Shown here one piece after another: positions 1-64,000 of a stretch of 64,000 nucleotides of DNA (positions are counted from its first letter, which is position 1; each line of letters opens with the position of its first letter). Location: contig CBDEVA010000007.1 in the NCBI GenBank assembly GCA_965243505.1, positions 206,188 to 270,187 on the forward strand. The letters run 5' to 3'. Both the position numbers and the translations under genes were made by a program. The notes beneath the pieces are model-generated. The model ran no database searches, was not told the origin of the DNA, and saw only the letters and a list, made by a program, of their open reading frames with translations. This stretch comes from Bacteriovoracaceae bacterium. Its GTDB lineage: Bacteria > Bdellovibrionota > Bacteriovoracia > Bacteriovoracales > Bacteriovoracaceae.

Positions 1-615
1 TTTATCATAATAATCTAACGCCTTCATACAATTATTATCTACATAATACATTTCTGCTATTTGAAAATTATAAAGGTAATCTTTTTCTTTCTTCAGATCA
101 GTTAATATATTGTAATATTTTATAGCATAATCTATTTTTATTCTATAAACACCTTTTTTCACCTTTTTATTTGAATACTCTACAGCTTGTTTATACAGCT
201 TAGTTGCACTACTTTCCACATGAAATAATAATTTTTTATATTGACTGTTACTTAATTTATTTTCTTTATAATTTACCAATAGTCTTCTTACAGTGTCATA
301 ATGTGATTTCTGCAACCCGAATCTATCAAAGACATGTAATAATTCTACATCTATGGCAATTTTAGACTCTTCTCTTTCTGCAAGCTTTCTAGCTTCAAGA
401 AGTACATTTTTTGCTAATGATAATTTAGCTTGATCTTTTAACTTAATTCCAAGCGCAATTAAATTACTATCAACATCTTTACCATGACTTTTAAAAAATC
501 TCTTAGCTTCTGATACCTTTCCTGAAACTGCGTAAAAATATGCTAATTGATTTTTAGCAAAAGAAGACATATCTATATATTTTGGATTTTTTTCACTATA
601 TACCCTTTTCATCAT
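1..615 (-). CDS. helical-repeat (TPR-like) protein, 3' part, runs off left edge
   Basis: Own minus-strand translation from ATGATG at 610-615 gives MMKRVYSEKNPKYIDMSSFAKNQLAYFYAVSGKVSEAKRFF..., open to position 1. It is partial, so absent from the ORF track. It is probably the continuation of 624..1265 across a T9 run (634-642). Confidence 0.45.
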   Translation of the reverse strand, partial: MMKRVYSEKNPKYIDMSSFAKNQLAYFYAVSGKVSEAKRFFKSHGKDVDSNLIALGIKLKDQAKLSLAKNVLLEARKLAEREESKIAIDVELLHVFDRFGLQKSHYDTVRRLLVNYKENKLSNSQYKKLLFHVESSATKLYKQAVEYSNKKVKKGVYRIKIDYAIKYYNILTDLKKEKDYLYNFQIAEMYYVDNNCMKALDYYDK

Positions 616-623
616 TGATGTAG

Positions 624-1265
624 CTAAAGAATATTTTTTTTTATGTAAAAATACGACCAAGCCAAATTATAAGCATCTTTCGTCCACCACTTATTGGACC
701 TATTTTTAATTAATAGTTCATAAATAGGAATTGCTTTTTTATATCTCTTTTTATTAAAATAATAGTTTGCTTTAACACTATTTGCTCTTTCAGTATCTTT
801 CTTACTTCTAGAATGTTTTCTAGCCACATTTAGATATTTAACTACATTTTTATGCTCATTAAGCTCTATACTAATATGTGCCAATATACTATATATGTAA
901 GATTTTTTTCTGAAATTTCTAAACTTTTTTAGAACAAAAAAACTATACTTTTTAGCTGTAATGAAATCTCTTCTAGAACTAGCGTGAAATTTTTTTTTAT
1001 TTATCCTAAATCTCTTAGAAGGCTCAATACTTAAAAATTTATTATTTTCATAATCTAATTTAAGCCTTCCTCTTTCAAAATATGCTTCAATAATTCTAAA
1101 TAAAATATTAGGATTTTTCCCTCTTATATTTTTATTTAGTCTTTTTAATTCACGAATTTCACTATCTACTAACTTAATAAGGTCTGATAACTTATCATTA
1201 GATAATAAGGGAGCTGTAAACAATAGAGAAAATAATACTAATAATTTAACCATGATATTTAACAT
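624..1265 (-). CDS. secreted helical-repeat (TPR-like) protein, 5' part
   Basis: N-terminal signal-peptide-like MVKLLVLFSLLFTAPLLS. Lys-rich helical repeats. The stop lies just after a T9 homopolymer, and the downstream frame stays open. Confidence 0.5.
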   Translation of the reverse strand: MLNIMVKLLVLFSLLFTAPLLSNDKLSDLIKLVDSEIRELKRLNKNIRGKNPNILFRIIEAYFERGRLKLDYENNKFLSIEPSKRFRINKKKFHASSRRDFITAKKYSFFVLKKFRNFRKKSYIYSILAHISIELNEHKNVVKYLNVARKHSRSKKDTERANSVKANYYFNKKRYKKAIPIYELLIKNRSNKWWTKDAYNLAWSYFYIKKNIL

Positions 1266-2335
1266 TGAGATTTTAATGAAAATACATAATCACCTAACTC
1301 ATCTGCCCAAAATTCTCCATTAAATCTCCAAAAATATTGTTTTTCATTTCTTTTTAAATTTTTTATATCTCCTCTTTCTCTCTTATTATTTATTTTAATT
1401 CCATATATTCTATCTTTTTGACTTGATAAAATTTCTAGCTTTATGTAGCTCATTCCCTCAAAAGCTTTATCCAATCTTTTGGAATGCTTCATAAGAGAAT
1501 TCTTTACATAAAAACCTATTAAATTTCTTTGTAAAACAAGTGCCTCTCTAAGCGAATCCATTAATACTGATTTTCCTCTAATACCCCTCATTTTTTTTAA
1601 TGTTGATATTTCCTTTTTAGCACTATGAAAAGAATCAAATAATTCTAAAAATGCAGGATCTCTTGAAATTCCTTTAAGAATAGTTCTCAATAATTTATTT
1701 CTTATTAACCTATCTCTATTTAGTGCTTTCTTCCCTAGTTTATAATAAGCTATATATCTATTTTTATTTTTTGCTAGAATATTTTTTATATAATCATTAC
1801 CACTAGAATATTTTTTATAAAAATTCTCTACAACTTTATTAACATCATCCCAAAGACATAACTCCATATAAGCTAATGACCTTAATATATTAACTTCTGG
1901 ATTAAATATATAATCAAAAACAGGTGCTTTATATGTAACAAGCTTACCTAAAGATCTATTATAATCCTTCAAATAAAAACTATTCCATGCCTCTTCGAAC
2001 ATGATTTCAGGCCATATATATGAACTCTTTGATAAATCTAAATAGCTTAGATTAGCATCTGAAAATTTCTTCTTAGCAAATTGATTTCTAGATATACCAA
2101 CTAAACATAAGTCTTTATTTATAAGTAAATTTCTTTTTCTATTTTTACTTTTATATCTTTTGAAATATTTATTACTCTGGTAATAACATTCCCTAAACTC
2201 AGCATCTGCTGCCTCATATCTTTTTAAAATTGAATAAGTTGCTGCCTTTAAATGATGAGCAAATGGTCTACTAGGGTGATTAGTAAAAATTCTATTATTA
2301 AATGAATTAAGCGCTAATTTATATTTTCCTTCCAT
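1259..2335 (-). CDS. TPR-like repeat protein (body; likely fused to 2319..2669)
   Basis: 358-aa ORF with TPR-like A/Y/F-spaced helices and no signal peptide of its own. Its frame is open upstream to 2350 (LKKYFMEGKYKLAL). Confidence 0.5.
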   Translation of the reverse strand: MEGKYKLALNSFNNRIFTNHPSRPFAHHLKAATYSILKRYEAADAEFRECYYQSNKYFKRYKSKNRKRNLLINKDLCLVGISRNQFAKKKFSDANLSYLDLSKSSYIWPEIMFEEAWNSFYLKDYNRSLGKLVTYKAPVFDYIFNPEVNILRSLAYMELCLWDDVNKVVENFYKKYSSGNDYIKNILAKNKNRYIAYYKLGKKALNRDRLIRNKLLRTILKGISRDPAFLELFDSFHSAKKEISTLKKMRGIRGKSVLMDSLREALVLQRNLIGFYVKNSLMKHSKRLDKAFEGMSYIKLEILSSQKDRIYGIKINNKRERGDIKNLKRNEKQYFWRFNGEFWADELGDYVFSLKSQC

Positions 2336-2669
2336 AAAATATTTTTTTAGCTAATATGTATCTAAGAATAGGAGCACTAGATCTCCTAAGAATATTGGTA
2401 GGCAATACTTCAAATTGCTTAATTCCTACATTATTAACTAATTCATCGATAATTCTATCAGTATTACTACTTATCTTTGGATTATCTACAAGATACTCTT
2501 TCATAAAAGGTATAGCTGTAAAATACATCTTTTCATTTATTAAGTATTTGACTAATAGTGGATACAAGCTTTGATCTCTTTTAGAAAGAATATTAGATAT
2601 CTTGCTCCATGAAGGATAAATATTAGTTGAAAATGTAAAAAAAATAAAAATTATGCAAATATATTTCAT
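2319..2669 (-). CDS. signal-peptide-bearing N-terminal fragment of the TPR-like protein
   Basis: MKYICIIFIFFTFSTNIYPS is signal-like. The ORF ends ...RYILAKKIFYGRKI just after a T7 run (2342-2348). A 1-nt shift would give RYILAKKYFMEGKYKLAL. Confidence 0.45.
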   Translation of the reverse strand: MKYICIIFIFFTFSTNIYPSWSKISNILSKRDQSLYPLLVKYLINEKMYFTAIPFMKEYLVDNPKISSNTDRIIDELVNNVGIKQFEVLPTNILRRSSAPILRYILAKKIFYGRKI

Positions 2670-2679
2670 AATTCCCTAA

Positions 2680-3399
2680 CTAAAAAGAATAACCTAATGA
2701 TAAAACAGTATCCCAATTAGAATACCAAACCTTTTTATTTTGAGTTAAATGAGGTTTGTTTGCTCTATAATGAAGCACTGTTAAATCTAATCTAATTTCA
2801 AATGAATTTGTAATAAAGAACTTAAATGCTGTATCCCAAATAAATGCATTATGATCTTCCTCATACACAAGAACCGCAGGGTTCTGAAATAAAAATTCAT
2901 CTTTATTATTTTTTTCTTTTACCTTTGCATAACCTAGACCAAACATCCAATCAAAATAAATTATTTTATTAAAAGTATTTATCTTGCTGTAAAATAGAGA
3001 CCACATAAACATAGCTCCAAAATAATCTTCCACTATTCTTCTAAATGGTGCTGCACCTCCAAAACCATCATTTCTTAAAGATTTTGCTGTGCTATTTTCT
3101 TCACCATCACTTTTAGTATATAAAACTTCTAATCCAAAATTTTCAGTTACAAATATACCTTTTCTAAATTGCAGTAACTTAGAATCAACAAATGGCCCTG
3201 AGACAGTGAGACCTCCACCTAAATTCATATAAAATCTACCTCTCTTTCTAAATTTTCTATTTTGAAGAACAAATATTTCTTTATCTAAATCTAGCCAAGA
3301 AAAATCATATATGCTGTTTTCATCAGCTAAAGTAAAAGAGGAAACAAATATAGTGATTCCCAATATTAATATTAGTTTAAAATTACTAATAAAATTCAA
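2680..3399 (-). CDS. outer-membrane beta-barrel protein (putative)
   Basis: Signal peptide NFISNFKLILILGITIFVSSFTLA. Alternating beta-strand pattern and C-terminal ...LSLGYSF. I prefer a TTG start at 3399, preceded by AAGGGGGG 5 nt upstream, over the track's long 3498 start. Confidence 0.55.
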   Translation of the reverse strand: MNFISNFKLILILGITIFVSSFTLADENSIYDFSWLDLDKEIFVLQNRKFRKRGRFYMNLGGGLTVSGPFVDSKLLQFRKGIFVTENFGLEVLYTKSDGEENSTAKSLRNDGFGGAAPFRRIVEDYFGAMFMWSLFYSKINTFNKIIYFDWMFGLGYAKVKEKNNKDEFLFQNPAVLVYEEDHNAFIWDTAFKFFITNSFEIRLDLTVLHYRANKPHLTQNKKVWYSNWDTVLSLGYSF

Positions 3400-3475
3400 T
3401 TTTACCCCCCTTATTATAAATAATATAATTAGCAATATTATTTTAACATATAGCCAGATTATTAAATAGCTCAAT

Positions 3476-6400
3476 TTAGCTATTACAGAGATTATCAAAT
3501 TGACAACTTTTACAATGAGATTGATTAATTTTATCTAGATTTATAATTTTTCCCCAAAAACTTCTAATATACTCTACTATTTCAGTATAATTAGTTTCTT
3601 TTTCTATAATATTTCTTTTGATCAAGATAAACAATACCAACTTTTATTTTATTAATCTTGTTAATAATTTTAATACTATAGCAAGCAAATGCGTAACAAT
3701 ATAATTGTAACCAATAGGGATCTTCATTTTCCTTTATCATACCCTGTCTTAAAATCCCATACTATAATTTCATTATTTTTCTTATTCACCATCAAAACAT
3801 CCAATATACCTGACAAAAGATATCCAAATATAGTGAATTTTAAAGATTTCTCTGAATAAATATCATATGTCTTATATTCACTAGCTATTTTTGAGTAAAT
3901 CCACTTTATTATCTCTTCATCTCCTTTATTATTAACACTAATATCTGTAGATTCTCCAGTTATAAGTTTTGAAATATTAATATGTATATTCGAGCCTCTG
4001 TCCTTGTTAGAAATACTACCTTCTTTTGAATAAATTCTCTTCAATGATAATGCATCTAATTCCTCTTCATTTATTCTACAAATATTTTTTAAATAAAATT
4101 TTCTAGGACATTCAGCTATAGTAGAAAATCCTGTTATAGAAATATCAGAAGAAATAGCTATTTTACTACCATAATTATTCCCTATCTTCTCTAATATACC
4201 TAAATTATTAAGATGAAAAAAAGGTGATTCATTTTTAACATTTGAAATTTCTGAATTGATTTTAATAGAATCATCAACATTAACTACATCTAAATTAACT
4301 TGGCAAAACCTATTTAATATATCAACCCAAGTATTATACTTTAATTTATTACCTTTTATATTAACCCAACTCAGTTTATTTCTTGCCCTTGAGCATAACA
4401 CATAAAATAATCTATTAGATTCCGACTTCTCTAATAACCTGTTTTCTAATTCCTCTAATATATAAAAAGGCGATTTATAAGTTTTTATACTATTATTAAC
4501 TTTCCAACGAAAACTTCCTATATTCTTACCAAAATAACTAGAGTTACTTCTTCTTTTTGTATTACTGTAAATTCCTCCCATTATAACATGAGAAAATTCT
4601 AATCCTTTTGATTTATGAATTGTCATTATCTTAACTCTTGGAGAAGCATCTCCATAATAAAAATCCCTAACATATTCTCTATTAGATGAAGAAATCGAAA
4701 GTTTATCTAAAATCTTTTCGACATTACTTAAGCTAAGTTCTTCTAAATCATATATAAATTTTAAAATCTCTTCATTATAAGATATACATATATTTAAACT
4801 ATTAATAAATTTTTTAAATGCCAATGATATGCCATATATATCCATTTCTGAAAAAAATATATTAATAGTAGTTTCTATAGACTTACTTAGCTTTATTTGC
4901 AAATATTCTAGATAACATTGTATAGAAATTTCACAGTATTTTAAATGGGTACTTTTATAATCTAATCTTTGATTTATATTTAAAAAAGTTTCTAATAGTA
5001 TTTTAAATATTCCTAGTACTGGATCTTCAAAATAAGGAATTTTTATTTGACTTGTAAAGCTAATTTTAGATTCTATTAATTTATATATTAAATATCTAGA
5101 GGGTCTAAGATGCCTATAAAGTACACAGATATCTTCTGTAGGATTATCTGATAATGACTTTCGAATTATATTTCTTATACAAATAGCCTCTAAAAAATCA
5201 TTATTAATATTATCAATACTATCTACTAAAAAACATTTAACTAATCCTTCCTCTAATCTTTCATGTTTTTGATCTTGATCTATTAATTTAGATTTATCAA
5301 AACAACCTTCATATAGTAGCATATTAAATAATTTATTATTAAAGCTAACAATATTTTTTAAAGAACGATAATTTGATTTTAAGTTTAATACATTACTATC
5401 CCCCATCTTTTTTTTACAGTGAAAAAATACATTTAATTCTCCTCCTCTAAAACCATAAATTGCTTGCTTAGGATCTCCTACGCAAAATAATTTAGAAAAA
5501 TCTCCCTGAATAATATTAGTAATTATATCAAATTGAATTTGAGAAGTATCTTGAAATTCATCAATTATAAAATAGGAATATTTTTGAGATAGCCTCTTTG
5601 CTAAACCTTTATTCTGTAGCGCTTTAAAAAGATAATATTCAATATCTGAATACGATATAATATCATAATCAGCATAATCATTATCAATTTTATCAAAAGC
5701 TTCTTTCATAAAAGATATAACATTCTTATAATTACTTATATCTTCTTCTTGATAGGATTTTAAATCTTCATATACTTTATTTAGATTATCTCTAAATAAT
5801 TTTGCCATTTTTAATAAACTTTTATAGTTTGTATCATTACATATTGGCCACCTACCGATATTATTAAAAAAATTAAAAAATTTTCGTATGTCCTCCCACT
5901 CTGTCAGCTTATTAGATAAAATATATTTAATAACTTCACACCATTTCTTATCTGACACAGGTAGCTCTATATTATCAAAGTAACCATTAAATAAATCTTT
6001 CCACTCACTTAAAGCTGCCCATTGTTTTATAAAGTCGTTAACCAGGATTTAACTCTAAACTATTAAGATCTAGCTTAAACCAACTATATCTAAGGGATGG
6101 AGTAGAAAATATATCATTAAATGACTTAATGAAACTATCATCTGAAATAATTACTCTAATAATATCTAAGTTTCTCTTATTATTAATATTAGTAATAAAA
6201 AATTCTTCTATACTTTTTTTTATCTTTTCGTTTATTTTATACTCATCAGATATATCCAATGACCCCAATTCATTAGTTAATAAATCGTTAGACAATACCT
6301 TCAAAAAGAAACTATGTAATGTTCCTATAAACAGATAACCTATATTATCCTTAACAGCTATCCACTTATTAGAATCATCAGCATTGCTATCAATCATAGT

Positions 6401-6658
6401 ATTTATTCTTTTAATTAATCTAGATTCCATTTCCTTTGAAGAATTAACTGTAAATGTTGTGATAATAATTTTAGAAAGGTAATCTTTTACTAAACTAGGA
6501 TAGTTTACTTTATCATAATCATTTTTTTTTAAAAAAATAGATATAATACTTACTATATGCTCTATAATAACAAAAGTTTTTCCAGAACCAGCCCCTGCTG
6601 ATAATAATGCTCCAGAACTAACATTAATAGCATTTAATTGTTCTTTAGAAAGATCCAT
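3476..6658 (-). pseudogene. addA: AddA/UvrD-type helicase-nuclease, disrupted by at least 3 frameshifts
   Basis: ORF 6038..6658 carries Walker A AGAGSGKT and UvrD motifs Ia/Ib. ORF 3724..5958 carries DEFQDT, GDPKQAIYGFRGG, NYRS, TIHKSKGLEF, and a nuclease start ECPRKFY...VWDFKTG. Own translation of 3591..3761 in another frame gives DPYWLQLYCYAFA (QxxxY motif). Translation of 3476..3643 in a third frame ends HCKSCQFDNLCNS (CxxCx5C). That makes four pieces in three frames. Confidence 0.7.
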
Positions 6659-6663
6659 TATAT

Positions 6664-8994
6664 TTAGAGATCTCCTCTATCACATATATTTGATACATAA
6701 CAAAAATTACATGAAGTCTTTTTAATTGGAGCAGCATTAAAATGAATATCTTTTTTCATTTTTGATATAACCTGATCATAATAAGATTTAAATTCTTTCA
6801 AAAAATTATCTATATCTAATTGTTTAAGTTTTACATCACCAATACACTCACCCTTAATTTTTGAAAAAACTATAGAGTTTTTAATATCAATTAAGTTAAT
6901 ATAACCAAAACTATATATATCATCACTTTTTATTCCTAAATGATAAATATAGTAAGGCAATTGTACTTTAATATAGTTTTTTATATCTTTTTCTGTAGGA
7001 ACTTTACTTTTTTTAAAATCAAAAATTGAATATCCTTGTTTATTTTTAATAATGCAGTCAACTTTTCCTCTAATATTCTCATTATCTATACTTTTTTCAA
7101 AAGTAAACTTACTATTTGAATCAATATTATAAAAATTCATCAAAAATTCTATACCATTAAGAGCTCCATTGTATATTTCTATATATCTTTTGTCTTTTAC
7201 AAAAATATTCAATAACTTATCCTCAATAGCATTATTATAGATCTCTAGACATACTTTATTAAAAATATTAAGACTTAATTTATTATAATTATTAATATAG
7301 CTTTCTATTATAGAATGTTGTAACTTCCCTATATCTTTTGGATACAAATCTTCTTTTCTTTCTGGTTCAAAATATAATTTATTAATATAATTAAAATAAT
7401 ACTTTCTAGGGCATTCTATATATGTTTCCAAACTAGTTGCAGATACTGTTCTATCAATAAGTTCTTTACTAACAAATTTATCTAAGTAATCTATATTTTT
7501 ACTATATAATAACTCAAATTTAAAATCTTTCTTATTAATTTTTATATTACTAAAAATATTACTCCATATTGGGTGTGTACATAAAAGATCTTCTTCGATA
7601 AATAGTGTAGTATTCTCAGATAAGACCATACTCTTTATTATCTCTATATTAATTTCCCTTCTTAATTCTCTTCTTCTAATAGGCCCAATAGATTTAAGTA
7701 TGTCTATCATCGAAAATGTGTAATGTTCATTTTCTTTGGAAAAAAAATCATTTTTTGATGTAATATATAATATAGTTTTATTATTTGGATTAAAACTATC
7801 AACTTGTTGAAAAGTTTTTATATATCTTTTTGGTGCTTCTTCAAACATAGAATATTGATTAATTCTAGGCATTACTTCTATTAAAATATTTTTAAAAATA
7901 TTAAAATCAAAAAAAGTAATAATAGTATTTTCTTTAGACAATTCAATCCATTTATTGATAATTAATTTTATACTAGATATAATTTTTAGAATTCTAAATT
8001 TTTTATAATTACTCAATTTAGCATAAGATAGCACTTTATTATCTAAATACCTTATAAAGACTTCATTTTTGACTTTATTACTTTTATTAGTAAAAAACTT
8101 AATCTTTATTTCTTCTAATACTTTTAATATATCTTGCTTAAATAAATCTTCTCTAATCTTATAATAAAAATTATTAAAAGGAATATTTAATATATCGTTA
8201 TCGTTAGACGATAAAATAAATATATCTATATTTTTATCTTCACTAGAAATATGTTGAATATAACTCTTTAAAGTATCTGCTAGTTTTCCTTTAGGTGCTG
8301 TAATACAACTTATATTATCTATATTGTTATAATTATCATATTTAATAATATTTCCTTTAATCCAATTAATCCAATCAAAATTATAAGATTGCTCATACAA
8401 ACTATTTAAATAGAAGAAATGAATATTATTTTTATTAGATAATGAATTTATAAAGTCAATTTGCACTCCTGTTATATGATAAAATCCCCAAAATATATAA
8501 TTGTTATTTTCTAAATTACTACTATTTAATCTATTAGAAATTTCACTATAACAGTAATGCTCATCATTTTTTATATATGCCCACAAAAAAGGAATAACAT
8601 CTCTAATATTATCATCAAATTCTTTTAGAAATTCTTTAAATGAGTAAATCTCTGTACTATACCCTCTTAAGTCCGTTATTAAATCAAATGTTTTCATAAA
8701 TAAATCATAAGAATTATTCTTACTTTTAATTTTCCATATAGTAGATAATTCCAACAATAAATCTGCTCTATTTTTGTATTCGAAATTATCTATTAGTTTA
8801 CTTGCTAAACCTCTTATAAACTCACTAATTGTTATAACATCTATATTCAGTAAACTTATTTTATCTACTAATCTTTCTCTTAAATTATCAGCTGTATTAG
8901 TATTAGGACATATTATGCTATAACTTAAATCCTTATTAATAAAATCTAAGTTATAAAATTGCTTATTATCTATTAATAAATTTATATTCAACAT
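6664..8994 (-). CDS. addB: AddB-like PD-(D/E)XK nuclease subunit with Fe-S cysteine cluster
   Basis: C-terminal nuclease domain with ECPRKYYF, DCIIKNKQGYSIFDFKKSK, VQLPYYIY and terminal CNFCYVSNIC. It sits immediately upstream of and is co-oriented with the addA-like gene. No P-loop seen. Confidence 0.65.
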   Translation of the reverse strand: MLNINLLIDNKQFYNLDFINKDLSYSIICPNTNTADNLRERLVDKISLLNIDVITISEFIRGLASKLIDNFEYKNRADLLLELSTIWKIKSKNNSYDLFMKTFDLITDLRGYSTEIYSFKEFLKEFDDNIRDVIPFLWAYIKNDEHYCYSEISNRLNSSNLENNNYIFWGFYHITGVQIDFINSLSNKNNIHFFYLNSLYEQSYNFDWINWIKGNIIKYDNYNNIDNISCITAPKGKLADTLKSYIQHISSEDKNIDIFILSSNDNDILNIPFNNFYYKIREDLFKQDILKVLEEIKIKFFTNKSNKVKNEVFIRYLDNKVLSYAKLSNYKKFRILKIISSIKLIINKWIELSKENTIITFFDFNIFKNILIEVMPRINQYSMFEEAPKRYIKTFQQVDSFNPNNKTILYITSKNDFFSKENEHYTFSMIDILKSIGPIRRRELRREINIEIIKSMVLSENTTLFIEEDLLCTHPIWSNIFSNIKINKKDFKFELLYSKNIDYLDKFVSKELIDRTVSATSLETYIECPRKYYFNYINKLYFEPERKEDLYPKDIGKLQHSIIESYINNYNKLSLNIFNKVCLEIYNNAIEDKLLNIFVKDKRYIEIYNGALNGIEFLMNFYNIDSNSKFTFEKSIDNENIRGKVDCIIKNKQGYSIFDFKKSKVPTEKDIKNYIKVQLPYYIYHLGIKSDDIYSFGYINLIDIKNSIVFSKIKGECIGDVKLKQLDIDNFLKEFKSYYDQVISKMKKDIHFNAAPIKKTSCNFCYVSNICDRGDL

Positions 8995-8999
8995 TATAC

Positions 9000-9959
9000 T
9001 TAGTTTAATATTCGATTAAAAATTTGATATTCTTTAAAAATATTACAAAAATTTTCTGATTTTACACCTAAAGAAAAAACTGGTGACATTAATGAAGTAT
9101 TTCTAAAAATTATAAAATTTCCTTTATTTTCAAAACTTTTCCATTCTTTGCCTTTTTTAGGAAATTCAAATCTTTGAGCTGATGTTGAGGTCAAAACTAA
9201 CAATGTCTTTTTTTTGTCAATTTTTGAGGCTATGTAAGAAAATAATTTTTCGATATCATTTAATATTCCTCTTGCATTAAGCACATTTTTAGATTTTAAT
9301 GCTTCATAATAAGAAAAATCTCTAAATAAAAACATATACGACTGGTTGTTATTTCTCATATAATCAAATGCATACTTGGCATTCTCAAATAAGCTAGAGT
9401 AACAACCATTATCTTGGCAAGATTGATCATAATAAACCTTATTCAAATTAAACTTTACATTATCCTGATAATGAAATTTTAAGTTCTTTGCTGGAGGCTT
9501 AGCCATTTTCCAAAAAATAGTTTTATTTAAAAAATCATTATTTGGACATTTATTTAAATTTTTTATAGTTGAAATTTTAGAATTAGTTTCAAATATTCCA
9601 GAAATAACACCTCTATCGTATAAACGTTTCCATATTGCATTATTTTTATAATCTTGACATGTCCCCTTAATATTATCACTACCTGTAATCTGAGATAAGA
9701 ACCCATTATAAGCAGATGGCCTAATGTCATATAAATTATAATTCCATACTTTACCTATACATTCTGAATTTTCTATTGATGTAAACTTATCAGAATCTTT
9801 TTTAATAAACCTAATAACAGCTAAATGCTCTTCTGAAAGTCCAGCAACTTGTAGCCAAACTATATTTTCAACATATTTTCCAAACTTATAAGTTTGAGCA
9901 TTAAAAATTTGTGTTCTTGAGCAAGATGTAACAAATAACAAAAAAAATATACATTGCAT
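9000..9959 (-). CDS. putative lipoprotein, function unknown
   Basis: Internal Met (9959) gives MQCIFFLLFVTSC, with lipobox-like VTSC. The rest has no motif I recognise. Confidence 0.4.
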   Translation of the reverse strand: MQCIFFLLFVTSCSRTQIFNAQTYKFGKYVENIVWLQVAGLSEEHLAVIRFIKKDSDKFTSIENSECIGKVWNYNLYDIRPSAYNGFLSQITGSDNIKGTCQDYKNNAIWKRLYDRGVISGIFETNSKISTIKNLNKCPNNDFLNKTIFWKMAKPPAKNLKFHYQDNVKFNLNKVYYDQSCQDNGCYSSLFENAKYAFDYMRNNNQSYMFLFRDFSYYEALKSKNVLNARGILNDIEKLFSYIASKIDKKKTLLVLTSTSAQRFEFPKKGKEWKSFENKGNFIIFRNTSLMSPVFSLGVKSENFCNIFKEYQIFNRILN

Positions 9960-10090
9960 TAATTTTGATATATATTCCTTAAATATCGTACAAAAATACT
10001 TGATTATAATCTTCAAACTCAATCTATTCATTTATAATAAAGTTATCCTTAAAATGGCTTTAAGTCACTTGCAATTTTAAAGGAGTATAT

Positions 10091-12085
10091 ATGCAAGCAA
10101 CTCGTGAAATTATGTGGGCAATACCTTCTGAGTATAAGACAGCAATGTATTCATTATTCGCTATAAGTTTATTTTTTATGGTAAGAGGCCTATACAAAAA
10201 AATGATATTTGTAACTGGAGAAAAAAATCCTCTATCAATAAAAAATGTGTTCCCTGATAAGTTTAATTGGCAATCTTTTTTTAAAACTATTTTCTTTGCA
10301 GGTAAAGTTAATAGGAAAAAGTATATTGCCATTGTACACGGTTTAATTTTTTATGGATTTATCATACTATGGATTGCTACAGATCTAGTTGCCATCCACT
10401 ACGATACACCATTTAAAGTATTTCAAGGTACAGTATATATAGTAATTTCATTCTTAGCTGACTTTGCAGGAATAGCTATTTTAATAGGAATATCTCTAGC
10501 TTATTGGAGAAGATATATACAAAAACCCTCTTATCTATCTGCATCAAAACCAAATCAAGAAAAATTTATGTACATAATGTTAATCGCTCTTGTTGTTTTA
10601 GGATTTGTAATAGAGGGAATAAGAATAGTAGCAAATGATATGCCTATAGGAGAAAAGACATGGGCCCCAATTGGTTGGTTAATAGCTTCATTAATGACTG
10701 ATATTGATAAAAACACCTTATTATATTCCTACAGATATCTATGGTTTATACATATGGTAAATACAATGGTCTTTATAGCATCTCTTGGATATAGCAAATT
10801 CTCTCACATGTTTATATTGCCATTTAGCTCACTAGTTACTCCCAAATACAGAGGAGCTATTTTACAACCCATGAACTTTGAAGATGAAAATGCTGAAAGC
10901 TTTGGTTTAGGTAAAATATCAGAGTTATCTGCAAAAAATAAACTAGACCTAATAGCATGTGTGGAATGTGGAAGATGCACAGAAGTTTGCCCGGCAAACT
11001 TAGCGAGCAAACCTCTTGACCCAAAACTAATAATTACCAAACTAAGAGATATCTCAGTAGATAGTAAAAATGATGTAAATTTTTGGGATGACAAGAAAAT
11101 ATACAATGATAACGAATTAGATGCCTGTACAACTTGTGGAGCGTGCATGGAAGAATGTCCTGCAAATATTGAACATATAGATATAATTATGGGAGCAAAA
11201 AGATATAAAGCTCTAACACTAGGAAGCATTCCACCAAATGCTTCAACTGCTATTAATAATATAAAAAATAATGGAAATCCATGGGGCATTTCCCAAGAGG
11301 ATAGATTTAATTGGGCCAATGAACTAGATATACCATTAATTAATACTGAAGAATATGTTGATTATCTATATTATATTGGATGTGCAGGAGCATATGATTC
11401 TTCAAATCAGAAAGTTGTAAAAGATACTATAAAATTACTAAAAAAAGCTAATGTAAAATTTGCAGTTATAGGTAAATCAGAAAAATGTAATGGAGATCCC
11501 ATAAGAAGATTTGGTGATGAATATACATTTTCAGAAATAGCTATTGAAAATATTGAACAGTTTAATAAATATAAATTTAAAACTATAATAACACATTGTC
11601 CTCATTGCTTACATACAATAGGGAAAGAATACTCCTTATTTGATAATGGAAAATTTAATGTGATCCATCACACAGAAATACTAAGCGAACTAATAAAAGA
11701 AAATAAGTTAAAACCAACCAAAGAAATTAATCAAGAGTTAACTTATCATGACCCATGTTATCTTGGGAGGCATCATGGAGAATACAATGCGCCTAGATTT
11801 ATACTAAATTCAATTCCAGGAATAAAAATAAAGGAAATGAAAAGAAATAAAGACACTTCTCTTTGTTGCGGCATGGGAGGAGGAAACATGTGGTATGAGC
11901 TATCTGAAGGAGAACATTTATCTAAAAAAAGATTAGAAGATATTTCTGAAACAAAGGCTACAAAATTAGCTAGTGCTTGCTCATATTGTCTTATAAACTT
12001 TAATTCTTCTAAGAATCAAGTTAAAGAAACAGAGAGTTTAGAAATTGAAGATATATCATCAATACTTGCAAAATCTATTGATTAA
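10091..12085 (+). CDS. membrane-anchored (Fe-S)-binding oxidoreductase, HdrD/DsrK/GlpC-like
   Basis: N-terminal multi-helix membrane domain. Two 4Fe-4S motifs, CVECGRCTEVCP and CTTCGACMEECP. CCG-type Cys-rich repeats (PCYLGRH, CCGMGGG). Confidence 0.65.
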   Translation: MQATREIMWAIPSEYKTAMYSLFAISLFFMVRGLYKKMIFVTGEKNPLSIKNVFPDKFNWQSFFKTIFFAGKVNRKKYIAIVHGLIFYGFIILWIATDLVAIHYDTPFKVFQGTVYIVISFLADFAGIAILIGISLAYWRRYIQKPSYLSASKPNQEKFMYIMLIALVVLGFVIEGIRIVANDMPIGEKTWAPIGWLIASLMTDIDKNTLLYSYRYLWFIHMVNTMVFIASLGYSKFSHMFILPFSSLVTPKYRGAILQPMNFEDENAESFGLGKISELSAKNKLDLIACVECGRCTEVCPANLASKPLDPKLIITKLRDISVDSKNDVNFWDDKKIYNDNELDACTTCGACMEECPANIEHIDIIMGAKRYKALTLGSIPPNASTAINNIKNNGNPWGISQEDRFNWANELDIPLINTEEYVDYLYYIGCAGAYDSSNQKVVKDTIKLLKKANVKFAVIGKSEKCNGDPIRRFGDEYTFSEIAIENIEQFNKYKFKTIITHCPHCLHTIGKEYSLFDNGKFNVIHHTEILSELIKENKLKPTKEINQELTYHDPCYLGRHHGEYNAPRFILNSIPGIKIKEMKRNKDTSLCCGMGGGNMWYELSEGEHLSKKRLEDISETKATKLASACSYCLINFNSSKNQVKETESLEIEDISSILAKSID

Positions 12086-13961
12086 AAGAGCTTTATACTC
12101 TTTTATCATAATTTTTACTGTAATAACACCAGCTCATTCTAGTGAAGAAGACAATAATATTGGAATAATTGAATCTATTGAAGCTATTTTAGATATACAC
12201 AAAAAACAAATTAAAAATATTGAAAAAAAGATAGAAGACAACAAAAAAAATATAGACAATAAACAACAATTTAAAATAAATCCTATTTTTATGCTATCTA
12301 TTTTATTTCACTCTGATCCTGGATTCATTTCCTTAATAAAGAATAAAGATTGTAGCTTTTATTCATTATTAAATAACGGCTTAATAAAATATTCATCAGG
12401 TTCCATAAATCATTTGCTTATTGATATAACTAATAAAGATAATAAGGAACAAACAATTAGAGTAGATTCAAACAAATTTATAAACTATATACATAATACT
12501 AAATGTATAAAAGATAAAAATATATCTAGATCTTTTAGAATAAATAATATAGGTAATATCTTCAACCAAATATCATTTACTATTCCTAAAACAAATAAAG
12601 AGTGTTCAAAAATAATGAATTCTTGGAAAAATAGTATATATTTACCTTATTTATGCAAAATACCTAAATATATTGATATGGCAGAAAATTATAAAAATAA
12701 TATATACACCGATACAGTAAAACAACAATACGCCAGCAGTATAGTAGACACTGCTAGTTTATACAAAGAGCAGCTATCTATATTTAAGAGAATATACTTA
12801 AAAAATCTCTGCTCTTCTCTAATCAATACAGCAAGATTTTGTTCTAGTTATATAGAAGATAGTCTATGGAATAATATTATTACAGGAGAAAAACCAAAAT
12901 ATCTAATAGAGCATAAATGCAAAAATATATTTAATAAAAAAAAGCTAACATTAAATGAAATAAAATCATGTTCTGCCATATTAAAATCTAATCCTAAAAT
13001 ATGCATATCCAGAGGAACTAAAAACAAGCCATCTTTCTTTCCTATGACAAATTGTAGAACTATAGGACAAGCACTTAAAGAAAGTAATCTAAAAACTAAT
13101 TATCATGACTGTCCAGGAAATATTGATCATCACGGCATGACTAACATCTACAGAATTATAAGACATATATCTAAAGATAAAATTGACAATTCTAATATGT
13201 GCTACAGTAATACTAACTATATATTTTCTAAACTAATACAAGAAGAAGACATATGGGATTTAAAAGTATGTTACTTTGACAGCATTATAAAAGAAAAAGT
13301 ATGTAAGCCATATGTACCAGGAAGTAACAAATCAGAAATTTCTGAAGATAAAGTTATATCAGAGGCAATTATGCGATTTCATAAATTAAAAATTAACCCT
13401 AAATGTAAAATAATAAATGAAAAAGAATATAATCCACTATTATTAAAATATAAAGTAGGATGTTTTGTATTAATAAACCCTGAAACATGTACTACTACTA
13501 CATGTAAAAAAAAGATTATATATGACACAAGACTTATAACTGGAATAAAATATAAAGGTTCACCTTCTTTTAAATATGTACATAGCAGTTTTTCTAATAA
13601 GAAAAAATCTATAAAGTCTATATTAGATGAAACCTACAATATAAAAACTATTGCTATAAAAAATGCTGTTAAATTAAAATCTTTTTTAAAGGACAGCAAA
13701 AAAATAATACATGGAATAGGTTGTGCTGAAGATATTCTACCTAGATTTTTTAAAAGAAGAACTATAAACCAATGTAATCCACTTCCATTTATACTAGATG
13801 GCATAAAAAGCAACTTAAAAGAGGATCTTATTGTAATAAGGACATCTATAGAAGATATTCATTCTCCAAGACTAACAAACTGGAGTAATTTATTTAATTC
13901 TGTAAAAAATTATTCTGAAAATCATCCTTTAAAACTATGGACATTATATGGTATTAATTAA
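12045..13961 (+). CDS. secreted Cys-rich protein, unknown function
   Basis: Signal peptide LYSFIIIFTVITPAHS. Many spaced Cys. No recognised domain. Confidence 0.4.
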   Translation: MKIYHQYLQNLLIKRALYSFIIIFTVITPAHSSEEDNNIGIIESIEAILDIHKKQIKNIEKKIEDNKKNIDNKQQFKINPIFMLSILFHSDPGFISLIKNKDCSFYSLLNNGLIKYSSGSINHLLIDITNKDNKEQTIRVDSNKFINYIHNTKCIKDKNISRSFRINNIGNIFNQISFTIPKTNKECSKIMNSWKNSIYLPYLCKIPKYIDMAENYKNNIYTDTVKQQYASSIVDTASLYKEQLSIFKRIYLKNLCSSLINTARFCSSYIEDSLWNNIITGEKPKYLIEHKCKNIFNKKKLTLNEIKSCSAILKSNPKICISRGTKNKPSFFPMTNCRTIGQALKESNLKTNYHDCPGNIDHHGMTNIYRIIRHISKDKIDNSNMCYSNTNYIFSKLIQEEDIWDLKVCYFDSIIKEKVCKPYVPGSNKSEISEDKVISEAIMRFHKLKINPKCKIINEKEYNPLLLKYKVGCFVLINPETCTTTTCKKKIIYDTRLITGIKYKGSPSFKYVHSSFSNKKKSIKSILDETYNIKTIAIKNAVKLKSFLKDSKKIIHGIGCAEDILPRFFKRRTINQCNPLPFILDGIKSNLKEDLIVIRTSIEDIHSPRLTNWSNLFNSVKNYSENHPLKLWTLYGIN

Positions 13962-14970
13962 ATATATAGTATTATTATCTACATTATTCTATAATACAAT
14001 TTATGGAAAAAGTAATTTACCTAAACTAATTACCAAACAAGAATTAAATAAGATTAGATTCATATCTAATACTGGAAAATTTACTTATTACCAAAATAGA
14101 AGTGGAGAATTAATGTTTTCCACTAATTACTCAGTGAAAGTGGCCTTAAAGGGCAATAAGAATACAAACTACAATGTCTATTCTTCATATAATAAAAAGA
14201 AAAATATAATAACAAAGAATGAAAAATTTCATTCTATCTACAATATAAGAATATCCAAAGAGATATATGTTTCTGATTATGGAATTAACAATGCAAAATT
14301 CATATCAAAAGGATTATCTCCTAAATTGCATCTTAATGATCAATGGATTACTTATTATGATAGTTATACCAATAAGCTATATGTACAAGATATTAAAAAT
14401 AGCATAATTAAATATAATATTAAAATATCTAATAAAAAAAATCCTTTCTTTATCCCTGATGTAGCAATGTTAAATGAAAATACTATATTATTTACAGATC
14501 TTGATAATGAAGGGAATTCATATATAACATCATACAACCTAACTAATAAGAAACCTTCAGTTTACTATAAACCAAAAAGATTATCATCTAAGATAGAATT
14601 ATGTAAGTATAAAAACAACTTATTTATAGGTGTATTTGGACTGGATAATATATATAAAGGCTCTCATATAATTAAAGAAGGTATATTAAATAATAAGAAA
14701 AATATAATATATTCTTCCAAATTAAATGATATTGGAAATATTATTTGCAATAAAAATGATATTATTTACTTTATTAAAAGAACTAATAAAGATAGAATGC
14801 AATATGAGGTAGTAGGATTATATAATAACAAGGTAAATATATTAAGTGATCTACTATATGCAACTCAAATCATAGATATGGATGGTAAAATATTATTGCC
14901 ATTTAATGGTGAATATTATGTTATCGAAGGCAAGAGTGATACAAGTAAAGTAGATTTAATAAAGAAATAA
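13948..14970 (+). CDS. secreted protein, unknown function (possibly beta-propeller-like)
   Basis: Signal peptide IVLLSTLFYNTIYG. Repetitive beta-rich composition. No motif recognised. Confidence 0.35.
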   Translation: MVLIKYIVLLSTLFYNTIYGKSNLPKLITKQELNKIRFISNTGKFTYYQNRSGELMFSTNYSVKVALKGNKNTNYNVYSSYNKKKNIITKNEKFHSIYNIRISKEIYVSDYGINNAKFISKGLSPKLHLNDQWITYYDSYTNKLYVQDIKNSIIKYNIKISNKKNPFFIPDVAMLNENTILFTDLDNEGNSYITSYNLTNKKPSVYYKPKRLSSKIELCKYKNNLFIGVFGLDNIYKGSHIIKEGILNNKKNIIYSSKLNDIGNIICNKNDIIYFIKRTNKDRMQYEVVGLYNNKVNILSDLLYATQIIDMDGKILLPFNGEYYVIEGKSDTSKVDLIKK

Positions 14971-14971
14971 T

Positions 14972-15811
14972 ATGAGATATTTATTAATAATATTTATTAT
15001 ACCATTATCATTTAAAGCAATGTCAATTAATAAGATTATATTACCCTCTAATGAACTCCCAATGGAATTATCATTTATAATTGAATCTATTCAAAAGTAT
15101 AATCTAGATAAAAAAGAAATAAAATTTATTGAAAATACAATTACTCAAATTGACAAAAATTTTTCTCTAATGGAGAAAGGAGAAATATTCTTTTTATCAA
15201 AATCAGAAATATATAAATCAATTTTAAGTAATACACCGGAATATTCCATAAAAAAAGAATCCCTTGAAGAAACCATAAATAAACTTAAAACAGCAATAAA
15301 AAATAAAAATAGTAATAAGAAGTTTACATTATGGATAATGCAATCAATCCTAAAAGATTTAAAAAATATTATTGACAATAAAAAATCAAAAACAAGTAAA
15401 AACAAAACCAACTTTATATTAAAATGGTGTCAAGCAATCATATTAGAAGACACTAAACAATTAGAAAGAAGAATAAAAAATATTATTAAAATCTCCTTAA
15501 AAAAGATTAATGATTATAGCAATATCTTTACTACTTTATCTAAAGATAAATCCAAAACTAAAAAAGAATTAATATATTTTCAAATAAAAGAAAAAAAAGA
15601 AGACATGACTAATAAAATAAAAACAGAAAAAATTCTTGAACCTGTAATAAAAAATTACAGTAGCAATAAGATACCATTACCTGTAAACGATTGGGATCTT
15701 AATGAAGCAGATTTTTCTAAATCAATCTCCCCTGTTAATATTATTAAACCAAATAATTATTATAAATCATCAATATTACCTATTCCTACAAACGATTGGA
15801 AATTAGAATGA
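14972..15811 (+). CDS. secreted Lys-rich protein, unknown function
   Basis: Signal peptide MRYLLIIFIIPLSFKA. Repeated C-terminal element (P)LPVNDWDL / LPIPTNDWKL. Confidence 0.35.
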   Translation: MRYLLIIFIIPLSFKAMSINKIILPSNELPMELSFIIESIQKYNLDKKEIKFIENTITQIDKNFSLMEKGEIFFLSKSEIYKSILSNTPEYSIKKESLEETINKLKTAIKNKNSNKKFTLWIMQSILKDLKNIIDNKKSKTSKNKTNFILKWCQAIILEDTKQLERRIKNIIKISLKKINDYSNIFTTLSKDKSKTKKELIYFQIKEKKEDMTNKIKTEKILEPVIKNYSSNKIPLPVNDWDLNEADFSKSISPVNIIKPNNYYKSSILPIPTNDWKLE

Positions 15812-15861
15812 CAAAGTTGTATTATATTGACATTAAGCATATAAAAGAGTATCCGTAAAAC

Positions 15862-17175
15862 ATGAAAATAAAAAAATATCCTTATAAGGGAACTAGGGAT
15901 CTTTTTCCAAAAGAAAAAAGAATTCAAGATTATATATTTAACAAAATGGAATTAGCTTCAAAATTATTTGGGTATGAAAATTACACAGGACCTCTACTAG
16001 AAGAATTAAATCTGTACAAAGCAAAATCAGGCCAAGAGTTGTCTGAAGAGCAAGTTTATAATTTTATAGATAAAGGAGATCGTGAAGTAGTTATTAGACC
16101 TGAAATGACTCCAACATTAGCTAGAATGATCTCTCAAATTTATAAAGAAGAAGTAAAACCAATACGCTGGTATACTATTTGTAATTTAATGAGATATGAA
16201 AATCCTCAAAAAGGAAGACTTAGAGAGCATTGGCAATTAAACTGTGATATATTTGGAGCTCCTATAATATATGGAGAATTGGAAATATTACAAATTTTAA
16301 TACACTTATTAGAAAGTTTAGGTGCAACTCAAGAACATTTTGAATGCCTAGTAAATTCAAGAAAAATCACTAATGTAGTTATAAAAGAAATGATGAATTT
16401 AGATAAAAATCACAAAGAGGAATTATATAAAATAATTGACAAGGCAAAAAAGATATCAAAAGAAGATTTTAAAAAAAGTATTAATAAACTTTCCTTATCA
16501 GAAAAAGAAAGTAATATATTAAAAGAATACTTAAATTTAAATAAATTTACTGATGTAATTAATTTTCTAAATAAAAACAATTACAATGAAATAGCAGAAG
16601 AAATTAAAAAGTTTTCAAATGCAATAGAATCATCTTATATAGGTAAATATATAAAATATGACCCTACTATTGTAAGGGGTATAGCTTATTATACTGGATT
16701 TGTTTTTGAACTTTATGATAAGCACCCTGAAAATAAAAGAGCCATATGTGGTGGCGGTACTTATGATAATTTATTAGAAATATTTGGAGAAGGACCACTT
16801 AATGGAGTAGGGTTTGGTATGGGAGATGTTGTAATAACAGATTTTCTTAATACTCATAATTTATTACCAAATATGGACAAACCTAATAACGATATATATA
16901 TCTCTTTTCAAGTAGATAATGCTTTAGAGGCCTCTATTAAACTAGCAAATGAACTTAGGAAAAAAGAAATTTATGTAATTATTAATTATAGTAAAAGCAA
17001 AAGAGATAAAGCATTAAAAAATGCAAGAAAAAAAGCTAAATTCATTGCTATGATTGATGAAAAAGAAATAGAAAAAGATTCAGTAGTAATACAAGAACTA
17101 TCATCTAATAATCAAATAACTCTTCTACTTAATGATCTTAACAAAATAGTAAAATTTATAAGGCATGGCAGTTGA
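15862..17175 (+). CDS. hisS: histidine--tRNA ligase
   Basis: Class II motifs: GTRDLFP, RYENPQKGRLREHWQ, GGGTYDNL. Confidence 0.9.
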   Translation: MKIKKYPYKGTRDLFPKEKRIQDYIFNKMELASKLFGYENYTGPLLEELNLYKAKSGQELSEEQVYNFIDKGDREVVIRPEMTPTLARMISQIYKEEVKPIRWYTICNLMRYENPQKGRLREHWQLNCDIFGAPIIYGELEILQILIHLLESLGATQEHFECLVNSRKITNVVIKEMMNLDKNHKEELYKIIDKAKKISKEDFKKSINKLSLSEKESNILKEYLNLNKFTDVINFLNKNNYNEIAEEIKKFSNAIESSYIGKYIKYDPTIVRGIAYYTGFVFELYDKHPENKRAICGGGTYDNLLEIFGEGPLNGVGFGMGDVVITDFLNTHNLLPNMDKPNNDIYISFQVDNALEASIKLANELRKKEIYVIINYSKSKRDKALKNARKKAKFIAMIDEKEIEKDSVVIQELSSNNQITLLLNDLNKIVKFIRHGS

Positions 17176-19828
17176 AATTAACAAACAATACTCACCCAAA
17201 GAAATAGAATCCAAATGGTATTCTATTTGGGAAGATAATAATTGCTTTAAACCTAAAGAAGGCAAAAAAAAGGAATCATATTGCATAATAATGCCACCTC
17301 CTAACATTACCGGAAAATTACATATAGGCCATGCTTTAAATTTTACCATTCAAGATACATTAATAAGGCATAAAAGGATGCAAGGATATGAAACATTATG
17401 GATACCAGGAACAGATCATGCAGGAATAGCTACCCAAAGTGTAGTTGAAAAAATTGTACAAGAAAAAGAAGGGAAAATTAGACTAGAATATGACAGAGAA
17501 GACTTTATTAAGAAAATATGGCAATGGAAAGAAAAATATAATGAAATTATTACCAATCAACTTAAAAAAATAGGAGTATCTTCTGACTGGAATTACTACA
17601 AATTTACTATGGATGATGATGCTAATGAAGCTGTAAAATCAGTATTTGTAAGATTGTATAATGAGGGTTTTATATATCAAGCAGACTATATAGTTAATTG
17701 GGATACTAAGTTAAAATCAGCAATATCTGATATAGAGGTTGAATATAAAGAACTTCAAGGAAATTTTTATCATATAAAATATTTTATTAAGGAAAACAAT
17801 GATCAATATCTTGAAGTTGCTACTACTAGACCAGAAACATTATTAGGAGATACAGCAGTGGCTGTACACCCAGCAGATGAAAGATTTAACAAATTAATAG
17901 GAAAAACTGCAATAGTACCAATATGCAATAGAGAGGTTCCAATTATTGCAGATGAATATGTAGATATAGAAAAAGGTACCGGATGCTTAAAAGTAACTCC
18001 TGGACACGACTTTAATGATTTTAATATAGGAAAAAGACATAATCTTCCTATAATGAACATTATAAATGAAGATGGTTCACTAAATGATTATGGCCTACAA
18101 TTTAAAGGAATAAATATACAAGAATCAAGAAAACCATTAGTAGAAGAACTAAAAAAGAACAACCTCTTAATAGCAGTTAATCCTCACACCCATCAAGTAG
18201 GTCATGGAGAAAGATCAAAATCTATAATTGAACCAATGGTATCAAAACAATGGTTTTTAAAAACAGAAGATATGTCAAGAATGGCTATTAATGCTGTAGA
18301 AACAAATAAAACTAAAATTATTCCTAAAAATTGGGAAAATAACTTTTATTCATGGCTAAGGGAACCAAGAGATTGGTGTATTTCTAGGCAATTATGGTGG
18401 GGACATAGAATACCCATATTTTACTGTAACTCATGTAATTATCAATGGGCCTCTACTTATATAGAAACAGAATGTCCTAAATGTCACTCCAAAAAAGTTA
18501 AACAAGATCCTGATGTCTTAGATACGTGGTTTAGTTCAGCCCTTTGGCCAATGAGTACTTTAGGTTGGCCAGATAAAAAAACAATGGAAAAAAAAGGTAT
18601 GCATAAATTTTTTCCAACAACATCGCTAATAACTGGATTTGACATAATATTTTTTTGGGTAGCAAGAATGATGATGATGTCTCTAAAATTTGCAAAAAAA
18701 ATTCCATTTAAAGATATATATCTACATGCAATTATTAGAGATAAATTTGGTAGAAAAATGAGCAAATCTTTAGGTAATGGAATAGATCCTATTGATGTTA
18801 TAAATGAATATGGTGCAGATGCCTTAAGACTAATATTAATATCTAATTCTGGATATAATAGAACAATTAATATTGACATAGAAAAAATAAAAGATCATAG
18901 GAATTTTATAAATAAAATATGGAATGCGTTTAGATTTTTATATCCATACCTAGATAATAGTGATAAAGAATTAAAAAATATAAGATTATTAACTCAAGAT
19001 GAAAGATGGATCATATCAGAACTAAATCATACAATTAAAGAAGTTAATAACTCCATTAATATATATAGATTTGATGATGCATGTTTAGCTATATATAACT
19101 TTGTATATGATAAATTCTGTTCTTGGTTTATAGAATTATCAAAACAAATTCTACAAGGTTCAGAACTTATTAAAAAAAATCAAAGGGCAACTATATTAAA
19201 ATTTACACTAAAGAAAATAATGGCATTATTACATCCCTTTATTCCGCATGTAACTGAAGAAATATGGAAACACATAAAAGATTCTGATGATGAATTATTA
19301 ATTATACATGACTTCCCTGAATATAATGAACAGTTTGAGTTTGTAGAAGAGCAAGAATTAATGAATAACCTAATAGAAATTATAACCACTATTAGAAATC
19401 TTAGAGCTATTGTAGGTGTTAAACCTAAGCATAATGTTAATGTTGAGATTTTCTCAAAGGAACAATATATAAAGTCTTTCTTAAACAGTAGGAAAGATGA
19501 TCTGCTGACTCAAGGCAAATTAAAAAATGTATTTATAAGAGATATATTAGAAGATAGACCAAAAAAATCTATAATGAAACCTACAAAAAACACTGAAATA
19601 TTTCTTTTAATAGATGAAAATATAAACATAGAAGAAAAAATAAATCATCTAAATAATGATCGTATTAAACTATTAAAAGAATTTGAAAAATATGATAAAA
19701 AATTATTAAATGAAAAATTTATAAAAAATGCAAAACCAACTGTTATAGAAGAAGTAAAACAAAAACATCTAGAAATAAAAAATAAATTATTATCTATTGA
19801 TAATAATCTTGATATGCTAAAATCTTAA
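17165..19828 (+). CDS. valS: valine--tRNA ligase
   Basis: HIGH-type PPPNITGKLHIGHAL, KMSKSLGN, a C-terminal coiled coil, and 887 aa length. Confidence 0.95.
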   Translation: MAVEINKQYSPKEIESKWYSIWEDNNCFKPKEGKKKESYCIIMPPPNITGKLHIGHALNFTIQDTLIRHKRMQGYETLWIPGTDHAGIATQSVVEKIVQEKEGKIRLEYDREDFIKKIWQWKEKYNEIITNQLKKIGVSSDWNYYKFTMDDDANEAVKSVFVRLYNEGFIYQADYIVNWDTKLKSAISDIEVEYKELQGNFYHIKYFIKENNDQYLEVATTRPETLLGDTAVAVHPADERFNKLIGKTAIVPICNREVPIIADEYVDIEKGTGCLKVTPGHDFNDFNIGKRHNLPIMNIINEDGSLNDYGLQFKGINIQESRKPLVEELKKNNLLIAVNPHTHQVGHGERSKSIIEPMVSKQWFLKTEDMSRMAINAVETNKTKIIPKNWENNFYSWLREPRDWCISRQLWWGHRIPIFYCNSCNYQWASTYIETECPKCHSKKVKQDPDVLDTWFSSALWPMSTLGWPDKKTMEKKGMHKFFPTTSLITGFDIIFFWVARMMMMSLKFAKKIPFKDIYLHAIIRDKFGRKMSKSLGNGIDPIDVINEYGADALRLILISNSGYNRTINIDIEKIKDHRNFINKIWNAFRFLYPYLDNSDKELKNIRLLTQDERWIISELNHTIKEVNNSINIYRFDDACLAIYNFVYDKFCSWFIELSKQILQGSELIKKNQRATILKFTLKKIMALLHPFIPHVTEEIWKHIKDSDDELLIIHDFPEYNEQFEFVEEQELMNNLIEIITTIRNLRAIVGVKPKHNVNVEIFSKEQYIKSFLNSRKDDLLTQGKLKNVFIRDILEDRPKKSIMKPTKNTEIFLLIDENINIEEKINHLNNDRIKLLKEFEKYDKKLLNEKFIKNAKPTVIEEVKQKHLEIKNKLLSIDNNLDMLKS

Positions 19829-20514
19829 ATTTCTAATTCTAAATATAAAACTGTAAAATAACTTACTCCAAAAGAAGGAATAATTAAATTTATTATAGGA
19901 ATTGTATTTACAAGTAAAAATAACACCCCTGCCACGGTATAAATCAAATAATTAGATTTGGTATTTTTAAAGCATTGGCTAAATGTTAACTTCTTTCTAC
20001 TCCAAGAGTAATCAATAAATTCAATAGTAAATAATATAGAAAATCCTAAAAAAGATAAAATAGATAATAAAGGTATGTATCCAAATAACAAAAAAATACA
20101 GGAAATTAATAAAATAAAAAGAATCTTTTTTATTTCTGTGATAAAAATAATTCCTATTTTTGAAATGCTACATGTATCTAAAGCTCTACTACCAGAATAA
20201 ACGCTTTCAACTTTTTGACTAATTATATCTAAGAATGGACATGATATTAAATTAACAATAAAAACAAATGTCAAATTAATTAAATACAAATAAATTATAA
20301 TAAAAACCCATTTAAAAATAGATCCAAATATACCACTACTCACATTATCAATAAAACTACTAGAATATTCATATGCCCATACTCCTAAAAAATAATATAA
20401 AAATATCCCTATAATTAATGGAACTAAAGAATATAATATAATTGTTTTATCTTTTTTATAAATAGATAAAGTTAATTTGTATGCCTTAAATATTTTACTT
20501 ATAAATCCTCCCAT
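19825..20514 (-). CDS. multi-pass membrane protein (EI24/CysZ-like?)
   Basis: Several hydrophobic helices. The family assignment is only an impression. Confidence 0.35.
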   Translation of the reverse strand: MGGFISKIFKAYKLTLSIYKKDKTIILYSLVPLIIGIFLYYFLGVWAYEYSSSFIDNVSSGIFGSIFKWVFIIIYLYLINLTFVFIVNLISCPFLDIISQKVESVYSGSRALDTCSISKIGIIFITEIKKILFILLISCIFLLFGYIPLLSILSFLGFSILFTIEFIDYSWSRKKLTFSQCFKNTKSNYLIYTVAGVLFLLVNTIPIINLIIPSFGVSYFTVLYLELEI

Positions 20515-20915
20515 TTATAAGGATCGGGAAAATTAAAATTAAATAATAATTTAAAATCTTCTAAATTAGGGTCATTTGGTATATTATAAACTAGTTCTTT
20601 AAAAGATTTCCAATTTAAATAATTTTCTAATAAACTTGTCTCAACATCATATTGTTCACATTTATTTAATTTATCCTTAGCTTTTAATATCATTCCTGCT
20701 GCCCCTAACAATTTACCATCTCTATAATGTATTAATGAAGCAGCAACTTGAATAATGGCCCAATAAACATTGCGAACTTGGTCAGTTCTATTTTCAAGCC
20801 AATGATCTTCTAAGACCTCATGGCATTCCCAATATTTCTTTTTATTAAATAGCAAGATACCTTCTTTAACCTTAGCTAAGTGCTTTTTGGAAAATTTTCC
20901 ATATTCTTCTTTCAT
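20499..20915 (-). CDS. DUF309-like protein
   Basis: YWECHEVLEDHW motif, typical of DUF309. Confidence 0.5.
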   Translation of the reverse strand: MKEEYGKFSKKHLAKVKEGILLFNKKKYWECHEVLEDHWLENRTDQVRNVYWAIIQVAASLIHYRDGKLLGAAGMILKAKDKLNKCEQYDVETSLLENYLNWKSFKELVYNIPNDPNLEDFKLLFNFNFPDPYKWEDL

Positions 20916-21031
20916 AACATTTATTATGCTATGCGCACATGACTAAACTCTATAAATGTGGCATATAAAGTCAAATATATATCAAAACATATGTAGTTAG
21001 AAAAGCTATTGATATAATAGGATTTAATAAT

Positions 21032-22033
21032 ATGAAAATATGTTCATTCACAAATAAAAACTTTTACAATGTAACTCCCAGATTAGGCTTAATTACAGAG
21101 GATAATATAGTTATAGATTTAAATTTATCTCTAGCATGTGAATATCAAAGGGTTGGCCTATATAATTATATAGAGAGAGCAAATTATATATTACCATCAT
21201 CATTGCATAAAGTTCTTACTCTAAGTGAAGATCCTATTGAACAAATAGAAAAAGGATATTCCTCTTACTTATTTCTAAAAAAAATAGGTATAAATAAAAT
21301 GAAAGATGGAACACCTATTTGCTTTGATATAAAAGAAATAAATTTAAAAGCACCTTTAGACCAGATTACATCTTATAGAGATTTTTTTACTCACGAAAAA
21401 CATGTAAAGAGTGGATTTGATAGAAGAAAAGAACCCATACCACCAGCTTGGTATGAAATGCCTGTATATTATAAAGGAGCGACATCTTGTTTTATAGGTC
21501 CAGATGAAAAAGTAAAATGGCCAAATTATACTGACCATTTAGACTATGAACTAGAAATAGCAACAATTATCTCTAAAGATGGAATAAATATTAAAAAAGA
21601 AAATGCTTCTGATTATATTTTTGGTTTTACAATCTTAAATGATATCTCTGCTAGAGATATACAAAAAAAAGAAATGTCTATTAGATTAGGACCCTCTAAA
21701 GGAAAAGATTTTTGTTCTGTTATTGGACCTGTAATTGTAACCTATGATGAATTTGACTTTAAAGAACCTAATTTATTAATGACAGCAAAAGTTAATGGCA
21801 CAGAGTGGTCTAGAGGGTATAGTGGAGATGCAAAATATAATGTATGTGAAATGATTGAATTTGCATCAATGGGAGATTGGATAAGAGCTGGAGATTTATT
21901 AGGAAGTGGTACTGTCGGAACAGGTTGTGGCATTGAGTTAAACAAAAAAATTAAAGAAAATGACGTAATAGAGCTAACTATAGAAAAAATAGGAACTCTT
22001 AAAAACACAATTAATTCAAAGGAAAAGATATAA
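21032..22033 (+). CDS. fumarylacetoacetate hydrolase (FAH) family protein
   Basis: FAH-family pattern HLDYELEIATIISKDG and GDLLGSGTVG. Adjacent to the hmgA-like gene. Confidence 0.7.
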   Translation: MKICSFTNKNFYNVTPRLGLITEDNIVIDLNLSLACEYQRVGLYNYIERANYILPSSLHKVLTLSEDPIEQIEKGYSSYLFLKKIGINKMKDGTPICFDIKEINLKAPLDQITSYRDFFTHEKHVKSGFDRRKEPIPPAWYEMPVYYKGATSCFIGPDEKVKWPNYTDHLDYELEIATIISKDGINIKKENASDYIFGFTILNDISARDIQKKEMSIRLGPSKGKDFCSVIGPVIVTYDEFDFKEPNLLMTAKVNGTEWSRGYSGDAKYNVCEMIEFASMGDWIRAGDLLGSGTVGTGCGIELNKKIKENDVIELTIEKIGTLKNTINSKEKI

Positions 22034-23115
22034 TGGAAAATTTTAAATCTAGTGGAAAATATACTAAGCAAGCCCATGTAAATATACCAGAAGGGTTATA
22101 CGAGGAAGAACATGGTAGGGATGGATTTTTTGGAAGGGTCAGTCATATATATCATGAAAATCCTCCAGTTGCTTGGACAAATATCGAAGGAGAACTAAAA
22201 CCAAGGAATTTACCTAATTGCTTTAATAAGGTAACAAAGGAAATTCCTGTTCTATATAATAATGACTTAATAATAAATCTAATTAACTATAAAAATACAT
22301 ATGAAGATTTTTATAGAAATGCTGATTTTGATGAATTGTACTTTATACATAAAGGCAATGGAAGAATGGAAACTATCTATGGAGAATTAAACTGTAAAGA
22401 AGGAGATTATATCATTGTACCTAGAGGTACTACATATAAATTATTTATTAAAAACCCAATAATAGGATTAAAGGTTGAATCATCATCAGAATTTGAAGAT
22501 CCATCTAGGGGAATCCTAGGGCCTAATGCTTTATATGATCAAACAGCTATCGAAACTCCAACTGCTAGTCAGGGTTCAGAACAAGATAAAAAACAGTACA
22601 AAGTTAATATAAAAAGATTAGGTAAAATTACAACAGTAACTTACCCATTTAACCCTCTTGATGCCCATGGCTGGAAAGGTTCTGTCTATCCTAGAAAAAT
22701 ATCTATATATGATTATTGTCCAATTATGAGTCATAGATACCATATGCCTCCTTCAGCACATACAACATTTAAATGCAAAAATTTTGTAGTATGTTCATTT
22801 GTAAAAAGACCTCTTGAAGATGATAAGCATGGAGTATTAAAAGTTCCTTTTTATCATTCTAATATAGATTATGATGAAGTCTTGTTTTACCACGATGGTG
22901 ATTTTTTTAGCCGTGATGATATAAAGGCAGGAGATATAACTTTTCATCCTCAAGGCATACATCATGGCCCACACCCGAAAGCTTTTAAAAATTCAAAGGA
23001 AAAATTATATACTAATGAATATGCAGTAATGATAGATGCCCGTTATCCTTTAAAAACATCAGATTTTTTTGAAAGTAATGAAAATAACATATATTGGAAA
23101 AGTTGGATGAAGTAA
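22033..23115 (+). CDS. hmgA: homogentisate 1,2-dioxygenase (short form)
   Basis: Cupin core FYRNADFDELYFIHKGNGRMETIYGEL...GDYIIVPRGTTYK, then FYHSNIDYDEVLFYH and FHPQGIHHGPHP. Confidence 0.65.
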   Translation: MENFKSSGKYTKQAHVNIPEGLYEEEHGRDGFFGRVSHIYHENPPVAWTNIEGELKPRNLPNCFNKVTKEIPVLYNNDLIINLINYKNTYEDFYRNADFDELYFIHKGNGRMETIYGELNCKEGDYIIVPRGTTYKLFIKNPIIGLKVESSSEFEDPSRGILGPNALYDQTAIETPTASQGSEQDKKQYKVNIKRLGKITTVTYPFNPLDAHGWKGSVYPRKISIYDYCPIMSHRYHMPPSAHTTFKCKNFVVCSFVKRPLEDDKHGVLKVPFYHSNIDYDEVLFYHDGDFFSRDDIKAGDITFHPQGIHHGPHPKAFKNSKEKLYTNEYAVMIDARYPLKTSDFFESNENNIYWKSWMK

Positions 23116-23747
23116 TGTTAAGTTTTAATACAAATATAGATTTTAAAAACAATTATAAATATCTTATAGGTTCAATTATACCAAGACCAATAGCAATAGT
23201 ATCTACTATAAATAAAGACGGTAGTAATAATATAGCACCATTCTCATTTTTCACAGCAGTAAGTGCAAAACCCATGATTATAGCATTTTCTCCACTAATT
23301 AGGACTTCTACTGGAAAATTAAAAGACACACCTACAAATATATTAAGAGAAAAAGAATTTGTAATAAATATTATAACAGAAGAGATATCAGAAAAAATAA
23401 ATAAATGTTCTACTGAACTTCCTTATGGAGAAGATGAATTTAAATTTGCTGATTTAACTCCAATTGATTCAGAAAGAGTCAAAGCAAAAAGATTAAAAGA
23501 AAGTCCAATTCACTTTGAATGTAAATTTAGAGATAGCCTAAACTATGGTGATGAATCTGGCAGTGGACAAATTATTACAGGAGAAGTAGTGAAGGTACAT
23601 ATAAGCCCCGAAGTATACGATCAAGAAAATGAAAGGATTATTACTAAAAAATTAGCTCCAGTTGGAAGAGGGGCTGGAAATGATTGGATTAAATGTAATA
23701 ATATATTTCAATTAGAAAGATTAATGAAAGCTAAGATACAAAAATAG
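23094..23747 (+). CDS. flavin reductase-like FMN-binding protein
   Basis: PRPIAIVSTINKDGSNNIAPFSFF motif. Start may be the ATG at 23115, overlapping the hmgA stop as TAATG. Confidence 0.6.
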   Translation: MEKLDEVMLSFNTNIDFKNNYKYLIGSIIPRPIAIVSTINKDGSNNIAPFSFFTAVSAKPMIIAFSPLIRTSTGKLKDTPTNILREKEFVINIITEEISEKINKCSTELPYGEDEFKFADLTPIDSERVKAKRLKESPIHFECKFRDSLNYGDESGSGQIITGEVVKVHISPEVYDQENERIITKKLAPVGRGAGNDWIKCNNIFQLERLMKAKIQK

Positions 23748-23750
23748 AAA

Positions 23751-25040
23751 TTAAGCTTCTTTAATATTAACCATCTCAAACATCTTATTAAAAATAATTT
23801 CTTCTTTTAAACTTGCTAAAAAATTTCTTTTAATATCAGGTTTCTCTAAATAATATTCTCTAACTTTTTCTAAAGAAAGATTAGATTTTTTTGATATACT
23901 AGAAAGCTTTTTATTAATATCTTCCTCTTGAACTGAAATATCGTACTTGTTTGATATATAATTTAATATAAGACCAACTCTTACTTGATTTTCTGCTTTT
24001 TTATCTAAGTCCTCACCCCACTTTTTAAAATAGTCATCTATCATATCATTATTAAAACCTTGTCTTGTTAAGAGGTTTTCCATATCTTTTTTAAGATATT
24101 CTTTCTGCTTATCAACCATAGTTGTAGGAATAGAAAAATTATTATCAGCAATAATTTTATCTAGTAATTGTTGTTTTAAATCATTTTCAACTTCAACATT
24201 TTTCTGTTCTAATAATCTATTTTCACTTTCTTTTAATAGATCATCTTTTGATTTAAAATCAAGTTCAGTTGCTAAACTATCCGTCAATTTAGGATATGTT
24301 TTTTCTTTTATTTCTAATATTTCGACTTCAAATGTAGCACCTCGTGATTTTAATTCATTGTTAAAATAATCATCAGGAAATTTAACATCAAATGATTTTT
24401 TATCTCCTTTTTTCATACCTATTAAATTCTCTTCAAAACCTTGAATAAAACGTTTTGATCCCACTTCTAGCAAAGAATCATTATCAGACATACCATCTAG
24501 TTGCTTTCCATCGTCACGTTTGCCGTTATAATTTATAACAACAAAGTTTCCATTTACTATAGTATGATTTTCATTTTTAATTTCTTGCATAACAGATTTT
24601 GATTCAAGATAACTTTTAACTAATCTATCAACCTCATCCTTTGAAACTTTAGCTTTTTTCTTTTTAATAGAAATATTACTAATATCTTTTAAAGAAAATA
24701 CTGGAAAAACTTCCACTAAAGCATCAAAAGATATCAACTTATTTGGCTCATATTTCAAATTTTCAAATTTTGGATATCCAACAACTTTTAGTTTCTCCTT
24801 ATTGATTGCATCAAGGAATCTATTTCTAATATAACTATCTATAGCGTTAGCTTGTATTTTGTGATTATAAGTCTTTTTAATTAAGTCCAATGGTGCCTTG
24901 CCTTTTCTAAATCCTTTTAAATTAGCACTCTTTTGAATTTTTAAAACTTCCTCATTTATTTCAGAGTCCATATTTAAGTCAGTAAAATTAAATATAAATT
25001 TCTTTGTACATTCATTAATATCTTCAATCTTATAATCCAT
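23751..25040 (-). CDS. tig: trigger factor
   Basis: GFRKGKAP signature, central FKBP-like region, 429 aa. Confidence 0.9.
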   Translation of the reverse strand: MDYKIEDINECTKKFIFNFTDLNMDSEINEEVLKIQKSANLKGFRKGKAPLDLIKKTYNHKIQANAIDSYIRNRFLDAINKEKLKVVGYPKFENLKYEPNKLISFDALVEVFPVFSLKDISNISIKKKKAKVSKDEVDRLVKSYLESKSVMQEIKNENHTIVNGNFVVINYNGKRDDGKQLDGMSDNDSLLEVGSKRFIQGFEENLIGMKKGDKKSFDVKFPDDYFNNELKSRGATFEVEILEIKEKTYPKLTDSLATELDFKSKDDLLKESENRLLEQKNVEVENDLKQQLLDKIIADNNFSIPTTMVDKQKEYLKKDMENLLTRQGFNNDMIDDYFKKWGEDLDKKAENQVRVGLILNYISNKYDISVQEEDINKKLSSISKKSNLSLEKVREYYLEKPDIKRNFLASLKEEIIFNKMFEMVNIKEA

Positions 25041-25213
25041 CTAAAAATCCTCACTTAAAACTATGATAATGTGATAAACAAAATAATTTTCCAAACTTAG
25101 ATGGTTTGACTCAAAAAGTCAATAATAACTGCATACCTTACAAAAGGTGGAATAAGTGATAAAAAACTTGTAAAAACAACTCTTTATAAGAGGATTCTCT
25201 ACTAAGGACTTAC

Positions 25214-25498
25214 TTATATATGGATATTTAACCCCAAATCAGTTAGCTTTTTAGAATCAAGCTCTGTCATTGGACGATACCCTTTATCTAGCAAATACTT
25301 TGCATAATGACTATTAATGAAAAAGGGAAATACAAAATGAGTAAATTCACAGGTGAATATATTAGAGATAAATATGGCAATTGCATAAAAAACCCATCCT
25401 CTAAATAAAGGGATAAGAAGTCCAAAAATTAGAGTTGTAAAACTAAAACCTTCAGGAATTTTCTTAATAAAACCACTAGGATGTTTTAAATAAATCAT
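25214..25498 (-). CDS. small membrane protein
   Basis: Two hydrophobic helices. No known motif. Confidence 0.3.
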   Translation of the reverse strand: MIYLKHPSGFIKKIPEGFSFTTLIFGLLIPLFRGWVFYAIAIFISNIFTCEFTHFVFPFFINSHYAKYLLDKGYRPMTELDSKKLTDLGLNIHI

Positions 25499-25555
25499 TA
25501 AATATCTTATCGGAAAAATATAAAAAAGTTTAATTTTATTAAATAATTATTAAGC

Positions 25556-26332
25556 TTAATCAATATAATGAACTTTTAATAAATATAGCCCTTGAGAAGG
25601 AACAACAATCCCTAGTTTTTTGTCAATATGTTTTCCATCCAAAGAATTTGCTAACTCATCTAAAGAGACTTTTCTAATACCAACATTAAATAATGTTCCC
25701 ATAATTAATCTAACCATTTGCTTTAAAAATCCATTTCCACTAATAAAAAGCATTTTGCATGAATAAGAATATCCAGGAGAAGAGATAATTTTATCTTCTA
25801 TTTTACATTCAAATATTTCTCTAATAGTAGTTGATACATCTGATCCCAAAGTATAATAATTTAAAAAATCTTTTTTTCCAATAAAGTACTTGCAAGCTTC
25901 ATTAACTAAACTAAAATCTATGTCCATATTGTGAAAATAGATATAATCTTTTGCAAAAGGATTTTTAATAATATCATTTAAAAAAAAATAGCCATAGTCT
26001 TTTTTTATAGCGTTAATAATAGGATTAAATTTAGTAGAGCAGATTTTACACGATGTAATTCTAATATCTTCATCTAGAAAACTATTTAAAGCATTTTTTA
26101 AAGAATGTTCTTCTAATTTAATAGGTATATCTATTCTACATATTTGCTCTAAAGCATGAACTCCAGCATCAGTTCTACTTGCTCCCAAGACTTTAAAAGT
26201 ATTTGATTTTAAAACTTTCTCTAGAGAGCTATGAATATTTCCTTGAATAGTAGGTATTTCCTTTTTTTGAACTTGCCATCCATTAAACTTAGTTCCTTTA
26301 TATTGCAAAGTAACTTTATAATTAAATTTCAT
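25556..26332 (-). CDS. truA: tRNA pseudouridine(38-40) synthase
   Basis: GASRTDAGVHA catalytic motif, 258 aa. Confidence 0.9.
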   Translation of the reverse strand: MKFNYKVTLQYKGTKFNGWQVQKKEIPTIQGNIHSSLEKVLKSNTFKVLGASRTDAGVHALEQICRIDIPIKLEEHSLKNALNSFLDEDIRITSCKICSTKFNPIINAIKKDYGYFFLNDIIKNPFAKDYIYFHNMDIDFSLVNEACKYFIGKKDFLNYYTLGSDVSTTIREIFECKIEDKIISSPGYSYSCKMLFISGNGFLKQMVRLIMGTLFNVGIRKVSLDELANSLDGKHIDKKLGIVVPSQGLYLLKVHYID

Positions 26333-26337
26333 ATTAA

Positions 26338-27312
26338 TTAAATATATTCAAAAGAAAAGCCAATTATATAAGAATGACCTTTTATAGATAAATCATCATT
26401 AAAATTTTCAAACTGTTGATATCTTACACCTAGATTAAGATAAAAGTTAGTAACATTATAATCATACATTACATCCTTACCTGTAGATTTAAAAACCCTA
26501 GATATATTAGTTTTTAACTCACCCAAAGCAAAAGTACCATAACTAGATTGAATAATATTTTTCTTCTTATTACTATCATCAAGATCACTTCTGCCCTGGT
26601 ACAATATCATAATAGAGGGACCACCAGATATAGATAATTTAAAAAAATCATGTAATGGCAATTCTAATTTAGCAGAAAAATCAACAGGAATAGTCCATAA
26701 ATTTATGTAAACATCACTTATTTCTCTACTATTTACAAAAACAGTTCTTCCTCTATTAAAGCCAATACCAGTATTAATTCCTAGAGACATATTCACATAA
26801 CTTCTGAAAATATATTTATCAACTCCTAGATGTATTGTTCCAACCCTAGAGGAACCATCGCCATTTATAAATATATTTGTAAAATTTATATCACTTACAT
26901 CATAATTGTCCCTTGTATAGTAAAAATTTAAAGAATAATCTCCTGTATTATAAATAGCCCTTCTATCTTTTTTATAATCATATTCTATATAATTATCAGA
27001 CTTCCCCAATTTACCCATTGCTGAATAAGCAAAATTTCCTAACTGAGGTCTACTGTCATTTATAATTTTATTACCTTTTTTATTAATATCATCTTGGTCA
27101 GCCAGAAATTCGCTACTTAATTTATCCTTCATATGAGATTTATGTTCCTTAACATTAGGCAAATGAATTACTTCTGATTTTTTACTTTCTTTAAAGTTTT
27201 TATGAACTTCAGTTATATCTCCAGGAACTGTATAAATCCTTTTCCTAGGTGTACTACAAGAATAAAATAATAAAATAATTAAAAGTAAATTACTCTTTCC
27301 AAATTGCTTCAC
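26338..27312 (-). CDS. putative lipoprotein / OM beta-barrel protein
   Basis: Lipobox-like LLFYSC. Beta-rich C-terminal half ending GFSFEYI. Confidence 0.4.
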   Translation of the reverse strand: MKQFGKSNLLLIILLFYSCSTPRKRIYTVPGDITEVHKNFKESKKSEVIHLPNVKEHKSHMKDKLSSEFLADQDDINKKGNKIINDSRPQLGNFAYSAMGKLGKSDNYIEYDYKKDRRAIYNTGDYSLNFYYTRDNYDVSDINFTNIFINGDGSSRVGTIHLGVDKYIFRSYVNMSLGINTGIGFNRGRTVFVNSREISDVYINLWTIPVDFSAKLELPLHDFFKLSISGGPSIMILYQGRSDLDDSNKKKNIIQSSYGTFALGELKTNISRVFKSTGKDVMYDYNVTNFYLNLGVRYQQFENFNDDLSIKGHSYIIGFSFEYI

Positions 27313-28015
27313 TTAATTTTCTCCTATTAAAAAATAGATACAGCAAAGATATTAATACATATAAATTAATAATAATAAATATAATAAATTTATGAAATAA
27401 AAATACTAGTATAAAAATAGTAAATATAATTAATAACACTGCTTTTTTATGCTCTCTAACCCAATTAGAATCCTTAAAAGAGCAAAATGGGATATTGGAA
27501 ATCATCAAAAATGAATAAATAGGAATATATATTAAAAATACATATGGATAAGGTTTTAAAATATAGTAATTATCATATATTAAACTAACTCCAACTAATG
27601 CCATTGCAGCACTTGGAATAGGAAGGCCCTGAAAGAAATTATAATTAATTTTATCTATATTAGTATTAAACCTAGCTAATCTAAGTGCTCCACAAAGAAG
27701 GTAGAAAAAAGCTATAGCTGCTCCAAACTTTCCATAGCTATGTAATAACTGAAAGTAAACTAATAAACAGGGAGCAACACCAAAAGAAATCATGTCACTC
27801 ATAGAATCAAATTGTTCACCAAAGTGCGACTCAGCTTCAATAAGTCTAGCTATTTTTCCATCAAATGAATCAAATATTAAAGCTAAAAATAATAACAAAG
27901 ATGCCGTAAGATAATTCCCTGACCAAGCAGTTACTATTGATGCAAACCCACAAGCTACATTTAAAGCAGTAAAAATACTTGGAAGAAAAAATAATAATTT
28001 TCTAGAATTATTCAT
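27290..28015 (-). CDS. pssA: CDP-diacylglycerol--serine O-phosphatidyltransferase
   Basis: CDP-alcohol phosphatidyltransferase motif DSFDGKIARLIEAESHFGEQFDSMSD. Confidence 0.85.
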   Translation of the reverse strand: MNNSRKLLFFLPSIFTALNVACGFASIVTAWSGNYLTASLLLFLALIFDSFDGKIARLIEAESHFGEQFDSMSDMISFGVAPCLLVYFQLLHSYGKFGAAIAFFYLLCGALRLARFNTNIDKINYNFFQGLPIPSAAMALVGVSLIYDNYYILKPYPYVFLIYIPIYSFLMISNIPFCSFKDSNWVREHKKAVLLIIFTIFILVFLFHKFIIFIIINLYVLISLLYLFFNRRKLSEAIWKE

Positions 28016-28593
28016 ACTCTTTTAGCAATCAAAGTATCTGCTGATTTTACTTTTTGATTACTTTCTACAAGTATCTCATAATTTTTAGGTAAATAAAGAC
28101 TTGTTTGAAAATATGGAATAAAATGGCCAATTCTAGCCTTAGCTTTACCTTTATCGCCCTGCGATACATACAAATTTTTCATAGAATTTAATATACTGTT
28201 TAGAGGATAAAATAAAATTATTTTTATGTCTTTATTTAAAGAAATAGTATATTCCGACTTTCTTTTAGCAATATTTATATGAACATCCATAATTTCACAG
28301 CTAAAGGGCAAGTACAAACCGCCCTCATCTAATAAATTATTATTAAATTTAATTTCATAACTACTATTATGTTCTATAACATCTAAAACCTTACCATCTA
28401 ATATAGAATAAATATTAACATCACTTGCATTTTCAACATATCTATTTACATATTTTCTATATAAAAAAAGCTCAACACCATAATATAAAACAAATAAAAC
28501 AAAAAAAGATAGAGGGGAAAGAATCCAAAGAATAAACAATATTATCCACCTATATATATGACTTTTAAAAGTCAAATAAGAAGAATATTTCAT
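28012..28593 (-). CDS. phosphatidylserine decarboxylase-related protein (non-canonical cleavage motif)
   Basis: Short membrane-anchored form with SILDGKV, next to pssA. The expected FGS(R/T)...LP proenzyme cleavage site reads YFQTSLYLP. Confidence 0.5.
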   Translation of the reverse strand: MKYSSYLTFKSHIYRWIILFILWILSPLSFFVLFVLYYGVELFLYRKYVNRYVENASDVNIYSILDGKVLDVIEHNSSYEIKFNNNLLDEGGLYLPFSCEIMDVHINIAKRKSEYTISLNKDIKIILFYPLNSILNSMKNLYVSQGDKGKAKARIGHFIPYFQTSLYLPKNYEILVESNQKVKSADTLIAKRV

Positions 28594-29183
28594 AATTTAA
28601 ATTCCTCTGTTATACTTCTATAATAAAAAGGTGTATATTTAACATTTTTTTGACAAATATTTTTTAAAATTTTATTAGGATTCTTCTTAATCATATCTAT
28701 AGTAGAAAATGACTTTTTATTTTCAATACTCTCTTTTAAAGAATATATATTGCAATTATAGTCATTATCTATAAATGTATTTTTGTTTAATAAAAACTTC
28801 TCATGGGAATTAGTATCCCATTTAAATACAAAAATTTCTCCCTTAAAGGCATTAGACGCCCAAATTCCACTATCAATGCCATTTAGACTGGGAATTTCAA
28901 AATGATAAAAATACTTAGTAGAAATATTTTTGAACTTAAAAATATGAGATATGCCTTCTGCTAAACGCAAACCTGTATATGATCCTGGTCCAGAGCATAT
29001 GATGATGCTATCAACATTGTTATAACTAATTTTATTATTATCAATAATCTCATGTATTAAACCATGTATAAATTGCGAACTTTTCCCTATAATATCATCC
29101 CTATAACAAATCCAATTAAATTGTTCATCTAATAGCCCAACAATAAGATCTTCTGAAGAATCGATAAAAATTTTATATTTCAT
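28590..29183 (-). CDS. tsaB: tRNA t6A biosynthesis protein TsaB
   Basis: SGPGSYTGLRLAEG motif, about 200 aa. Confidence 0.8.
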   Translation of the reverse strand: MKYKIFIDSSEDLIVGLLDEQFNWICYRDDIIGKSSQFIHGLIHEIIDNNKISYNNVDSIIICSGPGSYTGLRLAEGISHIFKFKNISTKYFYHFEIPSLNGIDSGIWASNAFKGEIFVFKWDTNSHEKFLLNKNTFIDNDYNCNIYSLKESIENKKSFSTIDMIKKNPNKILKNICQKNVKYTPFYYRSITEEFKL

Positions 29184-29191
29184 TTATTTAA

Positions 29192-30742
29192 TTAGAAAAA
29201 TCTAGTAACATCATTAAAAATTGCACCTATCATTAGCATTAAAAGAAAAGACAATCCTAATTGTTGTGCTATTTCCATTTTTCTTCTAGATAAGGGTTTT
29301 CTATTAATTATTTCTAATATTATAAACATAATATGCCCTCCATCTAAAATAGGAATAGGAAATAAATTAATTATTCCCAAATGAATAGAAATCAAGGCCA
29401 TTAATTCAAAAAAATAAGATAAACTAGTATTAAAAGAATCAGATGCCACTTTTCCAATAGCAAGAGGTCCTCCTATATTTCTAAAGGAAGTCTCTCCTAG
29501 TATTAATGTCTTAAAACTATTAATAGTTTTAACAATACCTTCCTTGGTCTTTGGAAAAGACACTAAAAAAGAGTTTACAAGCCCTTGAGATTCTAACTCT
29601 ATAAATTTAGCTCTTAAGTACTCCCCTGCACTATATACGCCAATTATTTTAACTTTCTTTTTATTTCTAGTTACCTCATCTGGTGTTAAAGAAAAATTTA
29701 ACAACTTGCCATTTCTTAAAATACCTAAAGTTATAGATCCTTTACTTTTTTCTAGACGACCTCTAATTTGATAAAAGCTATATATATTATTTCCATCAAT
29801 TGAAGTAATAATATCACCGCCCTTAATACCAGATTTATCTGCGGCTGAACCCATGCTAACACTAGCAACAATGGTATCTAGACTGTAAAACCCATTACGG
29901 TTTAAAGGTTTCCAAAGATCATTCTTAATAGGTATTGAAATTGATTTTTTATCTACAACATAATCACTCTGATTATCTTTTTTATTAATTATTTTAAAAA
30001 GATATAATTTATTAACATCAACTTGTGATAATTCTTCAAGCGAGACATCTAAAGAGTATTTATCTTTATCTATAGATAATATATAATTATCACCTTTACT
30101 ATCTATAAGAATTGGCTTTCTTAATAATCTAGGATTACTCATAAGTTCTTTTAAAAAGATTTTTGCTACTAAATCTATATCTAATTTGATTTGCTTATCT
30201 CTTCTTTTAACAGTTACACTATTTATAAGAGCATTTTCTTCAAAAAGAACATCACTTAAGCCTACAATTTTTTTCCCATTTACTTTATAAAGGACATCTC
30301 CGGACAAAATACCTTTTTTAAAAAGAAGACTCTCTTTATAAATATGTCCTACCCTTATCTCTGGAACTCTTTGACCACCTAAAGCTAAAAAGAAAAATAA
30401 AAAAAATGCCAAAATAAAATTAGCTAGAGGCCCTCCAAATACAATCCAAAATCTGGCCCATTTACTCTTATGATTAAAGCTGTATTTTCGTTGACTGACG
30501 GGAATATTATCTTTTTCTAAAAGATCATCACCATACATTTTAATATATCCACCAAGCGGAATCAATGATATTGCATATTCTGTAAATCCTTTTTTTATCT
30601 TAAGTATTTTAGGACCAAAACCAATGGAAAATGTCTCAACTCTTACTCCAAATAGCCTAGCAAATAGATAATGTCCCAACTCATGAAAAAACACTAAAGG
30701 ACTTAAAAAACATATAAATATTAAAATTTTCTCAAAAAGCAT
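29192..30742 (-). CDS. rseP: RIP zinc metalloprotease RseP (M50) with PDZ domains
   Basis: HELGHY zinc motif near the N-terminus, central PDZ-like repeats, C-terminal NLFPIPILDGG. The ATG at 30742 is preferred over the track's 30775. Confidence 0.9.
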   Translation of the reverse strand: MLFEKILIFICFLSPLVFFHELGHYLFARLFGVRVETFSIGFGPKILKIKKGFTEYAISLIPLGGYIKMYGDDLLEKDNIPVSQRKYSFNHKSKWARFWIVFGGPLANFILAFFLFFFLALGGQRVPEIRVGHIYKESLLFKKGILSGDVLYKVNGKKIVGLSDVLFEENALINSVTVKRRDKQIKLDIDLVAKIFLKELMSNPRLLRKPILIDSKGDNYILSIDKDKYSLDVSLEELSQVDVNKLYLFKIINKKDNQSDYVVDKKSISIPIKNDLWKPLNRNGFYSLDTIVASVSMGSAADKSGIKGGDIITSIDGNNIYSFYQIRGRLEKSKGSITLGILRNGKLLNFSLTPDEVTRNKKKVKIIGVYSAGEYLRAKFIELESQGLVNSFLVSFPKTKEGIVKTINSFKTLILGETSFRNIGGPLAIGKVASDSFNTSLSYFFELMALISIHLGIINLFPIPILDGGHIMFIILEIINRKPLSRRKMEIAQQLGLSFLLMLMIGAIFNDVTRFF

Positions 30743-31550
30743 AATCAATAAAAATAGCAAAAAAAGGCATAACAAAAATTAAGCTATCAACTCTATCATA
30801 AAGGCCTCCATGTCCAGGTATCAAAGTAGAGCTATCTTTTATATTACAAAATCTCTTAAACTTTGATTGAGTCAAATCACCCAATTGAGCTATTACCCCA
30901 ATTATAATAAAAATTATTAAGTAAGAAAAATGAAAATTAATTCCTATTGCTAAATAAAACAAATAAGCCAAAAAAGCTCCGATTGCCAACCCTCCCAAAG
31001 AACCTTCAATAGTCTTGTTAGGGCTTATAGATTCCCATAATTTATGCTTGCCACATAATTTACCAACAAACCATGCCCCTGTATCAACTCCAAAGGTAAT
31101 TAAAAACATTAAGATTATCAAATACCCCCACATATCGCTACGAGAAAAGATCGTAAAAGAGCTTGCAAATGGAACACCAATAAATAATGGAATAAATAAA
31201 AATGAGTATTTTTTAATTACATCTATAAATAAAGTACTATTACGAATAAAAAATAAAAACAATAAATTTAAGAAAATAACAAATATGGACAGCGGTAAAA
31301 TATACAAATGAAGAAAATTGCTAAAAAGTGAAAAATATAAAATACCAATCAACATAAGTTGAGTAAATAAATACTCAATATGCTTATAATTTTTTCCTAA
31401 AAAATTTGTATAAATTTCATGGGACAAGGTAAGAACAACAAATATGGCTAATCCTTTAATATATGGCATTCCAATATAATAAAGTATAAAAATAATACCA
31501 AGAATAGCAACTGATGAAATAATTCTTTTAACTAATTCTGCATTTAGCAT
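30732..31550 (-). CDS. cdsA: phosphatidate cytidylyltransferase
   Basis: SKFKRFCNIKDSSTLIPGHGGLYDRVDS signature. Confidence 0.85.
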   Translation of the reverse strand: MLNAELVKRIISSVAILGIIFILYYIGMPYIKGLAIFVVLTLSHEIYTNFLGKNYKHIEYLFTQLMLIGILYFSLFSNFLHLYILPLSIFVIFLNLLFLFFIRNSTLFIDVIKKYSFLFIPLFIGVPFASSFTIFSRSDMWGYLIILMFLITFGVDTGAWFVGKLCGKHKLWESISPNKTIEGSLGGLAIGAFLAYLFYLAIGINFHFSYLIIFIIIGVIAQLGDLTQSKFKRFCNIKDSSTLIPGHGGLYDRVDSLIFVMPFFAIFIDYAF

Positions 31551-32326
31551 TAAAGAGTTTCCATAGATTCTTTTATAGCTACCTTATTTCTATGTGCTAT
31601 ATTTAACGATTCTTTTAATGAATCTAATACTTTATTATGACCAAACTTTCTCTCTATACTACTATACTTTTTAATAATGCCCCTAAATTGCTCTCTAGAA
31701 AAATCTGGCCACTTCTCTTTAACAAAACACAATTCTGCATAACTAATTTGCCACAAAAGAAAATTAGAGATTCTTTGATCACCACCAGTTCTAATTAACA
31801 AATCAATTTCATCCACATCAGGGTTGTACAAATATTTTGCTAATCCTTTCTCCGTTATAGATTTGCCTGGATTTGTACTAATAAATTTATTAACTGCATT
31901 TACAATCTCTTGTCTTCCCCCATAAGAAAAAGCAAAGGTTAGCCTAAGACCTTTATTTAGTTTTGTTTTCTCTTCTAGTGAAATAATTCTCTTTTGAATA
32001 TCAATTGGCAAAGGAGAGACTTCTCCAATGACCCTAAATCTAATAGAATTATTAATAATTCTACTCTCTTCTTTTATAATAAACTTATTTAATAACTTAA
32101 TTAAAAATTTAATTTCATTTTCCGAACGACTCCAATTTTCATTAGAAAACGCATATAGTGTTAAGGATTCTAAATTTAAATCACAAGCTTCTTCTACTAT
32201 TTCTGTGGCAACTGATGCTCCTCGAATGTGTCCCCATGTCCTTTTATGCGAACGATTTTTCGCCCAACGACCATTTCCATCCATAATAATAGATATATGT
32301 TTTAAATGTGACTTTGAACTGTTCAT
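31550..32326 (-). CDS. uppS: undecaprenyl diphosphate synthase
   Basis: IIMDGNGRWA, and ERFG-type C-terminus. Confidence 0.9.
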   Translation of the reverse strand: MNSSKSHLKHISIIMDGNGRWAKNRSHKRTWGHIRGASVATEIVEEACDLNLESLTLYAFSNENWSRSENEIKFLIKLLNKFIIKEESRIINNSIRFRVIGEVSPLPIDIQKRIISLEEKTKLNKGLRLTFAFSYGGRQEIVNAVNKFISTNPGKSITEKGLAKYLYNPDVDEIDLLIRTGGDQRISNFLLWQISYAELCFVKEKWPDFSREQFRGIIKKYSSIERKFGHNKVLDSLKESLNIAHRNKVAIKESMETL

Positions 32327-32339
32327 AAAACTATAGCTC

Positions 32340-32897
32340 CTATATAGACATTATCTCCTTTTCTTTTGTAGCAACAATTTCATCAATTTTCTTTATATGA
32401 TTATCAGTAATAGCTTGAATCTCATTATGATATCTTCTAGCATCATCTTCTGAAATTTCTTTTTTCTTTTCTATTTCTTTTACAATGTCATTCTTATCTC
32501 TTCTATTGTTTCTCACTGCAACTCTGGAATCCTCTGCAATTTTTTTCAAGTTCTTAACTTGTTGCTTTCTTCTATCTTCTGTTAAAGAGGGAAAAGTAAT
32601 TCTTATAATATTCCCATCATTCCTAGGAGTTAATCCAATATTGCTAGCTAAAATAGCTTTCTCAATAGCTGCTATTGTATTTCTATCATAGGGTTGAATT
32701 TGCAATAGTCTTGCCTCTGGAGTACTAATTTGTCCCACTTGATTAATGGGTGTTGGCGCTCCATAATAATCAACGACAATACCATCCAATGCATTAACAG
32801 ATGCCCTACCAGTCCTAACCTTAGATAAATTATGCTTTAAGGTTTCTAGTACTTTATTCATAGAATTACTTAAATCTGTTTTAATTTCTTCAAGCAT
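32340..32897 (-). CDS. frr: ribosome recycling factor
   Basis: 185 aa. VRTGRASVNALDGIVVDYYG. Confidence 0.95.
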   Translation of the reverse strand: MLEEIKTDLSNSMNKVLETLKHNLSKVRTGRASVNALDGIVVDYYGAPTPINQVGQISTPEARLLQIQPYDRNTIAAIEKAILASNIGLTPRNDGNIIRITFPSLTEDRRKQQVKNLKKIAEDSRVAVRNNRRDKNDIVKEIEKKKEISEDDARRYHNEIQAITDNHIKKIDEIVATKEKEIMSI

Positions 32898-32910
32898 TTT
32901 TTCTCCTTAA

Positions 32911-33621
32911 TTAATTTATTATAGTCCCTATTTTTTCACCATTTACAACTTTCATAATATTACCAGATTTGAATGCATCAAAAACAATTATATCAATATT
33001 ATTATCCATACATAGGGTAATAGCTGTGCTATCCATAACTTTAATCTTTTTGTTTATAACATCAATATAATTTATATGATCATATCTGCTAGCATCTTTA
33101 TGCTTAAGGGGATCTTTATCATATAATCCATCTACCTTTGTAGCTTTTAATAAAACATCTGCATCTATCTCATTAGATCTAAGTGCTGCAGCAGTATCAG
33201 TAGTAAAGTATGGATTTCCAGTACCAGCAGCAAAAATAACTACTCTCTTTTTAACTAAATGCCTAAGAGCTCTTCTTCTAATATATGGTTCAGCAATCCT
33301 ATCCATTTTAACAGCAGTTAAAACTCTAGTATTTACTCCTGCTTTTTCCAAAACATCTTGTAGGGCAATAGAGTTAATAACAGTAGCAAGCATCCCCATA
33401 TGATCAGAACTTGTTCTATCCATACCCGTTCTAGAGGTACTTTCAATACCTCTATGAATATTACCACCTCCTAAAACTATAGCTACTTCTACTCCTGTTT
33501 TATGTAATTCTTTTATTTCACCAGAAAGACTCTCTAAAGGTTCTATAGAGATACCATATCCCCCTTGACCAGATAATGCCTCTCCTGAAATTTTTAATAA
33601 GATTCTTTTATATTTCATCAC
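32911..33621 (-). CDS. pyrH: UMP kinase
   Basis: [12 protein letters not shown], and [19 protein letters not shown]. Confidence 0.95.
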
Positions 33622-34508
33622 TAATGACCTTTCGTCATCTTAGCTACTTCCTCTGCTAAATTATCCTGCTTTTTTTCAATCTCATCGCCAAGATTCATTC
33701 TGTAAAACCTTTTTATAACAATATTATAATTATGCTTCTTAGAAAAATCTTCTACATATTTTTTTACCTTTATATCAGGATCTTTTACATAAGGTTGTTC
33801 TAATAAACATATAGAAGAAGATAATTTATTAAGCTTTCCCATCACAATCTTAGGAATAATCTTATCAGGTTTACCTTCTGCTTTTAATTGAGCAACATAG
33901 ATGTCTTCTTCTCTTTTTTTGTAATTATCATCAATATCACTTGCAGCTATAAATTGAGGATCAGAGGCAGCAATATGCATAGAAATATCTTTGGTAAATG
34001 TATCAAGCTCAGAATCTATTTTATTTGCACCTTCAATATCTACTAAAATTCCAATTCTACCGCCATGATTATAATGACCAATACAACCATTAGTATCAAT
34101 ATTTACAAACCTTCTAATATCAATTTTCTCGCCACACTTAATAGTTAGGTCGCTAACATCGCTACTTTTTGCTTCCTTTAATTGCGATATATCTGATAAA
34201 TTATTTTCCAAAATATATTCAGCTACATTTTTTGTAAAACTCTTAAAATCATCTCCTTTGGCGACAAAATCTGTTTCACAATTAACTTCCACCATGACTG
34301 CTTTATTATCCTTTAATAAAATATGCACAGCACCCTCAGCAGCAACACGGCTTTGTTTCTTTTGTGCCATTGCTAATCCTTTTTTTCTCAAATAATCAAT
34401 AGCTGCTTCAAAATCTCCACTTGTCTCTTTAAGAGCTTCTTTGCAAGACATCATTCCTGCACCAGTGGCCTCTCTTAATTTTTTTATCTCACCTGAAGTA
34501 ATTCCCAT
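33621..34508 (-). CDS. tsf: elongation factor Ts
   Basis: [17 protein letters not shown]-terminal UBA-like motif. Confidence 0.95.
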
Positions 34509-34541
34509 CTTACACCTCTATACTTACTAATAAATTTATAA

Positions 34542-35321
34542 TTATTCTTGAAGATCAATATCTTTTTCAAATTTAGAAATTATTTCATTATCTACTAAAG
34601 AATTTTTACTACCTTCCTCACTACCTTTTCTCTTTACTCCCTTTGCTCCTTCTCTTATAGAATCAGCTAAATATTCTGAAAAAAGAGTTATAGTCTTTAA
34701 AGAGTCATCATTAGCTGGAATTATATAGTCAATACCATCTGGACTACAATTAGTATCAACAACTGCAACTATAGGAATATTTAATGTCTTTGCTTCTTGA
34801 ACTGCAATACTTTCGTTATCAGGATCTATTATAACTATCGCCCCTGGAACCTTTCTCATATCTCTAATACCACCAATATTTCTGTCTAGCTTATTAACTT
34901 CCTTTTCTACTTTTGCCTTTTCCTTCTTTGTTAACATATTAAAGTCACCAGTTTCTTTCATACGATCAACTTTTCTAAGCTTATCAATTGAAAGAGCTAT
35001 GGTTTTAAAATTAGTTAGCATTCCTCCTAACCATCTATGAGTTACATAAAAAGCTCCGCATGATTGTGCCGCCTTTTTCATTGCCTCTGATGCTTGCCTC
35101 TTTGTTCCTACAAAAAGTATTGGCCTATCCTCACTAGATACTTTTTTAAGAAAGTCATATGCTTTTTTTGCCAAATCAACTGTTTGTGCTAAATCGATGA
35201 CATATATTCCATTTTTTTCCCCGTATACATACTTTTTCATCTTAGGATTCCATTTATGAGTCTGATGACCAAAATGTGCCCCTACTTCCAATAGATCTTT
35301 TAGTTGAATTTCTCTAGACAT
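34542..35321 (-). CDS. rpsB: 30S ribosomal protein S2
   Basis: LLEVGAHFGHQTHKWNPKM. Start at the internal ATG (35319-35321), preceded by GAGAGG. Confidence 0.95.
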   Translation of the reverse strand: MSREIQLKDLLEVGAHFGHQTHKWNPKMKKYVYGEKNGIYVIDLAQTVDLAKKAYDFLKKVSSEDRPILFVGTKRQASEAMKKAAQSCGAFYVTHRWLGGMLTNFKTIALSIDKLRKVDRMKETGDFNMLTKKEKAKVEKEVNKLDRNIGGIRDMRKVPGAIVIIDPDNESIAVQEAKTLNIPIVAVVDTNCSPDGIDYIIPANDDSLKTITLFSEYLADSIREGAKGVKRKGSEEGSKNSLVDNEIISKFEKDIDLQE

Positions 35322-35507
35322 TAAAATACCTCTCGTGGTTAATCTAATCACCCTTGTTGCAAGCTACTACTTAGTATGCTTGACCACAAACTAAGAATGA
35401 CTGTTATTTCCCTTAAGTACTTAAGGGGTTTAGACTTGATAACACAGTGGAATAAAAGGAGCAAGCTTATAGATAACTTAAACTTTATATGCTATGCAAA
35501 ATTAGAT

Positions 35508-37712
35508 TTATAATTCTTTGGCATTGAGAACTTTTCTTCTCTTAGATCCTTCAGCAGGGCCTACGATATTTCTTCTCTCTAGCTCTTCGATAAGATTTGC
35601 CGCTCTATTATAACCAATTTTCAAATGCCTCTGTAGCATTGATGCACTAGCTGTTCCATAATCCACAACCAAGCTTACTGCCTTATCATAAAGTTCATCA
35701 TCTGACTGATTACTATTTTCCCAAAAATGAGAAACTTCTCCTGTTCTCTCCTTTTTCTCCTCCATGAACTTAATAGCATCAGGTAAAAATTCTTGGGTAA
35801 TTGTCGATAAATTACGATTTAATGCCTCTACTTCATTCTCCTCAACAAGCGGAGAATGAGCTCTTCTGTTAATTGTTCCATATCTATACAGCATATCGCC
35901 TTTTCCTAGAAGTTTTTCTGCTCCAATATCACTTAAGATAGTTCTAGAATCCGCTCCAGATGTAACCTTAAAGGAAATTCTGGTAGGAAAGTTAGATTTG
36001 ATTAATCCTGTAATAACATCAACCGATGGTCTTTGAGTTGCAATTATCAAATGCATACCTGCGGCCCTAGCTTTAGCTGCCAACCTACAAATATTATTTT
36101 CAACATCTTTTCCACCTCTAGTTAAAATTAAGTCGGCAAATTCATCAATTATTATAATAAAGTAAGGCAGAGAAAAATCCTTAGTTCCTTCGCTATAATA
36201 TGGTCTAATTTTATCTAAAGACTTTTTATCCAATCGACTACACTTTTGATTAAACCCATCTAAACTTCTAACTCCAAATTCTCTAAGTATAGAGTATCTA
36301 CGATCCATTTCTTGACAGGCCCAGCGCAAAGCAATTCCTGCTACACTAGCATCAGTAATAACTGGCAATGCCAAATGTGGTAGATTCTCATATGGCATCA
36401 ACTCTAGTTGTTTGGGGTCAATCAAAATTAATTTCATTTGATTAGGTAGTTTTTTAGCTATCAAAGATATTAAAACAGAGTTTATAAATACTGATTTACC
36501 AGAACCAGTAGTCCCTGCAACTAACATATGGGGCATTGCTGACAAATCAACTACAAAAGAATCTCCAAATACATCTCTACCCATTACAATTGGCAAACGA
36601 TAGGAAGTGTTTTTAAATTCTGTAGAAGATAAAAGCTCTCCTAAACTAATAGTTGTTCTAGGATTTCTAGGTATTTCTATTCCAACTGTAGTTCTTCCAA
36701 TCATAGGATAGACAATACGAATGGCGGTACCTGAAAGAGCAATACTCAATTCATTTTCAGCACTTATAACTTGAGAGATTTTTACTCCACTACCTAGAGC
36801 TAACTCAAAGGTATCAACAACTGGTCCCTTTAATATATTTATAATTTTGCCATCAATCTTAAATTCAGATAATTTTTGCTCTATTATATTTTTTATCTCT
36901 TGAAAATAACTATTCTTTACTTCATTTAGTTTTTCTTTACTTGGCTTATTTAAAGAGCTGTGAACTAAATTATAATACTGCTTATCACTACTAGCTTTTG
37001 AATTTGATTTTCCAATATTTTTAATACTTTTAATCTTCTCTTTTATAGTGGACTCTTTCTTATCTGTAGGTTCTTCTTTATGAGATGAGGCTTTGCCATT
37101 TTCTCCTTTTAGTGCTGACAAAATTTTTAAATGAGAATTTACACTAATTTTATTTTTAACACTAGATACTTTGCTTTTTGTTTTTTGAAATATTGATAAA
37201 GATAATGGATCCTTTACATATCTAAATGAAGCAAAAAATTCTTTAACTACAGTAAAAAAATTACCTCTATATGTTCCAAACAAAAATAAAATCATCGCTA
37301 TAACTCCAAACAGCAGCACAATATTACTAGAAAAATTAGTTTTTATTAAATATAAAATTCCCTCTCCTAGTACATTAGGAGCTAAACAATAAGATAAACA
37401 TAAACAAGCAATAACTAATGCAAAAACATTTAAGGTATCAGTAATAAATAATCTTTTTGAAAAAATAAAAATATAAAATAAGCAAAAAATAGCAAAAGTA
37501 AACAATGTCCATAAACCTGTATAATATTCAACATACATTGCCGCAGAAATAAAATAATAAGAAATAAAACTATAAGATTTATTTGTAGATGTTATTACAA
37601 ATGCATTATCAGGAATCATATCATCTGGATATAAAGACAAAAAAGAAATTATTGTCAAAATAAACAATAAAAATAGCTCTGTTTTTAATACTTTAGATAC
37701 AAAGTTTTGCAT
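35508..37712 (-). CDS. ftsK: DNA translocase FtsK
   Basis: N-terminal membrane helices, Walker A GTTGSGKS, and a C-terminal gamma winged helix SASMLQRHLKIGYNRAANLIEELE. Confidence 0.9.
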   Translation of the reverse strand: MQNFVSKVLKTELFLLFILTIISFLSLYPDDMIPDNAFVITSTNKSYSFISYYFISAAMYVEYYTGLWTLFTFAIFCLFYIFIFSKRLFITDTLNVFALVIACLCLSYCLAPNVLGEGILYLIKTNFSSNIVLLFGVIAMILFLFGTYRGNFFTVVKEFFASFRYVKDPLSLSIFQKTKSKVSSVKNKISVNSHLKILSALKGENGKASSHKEEPTDKKESTIKEKIKSIKNIGKSNSKASSDKQYYNLVHSSLNKPSKEKLNEVKNSYFQEIKNIIEQKLSEFKIDGKIINILKGPVVDTFELALGSGVKISQVISAENELSIALSGTAIRIVYPMIGRTTVGIEIPRNPRTTISLGELLSSTEFKNTSYRLPIVMGRDVFGDSFVVDLSAMPHMLVAGTTGSGKSVFINSVLISLIAKKLPNQMKLILIDPKQLELMPYENLPHLALPVITDASVAGIALRWACQEMDRRYSILREFGVRSLDGFNQKCSRLDKKSLDKIRPYYSEGTKDFSLPYFIIIIDEFADLILTRGGKDVENNICRLAAKARAAGMHLIIATQRPSVDVITGLIKSNFPTRISFKVTSGADSRTILSDIGAEKLLGKGDMLYRYGTINRRAHSPLVEENEVEALNRNLSTITQEFLPDAIKFMEEKKERTGEVSHFWENSNQSDDELYDKAVSLVVDYGTASASMLQRHLKIGYNRAANLIEELERRNIVGPAEGSKRRKVLNAKEL

Positions 37713-37955
37713 ACTTAATTTTAATAATTATATGGTCTTGCGTATATAGATAAAAATAAATTATGCTAATAAATACTATATAAAAGTAATAGGATATTCC
37801 TATAAAAATGATATTGCTGGTTTTGTTTTTTGTAAAAAGAAAAATAGTAACATAAGCTATATTATGCAATGCAGAGCCTGTAATAACAGAAAAGTTCAGT
37901 TATATTACAGAAAGATTAACAAGATGTTAATTAAGTAAATGACAAGGATGTTTAT

Positions 37956-38225
37956 ATGAAGCACTCAAAATCCATTAATAATGCTATAAAACAACAAGTA
38001 TTAAGAAATAATTTAATTCAAACTAAACATTTTAAAAAAAGATTAAAGGAAAGAAATATCACAATGGGTGATACTATTAATGTAATTAATGCTGGTAGAT
38101 TACTAGAAGACAGAAGTGAAGGTGAAAATCGTTATATTATTGAAACTAGAAAATTTAGACTCTCATTGGCAGTAGATAGGGAAACAAAAGAAGTAATTCT
38201 CATAACCATTATAAGAAAAAGCTAG
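37956..38225 (+). CDS. DUF4258-like putative toxin
   Basis: 89 aa, HFKKRLKERNIT...VILITIIRK pattern. It sits directly upstream of the MqsA-like antitoxin gene. Confidence 0.5.
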   Translation: MKHSKSINNAIKQQVLRNNLIQTKHFKKRLKERNITMGDTINVINAGRLLEDRSEGENRYIIETRKFRLSLAVDRETKEVILITIIRKS

Positions 38226-38251
38226 GTTATCAATAAAATACCTGAGCTAGT

Positions 38252-38285
38252 TTGACTGTAATCTGGAATTGACTTAAAGTCAATT
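38252..38285 (+). promoter_or_regulatory. candidate promoter with overlapping palindromic operator upstream of the antitoxin gene
   Basis: TTGACT (38252-38257), a 17-nt spacer, then TAAAGT (38275-38280). The 19-nt palindrome AATTGAC-TTAAA-GTCAATT (38267-38285) overlaps the -10. Confidence 0.3.
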
Positions 38286-38327
38286 TTAGTACATATTGCT
38301 TTTTTAACAACACAAAGAAGGACTGAA

Positions 38328-38804
38328 ATGAAGTGTTATAGCTGTAATATTAAACTACATAAAACTATAGAAAAATTTTATAGATACTTAGAATCTGGAC
38401 TTTCAAACATTTATCTTAAAAATATAGAAATTAAAAAATGCCATAAATGTGGAGAAGAACTAACTTCTATACCCAATATAGAGGGATTACATAATCTTAT
38501 AGCTACAACTATTGCTCATAAAAAATATAAGCTTCTTCCAGAAGAAATAAGATTTTTAAGAACTCATTTAGGATTTTCTTCAAAAGATTTCGCACAGTTT
38601 ATAGGAGTAACTCCAGAGACAGTTACTCGTTGGGAAAAAGGCTCTGTTAATATGAAAGATCCTATTGAAAAGCTATTAAGGGTGTTAATTATTGCAAAAG
38701 CTGGTCCTTTTAGAAATTATGAAGACTTAAATATGTTTTCTAATAAAAAAATTAAACAAAAAAAAGTATTTACTTTTAAATCTAGCTGGAAAGAAGCTGC
38801 TTAA
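38328..38804 (+). CDS. MqsA-family antitoxin (zinc ribbon + XRE HTH)
   Basis: CYSC...CHKCGE zinc ribbon, followed by LRTHLGFSSKDFAQFIGVTPETVTRWEKG HTH. Confidence 0.65.
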   Translation: MKCYSCNIKLHKTIEKFYRYLESGLSNIYLKNIEIKKCHKCGEELTSIPNIEGLHNLIATTIAHKKYKLLPEEIRFLRTHLGFSSKDFAQFIGVTPETVTRWEKGSVNMKDPIEKLLRVLIIAKAGPFRNYEDLNMFSNKKIKQKKVFTFKSSWKEAA

Positions 38805-38866
38805 TTATAGCTTATTAATATGTATCATAATAAAATTTGAAATTCTTCCGCATCCTACTATATATT

Positions 38867-39847
38867 CTATGCAACATCAAAATCATCTAAATCCAAAGAT
38901 ATTATTCTTTGTGAAAATACTTTGTGAAATGCCTCTGCCCTATCATGAAACCACTTAAATAATTCATTCCAAGATAACTTATTTTCAAAATCACCATCAT
39001 TATATTGAATAATACGACTTGCAATTCTATGTGGTAACTCTTCCCATTCAAGTTTTGTCCCTAATTCTGATTCAATAGAGTCTTTTTCTTTTGAAAGTAA
39101 GCTAAAAGCTAATTTAGATTCTGATACTCCTATGTACAGTCCAACACCTACGCACTTTGTTCTAGAGTTTAAAGTTAATGATAGATGAAATCCAGATCTA
39201 CCAACTGAAATATCATACCAATGTTGAGGTCTGGCCTTTCTTAAACTTAAAAATGTATTCTTAGATTTCATAAATTCAATTAAACCTAGCCAAAATTCTC
39301 GCTGAAGCAGTTTAGTATCAGTATATTCTCTTTCACTGAAGTTAGCTGTATTTATGTTTCTTGCCCAATCATTTGGTTGAGATACTAAATTAAACTTTGG
39401 AGCTGGAAAAGAATCGCCAATTTGCCATAATTCCATTTCTAAACCAAAAAAAGAAACTCCATCATTAGTCATTTCATTTAACCAGTCCAATGTTTTTTTA
39501 TGTTCTTCACAAATATTTTTTGCAATCCAAACAACAGCAACGGCATCATATCCAGAAGCATATGTTAGTAATTGTCCTAAGTGGTTATGGTTTGTTTTTT
39601 CTAGCTGATTTTCTATAACAACAAACTTATTAGAATCAGTATCTTTTGCAAGTATATCAACTTTGAAGCTGCCAACTGACCTTTCCCTACCAATTAATTC
39701 AAGATCAATGCGTATTGTCTCACTTAGAAGCTTTAAATTTTCTTCATTTGCTAACCAAGGTGTAAAATCTCTAGCTTCATCTTCCCAGTATTCACGAAGT
39801 TCAACAGGTGCTAAATTTCCAAGCTTTTTTACTTTTCCATTAAACAT
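38867..39847 (-). CDS. DUF4268-like protein with N-terminal PD-(D/E)XK (NucS-like) nuclease fold
   Basis: REYWEDEARDFTPWL, FKVDILAKD...VVIENQLEKTNHNHLGQLLTY. Start at the ATG at 39847, preceded by GGAGA. Confidence 0.5.
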   Translation of the reverse strand: MFNGKVKKLGNLAPVELREYWEDEARDFTPWLANEENLKLLSETIRIDLELIGRERSVGSFKVDILAKDTDSNKFVVIENQLEKTNHNHLGQLLTYASGYDAVAVVWIAKNICEEHKKTLDWLNEMTNDGVSFFGLEMELWQIGDSFPAPKFNLVSQPNDWARNINTANFSEREYTDTKLLQREFWLGLIEFMKSKNTFLSLRKARPQHWYDISVGRSGFHLSLTLNSRTKCVGVGLYIGVSESKLAFSLLSKEKDSIESELGTKLEWEELPHRIASRIIQYNDGDFENKLSWNELFKWFHDRAEAFHKVFSQRIISLDLDDFDVA

Positions 39848-40090
39848 ACTTATCTCCACTAGTAATAATACAATATCGGAATACTCAGACATTTCTTAAA
39901 TGGTATAATAACCAATAATTTCAAATAATTATTTTTTTTAAACACCTAGAACCGCCTATTTCTTATACTAGCATTTTCTTATGTAATAAATATCCAAAAT
40001 TATATAGTTATCCCTATTTAATTTCAGTTAGTTATATTGACATTAGTACAATTTTGCCAGTTAACTGGTAAAATTGTACCATATATAAAT

Positions 40091-41242
40091 ATGATTAAAA
40101 GAGAAGCGTTTAATATATTAAAAACACTAGAAAAAGGATACCCTGTAATATCCATAACTGGCCCTAGGCAGTCTGGGAAAACAACTTTAGCTAAATTAGC
40201 ATTTTCAAACAAGGAGTATGTATCTTTGGAAACTCCGACAAATCTAGATTTTGCCATAAATGATCCCACCTCATTTTTAAAAAAATATCAAAAAGGAGCA
40301 ATTATAGATGAGGCTCAAAAAGCACCTCTTTTGTTCTCATACCTACAAGAGATAGTAGATAAAAGTAAAATTATGGGACAATTTATATTAACAGGTTCAC
40401 AACAATTTGGACTTTTATCAAAAATTACTCAATCACTTGCAGGTAGAGTAGGAAATCTTGAACTATTGCCTTTATCTATTTTAGAGCTAGATACACTCTG
40501 TTCTGATATTTATCAGCAAATATTTACAGGATTTTATCCATCTATTTACGATAGAGAGCTTAACCCTACAATATGGTATGAAGACTATGTAAAAACATAC
40601 TTAGAAAGAGATGTAAAAGAATTAATTAATATTAAAGACTTAAGAACATTTAGAAATTTTTTAAAATTATGCGCTGTAAGAAATGGTCAAATCTTAAATA
40701 TAACAGAGCTTTGTAATGATGCTAATATCAATAGAAAGACTGCTAATTCATGGCTTTCTGTATTAGAACAAAGTTACATTATTCATTTTTTACATCCTTA
40801 CACAAAAAGCTTTTCAAAAAGAATAGTGAAATCTCCCAAACTATATTTTTATGATTCTGGTCTAGTTTCCTATTTATTAGGAATTAGAAGCAGTAAAGAC
40901 ATCTTCTTAAGTCCTTTTAAAGGAGCATTATTTGAATCCATGATTATATCTGAAATGAAAAAATTCAATATGAATCATAGAAAAGCAATAGATTTTTATT
41001 TCTGGAGAGATAATAAAGGTATAGAAATTGATGTAATTTTTGAAACTGCTCAAAAAATTAATTCTATTGAAATAAAATCAAGTTCAACAATACAAAATGA
41101 TTTTTTTAAAAACTTAAAAAGTTATCAAAGTTATGTGGGTAAAGAACATGGAAATTCATTTTTAATTTATGGTGGGGATCAAATTCAAGATAGAAAAATA
41201 GCTAAAGCCATACCCTGGATAAAGATAAGTGAGATTTTTTAA
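40091..41242 (+). CDS. AAA-superfamily ATPase (DUF4143-type)
   Basis: Walker A GPRQSGKTTL, Walker B-like IIDEAQ, C-terminal DUF4143-like region. The ATG at 40091 is preferred over the TTG at 40037. Confidence 0.7.
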   Translation: MIKREAFNILKTLEKGYPVISITGPRQSGKTTLAKLAFSNKEYVSLETPTNLDFAINDPTSFLKKYQKGAIIDEAQKAPLLFSYLQEIVDKSKIMGQFILTGSQQFGLLSKITQSLAGRVGNLELLPLSILELDTLCSDIYQQIFTGFYPSIYDRELNPTIWYEDYVKTYLERDVKELINIKDLRTFRNFLKLCAVRNGQILNITELCNDANINRKTANSWLSVLEQSYIIHFLHPYTKSFSKRIVKSPKLYFYDSGLVSYLLGIRSSKDIFLSPFKGALFESMIISEMKKFNMNHRKAIDFYFWRDNKGIEIDVIFETAQKINSIEIKSSSTIQNDFFKNLKSYQSYVGKEHGNSFLIYGGDQIQDRKIAKAIPWIKISEIF

Positions 41243-41420
41243 TACTATCTAACTTCATAACTACATAGCTATGCATTAAATATAAAATAATACTACTAAA
41301 ATAGATTACTATAATAAAAAACTTTAATCTTATGACTTAAATTTCCGAAAATATAGTATCTGCCTATCTGGGCCTCTAAAGATTTAGGTGGTATTATTAT
41401 AATAATTGGAGTAAATAATC

Positions 41421-41624
41421 ATGTGGGATAAATTTATTAAATATATGAAAGATCAGCTTAATAATAAAGAAAAAGACAGTAGTAAAATCAGTATTATTGA
41501 TTTTATTTTTCGAGGAAAAGGGACCGTCAGAGAACCTTTCATAGACCCTAAAGAAGCGTGGAAAAACAATAAAGATATCAGAGAAAAAATTATTAAAAGC
41601 ATTCAGAAGAAACAAGAATCTTAA
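41421..41624 (+). CDS. small hydrophilic protein, unknown
   Basis: 67-aa ORF ending 9 nt upstream of the next gene. No motif recognised. Confidence 0.3.
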   Translation: MWDKFIKYMKDQLNNKEKDSSKISIIDFIFRGKGTVREPFIDPKEAWKNNKDIREKIIKSIQKKQES

Positions 41625-41633
41625 ATATAGCAC

Positions 41634-42218
41634 ATGGAACTTACTATAAATTCATTGTCATGGGCAGTTCCAGGCTATTTAACTATTTGGTTTTACCATA
41701 ATATAACCAAACCAAAACAAAATACTCGAACTATAAGTAATTGGGAATATTTAATAAGCGTTGTATTTATAGCAATAATTACTAATTGGCTCATTAATAT
41801 TCTTAATATAAACCATATAAATAACTACAAAATACTATATCAATCTATTGCAGGAATATTACTTACATTTCTTTATTCTACACTACTATTTTTACTTCCT
41901 AAAAAACATGAAGATAGCTTTATTAACTTCTGTATTGAAAACGAGGGTAAAGCTATATTTTTAACTTTAAGCAATAATAAAGTATATATTGGAATATTAG
42001 TAGAATTCCCTAAAAATATTCAAAATAAAGATCAAACTATTATGATAATGCCTATTGCGAGTGGATATAGAGGGGAAAAAATAGATGGAGATGTAACATG
42101 GAAGACTAGATATTTACAGAATGATGATAATAAATTTATTCAATTAATTATTCCAAAAAGAGAAATTATTACTATATCTTTATGGATTGATGAAGCTGAA
42201 TTTCAATATATTAGTTAA
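41634..42218 (+). CDS. membrane protein with cytoplasmic C-terminal domain, unknown (DUF6338-like impression)
   Basis: Hydrophobic N-terminal half, about 3 helices (LSWAVPGYLTIWFY...). Beta-rich C-terminal half (AIFLTLSNNKVYIGILVEFP). Confidence 0.4.
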   Translation: MELTINSLSWAVPGYLTIWFYHNITKPKQNTRTISNWEYLISVVFIAIITNWLINILNINHINNYKILYQSIAGILLTFLYSTLLFLLPKKHEDSFINFCIENEGKAIFLTLSNNKVYIGILVEFPKNIQNKDQTIMIMPIASGYRGEKIDGDVTWKTRYLQNDDNKFIQLIIPKREIITISLWIDEAEFQYIS

Positions 42219-42277
42219 ACAACACAAAATAATATTCAAATATTTCACCCATAACTTTTGTAAACTTGGAAAAACAA

Positions 42278-42297
42278 GAGGCTACAAATGTAGCCTC
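42278..42297 (+). terminator. stem-loop, possible intrinsic terminator
   Basis: GAGGCTAC-AAAT-GTAGCCTC, a perfect 8-bp stem 60 nt after the stop at 42218. The T-tract is weak. Confidence 0.4.
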
Positions 42298-42540
42298 GTA
42301 ATCTATCTTAGCAATAATAGATGAGATTATTTACATACTAACTTAAATATTAATTAAACAAAGTAATAAAATAATTTATAATATACAATTTACCCTATGC
42401 ACTCAAAATTACACATATATAAATATATTATGCACTGCAATTTATAAACAATTAATAATTAAAGCAAATCAATATGATATTTTCTAAATATCATGCTAAA
42501 TTACTTTTCTAATAATAAAATCATATTTAGGAGGTAATTA

Positions 42541-43188
42541 ATGAAAATCATCAAAAAACTACTAATAACTAGTTTATTAATTTCTATATTTTCTATTTCA
42601 TCAGCAAATGCCATGGAAAGATACTTAGCTACTTTTACAGCAACATGGAGCAAGATAACTCATCCATATATGTTTCCAGCAAATCCACATTTTTCTCCAC
42701 TTGTAGCAGCAACTCATAATAAAAACTTTATGCTGTTTTATCAGGGATCAAAAGCATCAAGAGGTTTAAAAATTGTCGCTGAAACAGGAAATCCAAGAAC
42801 ACTGGTAAGAGAATTAAATAGTAATCAAAATGTAATGCATGTATCTACAGCAATGGGACCATTTAACTCTCCTGGAATGAGCATGGTTTCACTTTTAGCT
42901 AGTGAAGGAGCAGAATATGTTTCAATGGTTACAATGATCGCTCCTAGTCCTGACTGGATTGCTGGAGTTAGCAGATACAAATTAAAAGACGCAAATAATA
43001 ATTGGATTGATAAAAAAATGATTCCTGTATATGCCATTGATGCTGGAACAGATAGCGGAAGAACTTATACATCTGAAGATCTTCCAACAGTTCCACAAGA
43101 GAGAGTTAAGTTAATAACTCAAAAACCATTTGTAAATGACAATGGTAAAGTAATTCCCGTTGGTTTTATAATAATTAAAAGAATGTAA
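42541..43188 (+). CDS. secreted spondin_N-like domain protein
   Basis: Signal peptide LLITSLLISIFSISSANA. TATWSKITHP...PHFSPLVAATHN...MIAPSPDWIAGVS...DAGTDSG pattern. Confidence 0.55.
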   Translation: MKIIKKLLITSLLISIFSISSANAMERYLATFTATWSKITHPYMFPANPHFSPLVAATHNKNFMLFYQGSKASRGLKIVAETGNPRTLVRELNSNQNVMHVSTAMGPFNSPGMSMVSLLASEGAEYVSMVTMIAPSPDWIAGVSRYKLKDANNNWIDKKMIPVYAIDAGTDSGRTYTSEDLPTVPQERVKLITQKPFVNDNGKVIPVGFIIIKRM

Positions 43189-43266
43189 TTAAATTATGCC
43201 TCTCTTGTGATAAATGAGGGAGGTGTGTTTACATTATATTTGGAATAAAACTATAATTATTAATTT

Positions 43267-44274
43267 TTAATAATTCTTGATAATAAGCTCTGTTAATGCT
43301 CCTCTTTTACTTGAATTAGAATTAATAACTCGCCTAGCATGGATTCTCTCAATATTATATTTAAAATAAAGCTTATCAAAAAATGGGTCATTAATATAAT
43401 TTGAAGGGTCAGAATTACTCATCATTTGCATGATGTTTTCTTTATCAAGATGTTCAAATAATTTTGATAGCCTAATTTGTTCGTCATCATCAAATTGCTC
43501 TTTTGAATAGCTCGTAAAATTAGAACTCTTACTAATTGGCCTATAAGGAGGATCATAATAAATAAAAGTATCTTTTGTTATGCAATGTCTTGCCAAAGAG
43601 AAATCTCCAAGAGCAATTGTAGTATTTTGTAGTAGCTTACTAGCTACTTTTATTTTATCTTCAAATAATATTGTAGGATTAGCATATCTACCATGGGGAA
43701 CATTAAAGTGTCCTTTTGAATTAACCCTAAATAAACCGTTAAAACAAGTTCTATTTAAAAATACTGTTTGTGCAGCTCTTTTAGAAATAACATAATTTCT
43801 CTTTATTTCTTGTAGTACATCTGACAGCGATTGATTATATTGCTCTCTAATTTTATAAAATAAATCTTTTCTTTTACTATCATTAAGAGATAAATATTTA
43901 GATTCTATCTTTGAAAGCTCTTTTATAAGAGCATTAGGGTTTGATTTAATAGTATTATATAAAATAATTAATTCGTGATTTTTATCAAAAAGATAAGAAG
44001 ATTTTATTTTGTATTGATTAGCTATATCAAAAAAAACTGCTCCTCCACCTATAAATGGTTCAATATAAGTTTTAATTTTATTGTTTTTTAACTCTTTAGG
44101 ATAATTTTCCCTTAGCACAGGCAGTAGTTGGCCTTTACCTCCAGCCCATTTTAGTATTGGAATACTTTTTTTCACATTAGACTTTTTGTTGGATGAAATA
44201 GTTTCTTTTAAACCTATTATTGAATAGCTATTGGAGCGATGTCTTTTATCGGGTAATAATGATTTTGTAGTCAT
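43267..44274 (-). CDS. dam: Dam-family (D12 class) N6-adenine DNA methyltransferase
   Basis: KWAGGK, motif I EPFIGGGAVFF, and motif IV YYDPPY, in alpha-class order. Confidence 0.85.
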   Translation of the reverse strand: MTTKSLLPDKRHRSNSYSIIGLKETISSNKKSNVKKSIPILKWAGGKGQLLPVLRENYPKELKNNKIKTYIEPFIGGGAVFFDIANQYKIKSSYLFDKNHELIILYNTIKSNPNALIKELSKIESKYLSLNDSKRKDLFYKIREQYNQSLSDVLQEIKRNYVISKRAAQTVFLNRTCFNGLFRVNSKGHFNVPHGRYANPTILFEDKIKVASKLLQNTTIALGDFSLARHCITKDTFIYYDPPYRPISKSSNFTSYSKEQFDDDEQIRLSKLFEHLDKENIMQMMSNSDPSNYINDPFFDKLYFKYNIERIHARRVINSNSSKRGALTELIIKNY

Positions 44275-44292
44275 AATATTTACTCCTTTCTT

Positions 44293-44910
44293 TTAGTTAA
44301 GCGGAGGTAAAACAGTCTCTAAAAACTTTGTTCTTGCATAAAAAGCACGACTAGTACTTCCATGACCAGTACCTTTAGTTCTAGGCTGAATATACCTACC
44401 CATCTTTCCTGTCAATGAATCAAAACCTTCTTTTTCAATTTTGACACGAACTAATTCATAATCTTCTTTTACTATATTATATGCTTCACCCTCTAATTTT
44501 ACTTCATTAATAGAATGAATATATGTTGGATCTAAAAAAGTTGCTCCAACTGTTCTGGTAACAATTATAATTCTTTTTAGTTTTACCAGAAGATGACTAT
44601 CTTCAAATGGGGTTTTTAATACATTTACTGGATCTATCATAGTTACTGCCATTGTTTCTTTATAAGTCAAAGAACCATCTTTTCGCCATTTCAACGGTAT
44701 GAGTTTTAACTCCCAAGAGCCAAGGTTTGGTTCTCTTGATGAATTAAGAGGTAATCCAAGCTCTCTTTCTAAAATATGTCCTGCCCATCCCTTATTAGCC
44801 TTTCCAGTTTTAGAGTTTACTATAGTTACATCTAGATGATTTTTACCTAATTGATGCAAATCACTTCCAACAAGAGAAGATAGCTTTTCTATAGCTTTAA
44901 CTCTTTCCAT
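44293..44910 (-). CDS. MutH/Sau3AI-family GATC endonuclease-like protein
   Basis: NKGWAGHILERELGL, E-x6-E-L-K (REPNLGSWELK), RYIQPRTKG and RAFYARTKF align by eye with E. coli MutH (KGWIGVLLEIWLG, DFAALGVELK, YLQIRPKA, RGFYLKKNF). Confidence 0.7.
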   Translation of the reverse strand: MERVKAIEKLSSLVGSDLHQLGKNHLDVTIVNSKTGKANKGWAGHILERELGLPLNSSREPNLGSWELKLIPLKWRKDGSLTYKETMAVTMIDPVNVLKTPFEDSHLLVKLKRIIIVTRTVGATFLDPTYIHSINEVKLEGEAYNIVKEDYELVRVKIEKEGFDSLTGKMGRYIQPRTKGTGHGSTSRAFYARTKFLETVLPPLN

Positions 44911-45168
44911 ATTAATAAGAGACTACTAACTATTTAGTTTGGAGTAAAATAGGTATTTCAAATATGAAATAAAGCTGTTGATAACCCACTAAGTCATAGG
45001 ATAATTAAAACAAAATTAAGATGTTACTAATGTAGATTCTACCTATCTTTCAATAAGATATTTAGAAAAGACTCTTTGCATTGTCTATAGATATAAATTA
45101 TTCCTGAAAGAAATATTCTATTTATTGAAACAAAGTTTTATACTACTTATTTCATTAAAGAAAATACA

Positions 45169-46044
45169 ATGATAAACAATAAAAAAACCTTTATTAATAA
45201 ATATAGAATTGATAAGTTTCTATCTATGCTATCAGAAAATATAAACTATGATGAATATCGAAAAAATTTAGAAGAAAAATTAAAAAGTATAATTTTAAAA
45301 CAAAAAAATCTAGAATTAGAAAGATTTTTTGAAGATACTTTTTATTTTTTTTCATATAGTGTTGACTCTCTATTAAAAAATGTTGATGAAGATCAAAAAC
45401 AGATACTAACATGGATATCTTCTGCTATTATTCAAATTCACGATATATTAAGAAGCACTAAAATAAATCAAGAGCTTCTTCTCCTCACATCATCTGTCTC
45501 AAACTATAGGATATCAATTGAAATTGAATTTCAGCTAAAATATATTTTTAAAAATGAAAAATCTCAAGAACTAGCAGAGAGATTTTATTTATTCGGTATG
45601 TATGAACAACTTAGACATCATAATAAAAAGCTAAAAGAAAATCCTAACTATAAATGCCCTAATACTTTCAAATCAGACGAAACAGCTAAAATATTATACA
45701 AAAAATGTCCTGATTGGTTTGATAATTCTAAAATCATTAAATTAAAAAATATTAAAAATTTTTTGAACAAACCAATAGAAAAAATAGCAAGATTTATAGG
45801 AGAAGATGAGTATAAAGAATATTTAACTTACAAAAGTTTATCTAAAATTATTCATGCGTCATCAATAAGCCAAAACATTTATAAAGATAATTTAGTTAAT
45901 AGCTCAGAAAACATCACTATGTTTAATAAGAATACAGTATACCATTGTTTAAGTATAATTAAAATTATCTACAGCCAATTTTCATCTAAAAACTTTGATG
46001 AGGAAAGATATTGCAACCTAATAAGTAGAATTATAAAAGTCTAA
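45169..46044 (+). CDS. all-helical protein, unknown function
   Basis: 291-aa ORF with no recognised catalytic motif. Convergent with the retron RT. Confidence 0.35.
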   Translation: MINNKKTFINKYRIDKFLSMLSENINYDEYRKNLEEKLKSIILKQKNLELERFFEDTFYFFSYSVDSLLKNVDEDQKQILTWISSAIIQIHDILRSTKINQELLLLTSSVSNYRISIEIEFQLKYIFKNEKSQELAERFYLFGMYEQLRHHNKKLKENPNYKCPNTFKSDETAKILYKKCPDWFDNSKIIKLKNIKNFLNKPIEKIARFIGEDEYKEYLTYKSLSKIIHASSISQNIYKDNLVNSSENITMFNKNTVYHCLSIIKIIYSQFSSKNFDEERYCNLISRIIKV

Positions 46045-46076
46045 ACAAACCACTATTAAAATTATTAATAACATTA

Positions 46077-47765
46077 CTAATTGTATATTCGTAGTTTGTA
46101 ATCGTCTATAACTTCCTGTATTATATAGATAAGATACTTAAAGTTATCAAAGTTGATCTTTTCCCAATTAGGCTTAATAACTTTTTCTGCAAATACTTGT
46201 TTACCATAATATTTGTTACTATCAAATTTGCTGTCCGGATTAAAGGTTTTTCCTTCTAAAACAGTTTTTTTTGTTTTTTCATCAAAATAGGTTTCAATTG
46301 TAGTACTATTTTCATTTGATAATTTTGGAAGCAACACAAAATATACATTGTCAAATAGATATAAAAATTTTTCTTTCGTTTTATTATTATTAATATTTTT
46401 ACTGAACATTTTTTCTCCTTCTTTATCGTTATCTAACAACATAATAACTGGAAACTTTCTATCTTTATCGGATGTTTTTATTTTAACTTCTTTATATGTA
46501 TTAATTATGTGATTAAATCCTGAAACTCCTCCCGGATGTAATACTGCTAACATTGATGAAGACATATTAAAAAAATTTAATTTCCAATAAAAGTCATCGT
46601 ATTCTCTTCTTTCAACTATTTTAGGAAAATTATTAGCTAAGTTTTTTAATGCACTTTTTATATGAATAACATCTGTCTTTCCCTCACATATTATCAAAGG
46701 CCTTTCTATTCTATGAAATTTTTCAAAACATATAAATTTTTTAATTACCTTACATATACCTTTAGAATATTTTTTCCCAGAACTTCTTTTTACATGGTAT
46801 ATGTAACTCAACATACCTCTAAGCTGTTCTATATATCCATATATAGGTGTTATCTTTGACCTTTGAGAGATTTCACAAAAATCTCTCTTGTTACCAATAA
46901 TGAAATATCCTTTCTTAAGCAAAGAGTCACTCATTGCTCTAACCTTTCTATAGTATGCACTAGGAATATTTACTTTTTTGTTTACAACTAAACCTGTAAC
47001 TTTTTGCCGATTTACACGATACTGCATTGATACTTTTCTAGGGTTTATTTCAAATCCAGAAAACTCAATAATCTTAAATAAGTCTAGACTAGGTTTCCAA
47101 GTATGATGTTCTCTAGTTGCAATTTCCTTAGGAAATTCTTTTTTATTTGTTGAAAAAGTTATATCATCTGCATATCTAGAGTATGAACAACCTGTCTTTT
47201 TAGCCAATCGCAAAAGATGAATATCTAATATATGTCCTATAAGATTTGAAATAATTGGTGAACTTGGAGAACCTTGTGGTAATTCATTATTATGACATAC
47301 AATTTGAGCAATAATAGTCGCAACTCTATCATTAAGACTAAAATTTCTATCGTTTATAAAGTAACCTCTAACTCTTCCAAAGTTAATTGATGGGAAAAAA
47401 TCTTTTAAATCTATATTAAAAACATATTGTTTTTTAAGATGCATTTGAGCATTTGTAATTATTGAATACTTTTTTCTAAATCCATGTGAAAGAGTGTTTC
47501 TAAAAAGCTCTTCAAAACAATCTTCCATTAGCTCCGATACTCTAGACTGCAAATGTTTTAGTTTTTCTTGTGGAGCTTTTATTATCCTAAATTGACCATT
47601 AGATTTTAAAATATTAAATTCAGTATATTTTTCATTTTCAGGAATTTTATAGAGGATATAAGACATACCACTAGGAGTATATCCAAGTAAACTAGCAAGA
47701 TCGCCAAGGCTTCTAGATAATCTAAGTTTTTGAATTTTATCCTGAACAATTGTAGTAGATTTCAT
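46077..47765 (-). CDS. retron-type reverse transcriptase fused to a C-terminal TOPRIM domain
   Basis: LPQGSPSSP, YADD (aa 198-201), retron-typical VTG (aa 256-258). TOPRIM Glu in IICEGKTD (aa 361) and DxD in LLDNDKEG (aa 445-447). Confidence 0.85.
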   Translation of the reverse strand: MKSTTIVQDKIQKLRLSRSLGDLASLLGYTPSGMSYILYKIPENEKYTEFNILKSNGQFRIIKAPQEKLKHLQSRVSELMEDCFEELFRNTLSHGFRKKYSIITNAQMHLKKQYVFNIDLKDFFPSINFGRVRGYFINDRNFSLNDRVATIIAQIVCHNNELPQGSPSSPIISNLIGHILDIHLLRLAKKTGCSYSRYADDITFSTNKKEFPKEIATREHHTWKPSLDLFKIIEFSGFEINPRKVSMQYRVNRQKVTGLVVNKKVNIPSAYYRKVRAMSDSLLKKGYFIIGNKRDFCEISQRSKITPIYGYIEQLRGMLSYIYHVKRSSGKKYSKGICKVIKKFICFEKFHRIERPLIICEGKTDVIHIKSALKNLANNFPKIVERREYDDFYWKLNFFNMSSSMLAVLHPGGVSGFNHIINTYKEVKIKTSDKDRKFPVIMLLDNDKEGEKMFSKNINNNKTKEKFLYLFDNVYFVLLPKLSNENSTTIETYFDEKTKKTVLEGKTFNPDSKFDSNKYYGKQVFAEKVIKPNWEKINFDNFKYLIYIIQEVIDDYKLRIYN

Positions 47766-47778
47766 GTTAATTATAAAA

Positions 47779-47789
47779 GCTTGCAGATA
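47779..47789 (-). repeat. a2 inverted repeat (TATCTGCAAGC on minus strand)
   Basis: Exact reverse complement of 47906-47916. Confidence 0.7.
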
Positions 47790-47905
47790 CTCCTATGCGA
47801 AAAGCCTTACCATTGAGACGGTAATAAAAGATTCAAAGCGTATAAACCAGCACAAAACTCGGTTTAACATTGGTTTCCCATGTTGAGAAGCTCAACAATA
47901 AAATC

Positions 47906-47916
47906 TATCTGCAAGC
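47906..47916 (-). repeat. a1 inverted repeat (GCTTGCAGATA on minus strand)
   Basis: Exact reverse complement of 47779-47789. Confidence 0.7.
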
Positions 47917-48127
47917 AAGTTCTTACTATCACTACTATTATATAATTGCAATTATAAGTAACATAGAATGGCTATATGCATATAACATAAATTATGTCTA
48001 ATATAATCAAGGATAAAATTATTTGTAATATATAAATATGTCCATTAAATAAAAAAATGTTGCTAGCAAATTCAAAATAAAATTTTTAATTATATAGAAT
48101 TTAAATTTACGACTAAATCAATAATAA

Positions 48128-48718
48128 TTATTTTACAACTTCAGGAAAAACTCCCAATATAAGCACTGGTATATCTATATTAGAAGTCCCTCTTTTTTCT
48201 AAATCCCAAACAAATTGCTCAAAGTACGATACGCCTGAAGACATATTATCAGCCATTCCCTTAACAGGAACGACTTCTATTCCTGCACTAATAACGCCAA
48301 GATTGCTAAAAATAGTCATTTTTGCACATACATTGTAAACCATAAAAGCATACTTACCAAATTGAATTTCTACTCCTAATTTGTTTTTTACAAAATCCAT
48401 ATCTCTAAAAGCCCCACTGTTTAAAGGTTTAGGAGAATATTCATTTGTGTAGTAATTAGTTGGATAATCACATTTTTCTCTATGAGATACCCATCCTTTT
48501 TTAAAAAAGCCATTTTTGAATTTATCATTTAAGGAAGCAGGACTATACAGAAGCTTTCCTTTCATAGTCTTTTCCTTACTGACTTTATCAAAGCATTTTG
48601 ATGCATCTACATAATTGATAACATTATAAACTTCTGCTAGTTGGTCAGGAAAGTTTTTAGTTATATAATCCTTTCCATTATTTAAACTATATTCAGCGGC
48701 AATAATCATTAAATCCAT
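48128..48718 (-). CDS. BglII/BstYI-family type II restriction endonuclease-like protein
   Basis: DMDFVKNKLGVEIQFGKYAF and MSSGVSYFEQ...IDIPVLILGV resemble, from memory, BglII DIDFGKRDTLVEVQFSNYPF and SSLYYEQ...FDVPIRLVGL. Overlaps the MTase gene by 10 nt. Confidence 0.6.
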   Translation of the reverse strand: MDLMIIAAEYSLNNGKDYITKNFPDQLAEVYNVINYVDASKCFDKVSKEKTMKGKLLYSPASLNDKFKNGFFKKGWVSHREKCDYPTNYYTNEYSPKPLNSGAFRDMDFVKNKLGVEIQFGKYAFMVYNVCAKMTIFSNLGVISAGIEVVPVKGMADNMSSGVSYFEQFVWDLEKRGTSNIDIPVLILGVFPEVVK

Positions 48719-49647
48719 TCCTTAGGAATCTGAGAAACCTTTTCCTTGCCACTAGGAACATGAATTGGTTTTCCTAATGGACGAATTTTTAAGTTTCCAG
48801 AACAAAAATTTTTAATACGCTCTCTAGCAATCTTTGAATAATTAGAATCCTTATCCACAGAAATTCCTATTCTATCGTGTTTAACAGAAGCAATTAATGT
48901 TGATCCAACTCCTCCAAAAGGATCAAGAACCCAGTCATTTTTATCAGTAAAAGCCAAAACACAACGCTCTATAAGCTCTATAGGAAATTGACATGGGTGA
49001 ATTGTTTTTTCTGGGTGGTTAGACTTTACATTAGGAATATCAATAACTCCTAAATCAAATTCATTTTGCATTAACTCCCAATAATCTGAGGGATTTTTTC
49101 CTTTAGGATTTCCACTTAAAAGTCCTTTTTTGTTTCCTTTAAAATGTCTTTTTCCAGGATATTTTGATGGAACTCTAATATTATCAAGATTGAATGTATA
49201 ATCATCTGATTTAGTAAACCATAATAAAGTTTCATATCTTCCTGATAAACGCTTGCTAGCATGAAGACCATGGTTAAAATGCCAAATTATTCTGTTTCGT
49301 AATTTCAAATTTAACTTTTTAAATATTGGATAGAAAAAGATATCCAAAGGGAAAACCTCTCCTTTATCAACAAAGTTTCCAACTTGCCAACAAAAACTTC
49401 CTTTGGGATGTAATAGACTTGCTAGTTTAGAAATAATTTCTTCTTGCCAACATATATAGGTATCTAAATCCTGTTTTTTTTCATAAACTTTTCCAATATT
49501 ATAAGGAGGTGATGAAATAATTAACTTAAAAAAATTCTTTGGAAGTTCTTTTGAAAACTTTAAAATATCTTTCGTAATTATAGCACTATTTTTTTTATTA
49601 AACTCACTACAAACAGTTAACTTCTTTTCAAAAATATTTAATTGCAT
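48709..49647 (-). CDS. beta-class N4-cytosine/N6-adenine DNA methyltransferase (SPPY type)
   Basis: Motif IV IISSPPY near the N-terminus and motif I VLDPFGGVGST near the C-terminus. SPPY favours N4-cytosine. Confidence 0.85.
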   Translation of the reverse strand: MQLNIFEKKLTVCSEFNKKNSAIITKDILKFSKELPKNFFKLIISSPPYNIGKVYEKKQDLDTYICWQEEIISKLASLLHPKGSFCWQVGNFVDKGEVFPLDIFFYPIFKKLNLKLRNRIIWHFNHGLHASKRLSGRYETLLWFTKSDDYTFNLDNIRVPSKYPGKRHFKGNKKGLLSGNPKGKNPSDYWELMQNEFDLGVIDIPNVKSNHPEKTIHPCQFPIELIERCVLAFTDKNDWVLDPFGGVGSTLIASVKHDRIGISVDKDSNYSKIARERIKNFCSGNLKIRPLGKPIHVPSGKEKVSQIPKEWI

Positions 49648-49994
49648 CTTATCCCTCTTTATTTTTTAATCATATTAATTACAATTTTTACTTAATTTAT
49701 ATATTAATCAGTATTTTGAGCAGCACCCTTTCCACATAATCCCAAGAAAAAATGATATTGCAAATATGAAATTCAAAAATGATGTAATACTAAAAAATAA
49801 ATGACTTATGCCAAATTAAAAGGTTTATTTTGCGGTGTCCAAAAAGTTAATTTACACAACAGTTGACTTCTACAATAAAACTACTTAACTAGTAATCTAA
49901 AGATATGCTGTCTAATTAACTGGAAGTTATTGTCTTAGTAATTAAGATAATAACCAGTAGCTTAAGATAAATAAATTAGGAAATAGGGTAAAAA

Positions 49995-50978
49995 ATGAAA
50001 ATAAGTAAAATACAAAAGATACAAAAGTTTAAATTTATAAGTATGATTAGTAAAAGGCTTATTGAAATGGGTCGTATTGAAGCAGAAACTTTCATTCAAG
50101 TTTATACTAATTTTGAAAAAACTGAAGAAAATTATAATTACTTAGACAACTATAATTATGGAGAACAAATTATAGAGCTTGTCAGAACATTGAGTGAACA
50201 AACTATTATTGAAATGTATACCGACTTATTTCCAGAAGAATCAAAAAAAGATATCCAAGAATATCCTAATGTTGAGGAGTTAGATTTGGGAAGAAAAGAT
50301 TTAGTATTATTTTTAAGTCATTCTCATAAAGATGTAGATATGGTTATGAAAATAAAGGAGCAATTAGAAAAAACATCTTGGATTTACTGTTTTGTAGCTC
50401 ATAAAGATATTGAACCAACAAAAAAGTGGCTAGAGGAAATTAACAAATACTTGAGAGGTTGTCATGCATTCGTTCCGTTTCTTTCAGAAAACTTTAAAAA
50501 GTCTAATTGGTGTGAACAAGAAGTAGGCTTTGCTGAAAGTAGAAATATTCCTGTAATTCCAATAAAAATAAATGTTAATCCTTATGGTTTTATACAAGAG
50601 TATCAAGCTTTGTCATTAGAGAAAGGTGATTCTTATGTAGATTTAGCTGAAAAAATTGAAAGTGTTATTTTGAACAAAGATTCTATACTATCAAGTATAG
50701 CACAAGAAAAAATGAAGCAAGGTTTGGATAATTTAAAAAGAGGATTTCTCTATTCTACTAACAAAACGGTTGCAAAAACTATATTAGGACAACTTCTTTC
50801 TTTTAAAAAAGGACAAATCCCAGAAAGCTACATCGCTGAAATTAATGAAAGATGGAGGCAAAACCACAAAATCAAAGAAATAGAAAATATAAACAGCTTT
50901 ATGGAAAAATTCTCTGGAAAATATATCCTTAAAAAAGATAAAATCAATAGATTAATAGAAAACAAACCCATGCAATAA
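49995..50978 (+). CDS. TIR-domain protein
   Basis: aa ~103-195: LVLFLSHSHKDVDMVMKIKEQL...CFVAHKDIEP...AFVPFLSENFKKSNWCEQEVGFA, a TIR_2-like pattern with a conserved Glu. Helical N- and C-terminal extensions are unassigned. Confidence 0.7.
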   Translation: MKISKIQKIQKFKFISMISKRLIEMGRIEAETFIQVYTNFEKTEENYNYLDNYNYGEQIIELVRTLSEQTIIEMYTDLFPEESKKDIQEYPNVEELDLGRKDLVLFLSHSHKDVDMVMKIKEQLEKTSWIYCFVAHKDIEPTKKWLEEINKYLRGCHAFVPFLSENFKKSNWCEQEVGFAESRNIPVIPIKINVNPYGFIQEYQALSLEKGDSYVDLAEKIESVILNKDSILSSIAQEKMKQGLDNLKRGFLYSTNKTVAKTILGQLLSFKKGQIPESYIAEINERWRQNHKIKEIENINSFMEKFSGKYILKKDKINRLIENKPMQ

Positions 50979-51060
50979 AATGGTTATAATCTTACAAAAA
51001 GTAATGAATAGTATTAGATTATCCTTTAGATGTTGTTAGCCTTAGTTGTTGTATGTAATG

Positions 51061-51135
51061 GTGGAGATGACAAGATTCGAACTTGCGACCCCCTGCGTGC
51101 AAAGCAGGTGCTCTCCCAACTGAGCTACACCCCCA
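51061..51135 (-). tRNA. tRNA-Ala (anticodon UGC)
   Basis: Reverse complement GGGGGTGTAGCTCAGTGGGAGAGCACCTGCTTTGCACGCAGGGGGTCGCAAGTTCGAATCTTGTCATCTCCACCA folds as a cloverleaf. Anticodon loop TTTGCAC, G3:U70 pair, encoded CCA. Confidence 0.92.
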
Positions 51136-51308
51136 TTATTTTCCATGACGTTTTTTATCTTTAATATATATAAAAGTTTTTAAAACAAAAAGACAAACAA
51201 GTAGTACTCCTACTAACGACCATGTAGGCAATGTTAGATGATCTTCTTTATAAGTTCTTTGAACTTTTGAATCAACAAGTGATGACTTTTTTGCTTCCAT
51301 AAAAACCT

Positions 51309-51593
51309 CTATCTATAAACTGAATCTAATATTACCATAACGGCAAATATTGCAGCGGTTATGGGAATTGCAGCAATAAACTTTAACCATCTACTCTCCT
51401 CATTTAAATGCATATAAAAGTATGCTACACAAAATGCCTTAGCAACAGCCAAAAGTGTTAAGCTAGTGGCCTTTATTGCATAGGAGACATTTTTTAAACC
51501 AGGGATGGCAAGCTCAAGCACAGTTAAAACTGCCAATATTATAAATATAATTATATATAACTTGGTATGACCTTTATAAGTATTGGTACTCAT
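51309..51593 (-). CDS. cytochrome c oxidase subunit IV (bacterial small subunit)
   Basis: 94 aa, three helices, AKAFCVAYFYMHL motif. Last gene of the oxidase cluster. Confidence 0.65.
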   Translation of the reverse strand: MSTNTYKGHTKLYIIIFIILAVLTVLELAIPGLKNVSYAIKATSLTLLAVAKAFCVAYFYMHLNEESRWLKFIAAIPITAAIFAVMVILDSVYR

Positions 51594-51595
51594 AA

Positions 51596-52276
51596 TTAAA
51601 TCCTCTTAATGTCTGATTGATAATGCTTTTTATTTACAAGTAATCCTACATCAATCATTAATTTATTAACACTTTCTTTATCAAGTGAATAATACCCTCG
51701 AACATCTCCATCATAATCAACTAGAACAATTTTTTGAGAATGGGCAATATCAATAATATCATCACTATTTTTAGTTTTATCTCCCATGGCAACTCTAAAG
51801 CCATTGTTTAAAAGATTTTTTATCTCTTTAATATCTCCAGTTAAGAATGTCCAAATGTAGGGATTTGCCCCAGCATCTCTGGCATATTTGAATAAAACCT
51901 CAGGAGTATCATTTGTCGGATCAACGCTGAAGCTAACAAGAGCTATCTTATCACCTAGCCCTCGAACTCTCTTTTGAATTTTTTTCATATCAGCGGTAAT
52001 TTTAGGACACACAGAAGGACAAGATGTGAAGATAAATGATGCTAAATAAACTCGACCTTTTAAATTAGAACTACCAAAGAATTTATTATTTTCATTAACT
52101 AATTTAAATTCAGGAATTTTAAAATATTTCGCAGGAGGATTGGGCAGCTCTCTATTGATTGATCTAATTAAAGGGTAGGAAAATAATAAAATTAAAGATA
52201 TGGTCCAAAACCATGGGTTTCTAACAATCCTTTCAATAAAAAATTCTTTTCTAATATATATACTTTTGGTTGCCAT
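51596..52276 (-). CDS. SCO-family copper chaperone / thioredoxin-like protein
   Basis: FIFTSCPSVCP (CxxxCP) motif. N-terminal anchor. Confidence 0.8.
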   Translation of the reverse strand: MATKSIYIRKEFFIERIVRNPWFWTISLILLFSYPLIRSINRELPNPPAKYFKIPEFKLVNENNKFFGSSNLKGRVYLASFIFTSCPSVCPKITADMKKIQKRVRGLGDKIALVSFSVDPTNDTPEVLFKYARDAGANPYIWTFLTGDIKEIKNLLNNGFRVAMGDKTKNSDDIIDIAHSQKIVLVDYDGDVRGYYSLDKESVNKLMIDVGLLVNKKHYQSDIKRI

Positions 52277-52279
52277 AAT

Positions 52280-53179
52280 TTATTGATTCTTTAATTTTGC
52301 CATTAACTCCTTTCTTTTAGGAGTATCCTTTAAATCCATTAAATATTTTATATAATATGCTACTTCCCAAATTTGATGATCTTCAATAGTTCCCTTCCAT
52401 GCCGGCATAGTAGTTCCTCCAATTCCAGCAGCAATTCGCAAGTATAACTCTTCGACGGTGCTAGCAGACCTGACTCTATCCCAAGTAAAATCTGGAGGAA
52501 TTGTTAAATACTCATGTTCAGATTCAGCCGGTTTGGTCTTATATAAATTGTCCTCAAATTCAACTATTGTCTCTCCATTTATCTTTTTATTAATACTCGA
52601 TAGCTCTTTTTTTGTTACATAGGCAGGATGACAACTTTGGCAATTGGCTACGGCATGGTAAACCTCTTTTCCTTTTTTTATTGCTACACCTTTATAGACC
52701 ATTCCATAAGGATCTTTTGCGGAAACAATTTTTTCTCCAAGCTTTTTATCCTTTCCAATCCACACATCAGGGGCAAAGGTCTTAATATATTGCCAAACTG
52801 CATGCATTTGTTTTTTACTCATATCCCAAGGAAGCATAGCAGTTCCCTTAAGACCATGTTTTAGAGTTTTATAGACGGATTCATCATGGGGAAGATCTCC
52901 CGATGCCACATCTCCAAACTTTATAAGACCACTTTTAAAATTTCTCGGAGGGACTCTCATGCCTTTAGAGGAAACTCCTTTTCCATCACCGTTGACTCCA
53001 TGACAGGGCATACAATACTCCAAGTAAATTCTCTTTCCCTTATTTAAAGTTTCAGCTTGAATATACTTATTACCAGCTACAAACACACCCTCTTTGAATT
53101 CATCTTTAATACAAGAAGAAGAGATAAGAACAATTAATAAAGTCAATAATTTTAAAAAATTCATAAAACTATAAAACAA
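52280..53179 (-). CDS. dihaem c-type cytochrome
   Basis: Signal peptide plus two CxxCH motifs (CMPCH, CQSCH). Confidence 0.7.
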   Translation of the reverse strand: MFYSFMNFLKLLTLLIVLISSSCIKDEFKEGVFVAGNKYIQAETLNKGKRIYLEYCMPCHGVNGDGKGVSSKGMRVPPRNFKSGLIKFGDVASGDLPHDESVYKTLKHGLKGTAMLPWDMSKKQMHAVWQYIKTFAPDVWIGKDKKLGEKIVSAKDPYGMVYKGVAIKKGKEVYHAVANCQSCHPAYVTKKELSSINKKINGETIVEFEDNLYKTKPAESEHEYLTIPPDFTWDRVRSASTVEELYLRIAAGIGGTTMPAWKGTIEDHQIWEVAYYIKYLMDLKDTPKRKELMAKLKNQ

Positions 53180-53756
53180 AAACCGTAAAATAAATTAATA
53201 ACCATATAATACAAAGAAAATGCCAAAATTTAGCCACATTCTTAAAAAATAATGTATATTTTTTGACATTAACATTTAACTTAAAAAGTGGGAGCACCCA
53301 TAACAAAAGTAAAAGCCCAAAAGCAATATGGATGGCATGAACCCATGTAAAAGTATAAACAATAGAAGTAAAAATATTAGTTCCTGCCATAAGTCCTAAA
53401 GATTTAAGATACATCCAGTATTTAAACTGAATAATTGCAAATAAAATTCCTGAAAAAAAACATAAAAAAAGAAGTGTTCTTCTTTTTAAAATACTTGCCG
53501 ATAAAAGGACATTGTTTAATATGGTATAGACAATACTTCCTAAAACCAAAACAATTGTAGCAATTGTTGGCAAAAAGATAGAAATATTTAATAGATTAAC
53601 TGCCGATTGCCAAGAAGAAGATGTAAATCTAAAAACAGCATATACAAAAAATAGTGTTAAAAAGAGCATTGCAAAGGAAATTATTGCAATATAAATAGCG
53701 ACATCTGAGGATTTTCTTTTATCACTTGTAATTAAAGTACTAGATAAACTACTCAT
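53169..53756 (-). CDS. ctaE: cytochrome c oxidase subunit III
   Basis: Five hydrophobic helices, FWHFLCIIWLLIY motif. Confidence 0.7.
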   Translation of the reverse strand: MSSLSSTLITSDKRKSSDVAIYIAIISFAMLFLTLFFVYAVFRFTSSSWQSAVNLLNISIFLPTIATIVLVLGSIVYTILNNVLLSASILKRRTLLFLCFFSGILFAIIQFKYWMYLKSLGLMAGTNIFTSIVYTFTWVHAIHIAFGLLLLLWVLPLFKLNVNVKKYTLFFKNVAKFWHFLCIIWLLIYFTVFVL

Positions 53757-55486
53757 TATTTTACAAGCTCCTCTGTTTGATATTGAAAGTCTTTACTTCC
53801 GGTGAGCTTTGGATTGCCTAATTCATGGGGGCCACATCTAACTGTAGGAATTTCTTTAAAGTTATAATGAGGTGCAGGTGATGGAATTGTCCATTCAAGA
53901 GTTCCCACTTGCCAAGGATTATCACTGGCATCTTCTTTTTTGAAAAATAGAGCATAGATAAAGTTAACTAAAAATATAAATTGAGCTAATCCTAAAATTA
54001 AAGCAAAAATGGTAATAGCTGTATTTATAGGAATTAATCTTTTTAGAAAATCATAGACAAATGGATTATAAATTCTTCTATGCATACCTGCGTATCCAGC
54101 CACCATCATCAACATAAATACTCCATTTAGTCCTACCATAGTTAGCCAAAAGTGAACCTTGGCCCAAAATTCATTTAACATCTTTCCAAACATCTTAGGC
54201 ATCCAATAATGAATACCGGCAAAGCCTCCTAAAAATACCGAAGCTGCCATGGTGTAGTGAAAATGTCCCACAACAAAGTATGTATCATGAAGATAAATGT
54301 CAGTTGTAACCGTGGCAAGATAAAGACCTGTCAGACCTCCTAAACCAAACACAAAGACAACTCCCATAGAATAAAGCATCGGTGAGGTAAATCTAATAGA
54401 TCCTCTCCAAAGAGTTCCTAACCAATTGGCAAAAAATATTGAAGATGGAATAGATATAGTCATAGTTAATGTCATAAATGTCTGAGTCAAAAGAGGACTC
54501 ATTTGAGTAGTAAACATATGATGTCCATAGACAAGCATTGATAAAACTGTAATAGAAGTCATAGCAAGTGCTGTAGCTTTAGCAGCAAATGCTGGCTTTC
54601 TTGAAAAGAAAGAAAGCATATCAGATACAATACCCCATGCCGGAAGAATTAAAATGTAGACCTCTGGGTGTCCAAAAATCCAAAAGGCATGTTGAAACAA
54701 CATGGGATCTCCACTACCACTTGTTGCTGCAGCTCCTGCTAAAAAGAATGTTGTTCCAAACACTCTGTCAAAAATTAATAAAAGAAGTCCCGCTCCTAAT
54801 ACTGGTAGAAAAATGGCATTTAAAATTGAAGTTAAAAGTAATCCCCAAATAGAAAGAGGCATATCAAAGTACCCCATCCCTGGGGCACGCAAAGTTATAA
54901 TAGTTGTAATATAATTAATTGCTCCCATAGTAGAGCTTATCCCCAATAAAAATAGAGATAATGTCCAAAGAGTTTGTCCAGCTCCAGGACTACCCATAAG
55001 TAGACTCAAAGTAGGATAAGCAGTCCACCCAGATGGAGCAGCTCCAAGTGGAACAAATAAAGAGGCAAGCATTACTATCCCTGCTACCATGGCAACCCAA
55101 ACAGAGAGCATATTTAATGTTGGAAATGCCATATCCCTTGCCCCAAGTAAAAGAGGAATACAAAAGTTTCCAAAGGCACCAATTAATATGGGAGTAATGG
55201 CAAAAAATATCATAATAGTTCCATGCATGGTAAATAGCATGGCGTAGGTATCTGGAGGAATAACTCCATCGGTATCTGGAAATAAGCACTTTCCTATTAT
55301 GGGAAAAGCTTCAGTGGGATAGGCCAGACTCCAACGAATCATCATCGCCATAAGTCCACCTACGGCAAGAAAAAATAATCCATAAAATAAGAATTGCTTA
55401 GCTATAACTTTATGATCAAAAGAAAAAACATACTTTGATAAAAAAGTTTTTGGTTCGGGATGAATGTGTTGCTCAAAAAATGCCAT
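53756..55486 (-). CDS. ctaD: cytochrome c oxidase subunit I
   Basis: GHPEVYILILP, HHMFT, 12-helix haem-copper oxidase pattern, 576 aa. Confidence 0.95.
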   Translation of the reverse strand: MAFFEQHIHPEPKTFLSKYVFSFDHKVIAKQFLFYGLFFLAVGGLMAMMIRWSLAYPTEAFPIIGKCLFPDTDGVIPPDTYAMLFTMHGTIMIFFAITPILIGAFGNFCIPLLLGARDMAFPTLNMLSVWVAMVAGIVMLASLFVPLGAAPSGWTAYPTLSLLMGSPGAGQTLWTLSLFLLGISSTMGAINYITTIITLRAPGMGYFDMPLSIWGLLLTSILNAIFLPVLGAGLLLLIFDRVFGTTFFLAGAAATSGSGDPMLFQHAFWIFGHPEVYILILPAWGIVSDMLSFFSRKPAFAAKATALAMTSITVLSMLVYGHHMFTTQMSPLLTQTFMTLTMTISIPSSIFFANWLGTLWRGSIRFTSPMLYSMGVVFVFGLGGLTGLYLATVTTDIYLHDTYFVVGHFHYTMAASVFLGGFAGIHYWMPKMFGKMLNEFWAKVHFWLTMVGLNGVFMLMMVAGYAGMHRRIYNPFVYDFLKRLIPINTAITIFALILGLAQFIFLVNFIYALFFKKEDASDNPWQVGTLEWTIPSPAPHYNFKEIPTVRCGPHELGNPKLTGSKDFQYQTEELVK

Positions 55487-55500
55487 AACTTATATCCTAT

Positions 55501-56301
55501 TTATTCTGCAGAATCTGCTACCTTCCATTTCCAACCCCAGTAAAGGTCTAAATTACTAGGATCTTTTCTATTTTCTGCTTTCTCTTGTGCTTCCTGTAAC
55601 CACTCATTGTAATCGCTCTCAGTATATACCGTTAACTTTGCTTGCATACGATAGTGAAAAGTTCCACACATTTCAGCACAAGCAATATCATAAACTCCCG
55701 TTCTATTTAATTTATACCAAAGCCTAGTTATTCTTCCAGGAATAGCATCAACTTTAGTTCTAGTATTTGGAAAATAAAGGGAGTGAATTACATCTTTGGA
55801 AATTATCTGAAAGACAACTTTTTTATTAATAGGTAATCTCAAATCATTTAATGTAACAACATCATCATCAGTATTAAAAGTACCATCAGCTCCAGCGTAG
55901 CGAAAATGCCACGCCCATTGCTGGGCCATAACTTCTACTGCCACAATATCTTCGCTTTCATCAGGCCAATTTATAAATTCATTTAAATAATCATTATTGG
56001 ACATTCTAACTATATTAAGATCTATAGATAAAAAAACAGCAACACCGATAATAGTAACAACTATAATATGAGGTTTTTTATTTCCATAGGTATAATAAGG
56101 TTTAGGATGACGTTTACTGCTATATAAAAATGCAAAACCAAATAATCCTAAACATAAAAGTATAAAGAAAAATATATTTAAAAATGTAGTATAGTTAAAT
56201 AACCAATCTATTAAACCACCATTTTCAGATATAATCACTTCTGGAGAGATCATCTCTGAGAAGCTATATTTTTTATTAGTTAAAGCTGCAGATAAAACCA
56301 T
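55501..56301 (-). CDS. ctaC: cytochrome c oxidase subunit II (CuA)
   Basis: CuA ligands HSLYFP...CAEMCGTFHYRM. Two N-terminal helices. No fused cytochrome c domain. Confidence 0.9.
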   Translation of the reverse strand: MVLSAALTNKKYSFSEMISPEVIISENGGLIDWLFNYTTFLNIFFFILLCLGLFGFAFLYSSKRHPKPYYTYGNKKPHIIVVTIIGVAVFLSIDLNIVRMSNNDYLNEFINWPDESEDIVAVEVMAQQWAWHFRYAGADGTFNTDDDVVTLNDLRLPINKKVVFQIISKDVIHSLYFPNTRTKVDAIPGRITRLWYKLNRTGVYDIACAEMCGTFHYRMQAKLTVYTESDYNEWLQEAQEKAENRKDPSNLDLYWGWKWKVADSAE

Positions 56302-56340
56302 TACTTAAATATACTACATCAATTACTTGATTTTATTAAC

Positions 56341-58122
56341 TTATAACTTAAAAACAATCATAAAGCATAGTAAAATTGGCAAATAAAGGATAGTTCCATA
56401 AAAGCATTTTCTGGCCCACTCCCTAACCTGCTCTAATTTAATAAAGAATCCCATAATAAATATTGAGATAAATACTACTCCCAGTATAGCAACGCACAGA
56501 ATATATAGATGATTAAAATGCGTAAGTAATAGTGGGGTAATACTTAAAATAACTAAAAATAGCGAAGATAAAAGCATTAATACCTTTGTATACATAAATC
56601 CTTTACTTGAGGGATAAATTTTAACTCCCGCATTAATATAATCTCTTGAATGGTATAGAGAGATTGATAAAAAATGAGGAATTTGCCAAATAAACAACAA
56701 AAAAAATAATATCCATGACATAGCGTCAATAGAACTAGTAACTGATGTCCATCCCATAACTGGAGGAATTGCTCCAGAGACTGCTCCAATATATAAAGAT
56801 AGTTCACTCTTAATTTTCATAGGAGTATATGCAATTAAATAAATTATCGCCGAGACCAATCCCAAAACACCTGTTTTGATATTGACTAAAAAAAAGCAAA
56901 GAGGAATTGAAACTGAAAATAAAAATATACCAAACATCAAAGCAACTTCTTTTGATAATTTGCCAGATGGCAATACTCTTGACTTAGTTCTATTCATCAT
57001 TGCATCAACTTTTATCTCCATAAAACAATTCAAAGCACAAGCTCCCATAACGATCATTAAAACCAAGACAAACGAAATAGCTAATTTAGATAAATCAATG
57101 CTAGCTGGTGCCATAAGAGCTCCAGCAATAAAAGTGATCATAACCAAAATTGAAAGCCTAGGTTTTGTCAGTTCAATTATATTTAATAATAAACTGCTAT
57201 TTTTATTATTTGATTTAAAATAAGAGAATAAATTAAGCTCTAAAGACACTTTAAACAAAGAAGCAAATAAAATAGCTGCTACTGCTAAATGTAAAGTTGT
57301 AGGTATAATTGATAGTCCTGTGGCGACTGTATACATACCTAAAATCACTTGAAAGATAACTGATATAATTGATACCAAAAAATAAAAGATAATTTTTTTA
57401 GAATATTTATTCTTTACAGCTACATAAATCCCATAAATAGAAAAGAAAATAATAAATAAAGTCACAACCACTGCAAAAAATCTATGAAGCATGTGTAGTT
57501 GTCCCATAGAGGATAAAGATTGCCAAAAAGAGCTTTCCCAACTATTTACATCAAAACACTTAATAACATTTTTCCATCCTGTTCCACAGGAGAGACCAGC
57601 ACCTGAATGCCTAATAAATGCACCTAAAATCATTTGTAGATACAAAAGGATTAAACTAGAAAAAATTCCTGGTAATAAAATACTATTTTTAACTTTAATA
57701 ATTTTATTATTTGAAATTTTATGATGAAAATAAATAAGTAATCCAAAAAAAATAGTAGCAAATGATAAGTGAGCTGTAGATATTTCTGTAGGTAATTTAT
57801 ATATAACTGTAATTCCACCCAAGATTCCCTGAAAAATAACTAAAAATAACAAAGTCATTGAAATCCATCTAAATGGTTTGTATTTAGAGTTTCTAAAAAC
57901 AATAAAATTCAAACAAATGGTTAAAATTCCTACAAAAGATGCCAGCAGGCGATGACTATGTTCAATTAACACGCCTCCCACCATCTCTGGAAATAATTGT
58001 CCATGGCATAATGGCCAATCAGGACAAGCAAGGCTAGAGCCTGTATTATGAACAATTCCCCCTAAAACTAACAACAAGAAAGTAAATATTATGGTAATAA
58101 TTGATAAATTTTTTAGGCCCAT
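56341..58122 (-). CDS. fused haem A synthase (CtaA/COX15) - protohaem IX farnesyltransferase (CtaB/COX10)
   Basis: The N-terminal half has SSLACPDWPLCHG and EHSHRLLA. The C-terminal half has ELTKPRLSILVM and polyprenyltransferase-like helices. Single 593-aa ORF. Confidence 0.8.
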   Translation of the reverse strand: MGLKNLSIITIIFTFLLLVLGGIVHNTGSSLACPDWPLCHGQLFPEMVGGVLIEHSHRLLASFVGILTICLNFIVFRNSKYKPFRWISMTLLFLVIFQGILGGITVIYKLPTEISTAHLSFATIFFGLLIYFHHKISNNKIIKVKNSILLPGIFSSLILLYLQMILGAFIRHSGAGLSCGTGWKNVIKCFDVNSWESSFWQSLSSMGQLHMLHRFFAVVVTLFIIFFSIYGIYVAVKNKYSKKIIFYFLVSIISVIFQVILGMYTVATGLSIIPTTLHLAVAAILFASLFKVSLELNLFSYFKSNNKNSSLLLNIIELTKPRLSILVMITFIAGALMAPASIDLSKLAISFVLVLMIVMGACALNCFMEIKVDAMMNRTKSRVLPSGKLSKEVALMFGIFLFSVSIPLCFFLVNIKTGVLGLVSAIIYLIAYTPMKIKSELSLYIGAVSGAIPPVMGWTSVTSSIDAMSWILFFLLFIWQIPHFLSISLYHSRDYINAGVKIYPSSKGFMYTKVLMLLSSLFLVILSITPLLLTHFNHLYILCVAILGVVFISIFIMGFFIKLEQVREWARKCFYGTILYLPILLCFMIVFKL

Positions 58123-58184
58123 CTTATTGTCTAACTACTAAGTATGATTTATACACAGTCTTAACAAATACGGCAACAAAAAGC

Positions 58185-59180
58185 ATGAAAGACAACAATA
58201 TTAACTATAAAGATTACCTAGGGCTAGAAAAAGTACTAAACGCTCAAAATACTATAAGTAGTTCTCATGATGAAACTTTATTTATTATTGTTCACCAAGT
58301 ATTTGAACTATGGTTTAAACAAATCATTCACGAAATAGATTCCATTATTAAATATTTTAAAATGGATTCAATTCCCGATAAAGAATTTCTAAAAATAAAC
58401 TCTAGGATAAATAGAGTAGAAAAAATTCTTTCAACATTCACATCATATATAGATATTCTTGAAACTATGTCCTCACTAGATTTTTTAGAATTTAGAGATA
58501 TGTTAGGCTCTGCTTCAGGATTTCAAAGTATACAATTTAGAGAACTAGAAATAAAGCTCGGACTTACTTCAAAAGACAGGCCTGATATTGAAAATAAGTT
58601 TTTCAACAAAATGCTACAAAAACAGCAAATAGAACATTTAAATAATCTAGAGAAACAAGAATCTTTAATAAAACTAATAGAAAAGTGGCTAAATAGAATG
58701 CCATTTACCAAAGATAATAATTTTAATTTTCTAGAAGAATATAAAAAATCTATAGATATGTTTGCACAAGAAAACAACCTACCAGAAGACAACAAAAATA
58801 TTCTCTATAAAGTGTTTGATGAAAAATATCATAAAGATAATGGTAAGCTGTCAAAATCTGCTAAATTAAATGCATTGTTTATATTTCTATATAGAAATGA
58901 ACCTATATTATCCTCTCCATATCAGTTTTTAATATCTCTAATGAACTTTGAAGAGGTGTTTTCCATTTGGAGACACCGCCATGCCATGATGGCACATAGA
59001 ATGCTAGGAACGAAAATAGGAACTGGTGGTTCTTCTGGTTATCACTATTTAAATAAAGTTGCTAATGAAAGAAAATTTTTTCAAGACTTATTTGAAATAA
59101 CTACATTTATTATCCCTGAAAAATTCATTCCAACACTTCCTGATAATATTAAAAATAAATTAAATTTTTTCTTTAAATAG
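58185..59180 (+). CDS. kynA: tryptophan 2,3-dioxygenase
   Basis: YKDYLGLEKVLNAQ...HDETLFIIVHQVFELWFKQ, and WRHRHAMMAHRMLG. The ATG at 58185 is preferred, since the track start overlaps ctaAB. Confidence 0.85.
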   Translation: MKDNNINYKDYLGLEKVLNAQNTISSSHDETLFIIVHQVFELWFKQIIHEIDSIIKYFKMDSIPDKEFLKINSRINRVEKILSTFTSYIDILETMSSLDFLEFRDMLGSASGFQSIQFRELEIKLGLTSKDRPDIENKFFNKMLQKQQIEHLNNLEKQESLIKLIEKWLNRMPFTKDNNFNFLEEYKKSIDMFAQENNLPEDNKNILYKVFDEKYHKDNGKLSKSAKLNALFIFLYRNEPILSSPYQFLISLMNFEEVFSIWRHRHAMMAHRMLGTKIGTGGSSGYHYLNKVANERKFFQDLFEITTFIIPEKFIPTLPDNIKNKLNFFFK

Positions 59181-60570
59181 GATACTTATAAGTTTCTAAA
59201 GAAACATTTTTAGATTTTATATAAGAAAAATATTTATCCTCTATTAATTTCTTTGCAAGATTTAAATCTACTTGTTCTTCATTATCTATACTAGATATTA
59301 ATTCATTTAGAATATCATTTTGTATTTTTCCCGCTTCATAAGCAATAGAGTATGGTATTAATGTATAAGCAACCATAGCATAACGAGATCGATAGATATT
59401 AGAAAAATTTCTCTCAATAATAGATTCGACTCTTTTTTTAAGAATAAATTTCTTATCTCCTACTGATTCACTCATTTCTATAAAGTTTTCCAATGACATT
59501 TTAGCAATAGCATCAGTATTTAATTTTCTAATTTTATTAAATTGTTCAAAAACTTCTTCCCAGTTATAATTGCTTTTATCCAAAATATCTAAAAGAGAAA
59601 CACAATCTTCAAACCCACAATTCATCCCTTGTCCAAAAAATGGAACTATAGCATGAGCAGAATCTCCCATTAAAAGAACATCTCCCTTATAATTCCAAGG
59701 GTTACAATTTATTGTCCCCATAGTTCCCTTAGGGTTTTCTAAAAAATTACATTTATAATTTGGCATTAAAAGGGTAGTATCCTTAAAATCTTTATTAAAC
59801 ATAAATTCTACATCTTCTTGTTTTTTTAATTTTTCAAAAGAATAGTAGTTATCCGATTCATTTGGTAGATATATAGTCATAGTAAAGCTACCATCTAAAT
59901 TAGGCAGTGCCATTAACATATGTGTGCCCCTTGGCCAGATATGAATAGCATTTTTCTCTATAGGATAATCTCCATTTATATCTGCTGGCATGAGAATTTC
60001 TTTATACGAATGACTAAGTAAATTTATATTATTTTTATCATCACAATTAAAATATTTCATTAAAGATTTGCGGATAGGAGAACTCACTCCATCACAACCA
60101 ATGAGCTTATCAAAAGCAATCTCTTTTGTGCCTTCAACAATAGCTTTTTTATTATCTAAATCTACAGAAGTAATTTCATGGTTAAAATAAAACTCAACTC
60201 CTGCATTTTCAGCATGATCAATAAGTATTTGATTTAATTTTTTTCTAGATACAGAAAAGTTATATTCATTTTTATCTTTTCCATAAGGTTGATATGTTAG
60301 ATTTCCCTCTTTTGAATGAATTACTCTTCCATAAACGGCAACAGTAGATTTAATTATATCTTTTGCAATTTTAGCTCTATCTAATGCATTCACTGCCCTA
60401 GACATCATCGCCAAATTAATTGATCTTCCCGAATCTTTAGATGCTTTTCTAATATCTGATAGTTTTTCATAAATAGATACCCTAAATCCCTTTTTCTTCA
60501 ATAATAATCCTAGAAGAGATCCTACTAATCCTGCTCCACTTATAGTTATATGTTGATTTTTTTTATTCAT
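59173..60570 (-). CDS. kmo: kynurenine 3-monooxygenase
   Basis: FAD fold ITISGAGLVGS and LMGDSAHAIVPFFGQGMNCGFEDC. Confidence 0.85.
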   Translation of the reverse strand: MNKKNQHITISGAGLVGSLLGLLLKKKGFRVSIYEKLSDIRKASKDSGRSINLAMMSRAVNALDRAKIAKDIIKSTVAVYGRVIHSKEGNLTYQPYGKDKNEYNFSVSRKKLNQILIDHAENAGVEFYFNHEITSVDLDNKKAIVEGTKEIAFDKLIGCDGVSSPIRKSLMKYFNCDDKNNINLLSHSYKEILMPADINGDYPIEKNAIHIWPRGTHMLMALPNLDGSFTMTIYLPNESDNYYSFEKLKKQEDVEFMFNKDFKDTTLLMPNYKCNFLENPKGTMGTINCNPWNYKGDVLLMGDSAHAIVPFFGQGMNCGFEDCVSLLDILDKSNYNWEEVFEQFNKIRKLNTDAIAKMSLENFIEMSESVGDKKFILKKRVESIIERNFSNIYRSRYAMVAYTLIPYSIAYEAGKIQNDILNELISSIDNEEQVDLNLAKKLIEDKYFSYIKSKNVSLETYKYPI

Positions 60571-61837
60571 CTAATGCTGATTTAATAATTTCTACAAAAT
60601 TAAAAACATCTTTATAAGAATTATATAATGCAATAGGGGTAACTCTTAAAATATCATAAGGAGTTTTTCTCAAGTCAACAATAATCTTATTTTCATTTAA
60701 TCTCTTTAATACCTTTTCTGCTAAGACATTAACCTTTATTGAAAGCATACTACCTCTTCTTTTGGGAGTTATGATATCGTAAAAATCTTTGCAATTTTCA
60801 TTTAATAAAAATTCCAAATAAGAAGTTATTTTCTCTGACTTTTTTACTATTTCAGGCATAGTAGCTTCCTGAAAAATTTCCATTGAACCTCTTAAAGATG
60901 CCAATTGAAAAATAGGGGGATTACTCAATTGCCAAGCCTCTACAGTCTCAATGGGGTTAAAAGTTTGTTTCATTAAAAATCTTTCTTTTTTATTTGTTCC
61001 CCACCATCCTTGAAAACGAGAAATTTCTTTATTTAGGTGATTTTGATGAATAAATGCTCCACCAATTCCTCCTGGGCCTGAATTTAAATATTTATAAGTA
61101 CACCAAACGGCAAAATCGACATTCCAATCATGAAGTTTTGTATAAACATTACCAGCACCATGAGCTAAATCAAAGCCAACAATTGCCCCATACTTATGTC
61201 CTCTTTTAACTATAGACTCTATATCAAAGTATTGACCTGTAAAATAATTAACATTTCCAAGTATAATCAATGCTAAACTCTCTCCTAGATCATCTATCTG
61301 CTGTAGAATATTCTCATCGTCAATTGTATCTTTGTTTAATTCTGGTTTTAATTCTATAATGGCATCTTTTGGATCAAATCCATGAAATCTAACTTGGGAC
61401 TCAAGTGCATATCTGTCAGAAGGAAAAATTGTATTTTCAATTAAAATCTTAAATTTATCTTTAGTAGGTTTATAAAAACTAACTAACATTAAATGAAGAT
61501 TAACCGTCAAAGAATTCATGGCCACAACTTCACTTTCTTTTGCACCTAAGATATGAGCAAAACCACTAGTAATGTGTTCATGATATGATATCCAATGAGG
61601 ATCAGCAATTGAATGACCTAATACTCCGCAAGTTGACCACATTTCTAATTCTTTATTAACAAGCTGTTTAGATCTTTTAGGCATTAATCCTAATGAATGC
61701 CCTGCAAAATAAGTACAAGATGTACTAGGCGGATCTCCTATAGTTGGAAAACAAAACTCTTTAGAAAAATTATGTAAAGGATCTTCTTTATCTAATCTTT
61801 TGGCGGCATCTAAACTATTATCAACTTTTTTATACAT
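60563..61837 (-). CDS. kynU: kynureninase
   Basis: YFAGHSLGLMP. PLP-fold class V pattern with CTYKYLNSGPGG. Confidence 0.9.
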   Translation of the reverse strand: MYKKVDNSLDAAKRLDKEDPLHNFSKEFCFPTIGDPPSTSCTYFAGHSLGLMPKRSKQLVNKELEMWSTCGVLGHSIADPHWISYHEHITSGFAHILGAKESEVVAMNSLTVNLHLMLVSFYKPTKDKFKILIENTIFPSDRYALESQVRFHGFDPKDAIIELKPELNKDTIDDENILQQIDDLGESLALIILGNVNYFTGQYFDIESIVKRGHKYGAIVGFDLAHGAGNVYTKLHDWNVDFAVWCTYKYLNSGPGGIGGAFIHQNHLNKEISRFQGWWGTNKKERFLMKQTFNPIETVEAWQLSNPPIFQLASLRGSMEIFQEATMPEIVKKSEKITSYLEFLLNENCKDFYDIITPKRRGSMLSIKVNVLAEKVLKRLNENKIIVDLRKTPYDILRVTPIALYNSYKDVFNFVEIIKSALDE

Positions 61838-61838
61838 A

Positions 61839-62618
61839 TTATTTCTCTACTTTTAATTCAATATCTTTCATATTATCTACTTTCAAGGATATTATCATAT
61901 CTTCTTTTAAATCAATTGCAGGTGTAGCTGCTCCTGCTAAAACGATAGTACCTTCTTCTATAAATTTATCTCTCTCTGAAAGTAATTTACAAAGCTCTAT
62001 AACTGAATTAACTGGATCACCTGATATAGCAGATGAATTTCCTTCTCTAGCTAGCTCCCCATTAACAAACATCTTCATGCTAAGATTATTTAAATTAATA
62101 TTGAAAAAATTTTCAAATCTTTCTCCTAAAACAAAAAAAGCAGAAGAAGAATTATCAGAAATTACATCTTCCATAGAAAAGTATTTAAACTGTTTGTATC
62201 TAGAATCTAAAATCTCCATACATGGATAAACATGAGAGCAAGCATTTAAAACTTGCTCTTTTGTAACTGGATACCTCAGTTTATCTTTTATAAAAAAAGC
62301 TATTTCTGGTTCTATTTTAGGGTGAATTGTTCCTTTTAAACTAAAACTTTTTTCTACTTTCATTTTATCAGTTAAAAATCCATATAGTGGGCTGTCTAAA
62401 CCCATTTGTTGACGCTTAGCTTCTGAAGTAAGCCCCATCTTTATTCCAATTACTTTTTCTCCATGACTCTTTCTAATATTTATTCCATGTTCCTGTATTA
62501 GATAGGCATCACTTCTTAAGAAATTACTAACTTTTGAACTAATCTGGTCTATGGGATTTGAATTTAATCTAGATTCTGTTAGTAAATTAGCAAAATTATC
62601 TATTTCACTTTGGTTCAT
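61839..62618 (-). CDS. 2-oxopent-4-enoate hydratase / 4-oxalocrotonate decarboxylase family (MhpD-like)
   Basis: GIKMGLTS and KIEPEIAFFI patterns typical of this FAH-fold subfamily. Confidence 0.6.
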   Translation of the reverse strand: MNQSEIDNFANLLTESRLNSNPIDQISSKVSNFLRSDAYLIQEHGINIRKSHGEKVIGIKMGLTSEAKRQQMGLDSPLYGFLTDKMKVEKSFSLKGTIHPKIEPEIAFFIKDKLRYPVTKEQVLNACSHVYPCMEILDSRYKQFKYFSMEDVISDNSSSAFFVLGERFENFFNINLNNLSMKMFVNGELAREGNSSAISGDPVNSVIELCKLLSERDKFIEEGTIVLAGAATPAIDLKEDMIISLKVDNMKDIELKVEK

Positions 62619-62662
62619 TGCTCATACCTATGGTATATGAAATATAAATATCTAGGAGCATT

Positions 62663-63298
62663 ATGACAAGCTTAGATAATGTAGAATACTTTGATATAAC
62701 ACCTACTATATGTGAAGATACAGCTGTATTTCCTGGAGATGTGGCCTTTAAAAGAAATATATCTCTATCATTTAAAAACAATGATAATATTCTTTTATCT
62801 AGCATAAGTTCAACTTTGCACATCGGAGCTCATGCTGACTCTACAAATCATTATCATAAAGATGGGCAGGGAATTGATAAGAGAAAATTACACTACTATA
62901 TGGGCAGTGTTCAAGTTATTGATATCAATATAAATAAGGGAAAAAGAATTAAAATATCAGATATTAAAAAAGATATCATTGCCCCTAGAGTACTATTTAA
63001 AACCAAGTCTTTTGAAGACCCAAATAAATGGAATAATGATTTTAATTCTCTATCTGAGGAATTAATAGAGTATCTGGCAGAAAAAAATGTAATATTAGTG
63101 GGAATTGATACTCCCTCAGTAGATCCTCATGATGACAAAGAACTGATAAGTCATAATTGTATTTACAAAAATAATATGGCCATTTTAGAGGGAATTGTAT
63201 TAGATGAAGTTAATGAAGGGGTATATCAATTAATAGCTCTGCCTCTTAAAATTAAAAATGCTGATGCTGGTCCAGTGCGAGCAATTTTAATAAAATAG
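62663..63298 (+). CDS. kynB: kynurenine formamidase (cyclase family)
   Basis: HIGAHADSTNHY (HxGxHxDxxxH) and GIDTPSVD motifs. Confidence 0.8.
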   Translation: MTSLDNVEYFDITPTICEDTAVFPGDVAFKRNISLSFKNNDNILLSSISSTLHIGAHADSTNHYHKDGQGIDKRKLHYYMGSVQVIDININKGKRIKISDIKKDIIAPRVLFKTKSFEDPNKWNNDFNSLSEELIEYLAEKNVILVGIDTPSVDPHDDKELISHNCIYKNNMAILEGIVLDEVNEGVYQLIALPLKIKNADAGPVRAILIK

Positions 63299-63300
63299 TT

Positions 63301-64000
63301 ATGATAAAAATAAAAAATTATATAAATGGAGAATTAATAGAACCTATATCAGGAAATTATCTTGATAATGTAAATCCTGCTACCGGAAAAATTTATTCCT
63401 ATGTTGCAGATTCAGATGCACAAGATGTAAAGCTTGCTATAAAGGCAGCCAGTGATGCCTTTACATCTTGGAGTACAACTTCAACAGAAGAAAGAAGTAA
63501 TATAATAAGAAAGATTGCAAACAAAATTAAAGAAAACTTTGACTATCTGGCTGAAGCTGAATGTATCGATAATGGTAAACCAATTTCTTTAACCAAAACT
63601 GTAGATATTCCCAGAGCATATAAAAATCTTGAATTTTTTGCCGATGGAATAACTCACTTTTCAAGTGATTGTTTTGTAACTGATGATAAAGCAATAAACT
63701 ATGTAACTAGAAAACCATTAGGTGTAGTGGTTACAATATCCCCATGGAATCTTCCTATCTACCTTTTAACATGGAAGATTGCTCCTGCTTTAATAACGGG
63801 AAATACTGTTATAGCAAAGCCATCAGAAGTTACTCCTATGACTGCTTATATATTAAGTGAACTTTGTATAGAAGCAGGACTCCCTAAAGGAGTTTTAAAT
63901 ATTATTCATGGAAAAGGAGAAAAACTAGGAGAAACCCTTTCAACATCCAAAGAAATAAAAGCTGTTTCCTTTACAGGTAGTACTAAAACGGGAAGGACAA
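63301..64000 (+). CDS. NAD-dependent aldehyde dehydrogenase, 5' part, runs off right edge (2-aminomuconate/2-hydroxymuconate semialdehyde dehydrogenase-like)
   Basis: Own translation MIKIKNYINGELIEPISG...NPATGK...ISPWNLP...AKPSEVTP...SFTGSTKTG, open to the window end. Confidence 0.8.
   Translation, partial: MIKIKNYINGELIEPISGNYLDNVNPATGKIYSYVADSDAQDVKLAIKAASDAFTSWSTTSTEERSNIIRKIANKIKENFDYLAEAECIDNGKPISLTKTVDIPRAYKNLEFFADGITHFSSDCFVTDDKAINYVTRKPLGVVVTISPWNLPIYLLTWKIAPALITGNTVIAKPSEVTPMTAYILSELCIEAGLPKGVLNIIHGKGEKLGETLSTSKEIKAVSFTGSTKTGRT

Follow-up and report, generated by a model that had tools for sequence, protein, structure and literature searches.

A probable anti-phage defence island assembled from independent modules between ftsK and tRNA-Ala in a Bacteriovoracia-like bacterium

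Within the window analysed here, a stretch of 64,000 bp, a preliminary description made from the sequence had placed a defence island of about 15 genes in mixed orientation, without any mobility gene, between ftsK and a tRNA-Ala gene. Such a locus raises the question of whether its genes arrived together as one mobile element or were gathered at this place one by one. Counting open reading frames of at least 60 aa between positions 37713 and 51058 (13.3 kb), we obtained 14 genes, eight on the + strand and six on the - strand, so the mixed orientation stands and the count is corrected. Ten of the fourteen are known or candidate defence modules, and the designation as a defence island was borne out. 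We give a probability of about 0.72 to the reading that the interval is a chromosomal anti-phage defence island, located at a variable locus between conserved gene blocks and assembled from independent modules. It does not appear to be one still-recognisable mobile element brought in whole.

Each border falls exactly where a gene block colinear with its counterpart in Bacteriovoracia relatives ends, and the flanks are made of core genes, as had been proposed. On the left, ftsK (35508..37712, - strand; Pfam FtsK_alpha, FtsK_SpoIIIE and FtsK_gamma) is the final gene of a conserved block (truA ... rpsB-ftsK), twelve genes of which (25556-37712) are colinear in three relatives, L005, L007 and L009, with colinearity ending at the ftsK start. 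On the right, the tRNA-Ala(TGC) gene (51059..51134, - strand; found with ARAGORN and Rfam) is the final element of a block that begins with the cox cluster. Nine cox-cluster genes (51136-58122) are colinear in L015, L016 and L017, where tRNA-Ala(TGC) also follows the cluster and marks the end of colinearity. In the far flank, at 1-25 kb of the window, ten large genes were tested: eight contain housekeeping-type Pfam domains and two gave no Pfam match.

None of the island genes was detected by tblastn in the flanking loci of six relatives, and in no relative did one contig carry both the cox/tRNA-Ala and the ftsK block. In the collections searched, FtsK identity to any relative did not exceed about 50%, and it is at the family level that we infer variability of the locus. 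A 16S rRNA gene comes directly after tRNA-Ala in L016, a 5S rRNA gene and a terminator precede ftsK in L007, and contigs L005 and L009 start with a terminator similar to that of L007. The space from terminator to ftsK measures 0, 3.6 and 8 kb in three relatives, with mutually unrelated cargo genes, one of which is ZorB-like (E 1e-31).

Regarding the content of the island, the functional labels given beforehand (toxin-antitoxin, PD-(D/E)XK/DUF4268 nuclease, AAA ATPase, two restriction-modification pairs, retron and TIR) were all reproduced by Pfam and PADLOC. The PADLOC search, which had been suggested as a check, matched the models PDC-S11, PDC-S01, RT-Toprim_I-C, REase_II, MTase_II and ThsB. 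At the ftsK end lies the toxin-antitoxin pair, with a small DUF4258 protein as the putative type II toxin (37956..38225, + strand; Pfam DUF4258, E 3.9e-7, 30.7 bits with a cutoff of 25 bits) and an MqsA-family antitoxin that combines a CxxC zinc finger with an HTH domain (38328..38804, + strand; NCBIfam TIGR03830, E 1.3e-23, 83.1 bits with a cutoff of 61.8; Pfam MqsA_antitoxin and HTH_3). As in MqsRA, the toxin gene comes first and the antitoxin scores above the MqsA-family cutoff, but the island toxin is a DUF4258 protein and not MqsR.

The region 38867-41242 had been listed among the unassigned genes; it holds two known PADLOC candidates. One is a PDC-S11 or 'Madara'-type nuclease (38867..39892, - strand; PADLOC PDC-S11, E 6e-122, full length; Pfam DUF4268, E 5e-31), in which an N-terminal NucS-like PD-(D/E)XK domain (residues 60-115, E 1.7e-4) is followed by a C-terminal DUF4268, the same order as in 'Madara' and in the DUF4268 nucleases MdgA and MdgB. 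The Madara NucS-like nuclease restricts hypermodified T-even phages in E. coli (bioRxiv 10.64898/2026.09.05.749240), and by analogy the island protein is a putative modification-dependent restriction enzyme. In E. coli ECOR34 'Madara' is adjacent to BREX, whereas here it has no BREX beside it. The other, the PDC-S01 candidate, joins an AAA_14 ATPase to DUF4143 in one protein (40037..41242, + strand; PADLOC PDC-S01, E 1.8e-99; Pfam AAA_14, E 1.5e-25; DUF4143, E 4.7e-47), which we consider a candidate ATPase-nuclease defence gene. Its PADLOC alignments start at residue 19, and translation probably begins at the ATG at about 40091.

Two putative type II restriction-modification pairs follow from the homology searches, both of them GATC-centred. 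In the first, a Dam-type (D12 class) N6-adenine DNA methyltransferase with a DPPY motif (43267..44274, - strand; Pfam MethyltransfD12, E 6e-57; PADLOC oMTase, E 2e-90; MTase_II, E 1e-86) has, 18 bp upstream, the gene for a single-domain MutH/Sau3AI-family nuclease (44293..44910, - strand; Pfam MutH, E 1.5e-11; NCBIfam Sau3AI, E 8e-18; MutH, E 3e-11), its putative GATC restriction partner. The NCBIfam scores of this nuclease are far under both the Sau3AI and the MutH cutoffs, and because Glu or Asn takes the place of the family's catalytic Asp, the protein may be inactive or not a restriction enzyme. The second pair consists of a BstYI-like type II restriction endonuclease (48128..48718, - strand; PDB BstYI 1sdo, E 6.5e-32, full length; Pfam Endonuc-BglII, E 1.7e-19; PADLOC REase_II, E 2.5e-34) with RGATCY as its predicted recognition site, and an N4/N6 DNA methyltransferase (48709..49647, - strand; Pfam N6_N4_Mtase, E 1.3e-48; PADLOC MTase_II, E 2e-72). 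The two genes overlap by 10 bp and hence form one operon. In comparison with the BstYI system (RGATCY), the nuclease is homologous over its full length, while here the other GATC-centred pair (Dam with its MutH/Sau3AI-like partner) lies 3 kb away.

Judged from its sequence and predicted fold, the type I-C retron is complete, comprising an RT-Toprim protein and an ncRNA. The protein is a reverse transcriptase fused to a Toprim nuclease (46077..47765, - strand; PADLOC RT-Toprim_I-C, E 3e-198, full length; Pfam RVT_1 and Toprim) with both the YADD and VTG motifs, and residues 9-560 align to residues 5-584 of the Retron Ec67 protein in the PDB (E 5.8e-103). The ncRNA (msr-msd; 47779..47916, - strand), as read from the sequence and its fold, ends 13 nt short of the RT start codon, with a2 (GCTTGCAGATA) at 47916-47906, a1 (TATCTGCAAGC) at 47789-47779 and a putative branching G at 47905. 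A matching ncRNA layout was found in L019 upstream of an RT with 36% identity, and in the two-sequence consensus fold of both, 4 of the 11 pairs of the a2/a1 stem and 3 of the 7 pairs of the first msr hairpin are kept through two-sided changes. The system thus resembles Eco2 (Ec67), with one RT-Toprim fusion protein aligned over its full length and, immediately in front of the RT gene, an ncRNA about 138 nt long whose a2/a1 stem has 11 bp and whose a2 is followed by a G; it differs in protein length (562 aa here vs 596 aa), in ncRNA sequence and in its host, here a Bacteriovoracia-like bacterium with 27% GC. In Eco2, the msDNA cages the fused Toprim nuclease, and phage-triggered decay of the msDNA frees the nuclease, leading to tRNA cutting and a translation stop (PMC12916289). 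By analogy, the msDNA made by the island RT would cage its fused nuclease until a phage provoked msDNA decay, and the freed nuclease would then cut tRNAs and halt translation.

The last gene before tRNA-Ala encodes a stand-alone TIR-domain protein (49995..50978, + strand; Pfam TIR_2, E 5e-18; PADLOC ThsB, E 1.9e-10), a candidate defence protein and probably an NADase. The domain lies at about residues 104-212, and its motif SNWCEQE may hold the catalytic Glu. The protein also matched positions 260-422 of the NCBIfam Retron_TIR model (E 6e-11, far under the cutoff), and TIR proteins from plasmids matched its TIR domain only. Although the domain resembles ThsB of Thoeris (ThsA/ThsB), the regions on either side of it have no known match, and the island lacks a ThsA-type effector with SIR2, Macro or SLOG domains, so we rejected an assignment to Thoeris.

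Taken as modules that act independently, these systems would provide layers of protection: cutting of DNA that lacks modification, cutting of DNA that carries it, and abortive infection. The interval resembles chromosomal defence islands or hotspots without mobility genes in its dense, mixed-orientation set of restriction-modification, retron, TIR, Type IV-like or candidate nuclease and toxin-antitoxin genes, in its core-gene flanks, in the adjoining tRNA/rRNA locus and in the absence of the cargo there in relatives. It differs from them in its fully native composition, and in that the relatives' interval appears to hold rRNA genes. We regard it as an ordinary defence island, densely filled with known anti-phage systems and of modest interest; its host is an uncultured bacterium of predatory type.

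One could argue that the island is what remains of an element inserted by a tyrosine integrase at the 3' end of tRNA-Ala, with later loss of the integrase and the att sites and a composition that became native. This 3' end, at 51059, does face the island, as had been described; the toxin-antitoxin pair is at the far end, as is common on mobile islands, and mobile defence islands typically carry such cargo. However, Pfam, PADLOC, NCBIfam and PHROG searches found no recombinase, integrase or transposase domain in any ORF, nor an integrase fragment, which agrees with the earlier claim, and since all intergenic gaps are ≤362 bp, no decayed integrase is hidden in them. A search for direct repeats of the tRNA 3' end, proposed beforehand, gave none: across the whole window, exact matches to the tRNA reach no more than 10 nt, and a general search for direct repeats yielded nothing significant. 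The composition comparison, proposed likewise, revealed no deviation from the host in the 13 island genes scored (GC 0.283 vs 0.276, p = 0.47; GC3 0.173 vs 0.178, p = 0.86; codon usage, p = 0.16). With no compositional signal of horizontal origin, we infer that the island has been resident long enough, or that its donors were similar enough, for it to look native. Besides, tRNA-Ala is fixed in the cox block of three relatives and followed by 16S rRNA in L016, hence its orientation, accurately described, needs no integration event. A decayed tRNA-targeting element is unlikely and gains nothing from these tests. Of the two origins proposed in the preliminary description, an old immobilised element or an accretion hotspot, the second fits better, as the modules are independent, differ in orientation and have separate intergenic regions, and the cargo before ftsK varies among relatives: a variable locus filled piecemeal.

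Two further explanations would remove the island altogether. If the interval were ordinary housekeeping chromosome, Dam and the MutH-like protein would act in methyl-directed mismatch repair, the ATPase and the nucleases would have repair functions and the defence labels would be over-interpreted. The core-like composition, the Spondin_N gene in the middle of the island, the 'orphan' methylase as top PADLOC model of the Dam-type enzyme and the about equal PDB matches of the MutH-like protein to Sau3AI and MutH (near 1e-5) are consistent with this. But its 42.8 bits are far under the MutH equivalog cutoff of 243, the retron with its ncRNA, the BstYI-like pair, PDC-S11, TIR and the toxin-antitoxin pair fit no housekeeping role, and the six relatives lack every island gene at the colinear loci, which makes the explanation very improbable. 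We give slightly less credit still to an assembly artefact, in which 13 kb of foreign sequence was inserted by misassembly between two genuine contigs. Metagenomic assemblies break at rRNA genes; on either side of the equivalent locus, the relatives' contigs end at or near such genes, and the window contains no rRNA. Yet the artefact requires two independent wrong joins in a contig of 274,793 bp, neither junction has an rRNA fragment, and in GC, GC3 and codon usage the scored genes match a host that is unusually AT-rich (about 27% GC).

Returning to the genes of the defence island, those at 41421-42218 and 45169-46044 are uncharacterised, as had been said of them; they are further defence candidates by association and worth testing. 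The former region is a conserved two-gene cassette. Its first gene (41421..41624, + strand) encodes a 67-aa protein, small and rich in Lys, that contains the motif GTVREPFIDPKEA and had no match in protein-family searches. ORFs of 60-66 aa lie directly upstream of the homologue of the second gene in L011, L012, L013 and L018, and the counterparts aligned, those of L011, L012 and L013, are 30-41% identical; tblastn recovered only L011 and L012. The product of the second gene (41634..42218, + strand) is 194 aa long; three transmembrane helices at its N-terminus precede an Sm/LSm-like beta-barrel at its C-terminus, and 95 cluster representatives are homologous to it at E ≤1e-3. Its AF2 model (alignment A1; pLDDT 85.5) matched Sm/LSm proteins in the PDB with Foldseek (E 4e-4, TM about 0.7 on the target), and residues 90-194 matched phrog_3630 (E 3.3e-13), with no family in Pfam, PADLOC or NCBIfam.

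The gene at 45169..46044 (+ strand), convergent with the retron RT, encodes an orphan protein of 291 aa, predicted to be all-helical and with host-like codon usage. A word-seeded search of 5.8 billion proteins returned zero homologues, Pfam, NCBIfam and PHROG gave no match, nor did tblastn against phages and plasmids, and the AF2 single-sequence model had a pLDDT of 39.8. The only similarities were a weak match to PADLOC CARF3 (E 0.0049) and one non-significant match in the PDB (E 1.9). Finally, the gene at 42541..43188 (+ strand) encodes a secreted Spondin_N-domain protein (Pfam Spond_N, E 6e-44) with an N-terminal signal-like sequence and no PADLOC match; it is not defence-like, and either came in as a passenger or was left over from the original locus.

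The stretch between ftsK (35508-37712, minus strand) and tRNA-Ala(TGC) (51059-51134, minus strand) is an ordinary chromosomal defence island of known systems. The island (37713-51058) comprises 14 ORFs of at least 60 aa, eight on the plus strand and six on the minus strand, with a longest intergenic gap of 362 bp, in a very AT-rich window (GC of about 27%). Gene identities were taken from sequence searches in Pfam, PADLOC, NCBIfam and PDB. These searches reproduced every functional label that a preliminary description had given from the sequence alone, and the island itself proved to be real and correctly described there. Next to ftsK, a DUF4258 small protein (37956-38225, plus strand; Pfam) is followed by an MqsA-family antitoxin (38328-38804, plus strand; TIGR03830, 83 bits against a cutoff of 61.8), which is the second gene of a toxin-first TA pair. 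A secreted Spondin_N protein (42541-43188, plus strand; Pfam) is also encoded. PADLOC defence models were matched by eight of the 14 genes, or ten when the TA pair is added.

Among the known systems are two restriction-modification (R-M) pairs. One of them consists of a BstYI homologue (48128-48718, minus strand), which matched PDB entry 1sdo with an E-value of 6.5e-32, and its cognate N4/N6 methylase (48709-49647, minus strand; Pfam N6_N4_Mtase, E 1.3e-48). Both genes overlap by 10 bp and form one operon, so the nuclease homology and the same-operon methylase that define a BstYI-like type II R-M system are both present. The other pair is formed by a Dam-type methylase (43267-44274, minus strand), assigned to the D12 class by Pfam MethyltransfD12 (E 6e-57) and by YYDPPY in its translation, and a MutH/Sau3AI-family nuclease (44293-44910, minus strand; Pfam, NCBIfam, PDB). 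This nuclease matched Sau3AI and MutH equally well in PDB, and its NCBIfam scores are far too low for either family (Sau3AI, 64.5 bits with a cutoff of 300; MutH, 42.8 bits with a cutoff of 243). Its E67-L-K69 is conserved; the position of the catalytic Asp is occupied by N62 in the HMMER alignment, or by E60, at the spacing of MutH D70, in an ungapped register, so the activity of the enzyme is uncertain. One could argue that such a pair works in mismatch repair. We rejected this as the main reading on three grounds, namely the adjacency of the two genes, their absence from the relatives' colinear loci and a MutH score that falls far short of the cutoff, and regard the genes as a putative R-M pair. 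GATC is mildly depleted in the window, with 119 sites observed and 163 expected (a ratio of 0.73). Two other 4-nt palindromes are far more depleted than GATC, namely CGCG (0 sites against 3.8 expected) and ACGT (7 against 24.8), which may be a trace of restriction, past or present, by systems encoded outside the window. We also observed a 28-nt motif, AGwAAAAtnGnTATTnCAAATATGAAAT, upstream of both R-M operons (44943-44970 and 49745-49772). The copies are 82% identical and differ in their distance to the start codon; they may be either a common regulatory element or a product of chance in AT-rich DNA.

Regarding the retron, the RT-Toprim gene (46077-47765, minus strand) matched the PADLOC model RT-Toprim_I-C with an E-value of 3e-198 over residues 6-559, and Ec67 in PDB over its full length (E 5.8e-103). 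YADD and VTG motifs are present in the translation, and a Toprim domain is fused C-terminally to the RT (Pfam, residues 357-458, E 3.6e-6, 27.5 bits against a cutoff of 23.1). The ncRNA lies directly upstream of the RT. In it, the arms of a perfect 11-bp a2/a1 inverted repeat (GCTTGCAGATA at 47916-47906 and TATCTGCAAGC at 47789-47779, minus strand) enclose about 115 nt of hairpins, and the G at 47905, directly after the 5' arm (a2), holds the branching-G position. The sole related locus given by a metagenome scan (L019) encodes an RT with 36% identity and shows an identical ncRNA layout. In a consensus fold of these two sequences only, four of the 11 pairs of the a2/a1 stem and three of the seven pairs of the first hairpin are kept through changes on both sides. 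As judged from its sequence, this layout is the canonical msr-msd arrangement and the retron is predicted to be complete; retron-clade RT motifs, Toprim fusion and upstream ncRNA, the sequence criteria of type I-C, are all found in it. In Eco2, the type I-C prototype, the Toprim nucleases are caged by the msDNA, and degradation of the msDNA by phage DenB frees the nuclease, which then cuts tRNAs (PMC12916289). By analogy, the window retron would produce msDNA and cleave tRNAs when triggered by a phage.

Two further genes match PDC models of PADLOC. The first (38867-39892, minus strand) has the architecture of PDC-S11, a NucS-like PD-(D/E)XK domain plus DUF4268, as given by PADLOC (E 6e-122), DUF4268 (E 5e-31) and a NucS match on residues 60-115 (E 1.7e-4). 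DUF4268 is also part of the modification-dependent nucleases MdgA and MdgB. In E. coli ECOR34, PDC-S11 restricts hypermodified T-even phages and has been renamed Madara (bioRxiv 10.64898/2026.09.05.749240); this restriction of hypermodified phage DNA is reported for the E. coli protein only, and it may extend to the window protein. The second (40037-41242, plus strand) is an AAA_14 ATPase fused to DUF4143, the architecture of PDC-S01 (PADLOC E 1.8e-99, and Pfam), a very common and still unvalidated defence candidate (PMC12988326). At the right end of the island, a TIR protein (49995-50978, plus strand; Pfam, PADLOC, NCBIfam) contains the sequence SNWCEQE as a possible site of the catalytic Glu. 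Relatives were found for its TIR domain only. It matched ThsB weakly in PADLOC (E 1.9e-10), and no SIR2, Macro or SLOG domain of a ThsA-type partner was detected in the other 13 island proteins by Pfam and PADLOC. As Thoeris takes both ThsA and ThsB, the lack of such a partner rules out this identity.

The PADLOC count concerns island genes alone. In 1-25 kb, ten large genes were examined by Pfam and are mostly housekeeping, with housekeeping-type domains in eight and no match for the other two. Those domains include an AddAB-like helicase-nuclease, HisRS, a class I tRNA synthetase and trigger factor. The AddAB-like pair (3724-8994) is made up of a 744-aa UvrD helicase that also has a PD-(D/E)XK domain, and a 776-aa PD-(D/E)XK protein, whose gene is lower in GC (0.206) than any other in the window. 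Two genes at 12045-14970, encoding 638 and 340 aa, gave no Pfam match at E ≤1e-5 and have a GC of 0.22-0.24 in otherwise housekeeping surroundings.

Both borders of the island are defined by comparison with relatives. On the left, three Bacteriovoracia loci (L005, L007 and L009; FtsK about 50% identical) share a colinear run of 12 genes that reaches from 25556 to ftsK, and similarity ends exactly at the ftsK start. On the right, three other loci (L015-L017) are colinear with the window over the nine genes of the cox cluster, which extends from 58122 to a 54-aa ORF at 51136-51300. In each of these, tRNA-Ala(TGC) comes after the cox cluster and similarity ends past the tRNA. A peptidyl-prolyl isomerase gene stands between the small cox-associated ORF and tRNA-Ala in L015 (11165-11761) and L017 (11897-12436), unlike in the window, where this ORF abuts the tRNA directly (51134-51136). 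The island genes gave no tblastn match in the relatives' loci L005-L010 or L015-L017. Given the colinear flanks, the absence of the island genes from these loci and the housekeeping-type left part, the enrichment in defence genes is real and the borders are sharp; local enrichment, combined with the lack of the genes at the relatives' colinear loci, is the operational definition of a defence island. An exact look-up of FtsK gave no match, a contig scan with FtsK for close relatives returned other phyla only (36-42% identity), and the best FtsK homologues in the collections are about 50% identical.

According to the relatives' loci, both flanking blocks appear to abut rRNA genes. A complete 16S rRNA gene is found 384 nt past tRNA-Ala in L016, with the order cox, tRNA-Ala, 16S, tRNA-Ile (Rfam; 11242-13445). 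Upstream of ftsK, L007 has a 5S rRNA and a terminator at its contig end (19-202, 3.6 kb away; Rfam), and a terminator resembling it opens the contigs of L005 (1-60) and L009 (1-45), at a distance of 116 bp and 8 kb, respectively. The orientation is consistent across these loci. The genes filling the interval from the rRNA end to ftsK, which measures 0, 3.6 or 8 kb, are unrelated to one another. Its 8-kb version (L009, 288-6098) encodes proteins of 648 aa (ZorB/MotB-like; PADLOC E 1e-31), 409 aa (with weak similarity to ZorA) and 869 aa (without any match), which could form a Zorya-like system in the equivalent position. For the relatives' genes adjoining tRNA-Ala or ftsK, Pfam was informative only for pentapeptide repeats and a weak OmpA match. 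At the window locus, neither an Rfam E-value scan nor BLAST with a relative's 16S and 5S detected an rRNA gene or remnant. The island therefore seems to occupy a place that holds rRNA genes in relatives. This position and the varied cargo in front of ftsK are a hint of a locus that varies across the family; we infer such variability from relatives in which the cox/tRNA-Ala block and the ftsK block are seen on separate contigs. Past its 16S and tRNA-Ile genes, L016 continues with protein-coding genes (13445-20681) and has no 23S within 7 kb, and the 16S and 23S genes may be unlinked in this 2.48-Mb contig.

The preliminary description had left open whether the island is an old, immobilised integrative element or a hotspot built by accretion. 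The 3' end of the tRNA faces the island, the geometry of tRNA-targeted integration, and the description had proposed a search for direct repeats of this end and for a deviating composition. Neither was found. The best match of the tRNA elsewhere in the window was 10 nt long, at chance level (BLAST, E 3.2), and none of the repeat families in the window involves the tRNA or the island borders. No difference between the island and the remainder of the window was seen in GC (0.283 against 0.276, p = 0.47), GC3 (0.173 against 0.178, p = 0.86) or the codon usage of the island genes (p = 0.16). The absence of a mobility gene, already pointed out in that description, held in our searches, as no ORF of at least 60 aa belongs to a recombinase, integrase or transposase family (Pfam, PADLOC, NCBIfam, PHROGs), and gaps of 362 bp at most conceal no decayed integrase. 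Integrase, att direct repeat and deviating composition, the marks of a tRNA-targeting integrative island, are thus all lacking. The position of tRNA-Ala probably reflects the conserved cox/tRNA-Ala arrangement and not an integration event. As this geometry seems to be a conserved one and the locus upstream of ftsK is probably variable at family level, accretion is favoured over a single decayed element.

Nearly every module of the island already has a name, and its main value is descriptive, as a complete map of a compact immune locus from a Bacteriovoracia-like lineage that branches deeply and is very rich in AT. This group consists of predatory bacteria, whose phage defence has been little studied. 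The novelty left over lies in immune genes that appear to have replaced a variable, rRNA-associated locus, in a conserved cassette and in an orphan gene.

The cassette is composed of a 67-aa gene (41421-41624) and a 194-aa gene (41634-42218), both on the plus strand and without family match in Pfam, PADLOC and NCBIfam. An exhaustive search with the 194-aa protein gave 95 cluster representatives at E ≤1e-3. An ORF of 60-66 aa was found directly upstream of its homologue in four of the four other loci with readable context (L011, L012, L013 and L018). The small ORFs of the first three, which make up the aligned set, are 30-41% identical to the small, Lys-rich 67-aa protein, and two of them share its central REP-type motif (REPFIDPKEA-type). 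Given this placement and identity, the sequences point to a conserved two-gene cassette, with the gene pair in five of the five loci examined. The confident AF2 model of the 194-aa protein (pLDDT 85.5) presents three transmembrane helices and a C-terminal barrel, which matched Sm/LSm proteins by Foldseek (E 4e-4, TM of about 0.7 on the target). In this Sm-like domain, R146 and G144 are conserved. Its C-terminal domain matched phrog_3630, a family of unknown function (E 3.3e-13), and the best viral structural match, aligned over the full length, was an uncharacterised 197-aa siphovirus protein. We also considered homology to MscS. An hhalign comparison of the family alignment with an MscS-family protein from L016 gave a probability of 0.3%, and a loose architectural analogy is what remains of that link.

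The cassette could be an undescribed anti-phage module, an Sm-like membrane pore checked by a small partner, with the orphan gene as a second lineage-specific defence gene; we consider this unlikely, with a probability of roughly 15%. The anti-phage reading is based on the conserved pair, its placement in the island, a PDC-S01-type (AAA_14/DUF4143) gene close to the cassette in two loci (the window and L018) and the prophage-type relatives in phrog_3630. The Sm-like domains may form a ring, like Sm proteins or the MscS beta domain; the ringed proteins would then build a membrane pore, kept in check by the 67-aa partner, that would act as an abortive-infection effector. This ring-forming role is speculative. 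With its two genes, for a small protein and an Sm-like membrane protein, the cassette could be screened by phage challenge at little cost. In L018 (4760-8657), from a Bdellovibrionales MAG, the cassette lies about 2 kb from the AAA_14/DUF4143 gene and from two ankyrin-repeat genes, resembling the adjacency in the window.

The orphan gene (45169-46044, plus strand) is a neighbour of the retron and encodes 291 aa. We found no homologue of the protein in a word-seeded search of 5.8 billion proteins, nothing significant in Pfam (up to E = 10), NCBIfam, PHROGs or PDB, and no tblastn match in phages or plasmids; a single weak match was given by PADLOC (CARF3, E 0.0049). The single-sequence AF2 model had a pLDDT of 39.8, too poor for a fold search. 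The ORF is far beyond the length expected by chance in DNA so AT-rich, and its codon usage is host-like.

Follow-up and report, generated by a model that had tools for sequence, protein, structure and literature searches.

A probable type I-C (Ec67/Eco2-family) retron in an AT-rich Bacteriovoracaceae bacterium

Does a reverse transcriptase (RT) gene with a fused TOPRIM domain, preceded by a short non-coding region between inverted repeats, make up a genuine retron in a bacterium far from the enterobacterial models, and is it expected to work as its E. coli relative does? The question was raised by a locus on the minus strand of the window, the whole 64,000-nt stretch of Bacteriovoracaceae DNA that was analysed here. 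The locus was first described from the sequence letters, and every sequence feature of that original prediction was present as described. In this study, we compared the protein and the RNA of the locus with known systems. The locus is very probably an intact type I-C (Ec67/Eco2-family) retron, composed of an ncRNA gene and an RT-TOPRIM fusion gene, with an anti-phage function assigned from its homologue. The system is already known; the retron is a correct call in an unusual AT-rich host, is no new kind of system, and leaves current understanding unchallenged.

The RT-TOPRIM fusion protein

The gene and its domains were assigned as follows.

46077-47765, minus strand: RT-TOPRIM fusion gene of the Ec67 family, 562 aa plus stop, ATG start (ORF listing, NCBIfam, PADLOC, and PDB matches)
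46989-47612, minus strand: reverse transcriptase domain, aa 52-259 (Pfam RVT_1, E 2.6e-21)
46080-46697, minus strand: C-terminal TOPRIM effector domain, aa 357-562 (Pfam Toprim over aa 357-458, 27.5 bits, cut-off 23.1)

The protein matched the NCBIfam model NF038237 (retron_Ec67_fus) with 639.2 bits (cut-off 450) over aa 12-556 of 562. With PADLOC, the model RT-Toprim_I-C scored 658 bits (E 3.1e-198), and the next-best models, RT-TIR_XII and RT-Protease_XI, scored 376 and 348 bits, respectively. The Retron Ec67 protein of the PDB (9lm3/9i2f) was aligned with aa 9-560 (E 5.8e-103).

The RT motifs are NAQMH (105-109), LPQGSPSSP (162-170), YADD (198-201), and VTG (256-258). NAxxH (region X) and VTG (region Y) are the retron-specific RT motifs (PMC7736814). 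N105, A106, H109, Y198, D200, D201, T257, and G258 were invariant when 30 homologues were aligned. In the C-terminal part, E361 lies in IICEGKTD (358-365), EGKTD spans 361-365, and DND (445-447) lies in LLDNDKEG. The RT and TOPRIM motif positions given earlier for the 562-aa ORF were all exact. The C-terminus had also been read as TOPRIM, and this reading was borne out by a Pfam Toprim score above the gathering score and by the retention of EGxxD and DxD.

The signature of type I-C consists of the TOPRIM motif IV EGxxD and the motif V DxD (I-C1, I-C3) or DxE (I-C2) (Mestre et al., 2020). The type I-C label of the original prediction is correct according to this classification. The DxD in motif V of the window protein rules out I-C2. 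The best PADLOC model pair for the protein, 02966/02963, is also the pair for authentic Eco2 (I-C1), and these models carry no subtype labels. With Eco2 as the labelled reference, I-C1 is tentatively the more likely of the two remaining subtypes.

Alignment to the Eco2 structure chain placed E361, D365, D445, D447, T489, and E491 opposite Eco2 E374, D378, D460, D462, S513, and E515, respectively. Replacement of these Eco2 residues with alanine abolished defence (PMC12405507), and the six window residues are the predicted metal ligands of the TOPRIM domain. E361, D365, D445, D447, and E491 were invariant in the alignment of 30 homologues. The catalytic K562 of Eco2 (PMC12405507) could not be placed in the alignment: residue 562 of the deposited chain counts as D, and the nearby K560 lies opposite K536 of the window protein.

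The template RNA

The non-coding region upstream of the RT gene was analysed with a covariance model (R1) that was built from 45 homologous loci, with the window left out, and has a length of 133. The following features were assigned.

47779-47916, minus strand: retron ncRNA (msr-msd), a1 to a2, 138 nt (covariance model R1 and RNA fold)
47906-47916, minus strand: a1 inverted repeat GCTTGCAGATA, perfect complement of 47779-47789
47779-47789, minus strand: a2 inverted repeat TATCTGCAAGC, separated from the RT ATG by 13 nt (inverted-repeat search)
47905, minus strand: predicted branching (priming) guanosine; this G and the next A are invariant in 45/45 aligned homologues
47881-47897, minus strand: msr hairpin TGTTGAG-CTT-CTCAACA, 7-bp stem and 3-nt loop, aligned to the family hairpin in R1
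47867-47877, minus strand: conserved single-stranded msr motif GAAACCAAUGU, within which the predicted RT stop lies (family consensus UGAAAacAAUGU)
47791-47868, minus strand: predicted msd template, by alignment with Eco2
47790-47799, minus strand: conserved motif CGCAUAGGAG next to a2, at which the predicted reverse-transcribed template would begin (matches the family consensus CGCnUAAGAG)

The perfect repeats, the 138-nt length, the 13-nt gap, the G at 47905, and the hairpin had all been reported beforehand, and each was found again. The repeats form a perfect 11-nt pair with 116 nt between the arms. An 11-nt inverted repeat by itself is weak evidence in DNA of 27.5% GC, and a second perfect 11-mer inverted pair is present nearby. 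The region is nevertheless far beyond chance, because R1, a model independent of the window, matched 47916-47779 (minus strand) over its full length (model positions 1-133) with 86.9 bits and an E value of 1.2e-18. This was the sole real match in 64 kb; a match at 51782-51905 (11 bits, E 0.54) had a broken stem and was rejected as chance. In E. coli, R1 also recovered the authentic ncRNA of Ec67 with 69.4 bits and a homologue on a plasmid with 65.6 bits. In the non-training loci with enough flank, an ncRNA was found directly upstream of the RT in 32 of 32 (27-98 bits), with two matches cut by the contig end, and the score of the window ncRNA falls mid-range for the family. The MFE fold of the window RNA closes a1/a2 (z = -2.9 versus shuffles). 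In Rfam, scans at E values up to 10 and at gathering thresholds returned no retron RNA family for the window ncRNA and only two chance matches upstream of a1.

The repeats and the adjacent G had been expected to be conserved in homologous loci, and they were. Perfect inverted repeats of 8 nt or longer, with GA[TCG]T following, occurred in 47 of 63 homologous loci and in 0 of 189 control regions. The stem sequences differ among the homologous loci and their complementarity is kept, and the distance from a2 to the start codon is mostly 5-31 nt in homologues with the canonical repeat. A MAFFT alignment of the 45 sequences, chosen without regard to the msr hairpin, shows covariation at five stem pairs of the hairpin, from GC to AU in 12-22 sequences.

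The Eco2 ncRNA was used as the reference. The sequence taken for it matched at 100% beside genes of the Ec67 family in 14 genomes of E. coli, and its numbering agrees with the papers for G15, G20-U42, U51/G52, dT1, and dC67. With both RNAs aligned to R1, G47905 aligns with Eco2 G15, at which a 2',5' bond has been seen by cryo-EM (PMC12405507), and this alignment makes G47905 the predicted priming guanosine. The window hairpin corresponds to the Eco2 RNA stem-loop G20-U42 (PMC12405507). In Eco2, U51 is flipped out and reverse transcription ends at the pair G52:dC67 (PMC12916289), and the RT of the window retron would stop at the equivalent U47869/G47868. The predicted msDNA is the 78-nt plus-strand sequence from 47791 to 47868, 5'-TCCTATGCG...GGTTTAAC-3'; these limits were chosen because Eco2 dT1 faces the A preceding 'G + a2' and the stop is G52. 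The GAG of CGCnUAAGAG is invariant in 45/45 homologues, and Eco2 carries GCGAAGGAG at the equivalent place. A search for an intramolecular msDNA hairpin gave DNA folds no better than shuffles (z = -0.6 for the window, z = 0.05 for Eco2 msDNA); hence, no msDNA structure is claimed.

The family ncRNA consensus reads a1, G-AUUU, a 7-bp hairpin, GAAAcAAUGU, a variable msd, CGCAUA(A/G)GAG, and a2. It was present upstream of every Ec67-family RT examined with enough flank, from E. coli to the window host, and this family-wide consensus may be more useful than the locus itself. Since no Rfam family matched the window ncRNA, a covariance model of this kind would allow automatic annotation of I-C ncRNAs.

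Genomic context and relatives

The window has a GC content of 27.5%, and the retron lies in a chromosomal defence island between two complete type II R-M systems. It had been ranked as the defence system with the best support in the window, a position that it does not hold alone given these two flanking systems. The placement in an AT-rich lineage far from enterobacteria was right: ValS is ~60% identical to Halobacteriovorax/Bacteriovoracaceae. Downstream, the adjacent ORF (45169-46044) lies on the other strand and is convergent to the retron gene. The same-strand upstream ORFs (48128-49647) encode a BglII-like REase and an MTase, a complete and self-contained type II pair. This arrangement, with a convergent gene downstream and a complete R-M pair upstream on the same strand, fits the single-gene I-C architecture; judged by this gene order, the locus is a retron without need for an accessory gene. 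The original prediction of a self-contained retron therefore stands as to the accessory gene, but co-oriented genes do exist directly upstream, namely the R-M pair, whose genes are no accessories of the retron.

The reference system is Retron-Eco2 (Ec67, E. coli, type I-C1; 9LM3, 9I2F, 9I2G, 9S1F). It shares with the window retron a single RT-TOPRIM fusion that can be aligned end to end (the PDB match of E 5.8e-103 above), YADD, the TOPRIM metal ligands, the lack of an accessory gene, and an ncRNA directly upstream. The two ncRNAs follow a common plan of a1, G + AUUU, one 7-bp msr hairpin, the AAUG stop, a variable msd, (A/G)GAG, and a2. The proteins are only ~37% identical. Eco2 has 586 aa whereas the window protein has 562 aa, with a deletion of ~11 residues at the Eco2 trimer contact, and Eco2 S513 is replaced by T489. 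The Eco2 msDNA is 67 nt in length, compared with 78 nt predicted here, and the msd sequences are unrelated. Eco2 resides in a P2-like prophage, in contrast to the defence island of the 27.5% GC Bacteriovoracaceae host.

The closest relatives are Ec67-family retrons from metagenomes and MAGs (P0002-P0120; loci L004-L083), with 45-50% identity and 97-98% coverage. Their ncRNAs have the same plan and nearly identical motifs (GAUUUU, GAAAcAAUGU, and CGCAUAGGAG), and the a1 of locus L045, GGACTTGCAGATA, contains the last nine a1 bases of the window. Most of these ncRNAs are GC-richer (0.40-0.59 versus 0.39 for the window). A search of 5.8 billion proteins gave no relative of the window protein above ~50% identity, and single-protein scans of genome contigs and viral contigs gave only 35-42% relatives. 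The practical value of this cleanly delimited, AT-rich, and divergent I-C retron (~37% identity to Eco2 and at most 50% to anything public) is limited. It could help in judging how widely the Eco2 mechanism holds, or retron engineering could use it as another scaffold.

Proposed mechanism and alternative readings

The ncRNA and the RT would be co-transcribed. The a1 and a2 arms, a structure supported by comparison, would pair and present G47905. On the alignment with Eco2, the RT would prime on the 2'-OH of G47905, copy the msd from A47791 toward the 5' end, and halt at G47868 within the AAUG motif to yield an RNA-linked msDNA of ~78 nt. The later steps are carried over from the caging and msDNA-degradation mechanism of Eco2 (PMC12916289; PMC12405507). 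By this homology, the protein would be kept inactive by the msDNA, within a nucleoprotein assembly in which the TOPRIM active site is caged, and a phage DNA endonuclease would degrade the msDNA in infection. The freed TOPRIM would then act as a metal-dependent RNase on tRNAs, so that translation and phage growth stop. The fused TOPRIM nuclease had been proposed as the effector; the domain was confirmed, but in the Eco2 homologue it acts as an RNase, nicking the acceptor stems of tRNAs, and not as a DNase (PMC12916289; PMC12405507).

The retron may instead be a genuine msDNA-making I-C retron that works unlike Eco2, with another oligomer, another trigger (ssDNA-binding protein, methylase), or a DNA target. 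We consider this unlikely but a serious contender. In the Eco2 trimer, the protein chains touch one another only at residues 325-347 (PMC12916289), and this region is shortened in the window protein, in which the ~11 residues opposite Eco2 residues ~321-331 are deleted. Because the deletion overlaps the sole trimer contact region, the oligomeric state is not confidently transferable from Eco2. The predicted msDNA also differs in length (78 nt versus 67 nt) and is unrelated in sequence. As to the trigger, the DenB or A1 of coliphages may lack a counterpart in the phages of this host, and Eco2 itself is also triggered by phage families without DenB or A1, as its authors point out. A DNA target would agree with the related OLD and Gabija proteins, whose TOPRIM cuts DNA. 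However, conservation with Eco2 extends to the catalytic residues and to the alignment of the whole domain, and the window ncRNA retains each of the conserved parts that contact the RT in Eco2 (the G context, the hairpin, and the AAUG stop motif). In particular, this deep-branching retron of a lineage of predatory bacteria might assemble or be triggered unlike Eco2, for example with no 3:3 caged trimer or with non-DenB/A1 sensing, since it has the ~11-residue deletion and an AU-rich hairpin and would make a longer msDNA (~78 nt) of unrelated sequence; we rate this as rather doubtful.

An intact I-C retron is preferred, and an inactive relic, either not expressed or no longer making msDNA, is very improbable. 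The exact protein is a database singleton from one contig, and no promoter could be called. However, the promoter and terminator scan (18 promoter-like sites versus 16.5 expected, no terminators) is uninformative in AT-rich DNA of 27% GC. Furthermore, the frame of 562 codons has no interruption, none of the invariant catalytic and retron residues is missing, and the ncRNA combines a mid-family score with a perfect a1/a2 stem of 11 bp.

Another RT class (group II intron maturase, Abi, or DRT/UG) beside a chance inverted repeat, which Pfam alone (generic RVT_1) and the missing Rfam match would allow, is extremely improbable and was refuted by PADLOC, NCBIfam, the Eco2 alignment, and the ncRNA model: TIGR04416 (group II intron) scored 61.7 against a cut-off of 300 and Drt2 34.3 against 390, compared with 639 against 450 for the Ec67 model, NAxxH and VTG are present, and the ncRNA family model gave E 1e-18. 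The RT is of the retron kind, as had been claimed.

The next most similar RT domains are those of type XII (RT-TIR) and type XI (RT-protease), as ranked by the PADLOC scores above, and types I-C, XII, and XI all belong to RT clade 8 (Mestre et al., 2020). Types XII and XI have a C-terminal TIR or protease, whereas the C-terminus here is a TOPRIM. A type XII or XI identity was rejected: Pfam found no TIR or protease, and the NCBIfam model Retron_TIR covered the RT part only (aa 20-341; 309 versus a cut-off of 600). Type I-B (Eco8) and the OLD-family nucleases share with the window protein the TOPRIM fold and its metal site of Glu plus DxD, but their TOPRIM is carried by a distinct ATPase-TOPRIM protein, and it cleaves DNA. 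The TOPRIM domains of type I-C make up a lineage of their own (Mestre et al., 2020).

The RT-TOPRIM protein

The minus-strand ORF at 46077..47765 encodes a protein of 562 aa. The RT and TOPRIM motifs named in the original prediction were found exactly where it placed them: LPQGSPSSP (aa 162-170), YADD (198-201), VTG (256-258), E361 in IICEGKTD, and D445/D447 in LLDNDKEG. The retron-type NAxxH motif is also present, as NAQMH (105-109). In Pfam, RVT_1 was matched at aa 52-259 (E 2.6e-21) and Toprim at aa 357-458 (27.5 bits; cut-off, 23.1), which bears out the proposed C-terminal TOPRIM domain. The curated NCBIfam model NF038237, 'retron Ec67 family RNA-directed DNA polymerase/endonuclease', covers aa 12-556 with 639 bits (cut-off, 450). 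Two other NCBIfam assignments, group II intron RT (61.7 against a cut-off of 300) and Drt2 (34 against 390), were rejected. The RT-Toprim_I-C models of PADLOC matched the full length (E 3.1e-198); the next-best PADLOC classes, RT-TIR_XII (376 bits) and RT-Protease_XI (348 bits), chiefly covered the RT part.

The top solved-structure match was the Retron Ec67 protein (9LM3; 9I2F/9I2G/9S1F; E 5.8e-103), with residues 9-560 aligned to residues 5-584 of Ec67 (Retron-Eco2, hereafter Eco2), the characterised type I-C1 reference of E. coli. The residues essential in Eco2, E374, D378, D460, D462, S513, and E515 (PMC12405507), align with E361, D365, D445, D447, T489, and E491; apart from T489, these show no variation across 30 close homologues. 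Type I-C comprises RTs fused to TOPRIM, with EGxxD in motif IV and DxD (I-C1, I-C3) or DxE (I-C2) in motif V (Mestre et al., 2020). The protein carries EGKTD and DND; hence, it belongs to type I-C but not to I-C2, and the I-C label of the original prediction was correct. The two PADLOC sub-models that fit the window protein best are also those preferred by authentic Eco2 (I-C1), which suggests, short of proof, that the retron is of subtype I-C1.

The ncRNA upstream of the RT gene

The predicted layout of the locus was reproduced in full. A perfect 11-nt inverted repeat, GCTTGCAGATA (a1, 47916-47906) and TATCTGCAAGC (a2, 47789-47779), lies on the minus strand upstream of the RT gene with 116 nt between the arms, a G at 47905, a hairpin at 47897-47881 (7-bp stem, 3-nt loop), and 13 nt from a2 to the RT ATG. 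Folding of 47930-47766 closed a1/a2 (-44.1 kcal/mol, z = -2.9). Another perfect 11-mer inverted pair was found nearby in the window; such repeats are not rare in this 27.5% GC DNA, so the repeat alone is little proof. Because the nearest relatives of the RT are only ~50% identical at the protein level, architecture was compared instead of sequence.

Of the 83 loci sampled, all encoding Ec67-family RTs, 63 had 260 nt or more of upstream DNA. In 47 of these 63, the stretch before the start codon contains a perfect inverted repeat of 8 nt or longer whose arms lie 90-130 nt apart and whose a1 is followed by GA[TCG]T; 189 control regions of the same size, taken from inside RT genes, contained no such repeat. 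The window is typical of these loci (an 11-nt a1 with GATTTT after it, a 116-nt gap, and the ATG 13 nt from a2). When 45 distinct ncRNAs were aligned with MAFFT, a1 was always followed by G-A; next came a hairpin, the consensus UGAAAacAAUGU, and a variable middle part, with CGCnUA(A/G)GAG abutting a2. The msr hairpin, which played no part in sequence selection, shows covariation, with GC exchanged for AU at five pairs (12-22 of the 45 sequences); the covariation of a1/a2 is partly circular, as the sequences were picked by their repeat.

R1, a covariance model of the 45 sequences with the window excluded, gave a single window match at 47916-47779 (-), covering all 133 model positions (86.9 bits, E 1.2e-18). 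Among non-training loci with enough upstream DNA, R1 placed an ncRNA immediately upstream of the RT in 32 of 32 (27-98 bits; two matches truncated by the contig end), and it did likewise in two loci from enterobacteria and on an E. coli plasmid. One simple model catches the ncRNA upstream of every examined, sufficiently flanked Ec67-family RT, from E. coli to the window host. The Ec67 msr-msd reference sequence was verified against genomes: 14 E. coli genomes carry it with 100% identity beside genes labelled 'retron Ec67 family', inside a P2-like prophage. Numbered along this sequence, the published G15, stem-loop G20-U42, U51/G52, and 67-nt msDNA (dT1 to dC67) are all recovered. The reference scores 69.4 bits with R1. 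Since R1 matches both RNAs, the window ncRNA is a homologue of the Ec67 ncRNA that has been characterised by experiment. No Rfam 15 family matched the retron ncRNA in 47600-48200.

At the E. coli locus NZ_CP027440.1 (2490-4430), RefSeq gives the authentic Ec67 RT 646 aa with a start at 2490, and the msr-msd ncRNA (2504-2630) falls entirely within the annotated CDS. As the solved Ec67 construct has 596 aa, the RefSeq start probably lies too far upstream.

Predicted msDNA and comparison with Eco2

When both RNAs were aligned to R1, G47905 fell opposite Eco2 G15, which primes with its 2'-OH and whose 2',5' bond cryo-EM has revealed (PMC12405507). U47869/G47868 aligned with U51/G52, the point at which reverse transcription ends in Eco2 (PMC12916289), and A47791, the base before 'G + a2', with the Eco2 base templating dT1. 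From these three correspondences, an msDNA of 78 nt is predicted, + strand 47791 to 47868. Its DNA fold was no better than that of shuffles (z = -0.6), as was the case for Eco2 msDNA (z = 0.05); both fit the published absence from Eco2 msDNA of the long hairpin once assumed (PMC12916289). The near-invariant (A/G)GAG before a2 (47790-47794, minus strand, and homologous loci) resembles a Shine-Dalgarno sequence, 24 nt from the ATG in the window and 16-42 nt in most relatives; by the predicted template, it would also be the first stretch reverse transcribed.

Protein and RNA both belong to the Ec67 family, with catalytic and recognition elements all intact. The original observation is confirmed and its interpretation as a retron supported. 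By homology to Eco2 (PMC12916289, PMC12405507), msDNA synthesis would be primed at G47905, and an msDNA-dependent assembly would cage the TOPRIM domain. The system would be activated when a phage endonuclease acting on DNA (for Eco2, DenB or A1) degrades the msDNA, and TOPRIM would nick tRNA acceptor stems, causing translational arrest. The proposed effector, a TOPRIM nuclease, stands as to the domain and is to be corrected in that the homologous Eco2 TOPRIM is an RNase acting on tRNA. The window retron is a divergent addition to a known, mechanistically characterised kind. Caution in carrying the Eco2 mechanism over to it is called for by the protein identity of ~37%, by a deletion of ~11 residues in the region of Eco2 325-347, the sole protein-protein contact of the Eco2 trimer, and by an msd that is longer than, and unrelated to, that of Eco2.

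The defence island and its host

The retron lies inside a ~13-kb defence island (38328-51134) between ftsK and tRNA-Ala plus a cytochrome oxidase operon.

Features flanking the retron
35508-37712, ftsK, island border
38328-38804, MqsA-like HTH protein
38867-39892, DUF4268 protein
40037-41242, PDC-S01 AAA_14/DUF4143 ATPase
41634-42218 (+), ORF, 194 aa; no match in Pfam, NCBIfam or PADLOC
42541-43188 (+), Spondin_N-domain protein, 215 aa (PF06468 E 6e-44)
43267-44274 (-), Dam-class (D12) adenine methyltransferase (TIGR00571, 270 bits)
44293-44910 (-), MutH/Sau3AI-like endonuclease, 205 aa, adjoining the Dam-class methyltransferase
45169-46044 (+), ORF, 291 aa, convergent with the RT gene, with 33 nt between its end and the RT stop codon; unmatched in Pfam, NCBIfam and PADLOC
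48128-48718 (-), BglII-like restriction endonuclease (PF09195 E 1.7e-19; PADLOC REase_II E 2.5e-34)
48709-49647 (-), N6/N4 DNA methyltransferase (PF01555 E 1.3e-48), overlapping the BglII-like gene
49995-50978 (+), TIR-domain protein, 327 aa (TIR_2 E 5e-18)
51059-51134, tRNA-Ala, starting 80 nt past the TIR gene end
From 51309, cytochrome oxidase operon, island border

Directly upstream of the retron on its strand, 48128-49647 (-) is a complete, self-contained type II R-M pair; a second pair, 43267-44910 (-), is probably GATC-specific. As the downstream ORF is convergent and the upstream genes are an R-M pair, the retron is a single-gene system, in keeping with the definition of type I-C. The statement that no co-oriented accessory gene exists holds in part: co-oriented genes do lie upstream, and they constitute an R-M system. 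The retron had also been ranked as the best-supported defence system in the window, which was not upheld, the flanking R-M systems being equally well supported.

The TIR protein resembles ThsB weakly, as it does the TIR part of type XII (RT-TIR) retron proteins; no partner of the ThsA kind was seen beside it. Spondin_N is a domain known chiefly from extracellular-matrix proteins of animals. The scanned ORFs of the island yielded no integrase, and there is no clear GC shift across it.

Genes for ValS, FtsK, aa3 oxidase, and kynureninase are present in the window. ValS (17165-19828, +) is ~60% identical to sequences of Halobacteriovorax (the best named matches including H. marinus), Bacteriovorax, and Bacteriovoracaceae MAGs, so the host is a divergent Bacteriovoracaceae-like bacterium, far from enterobacteria. 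The host is probably an undescribed lineage of predatory-type Bdellovibrionota with 27.5% GC.
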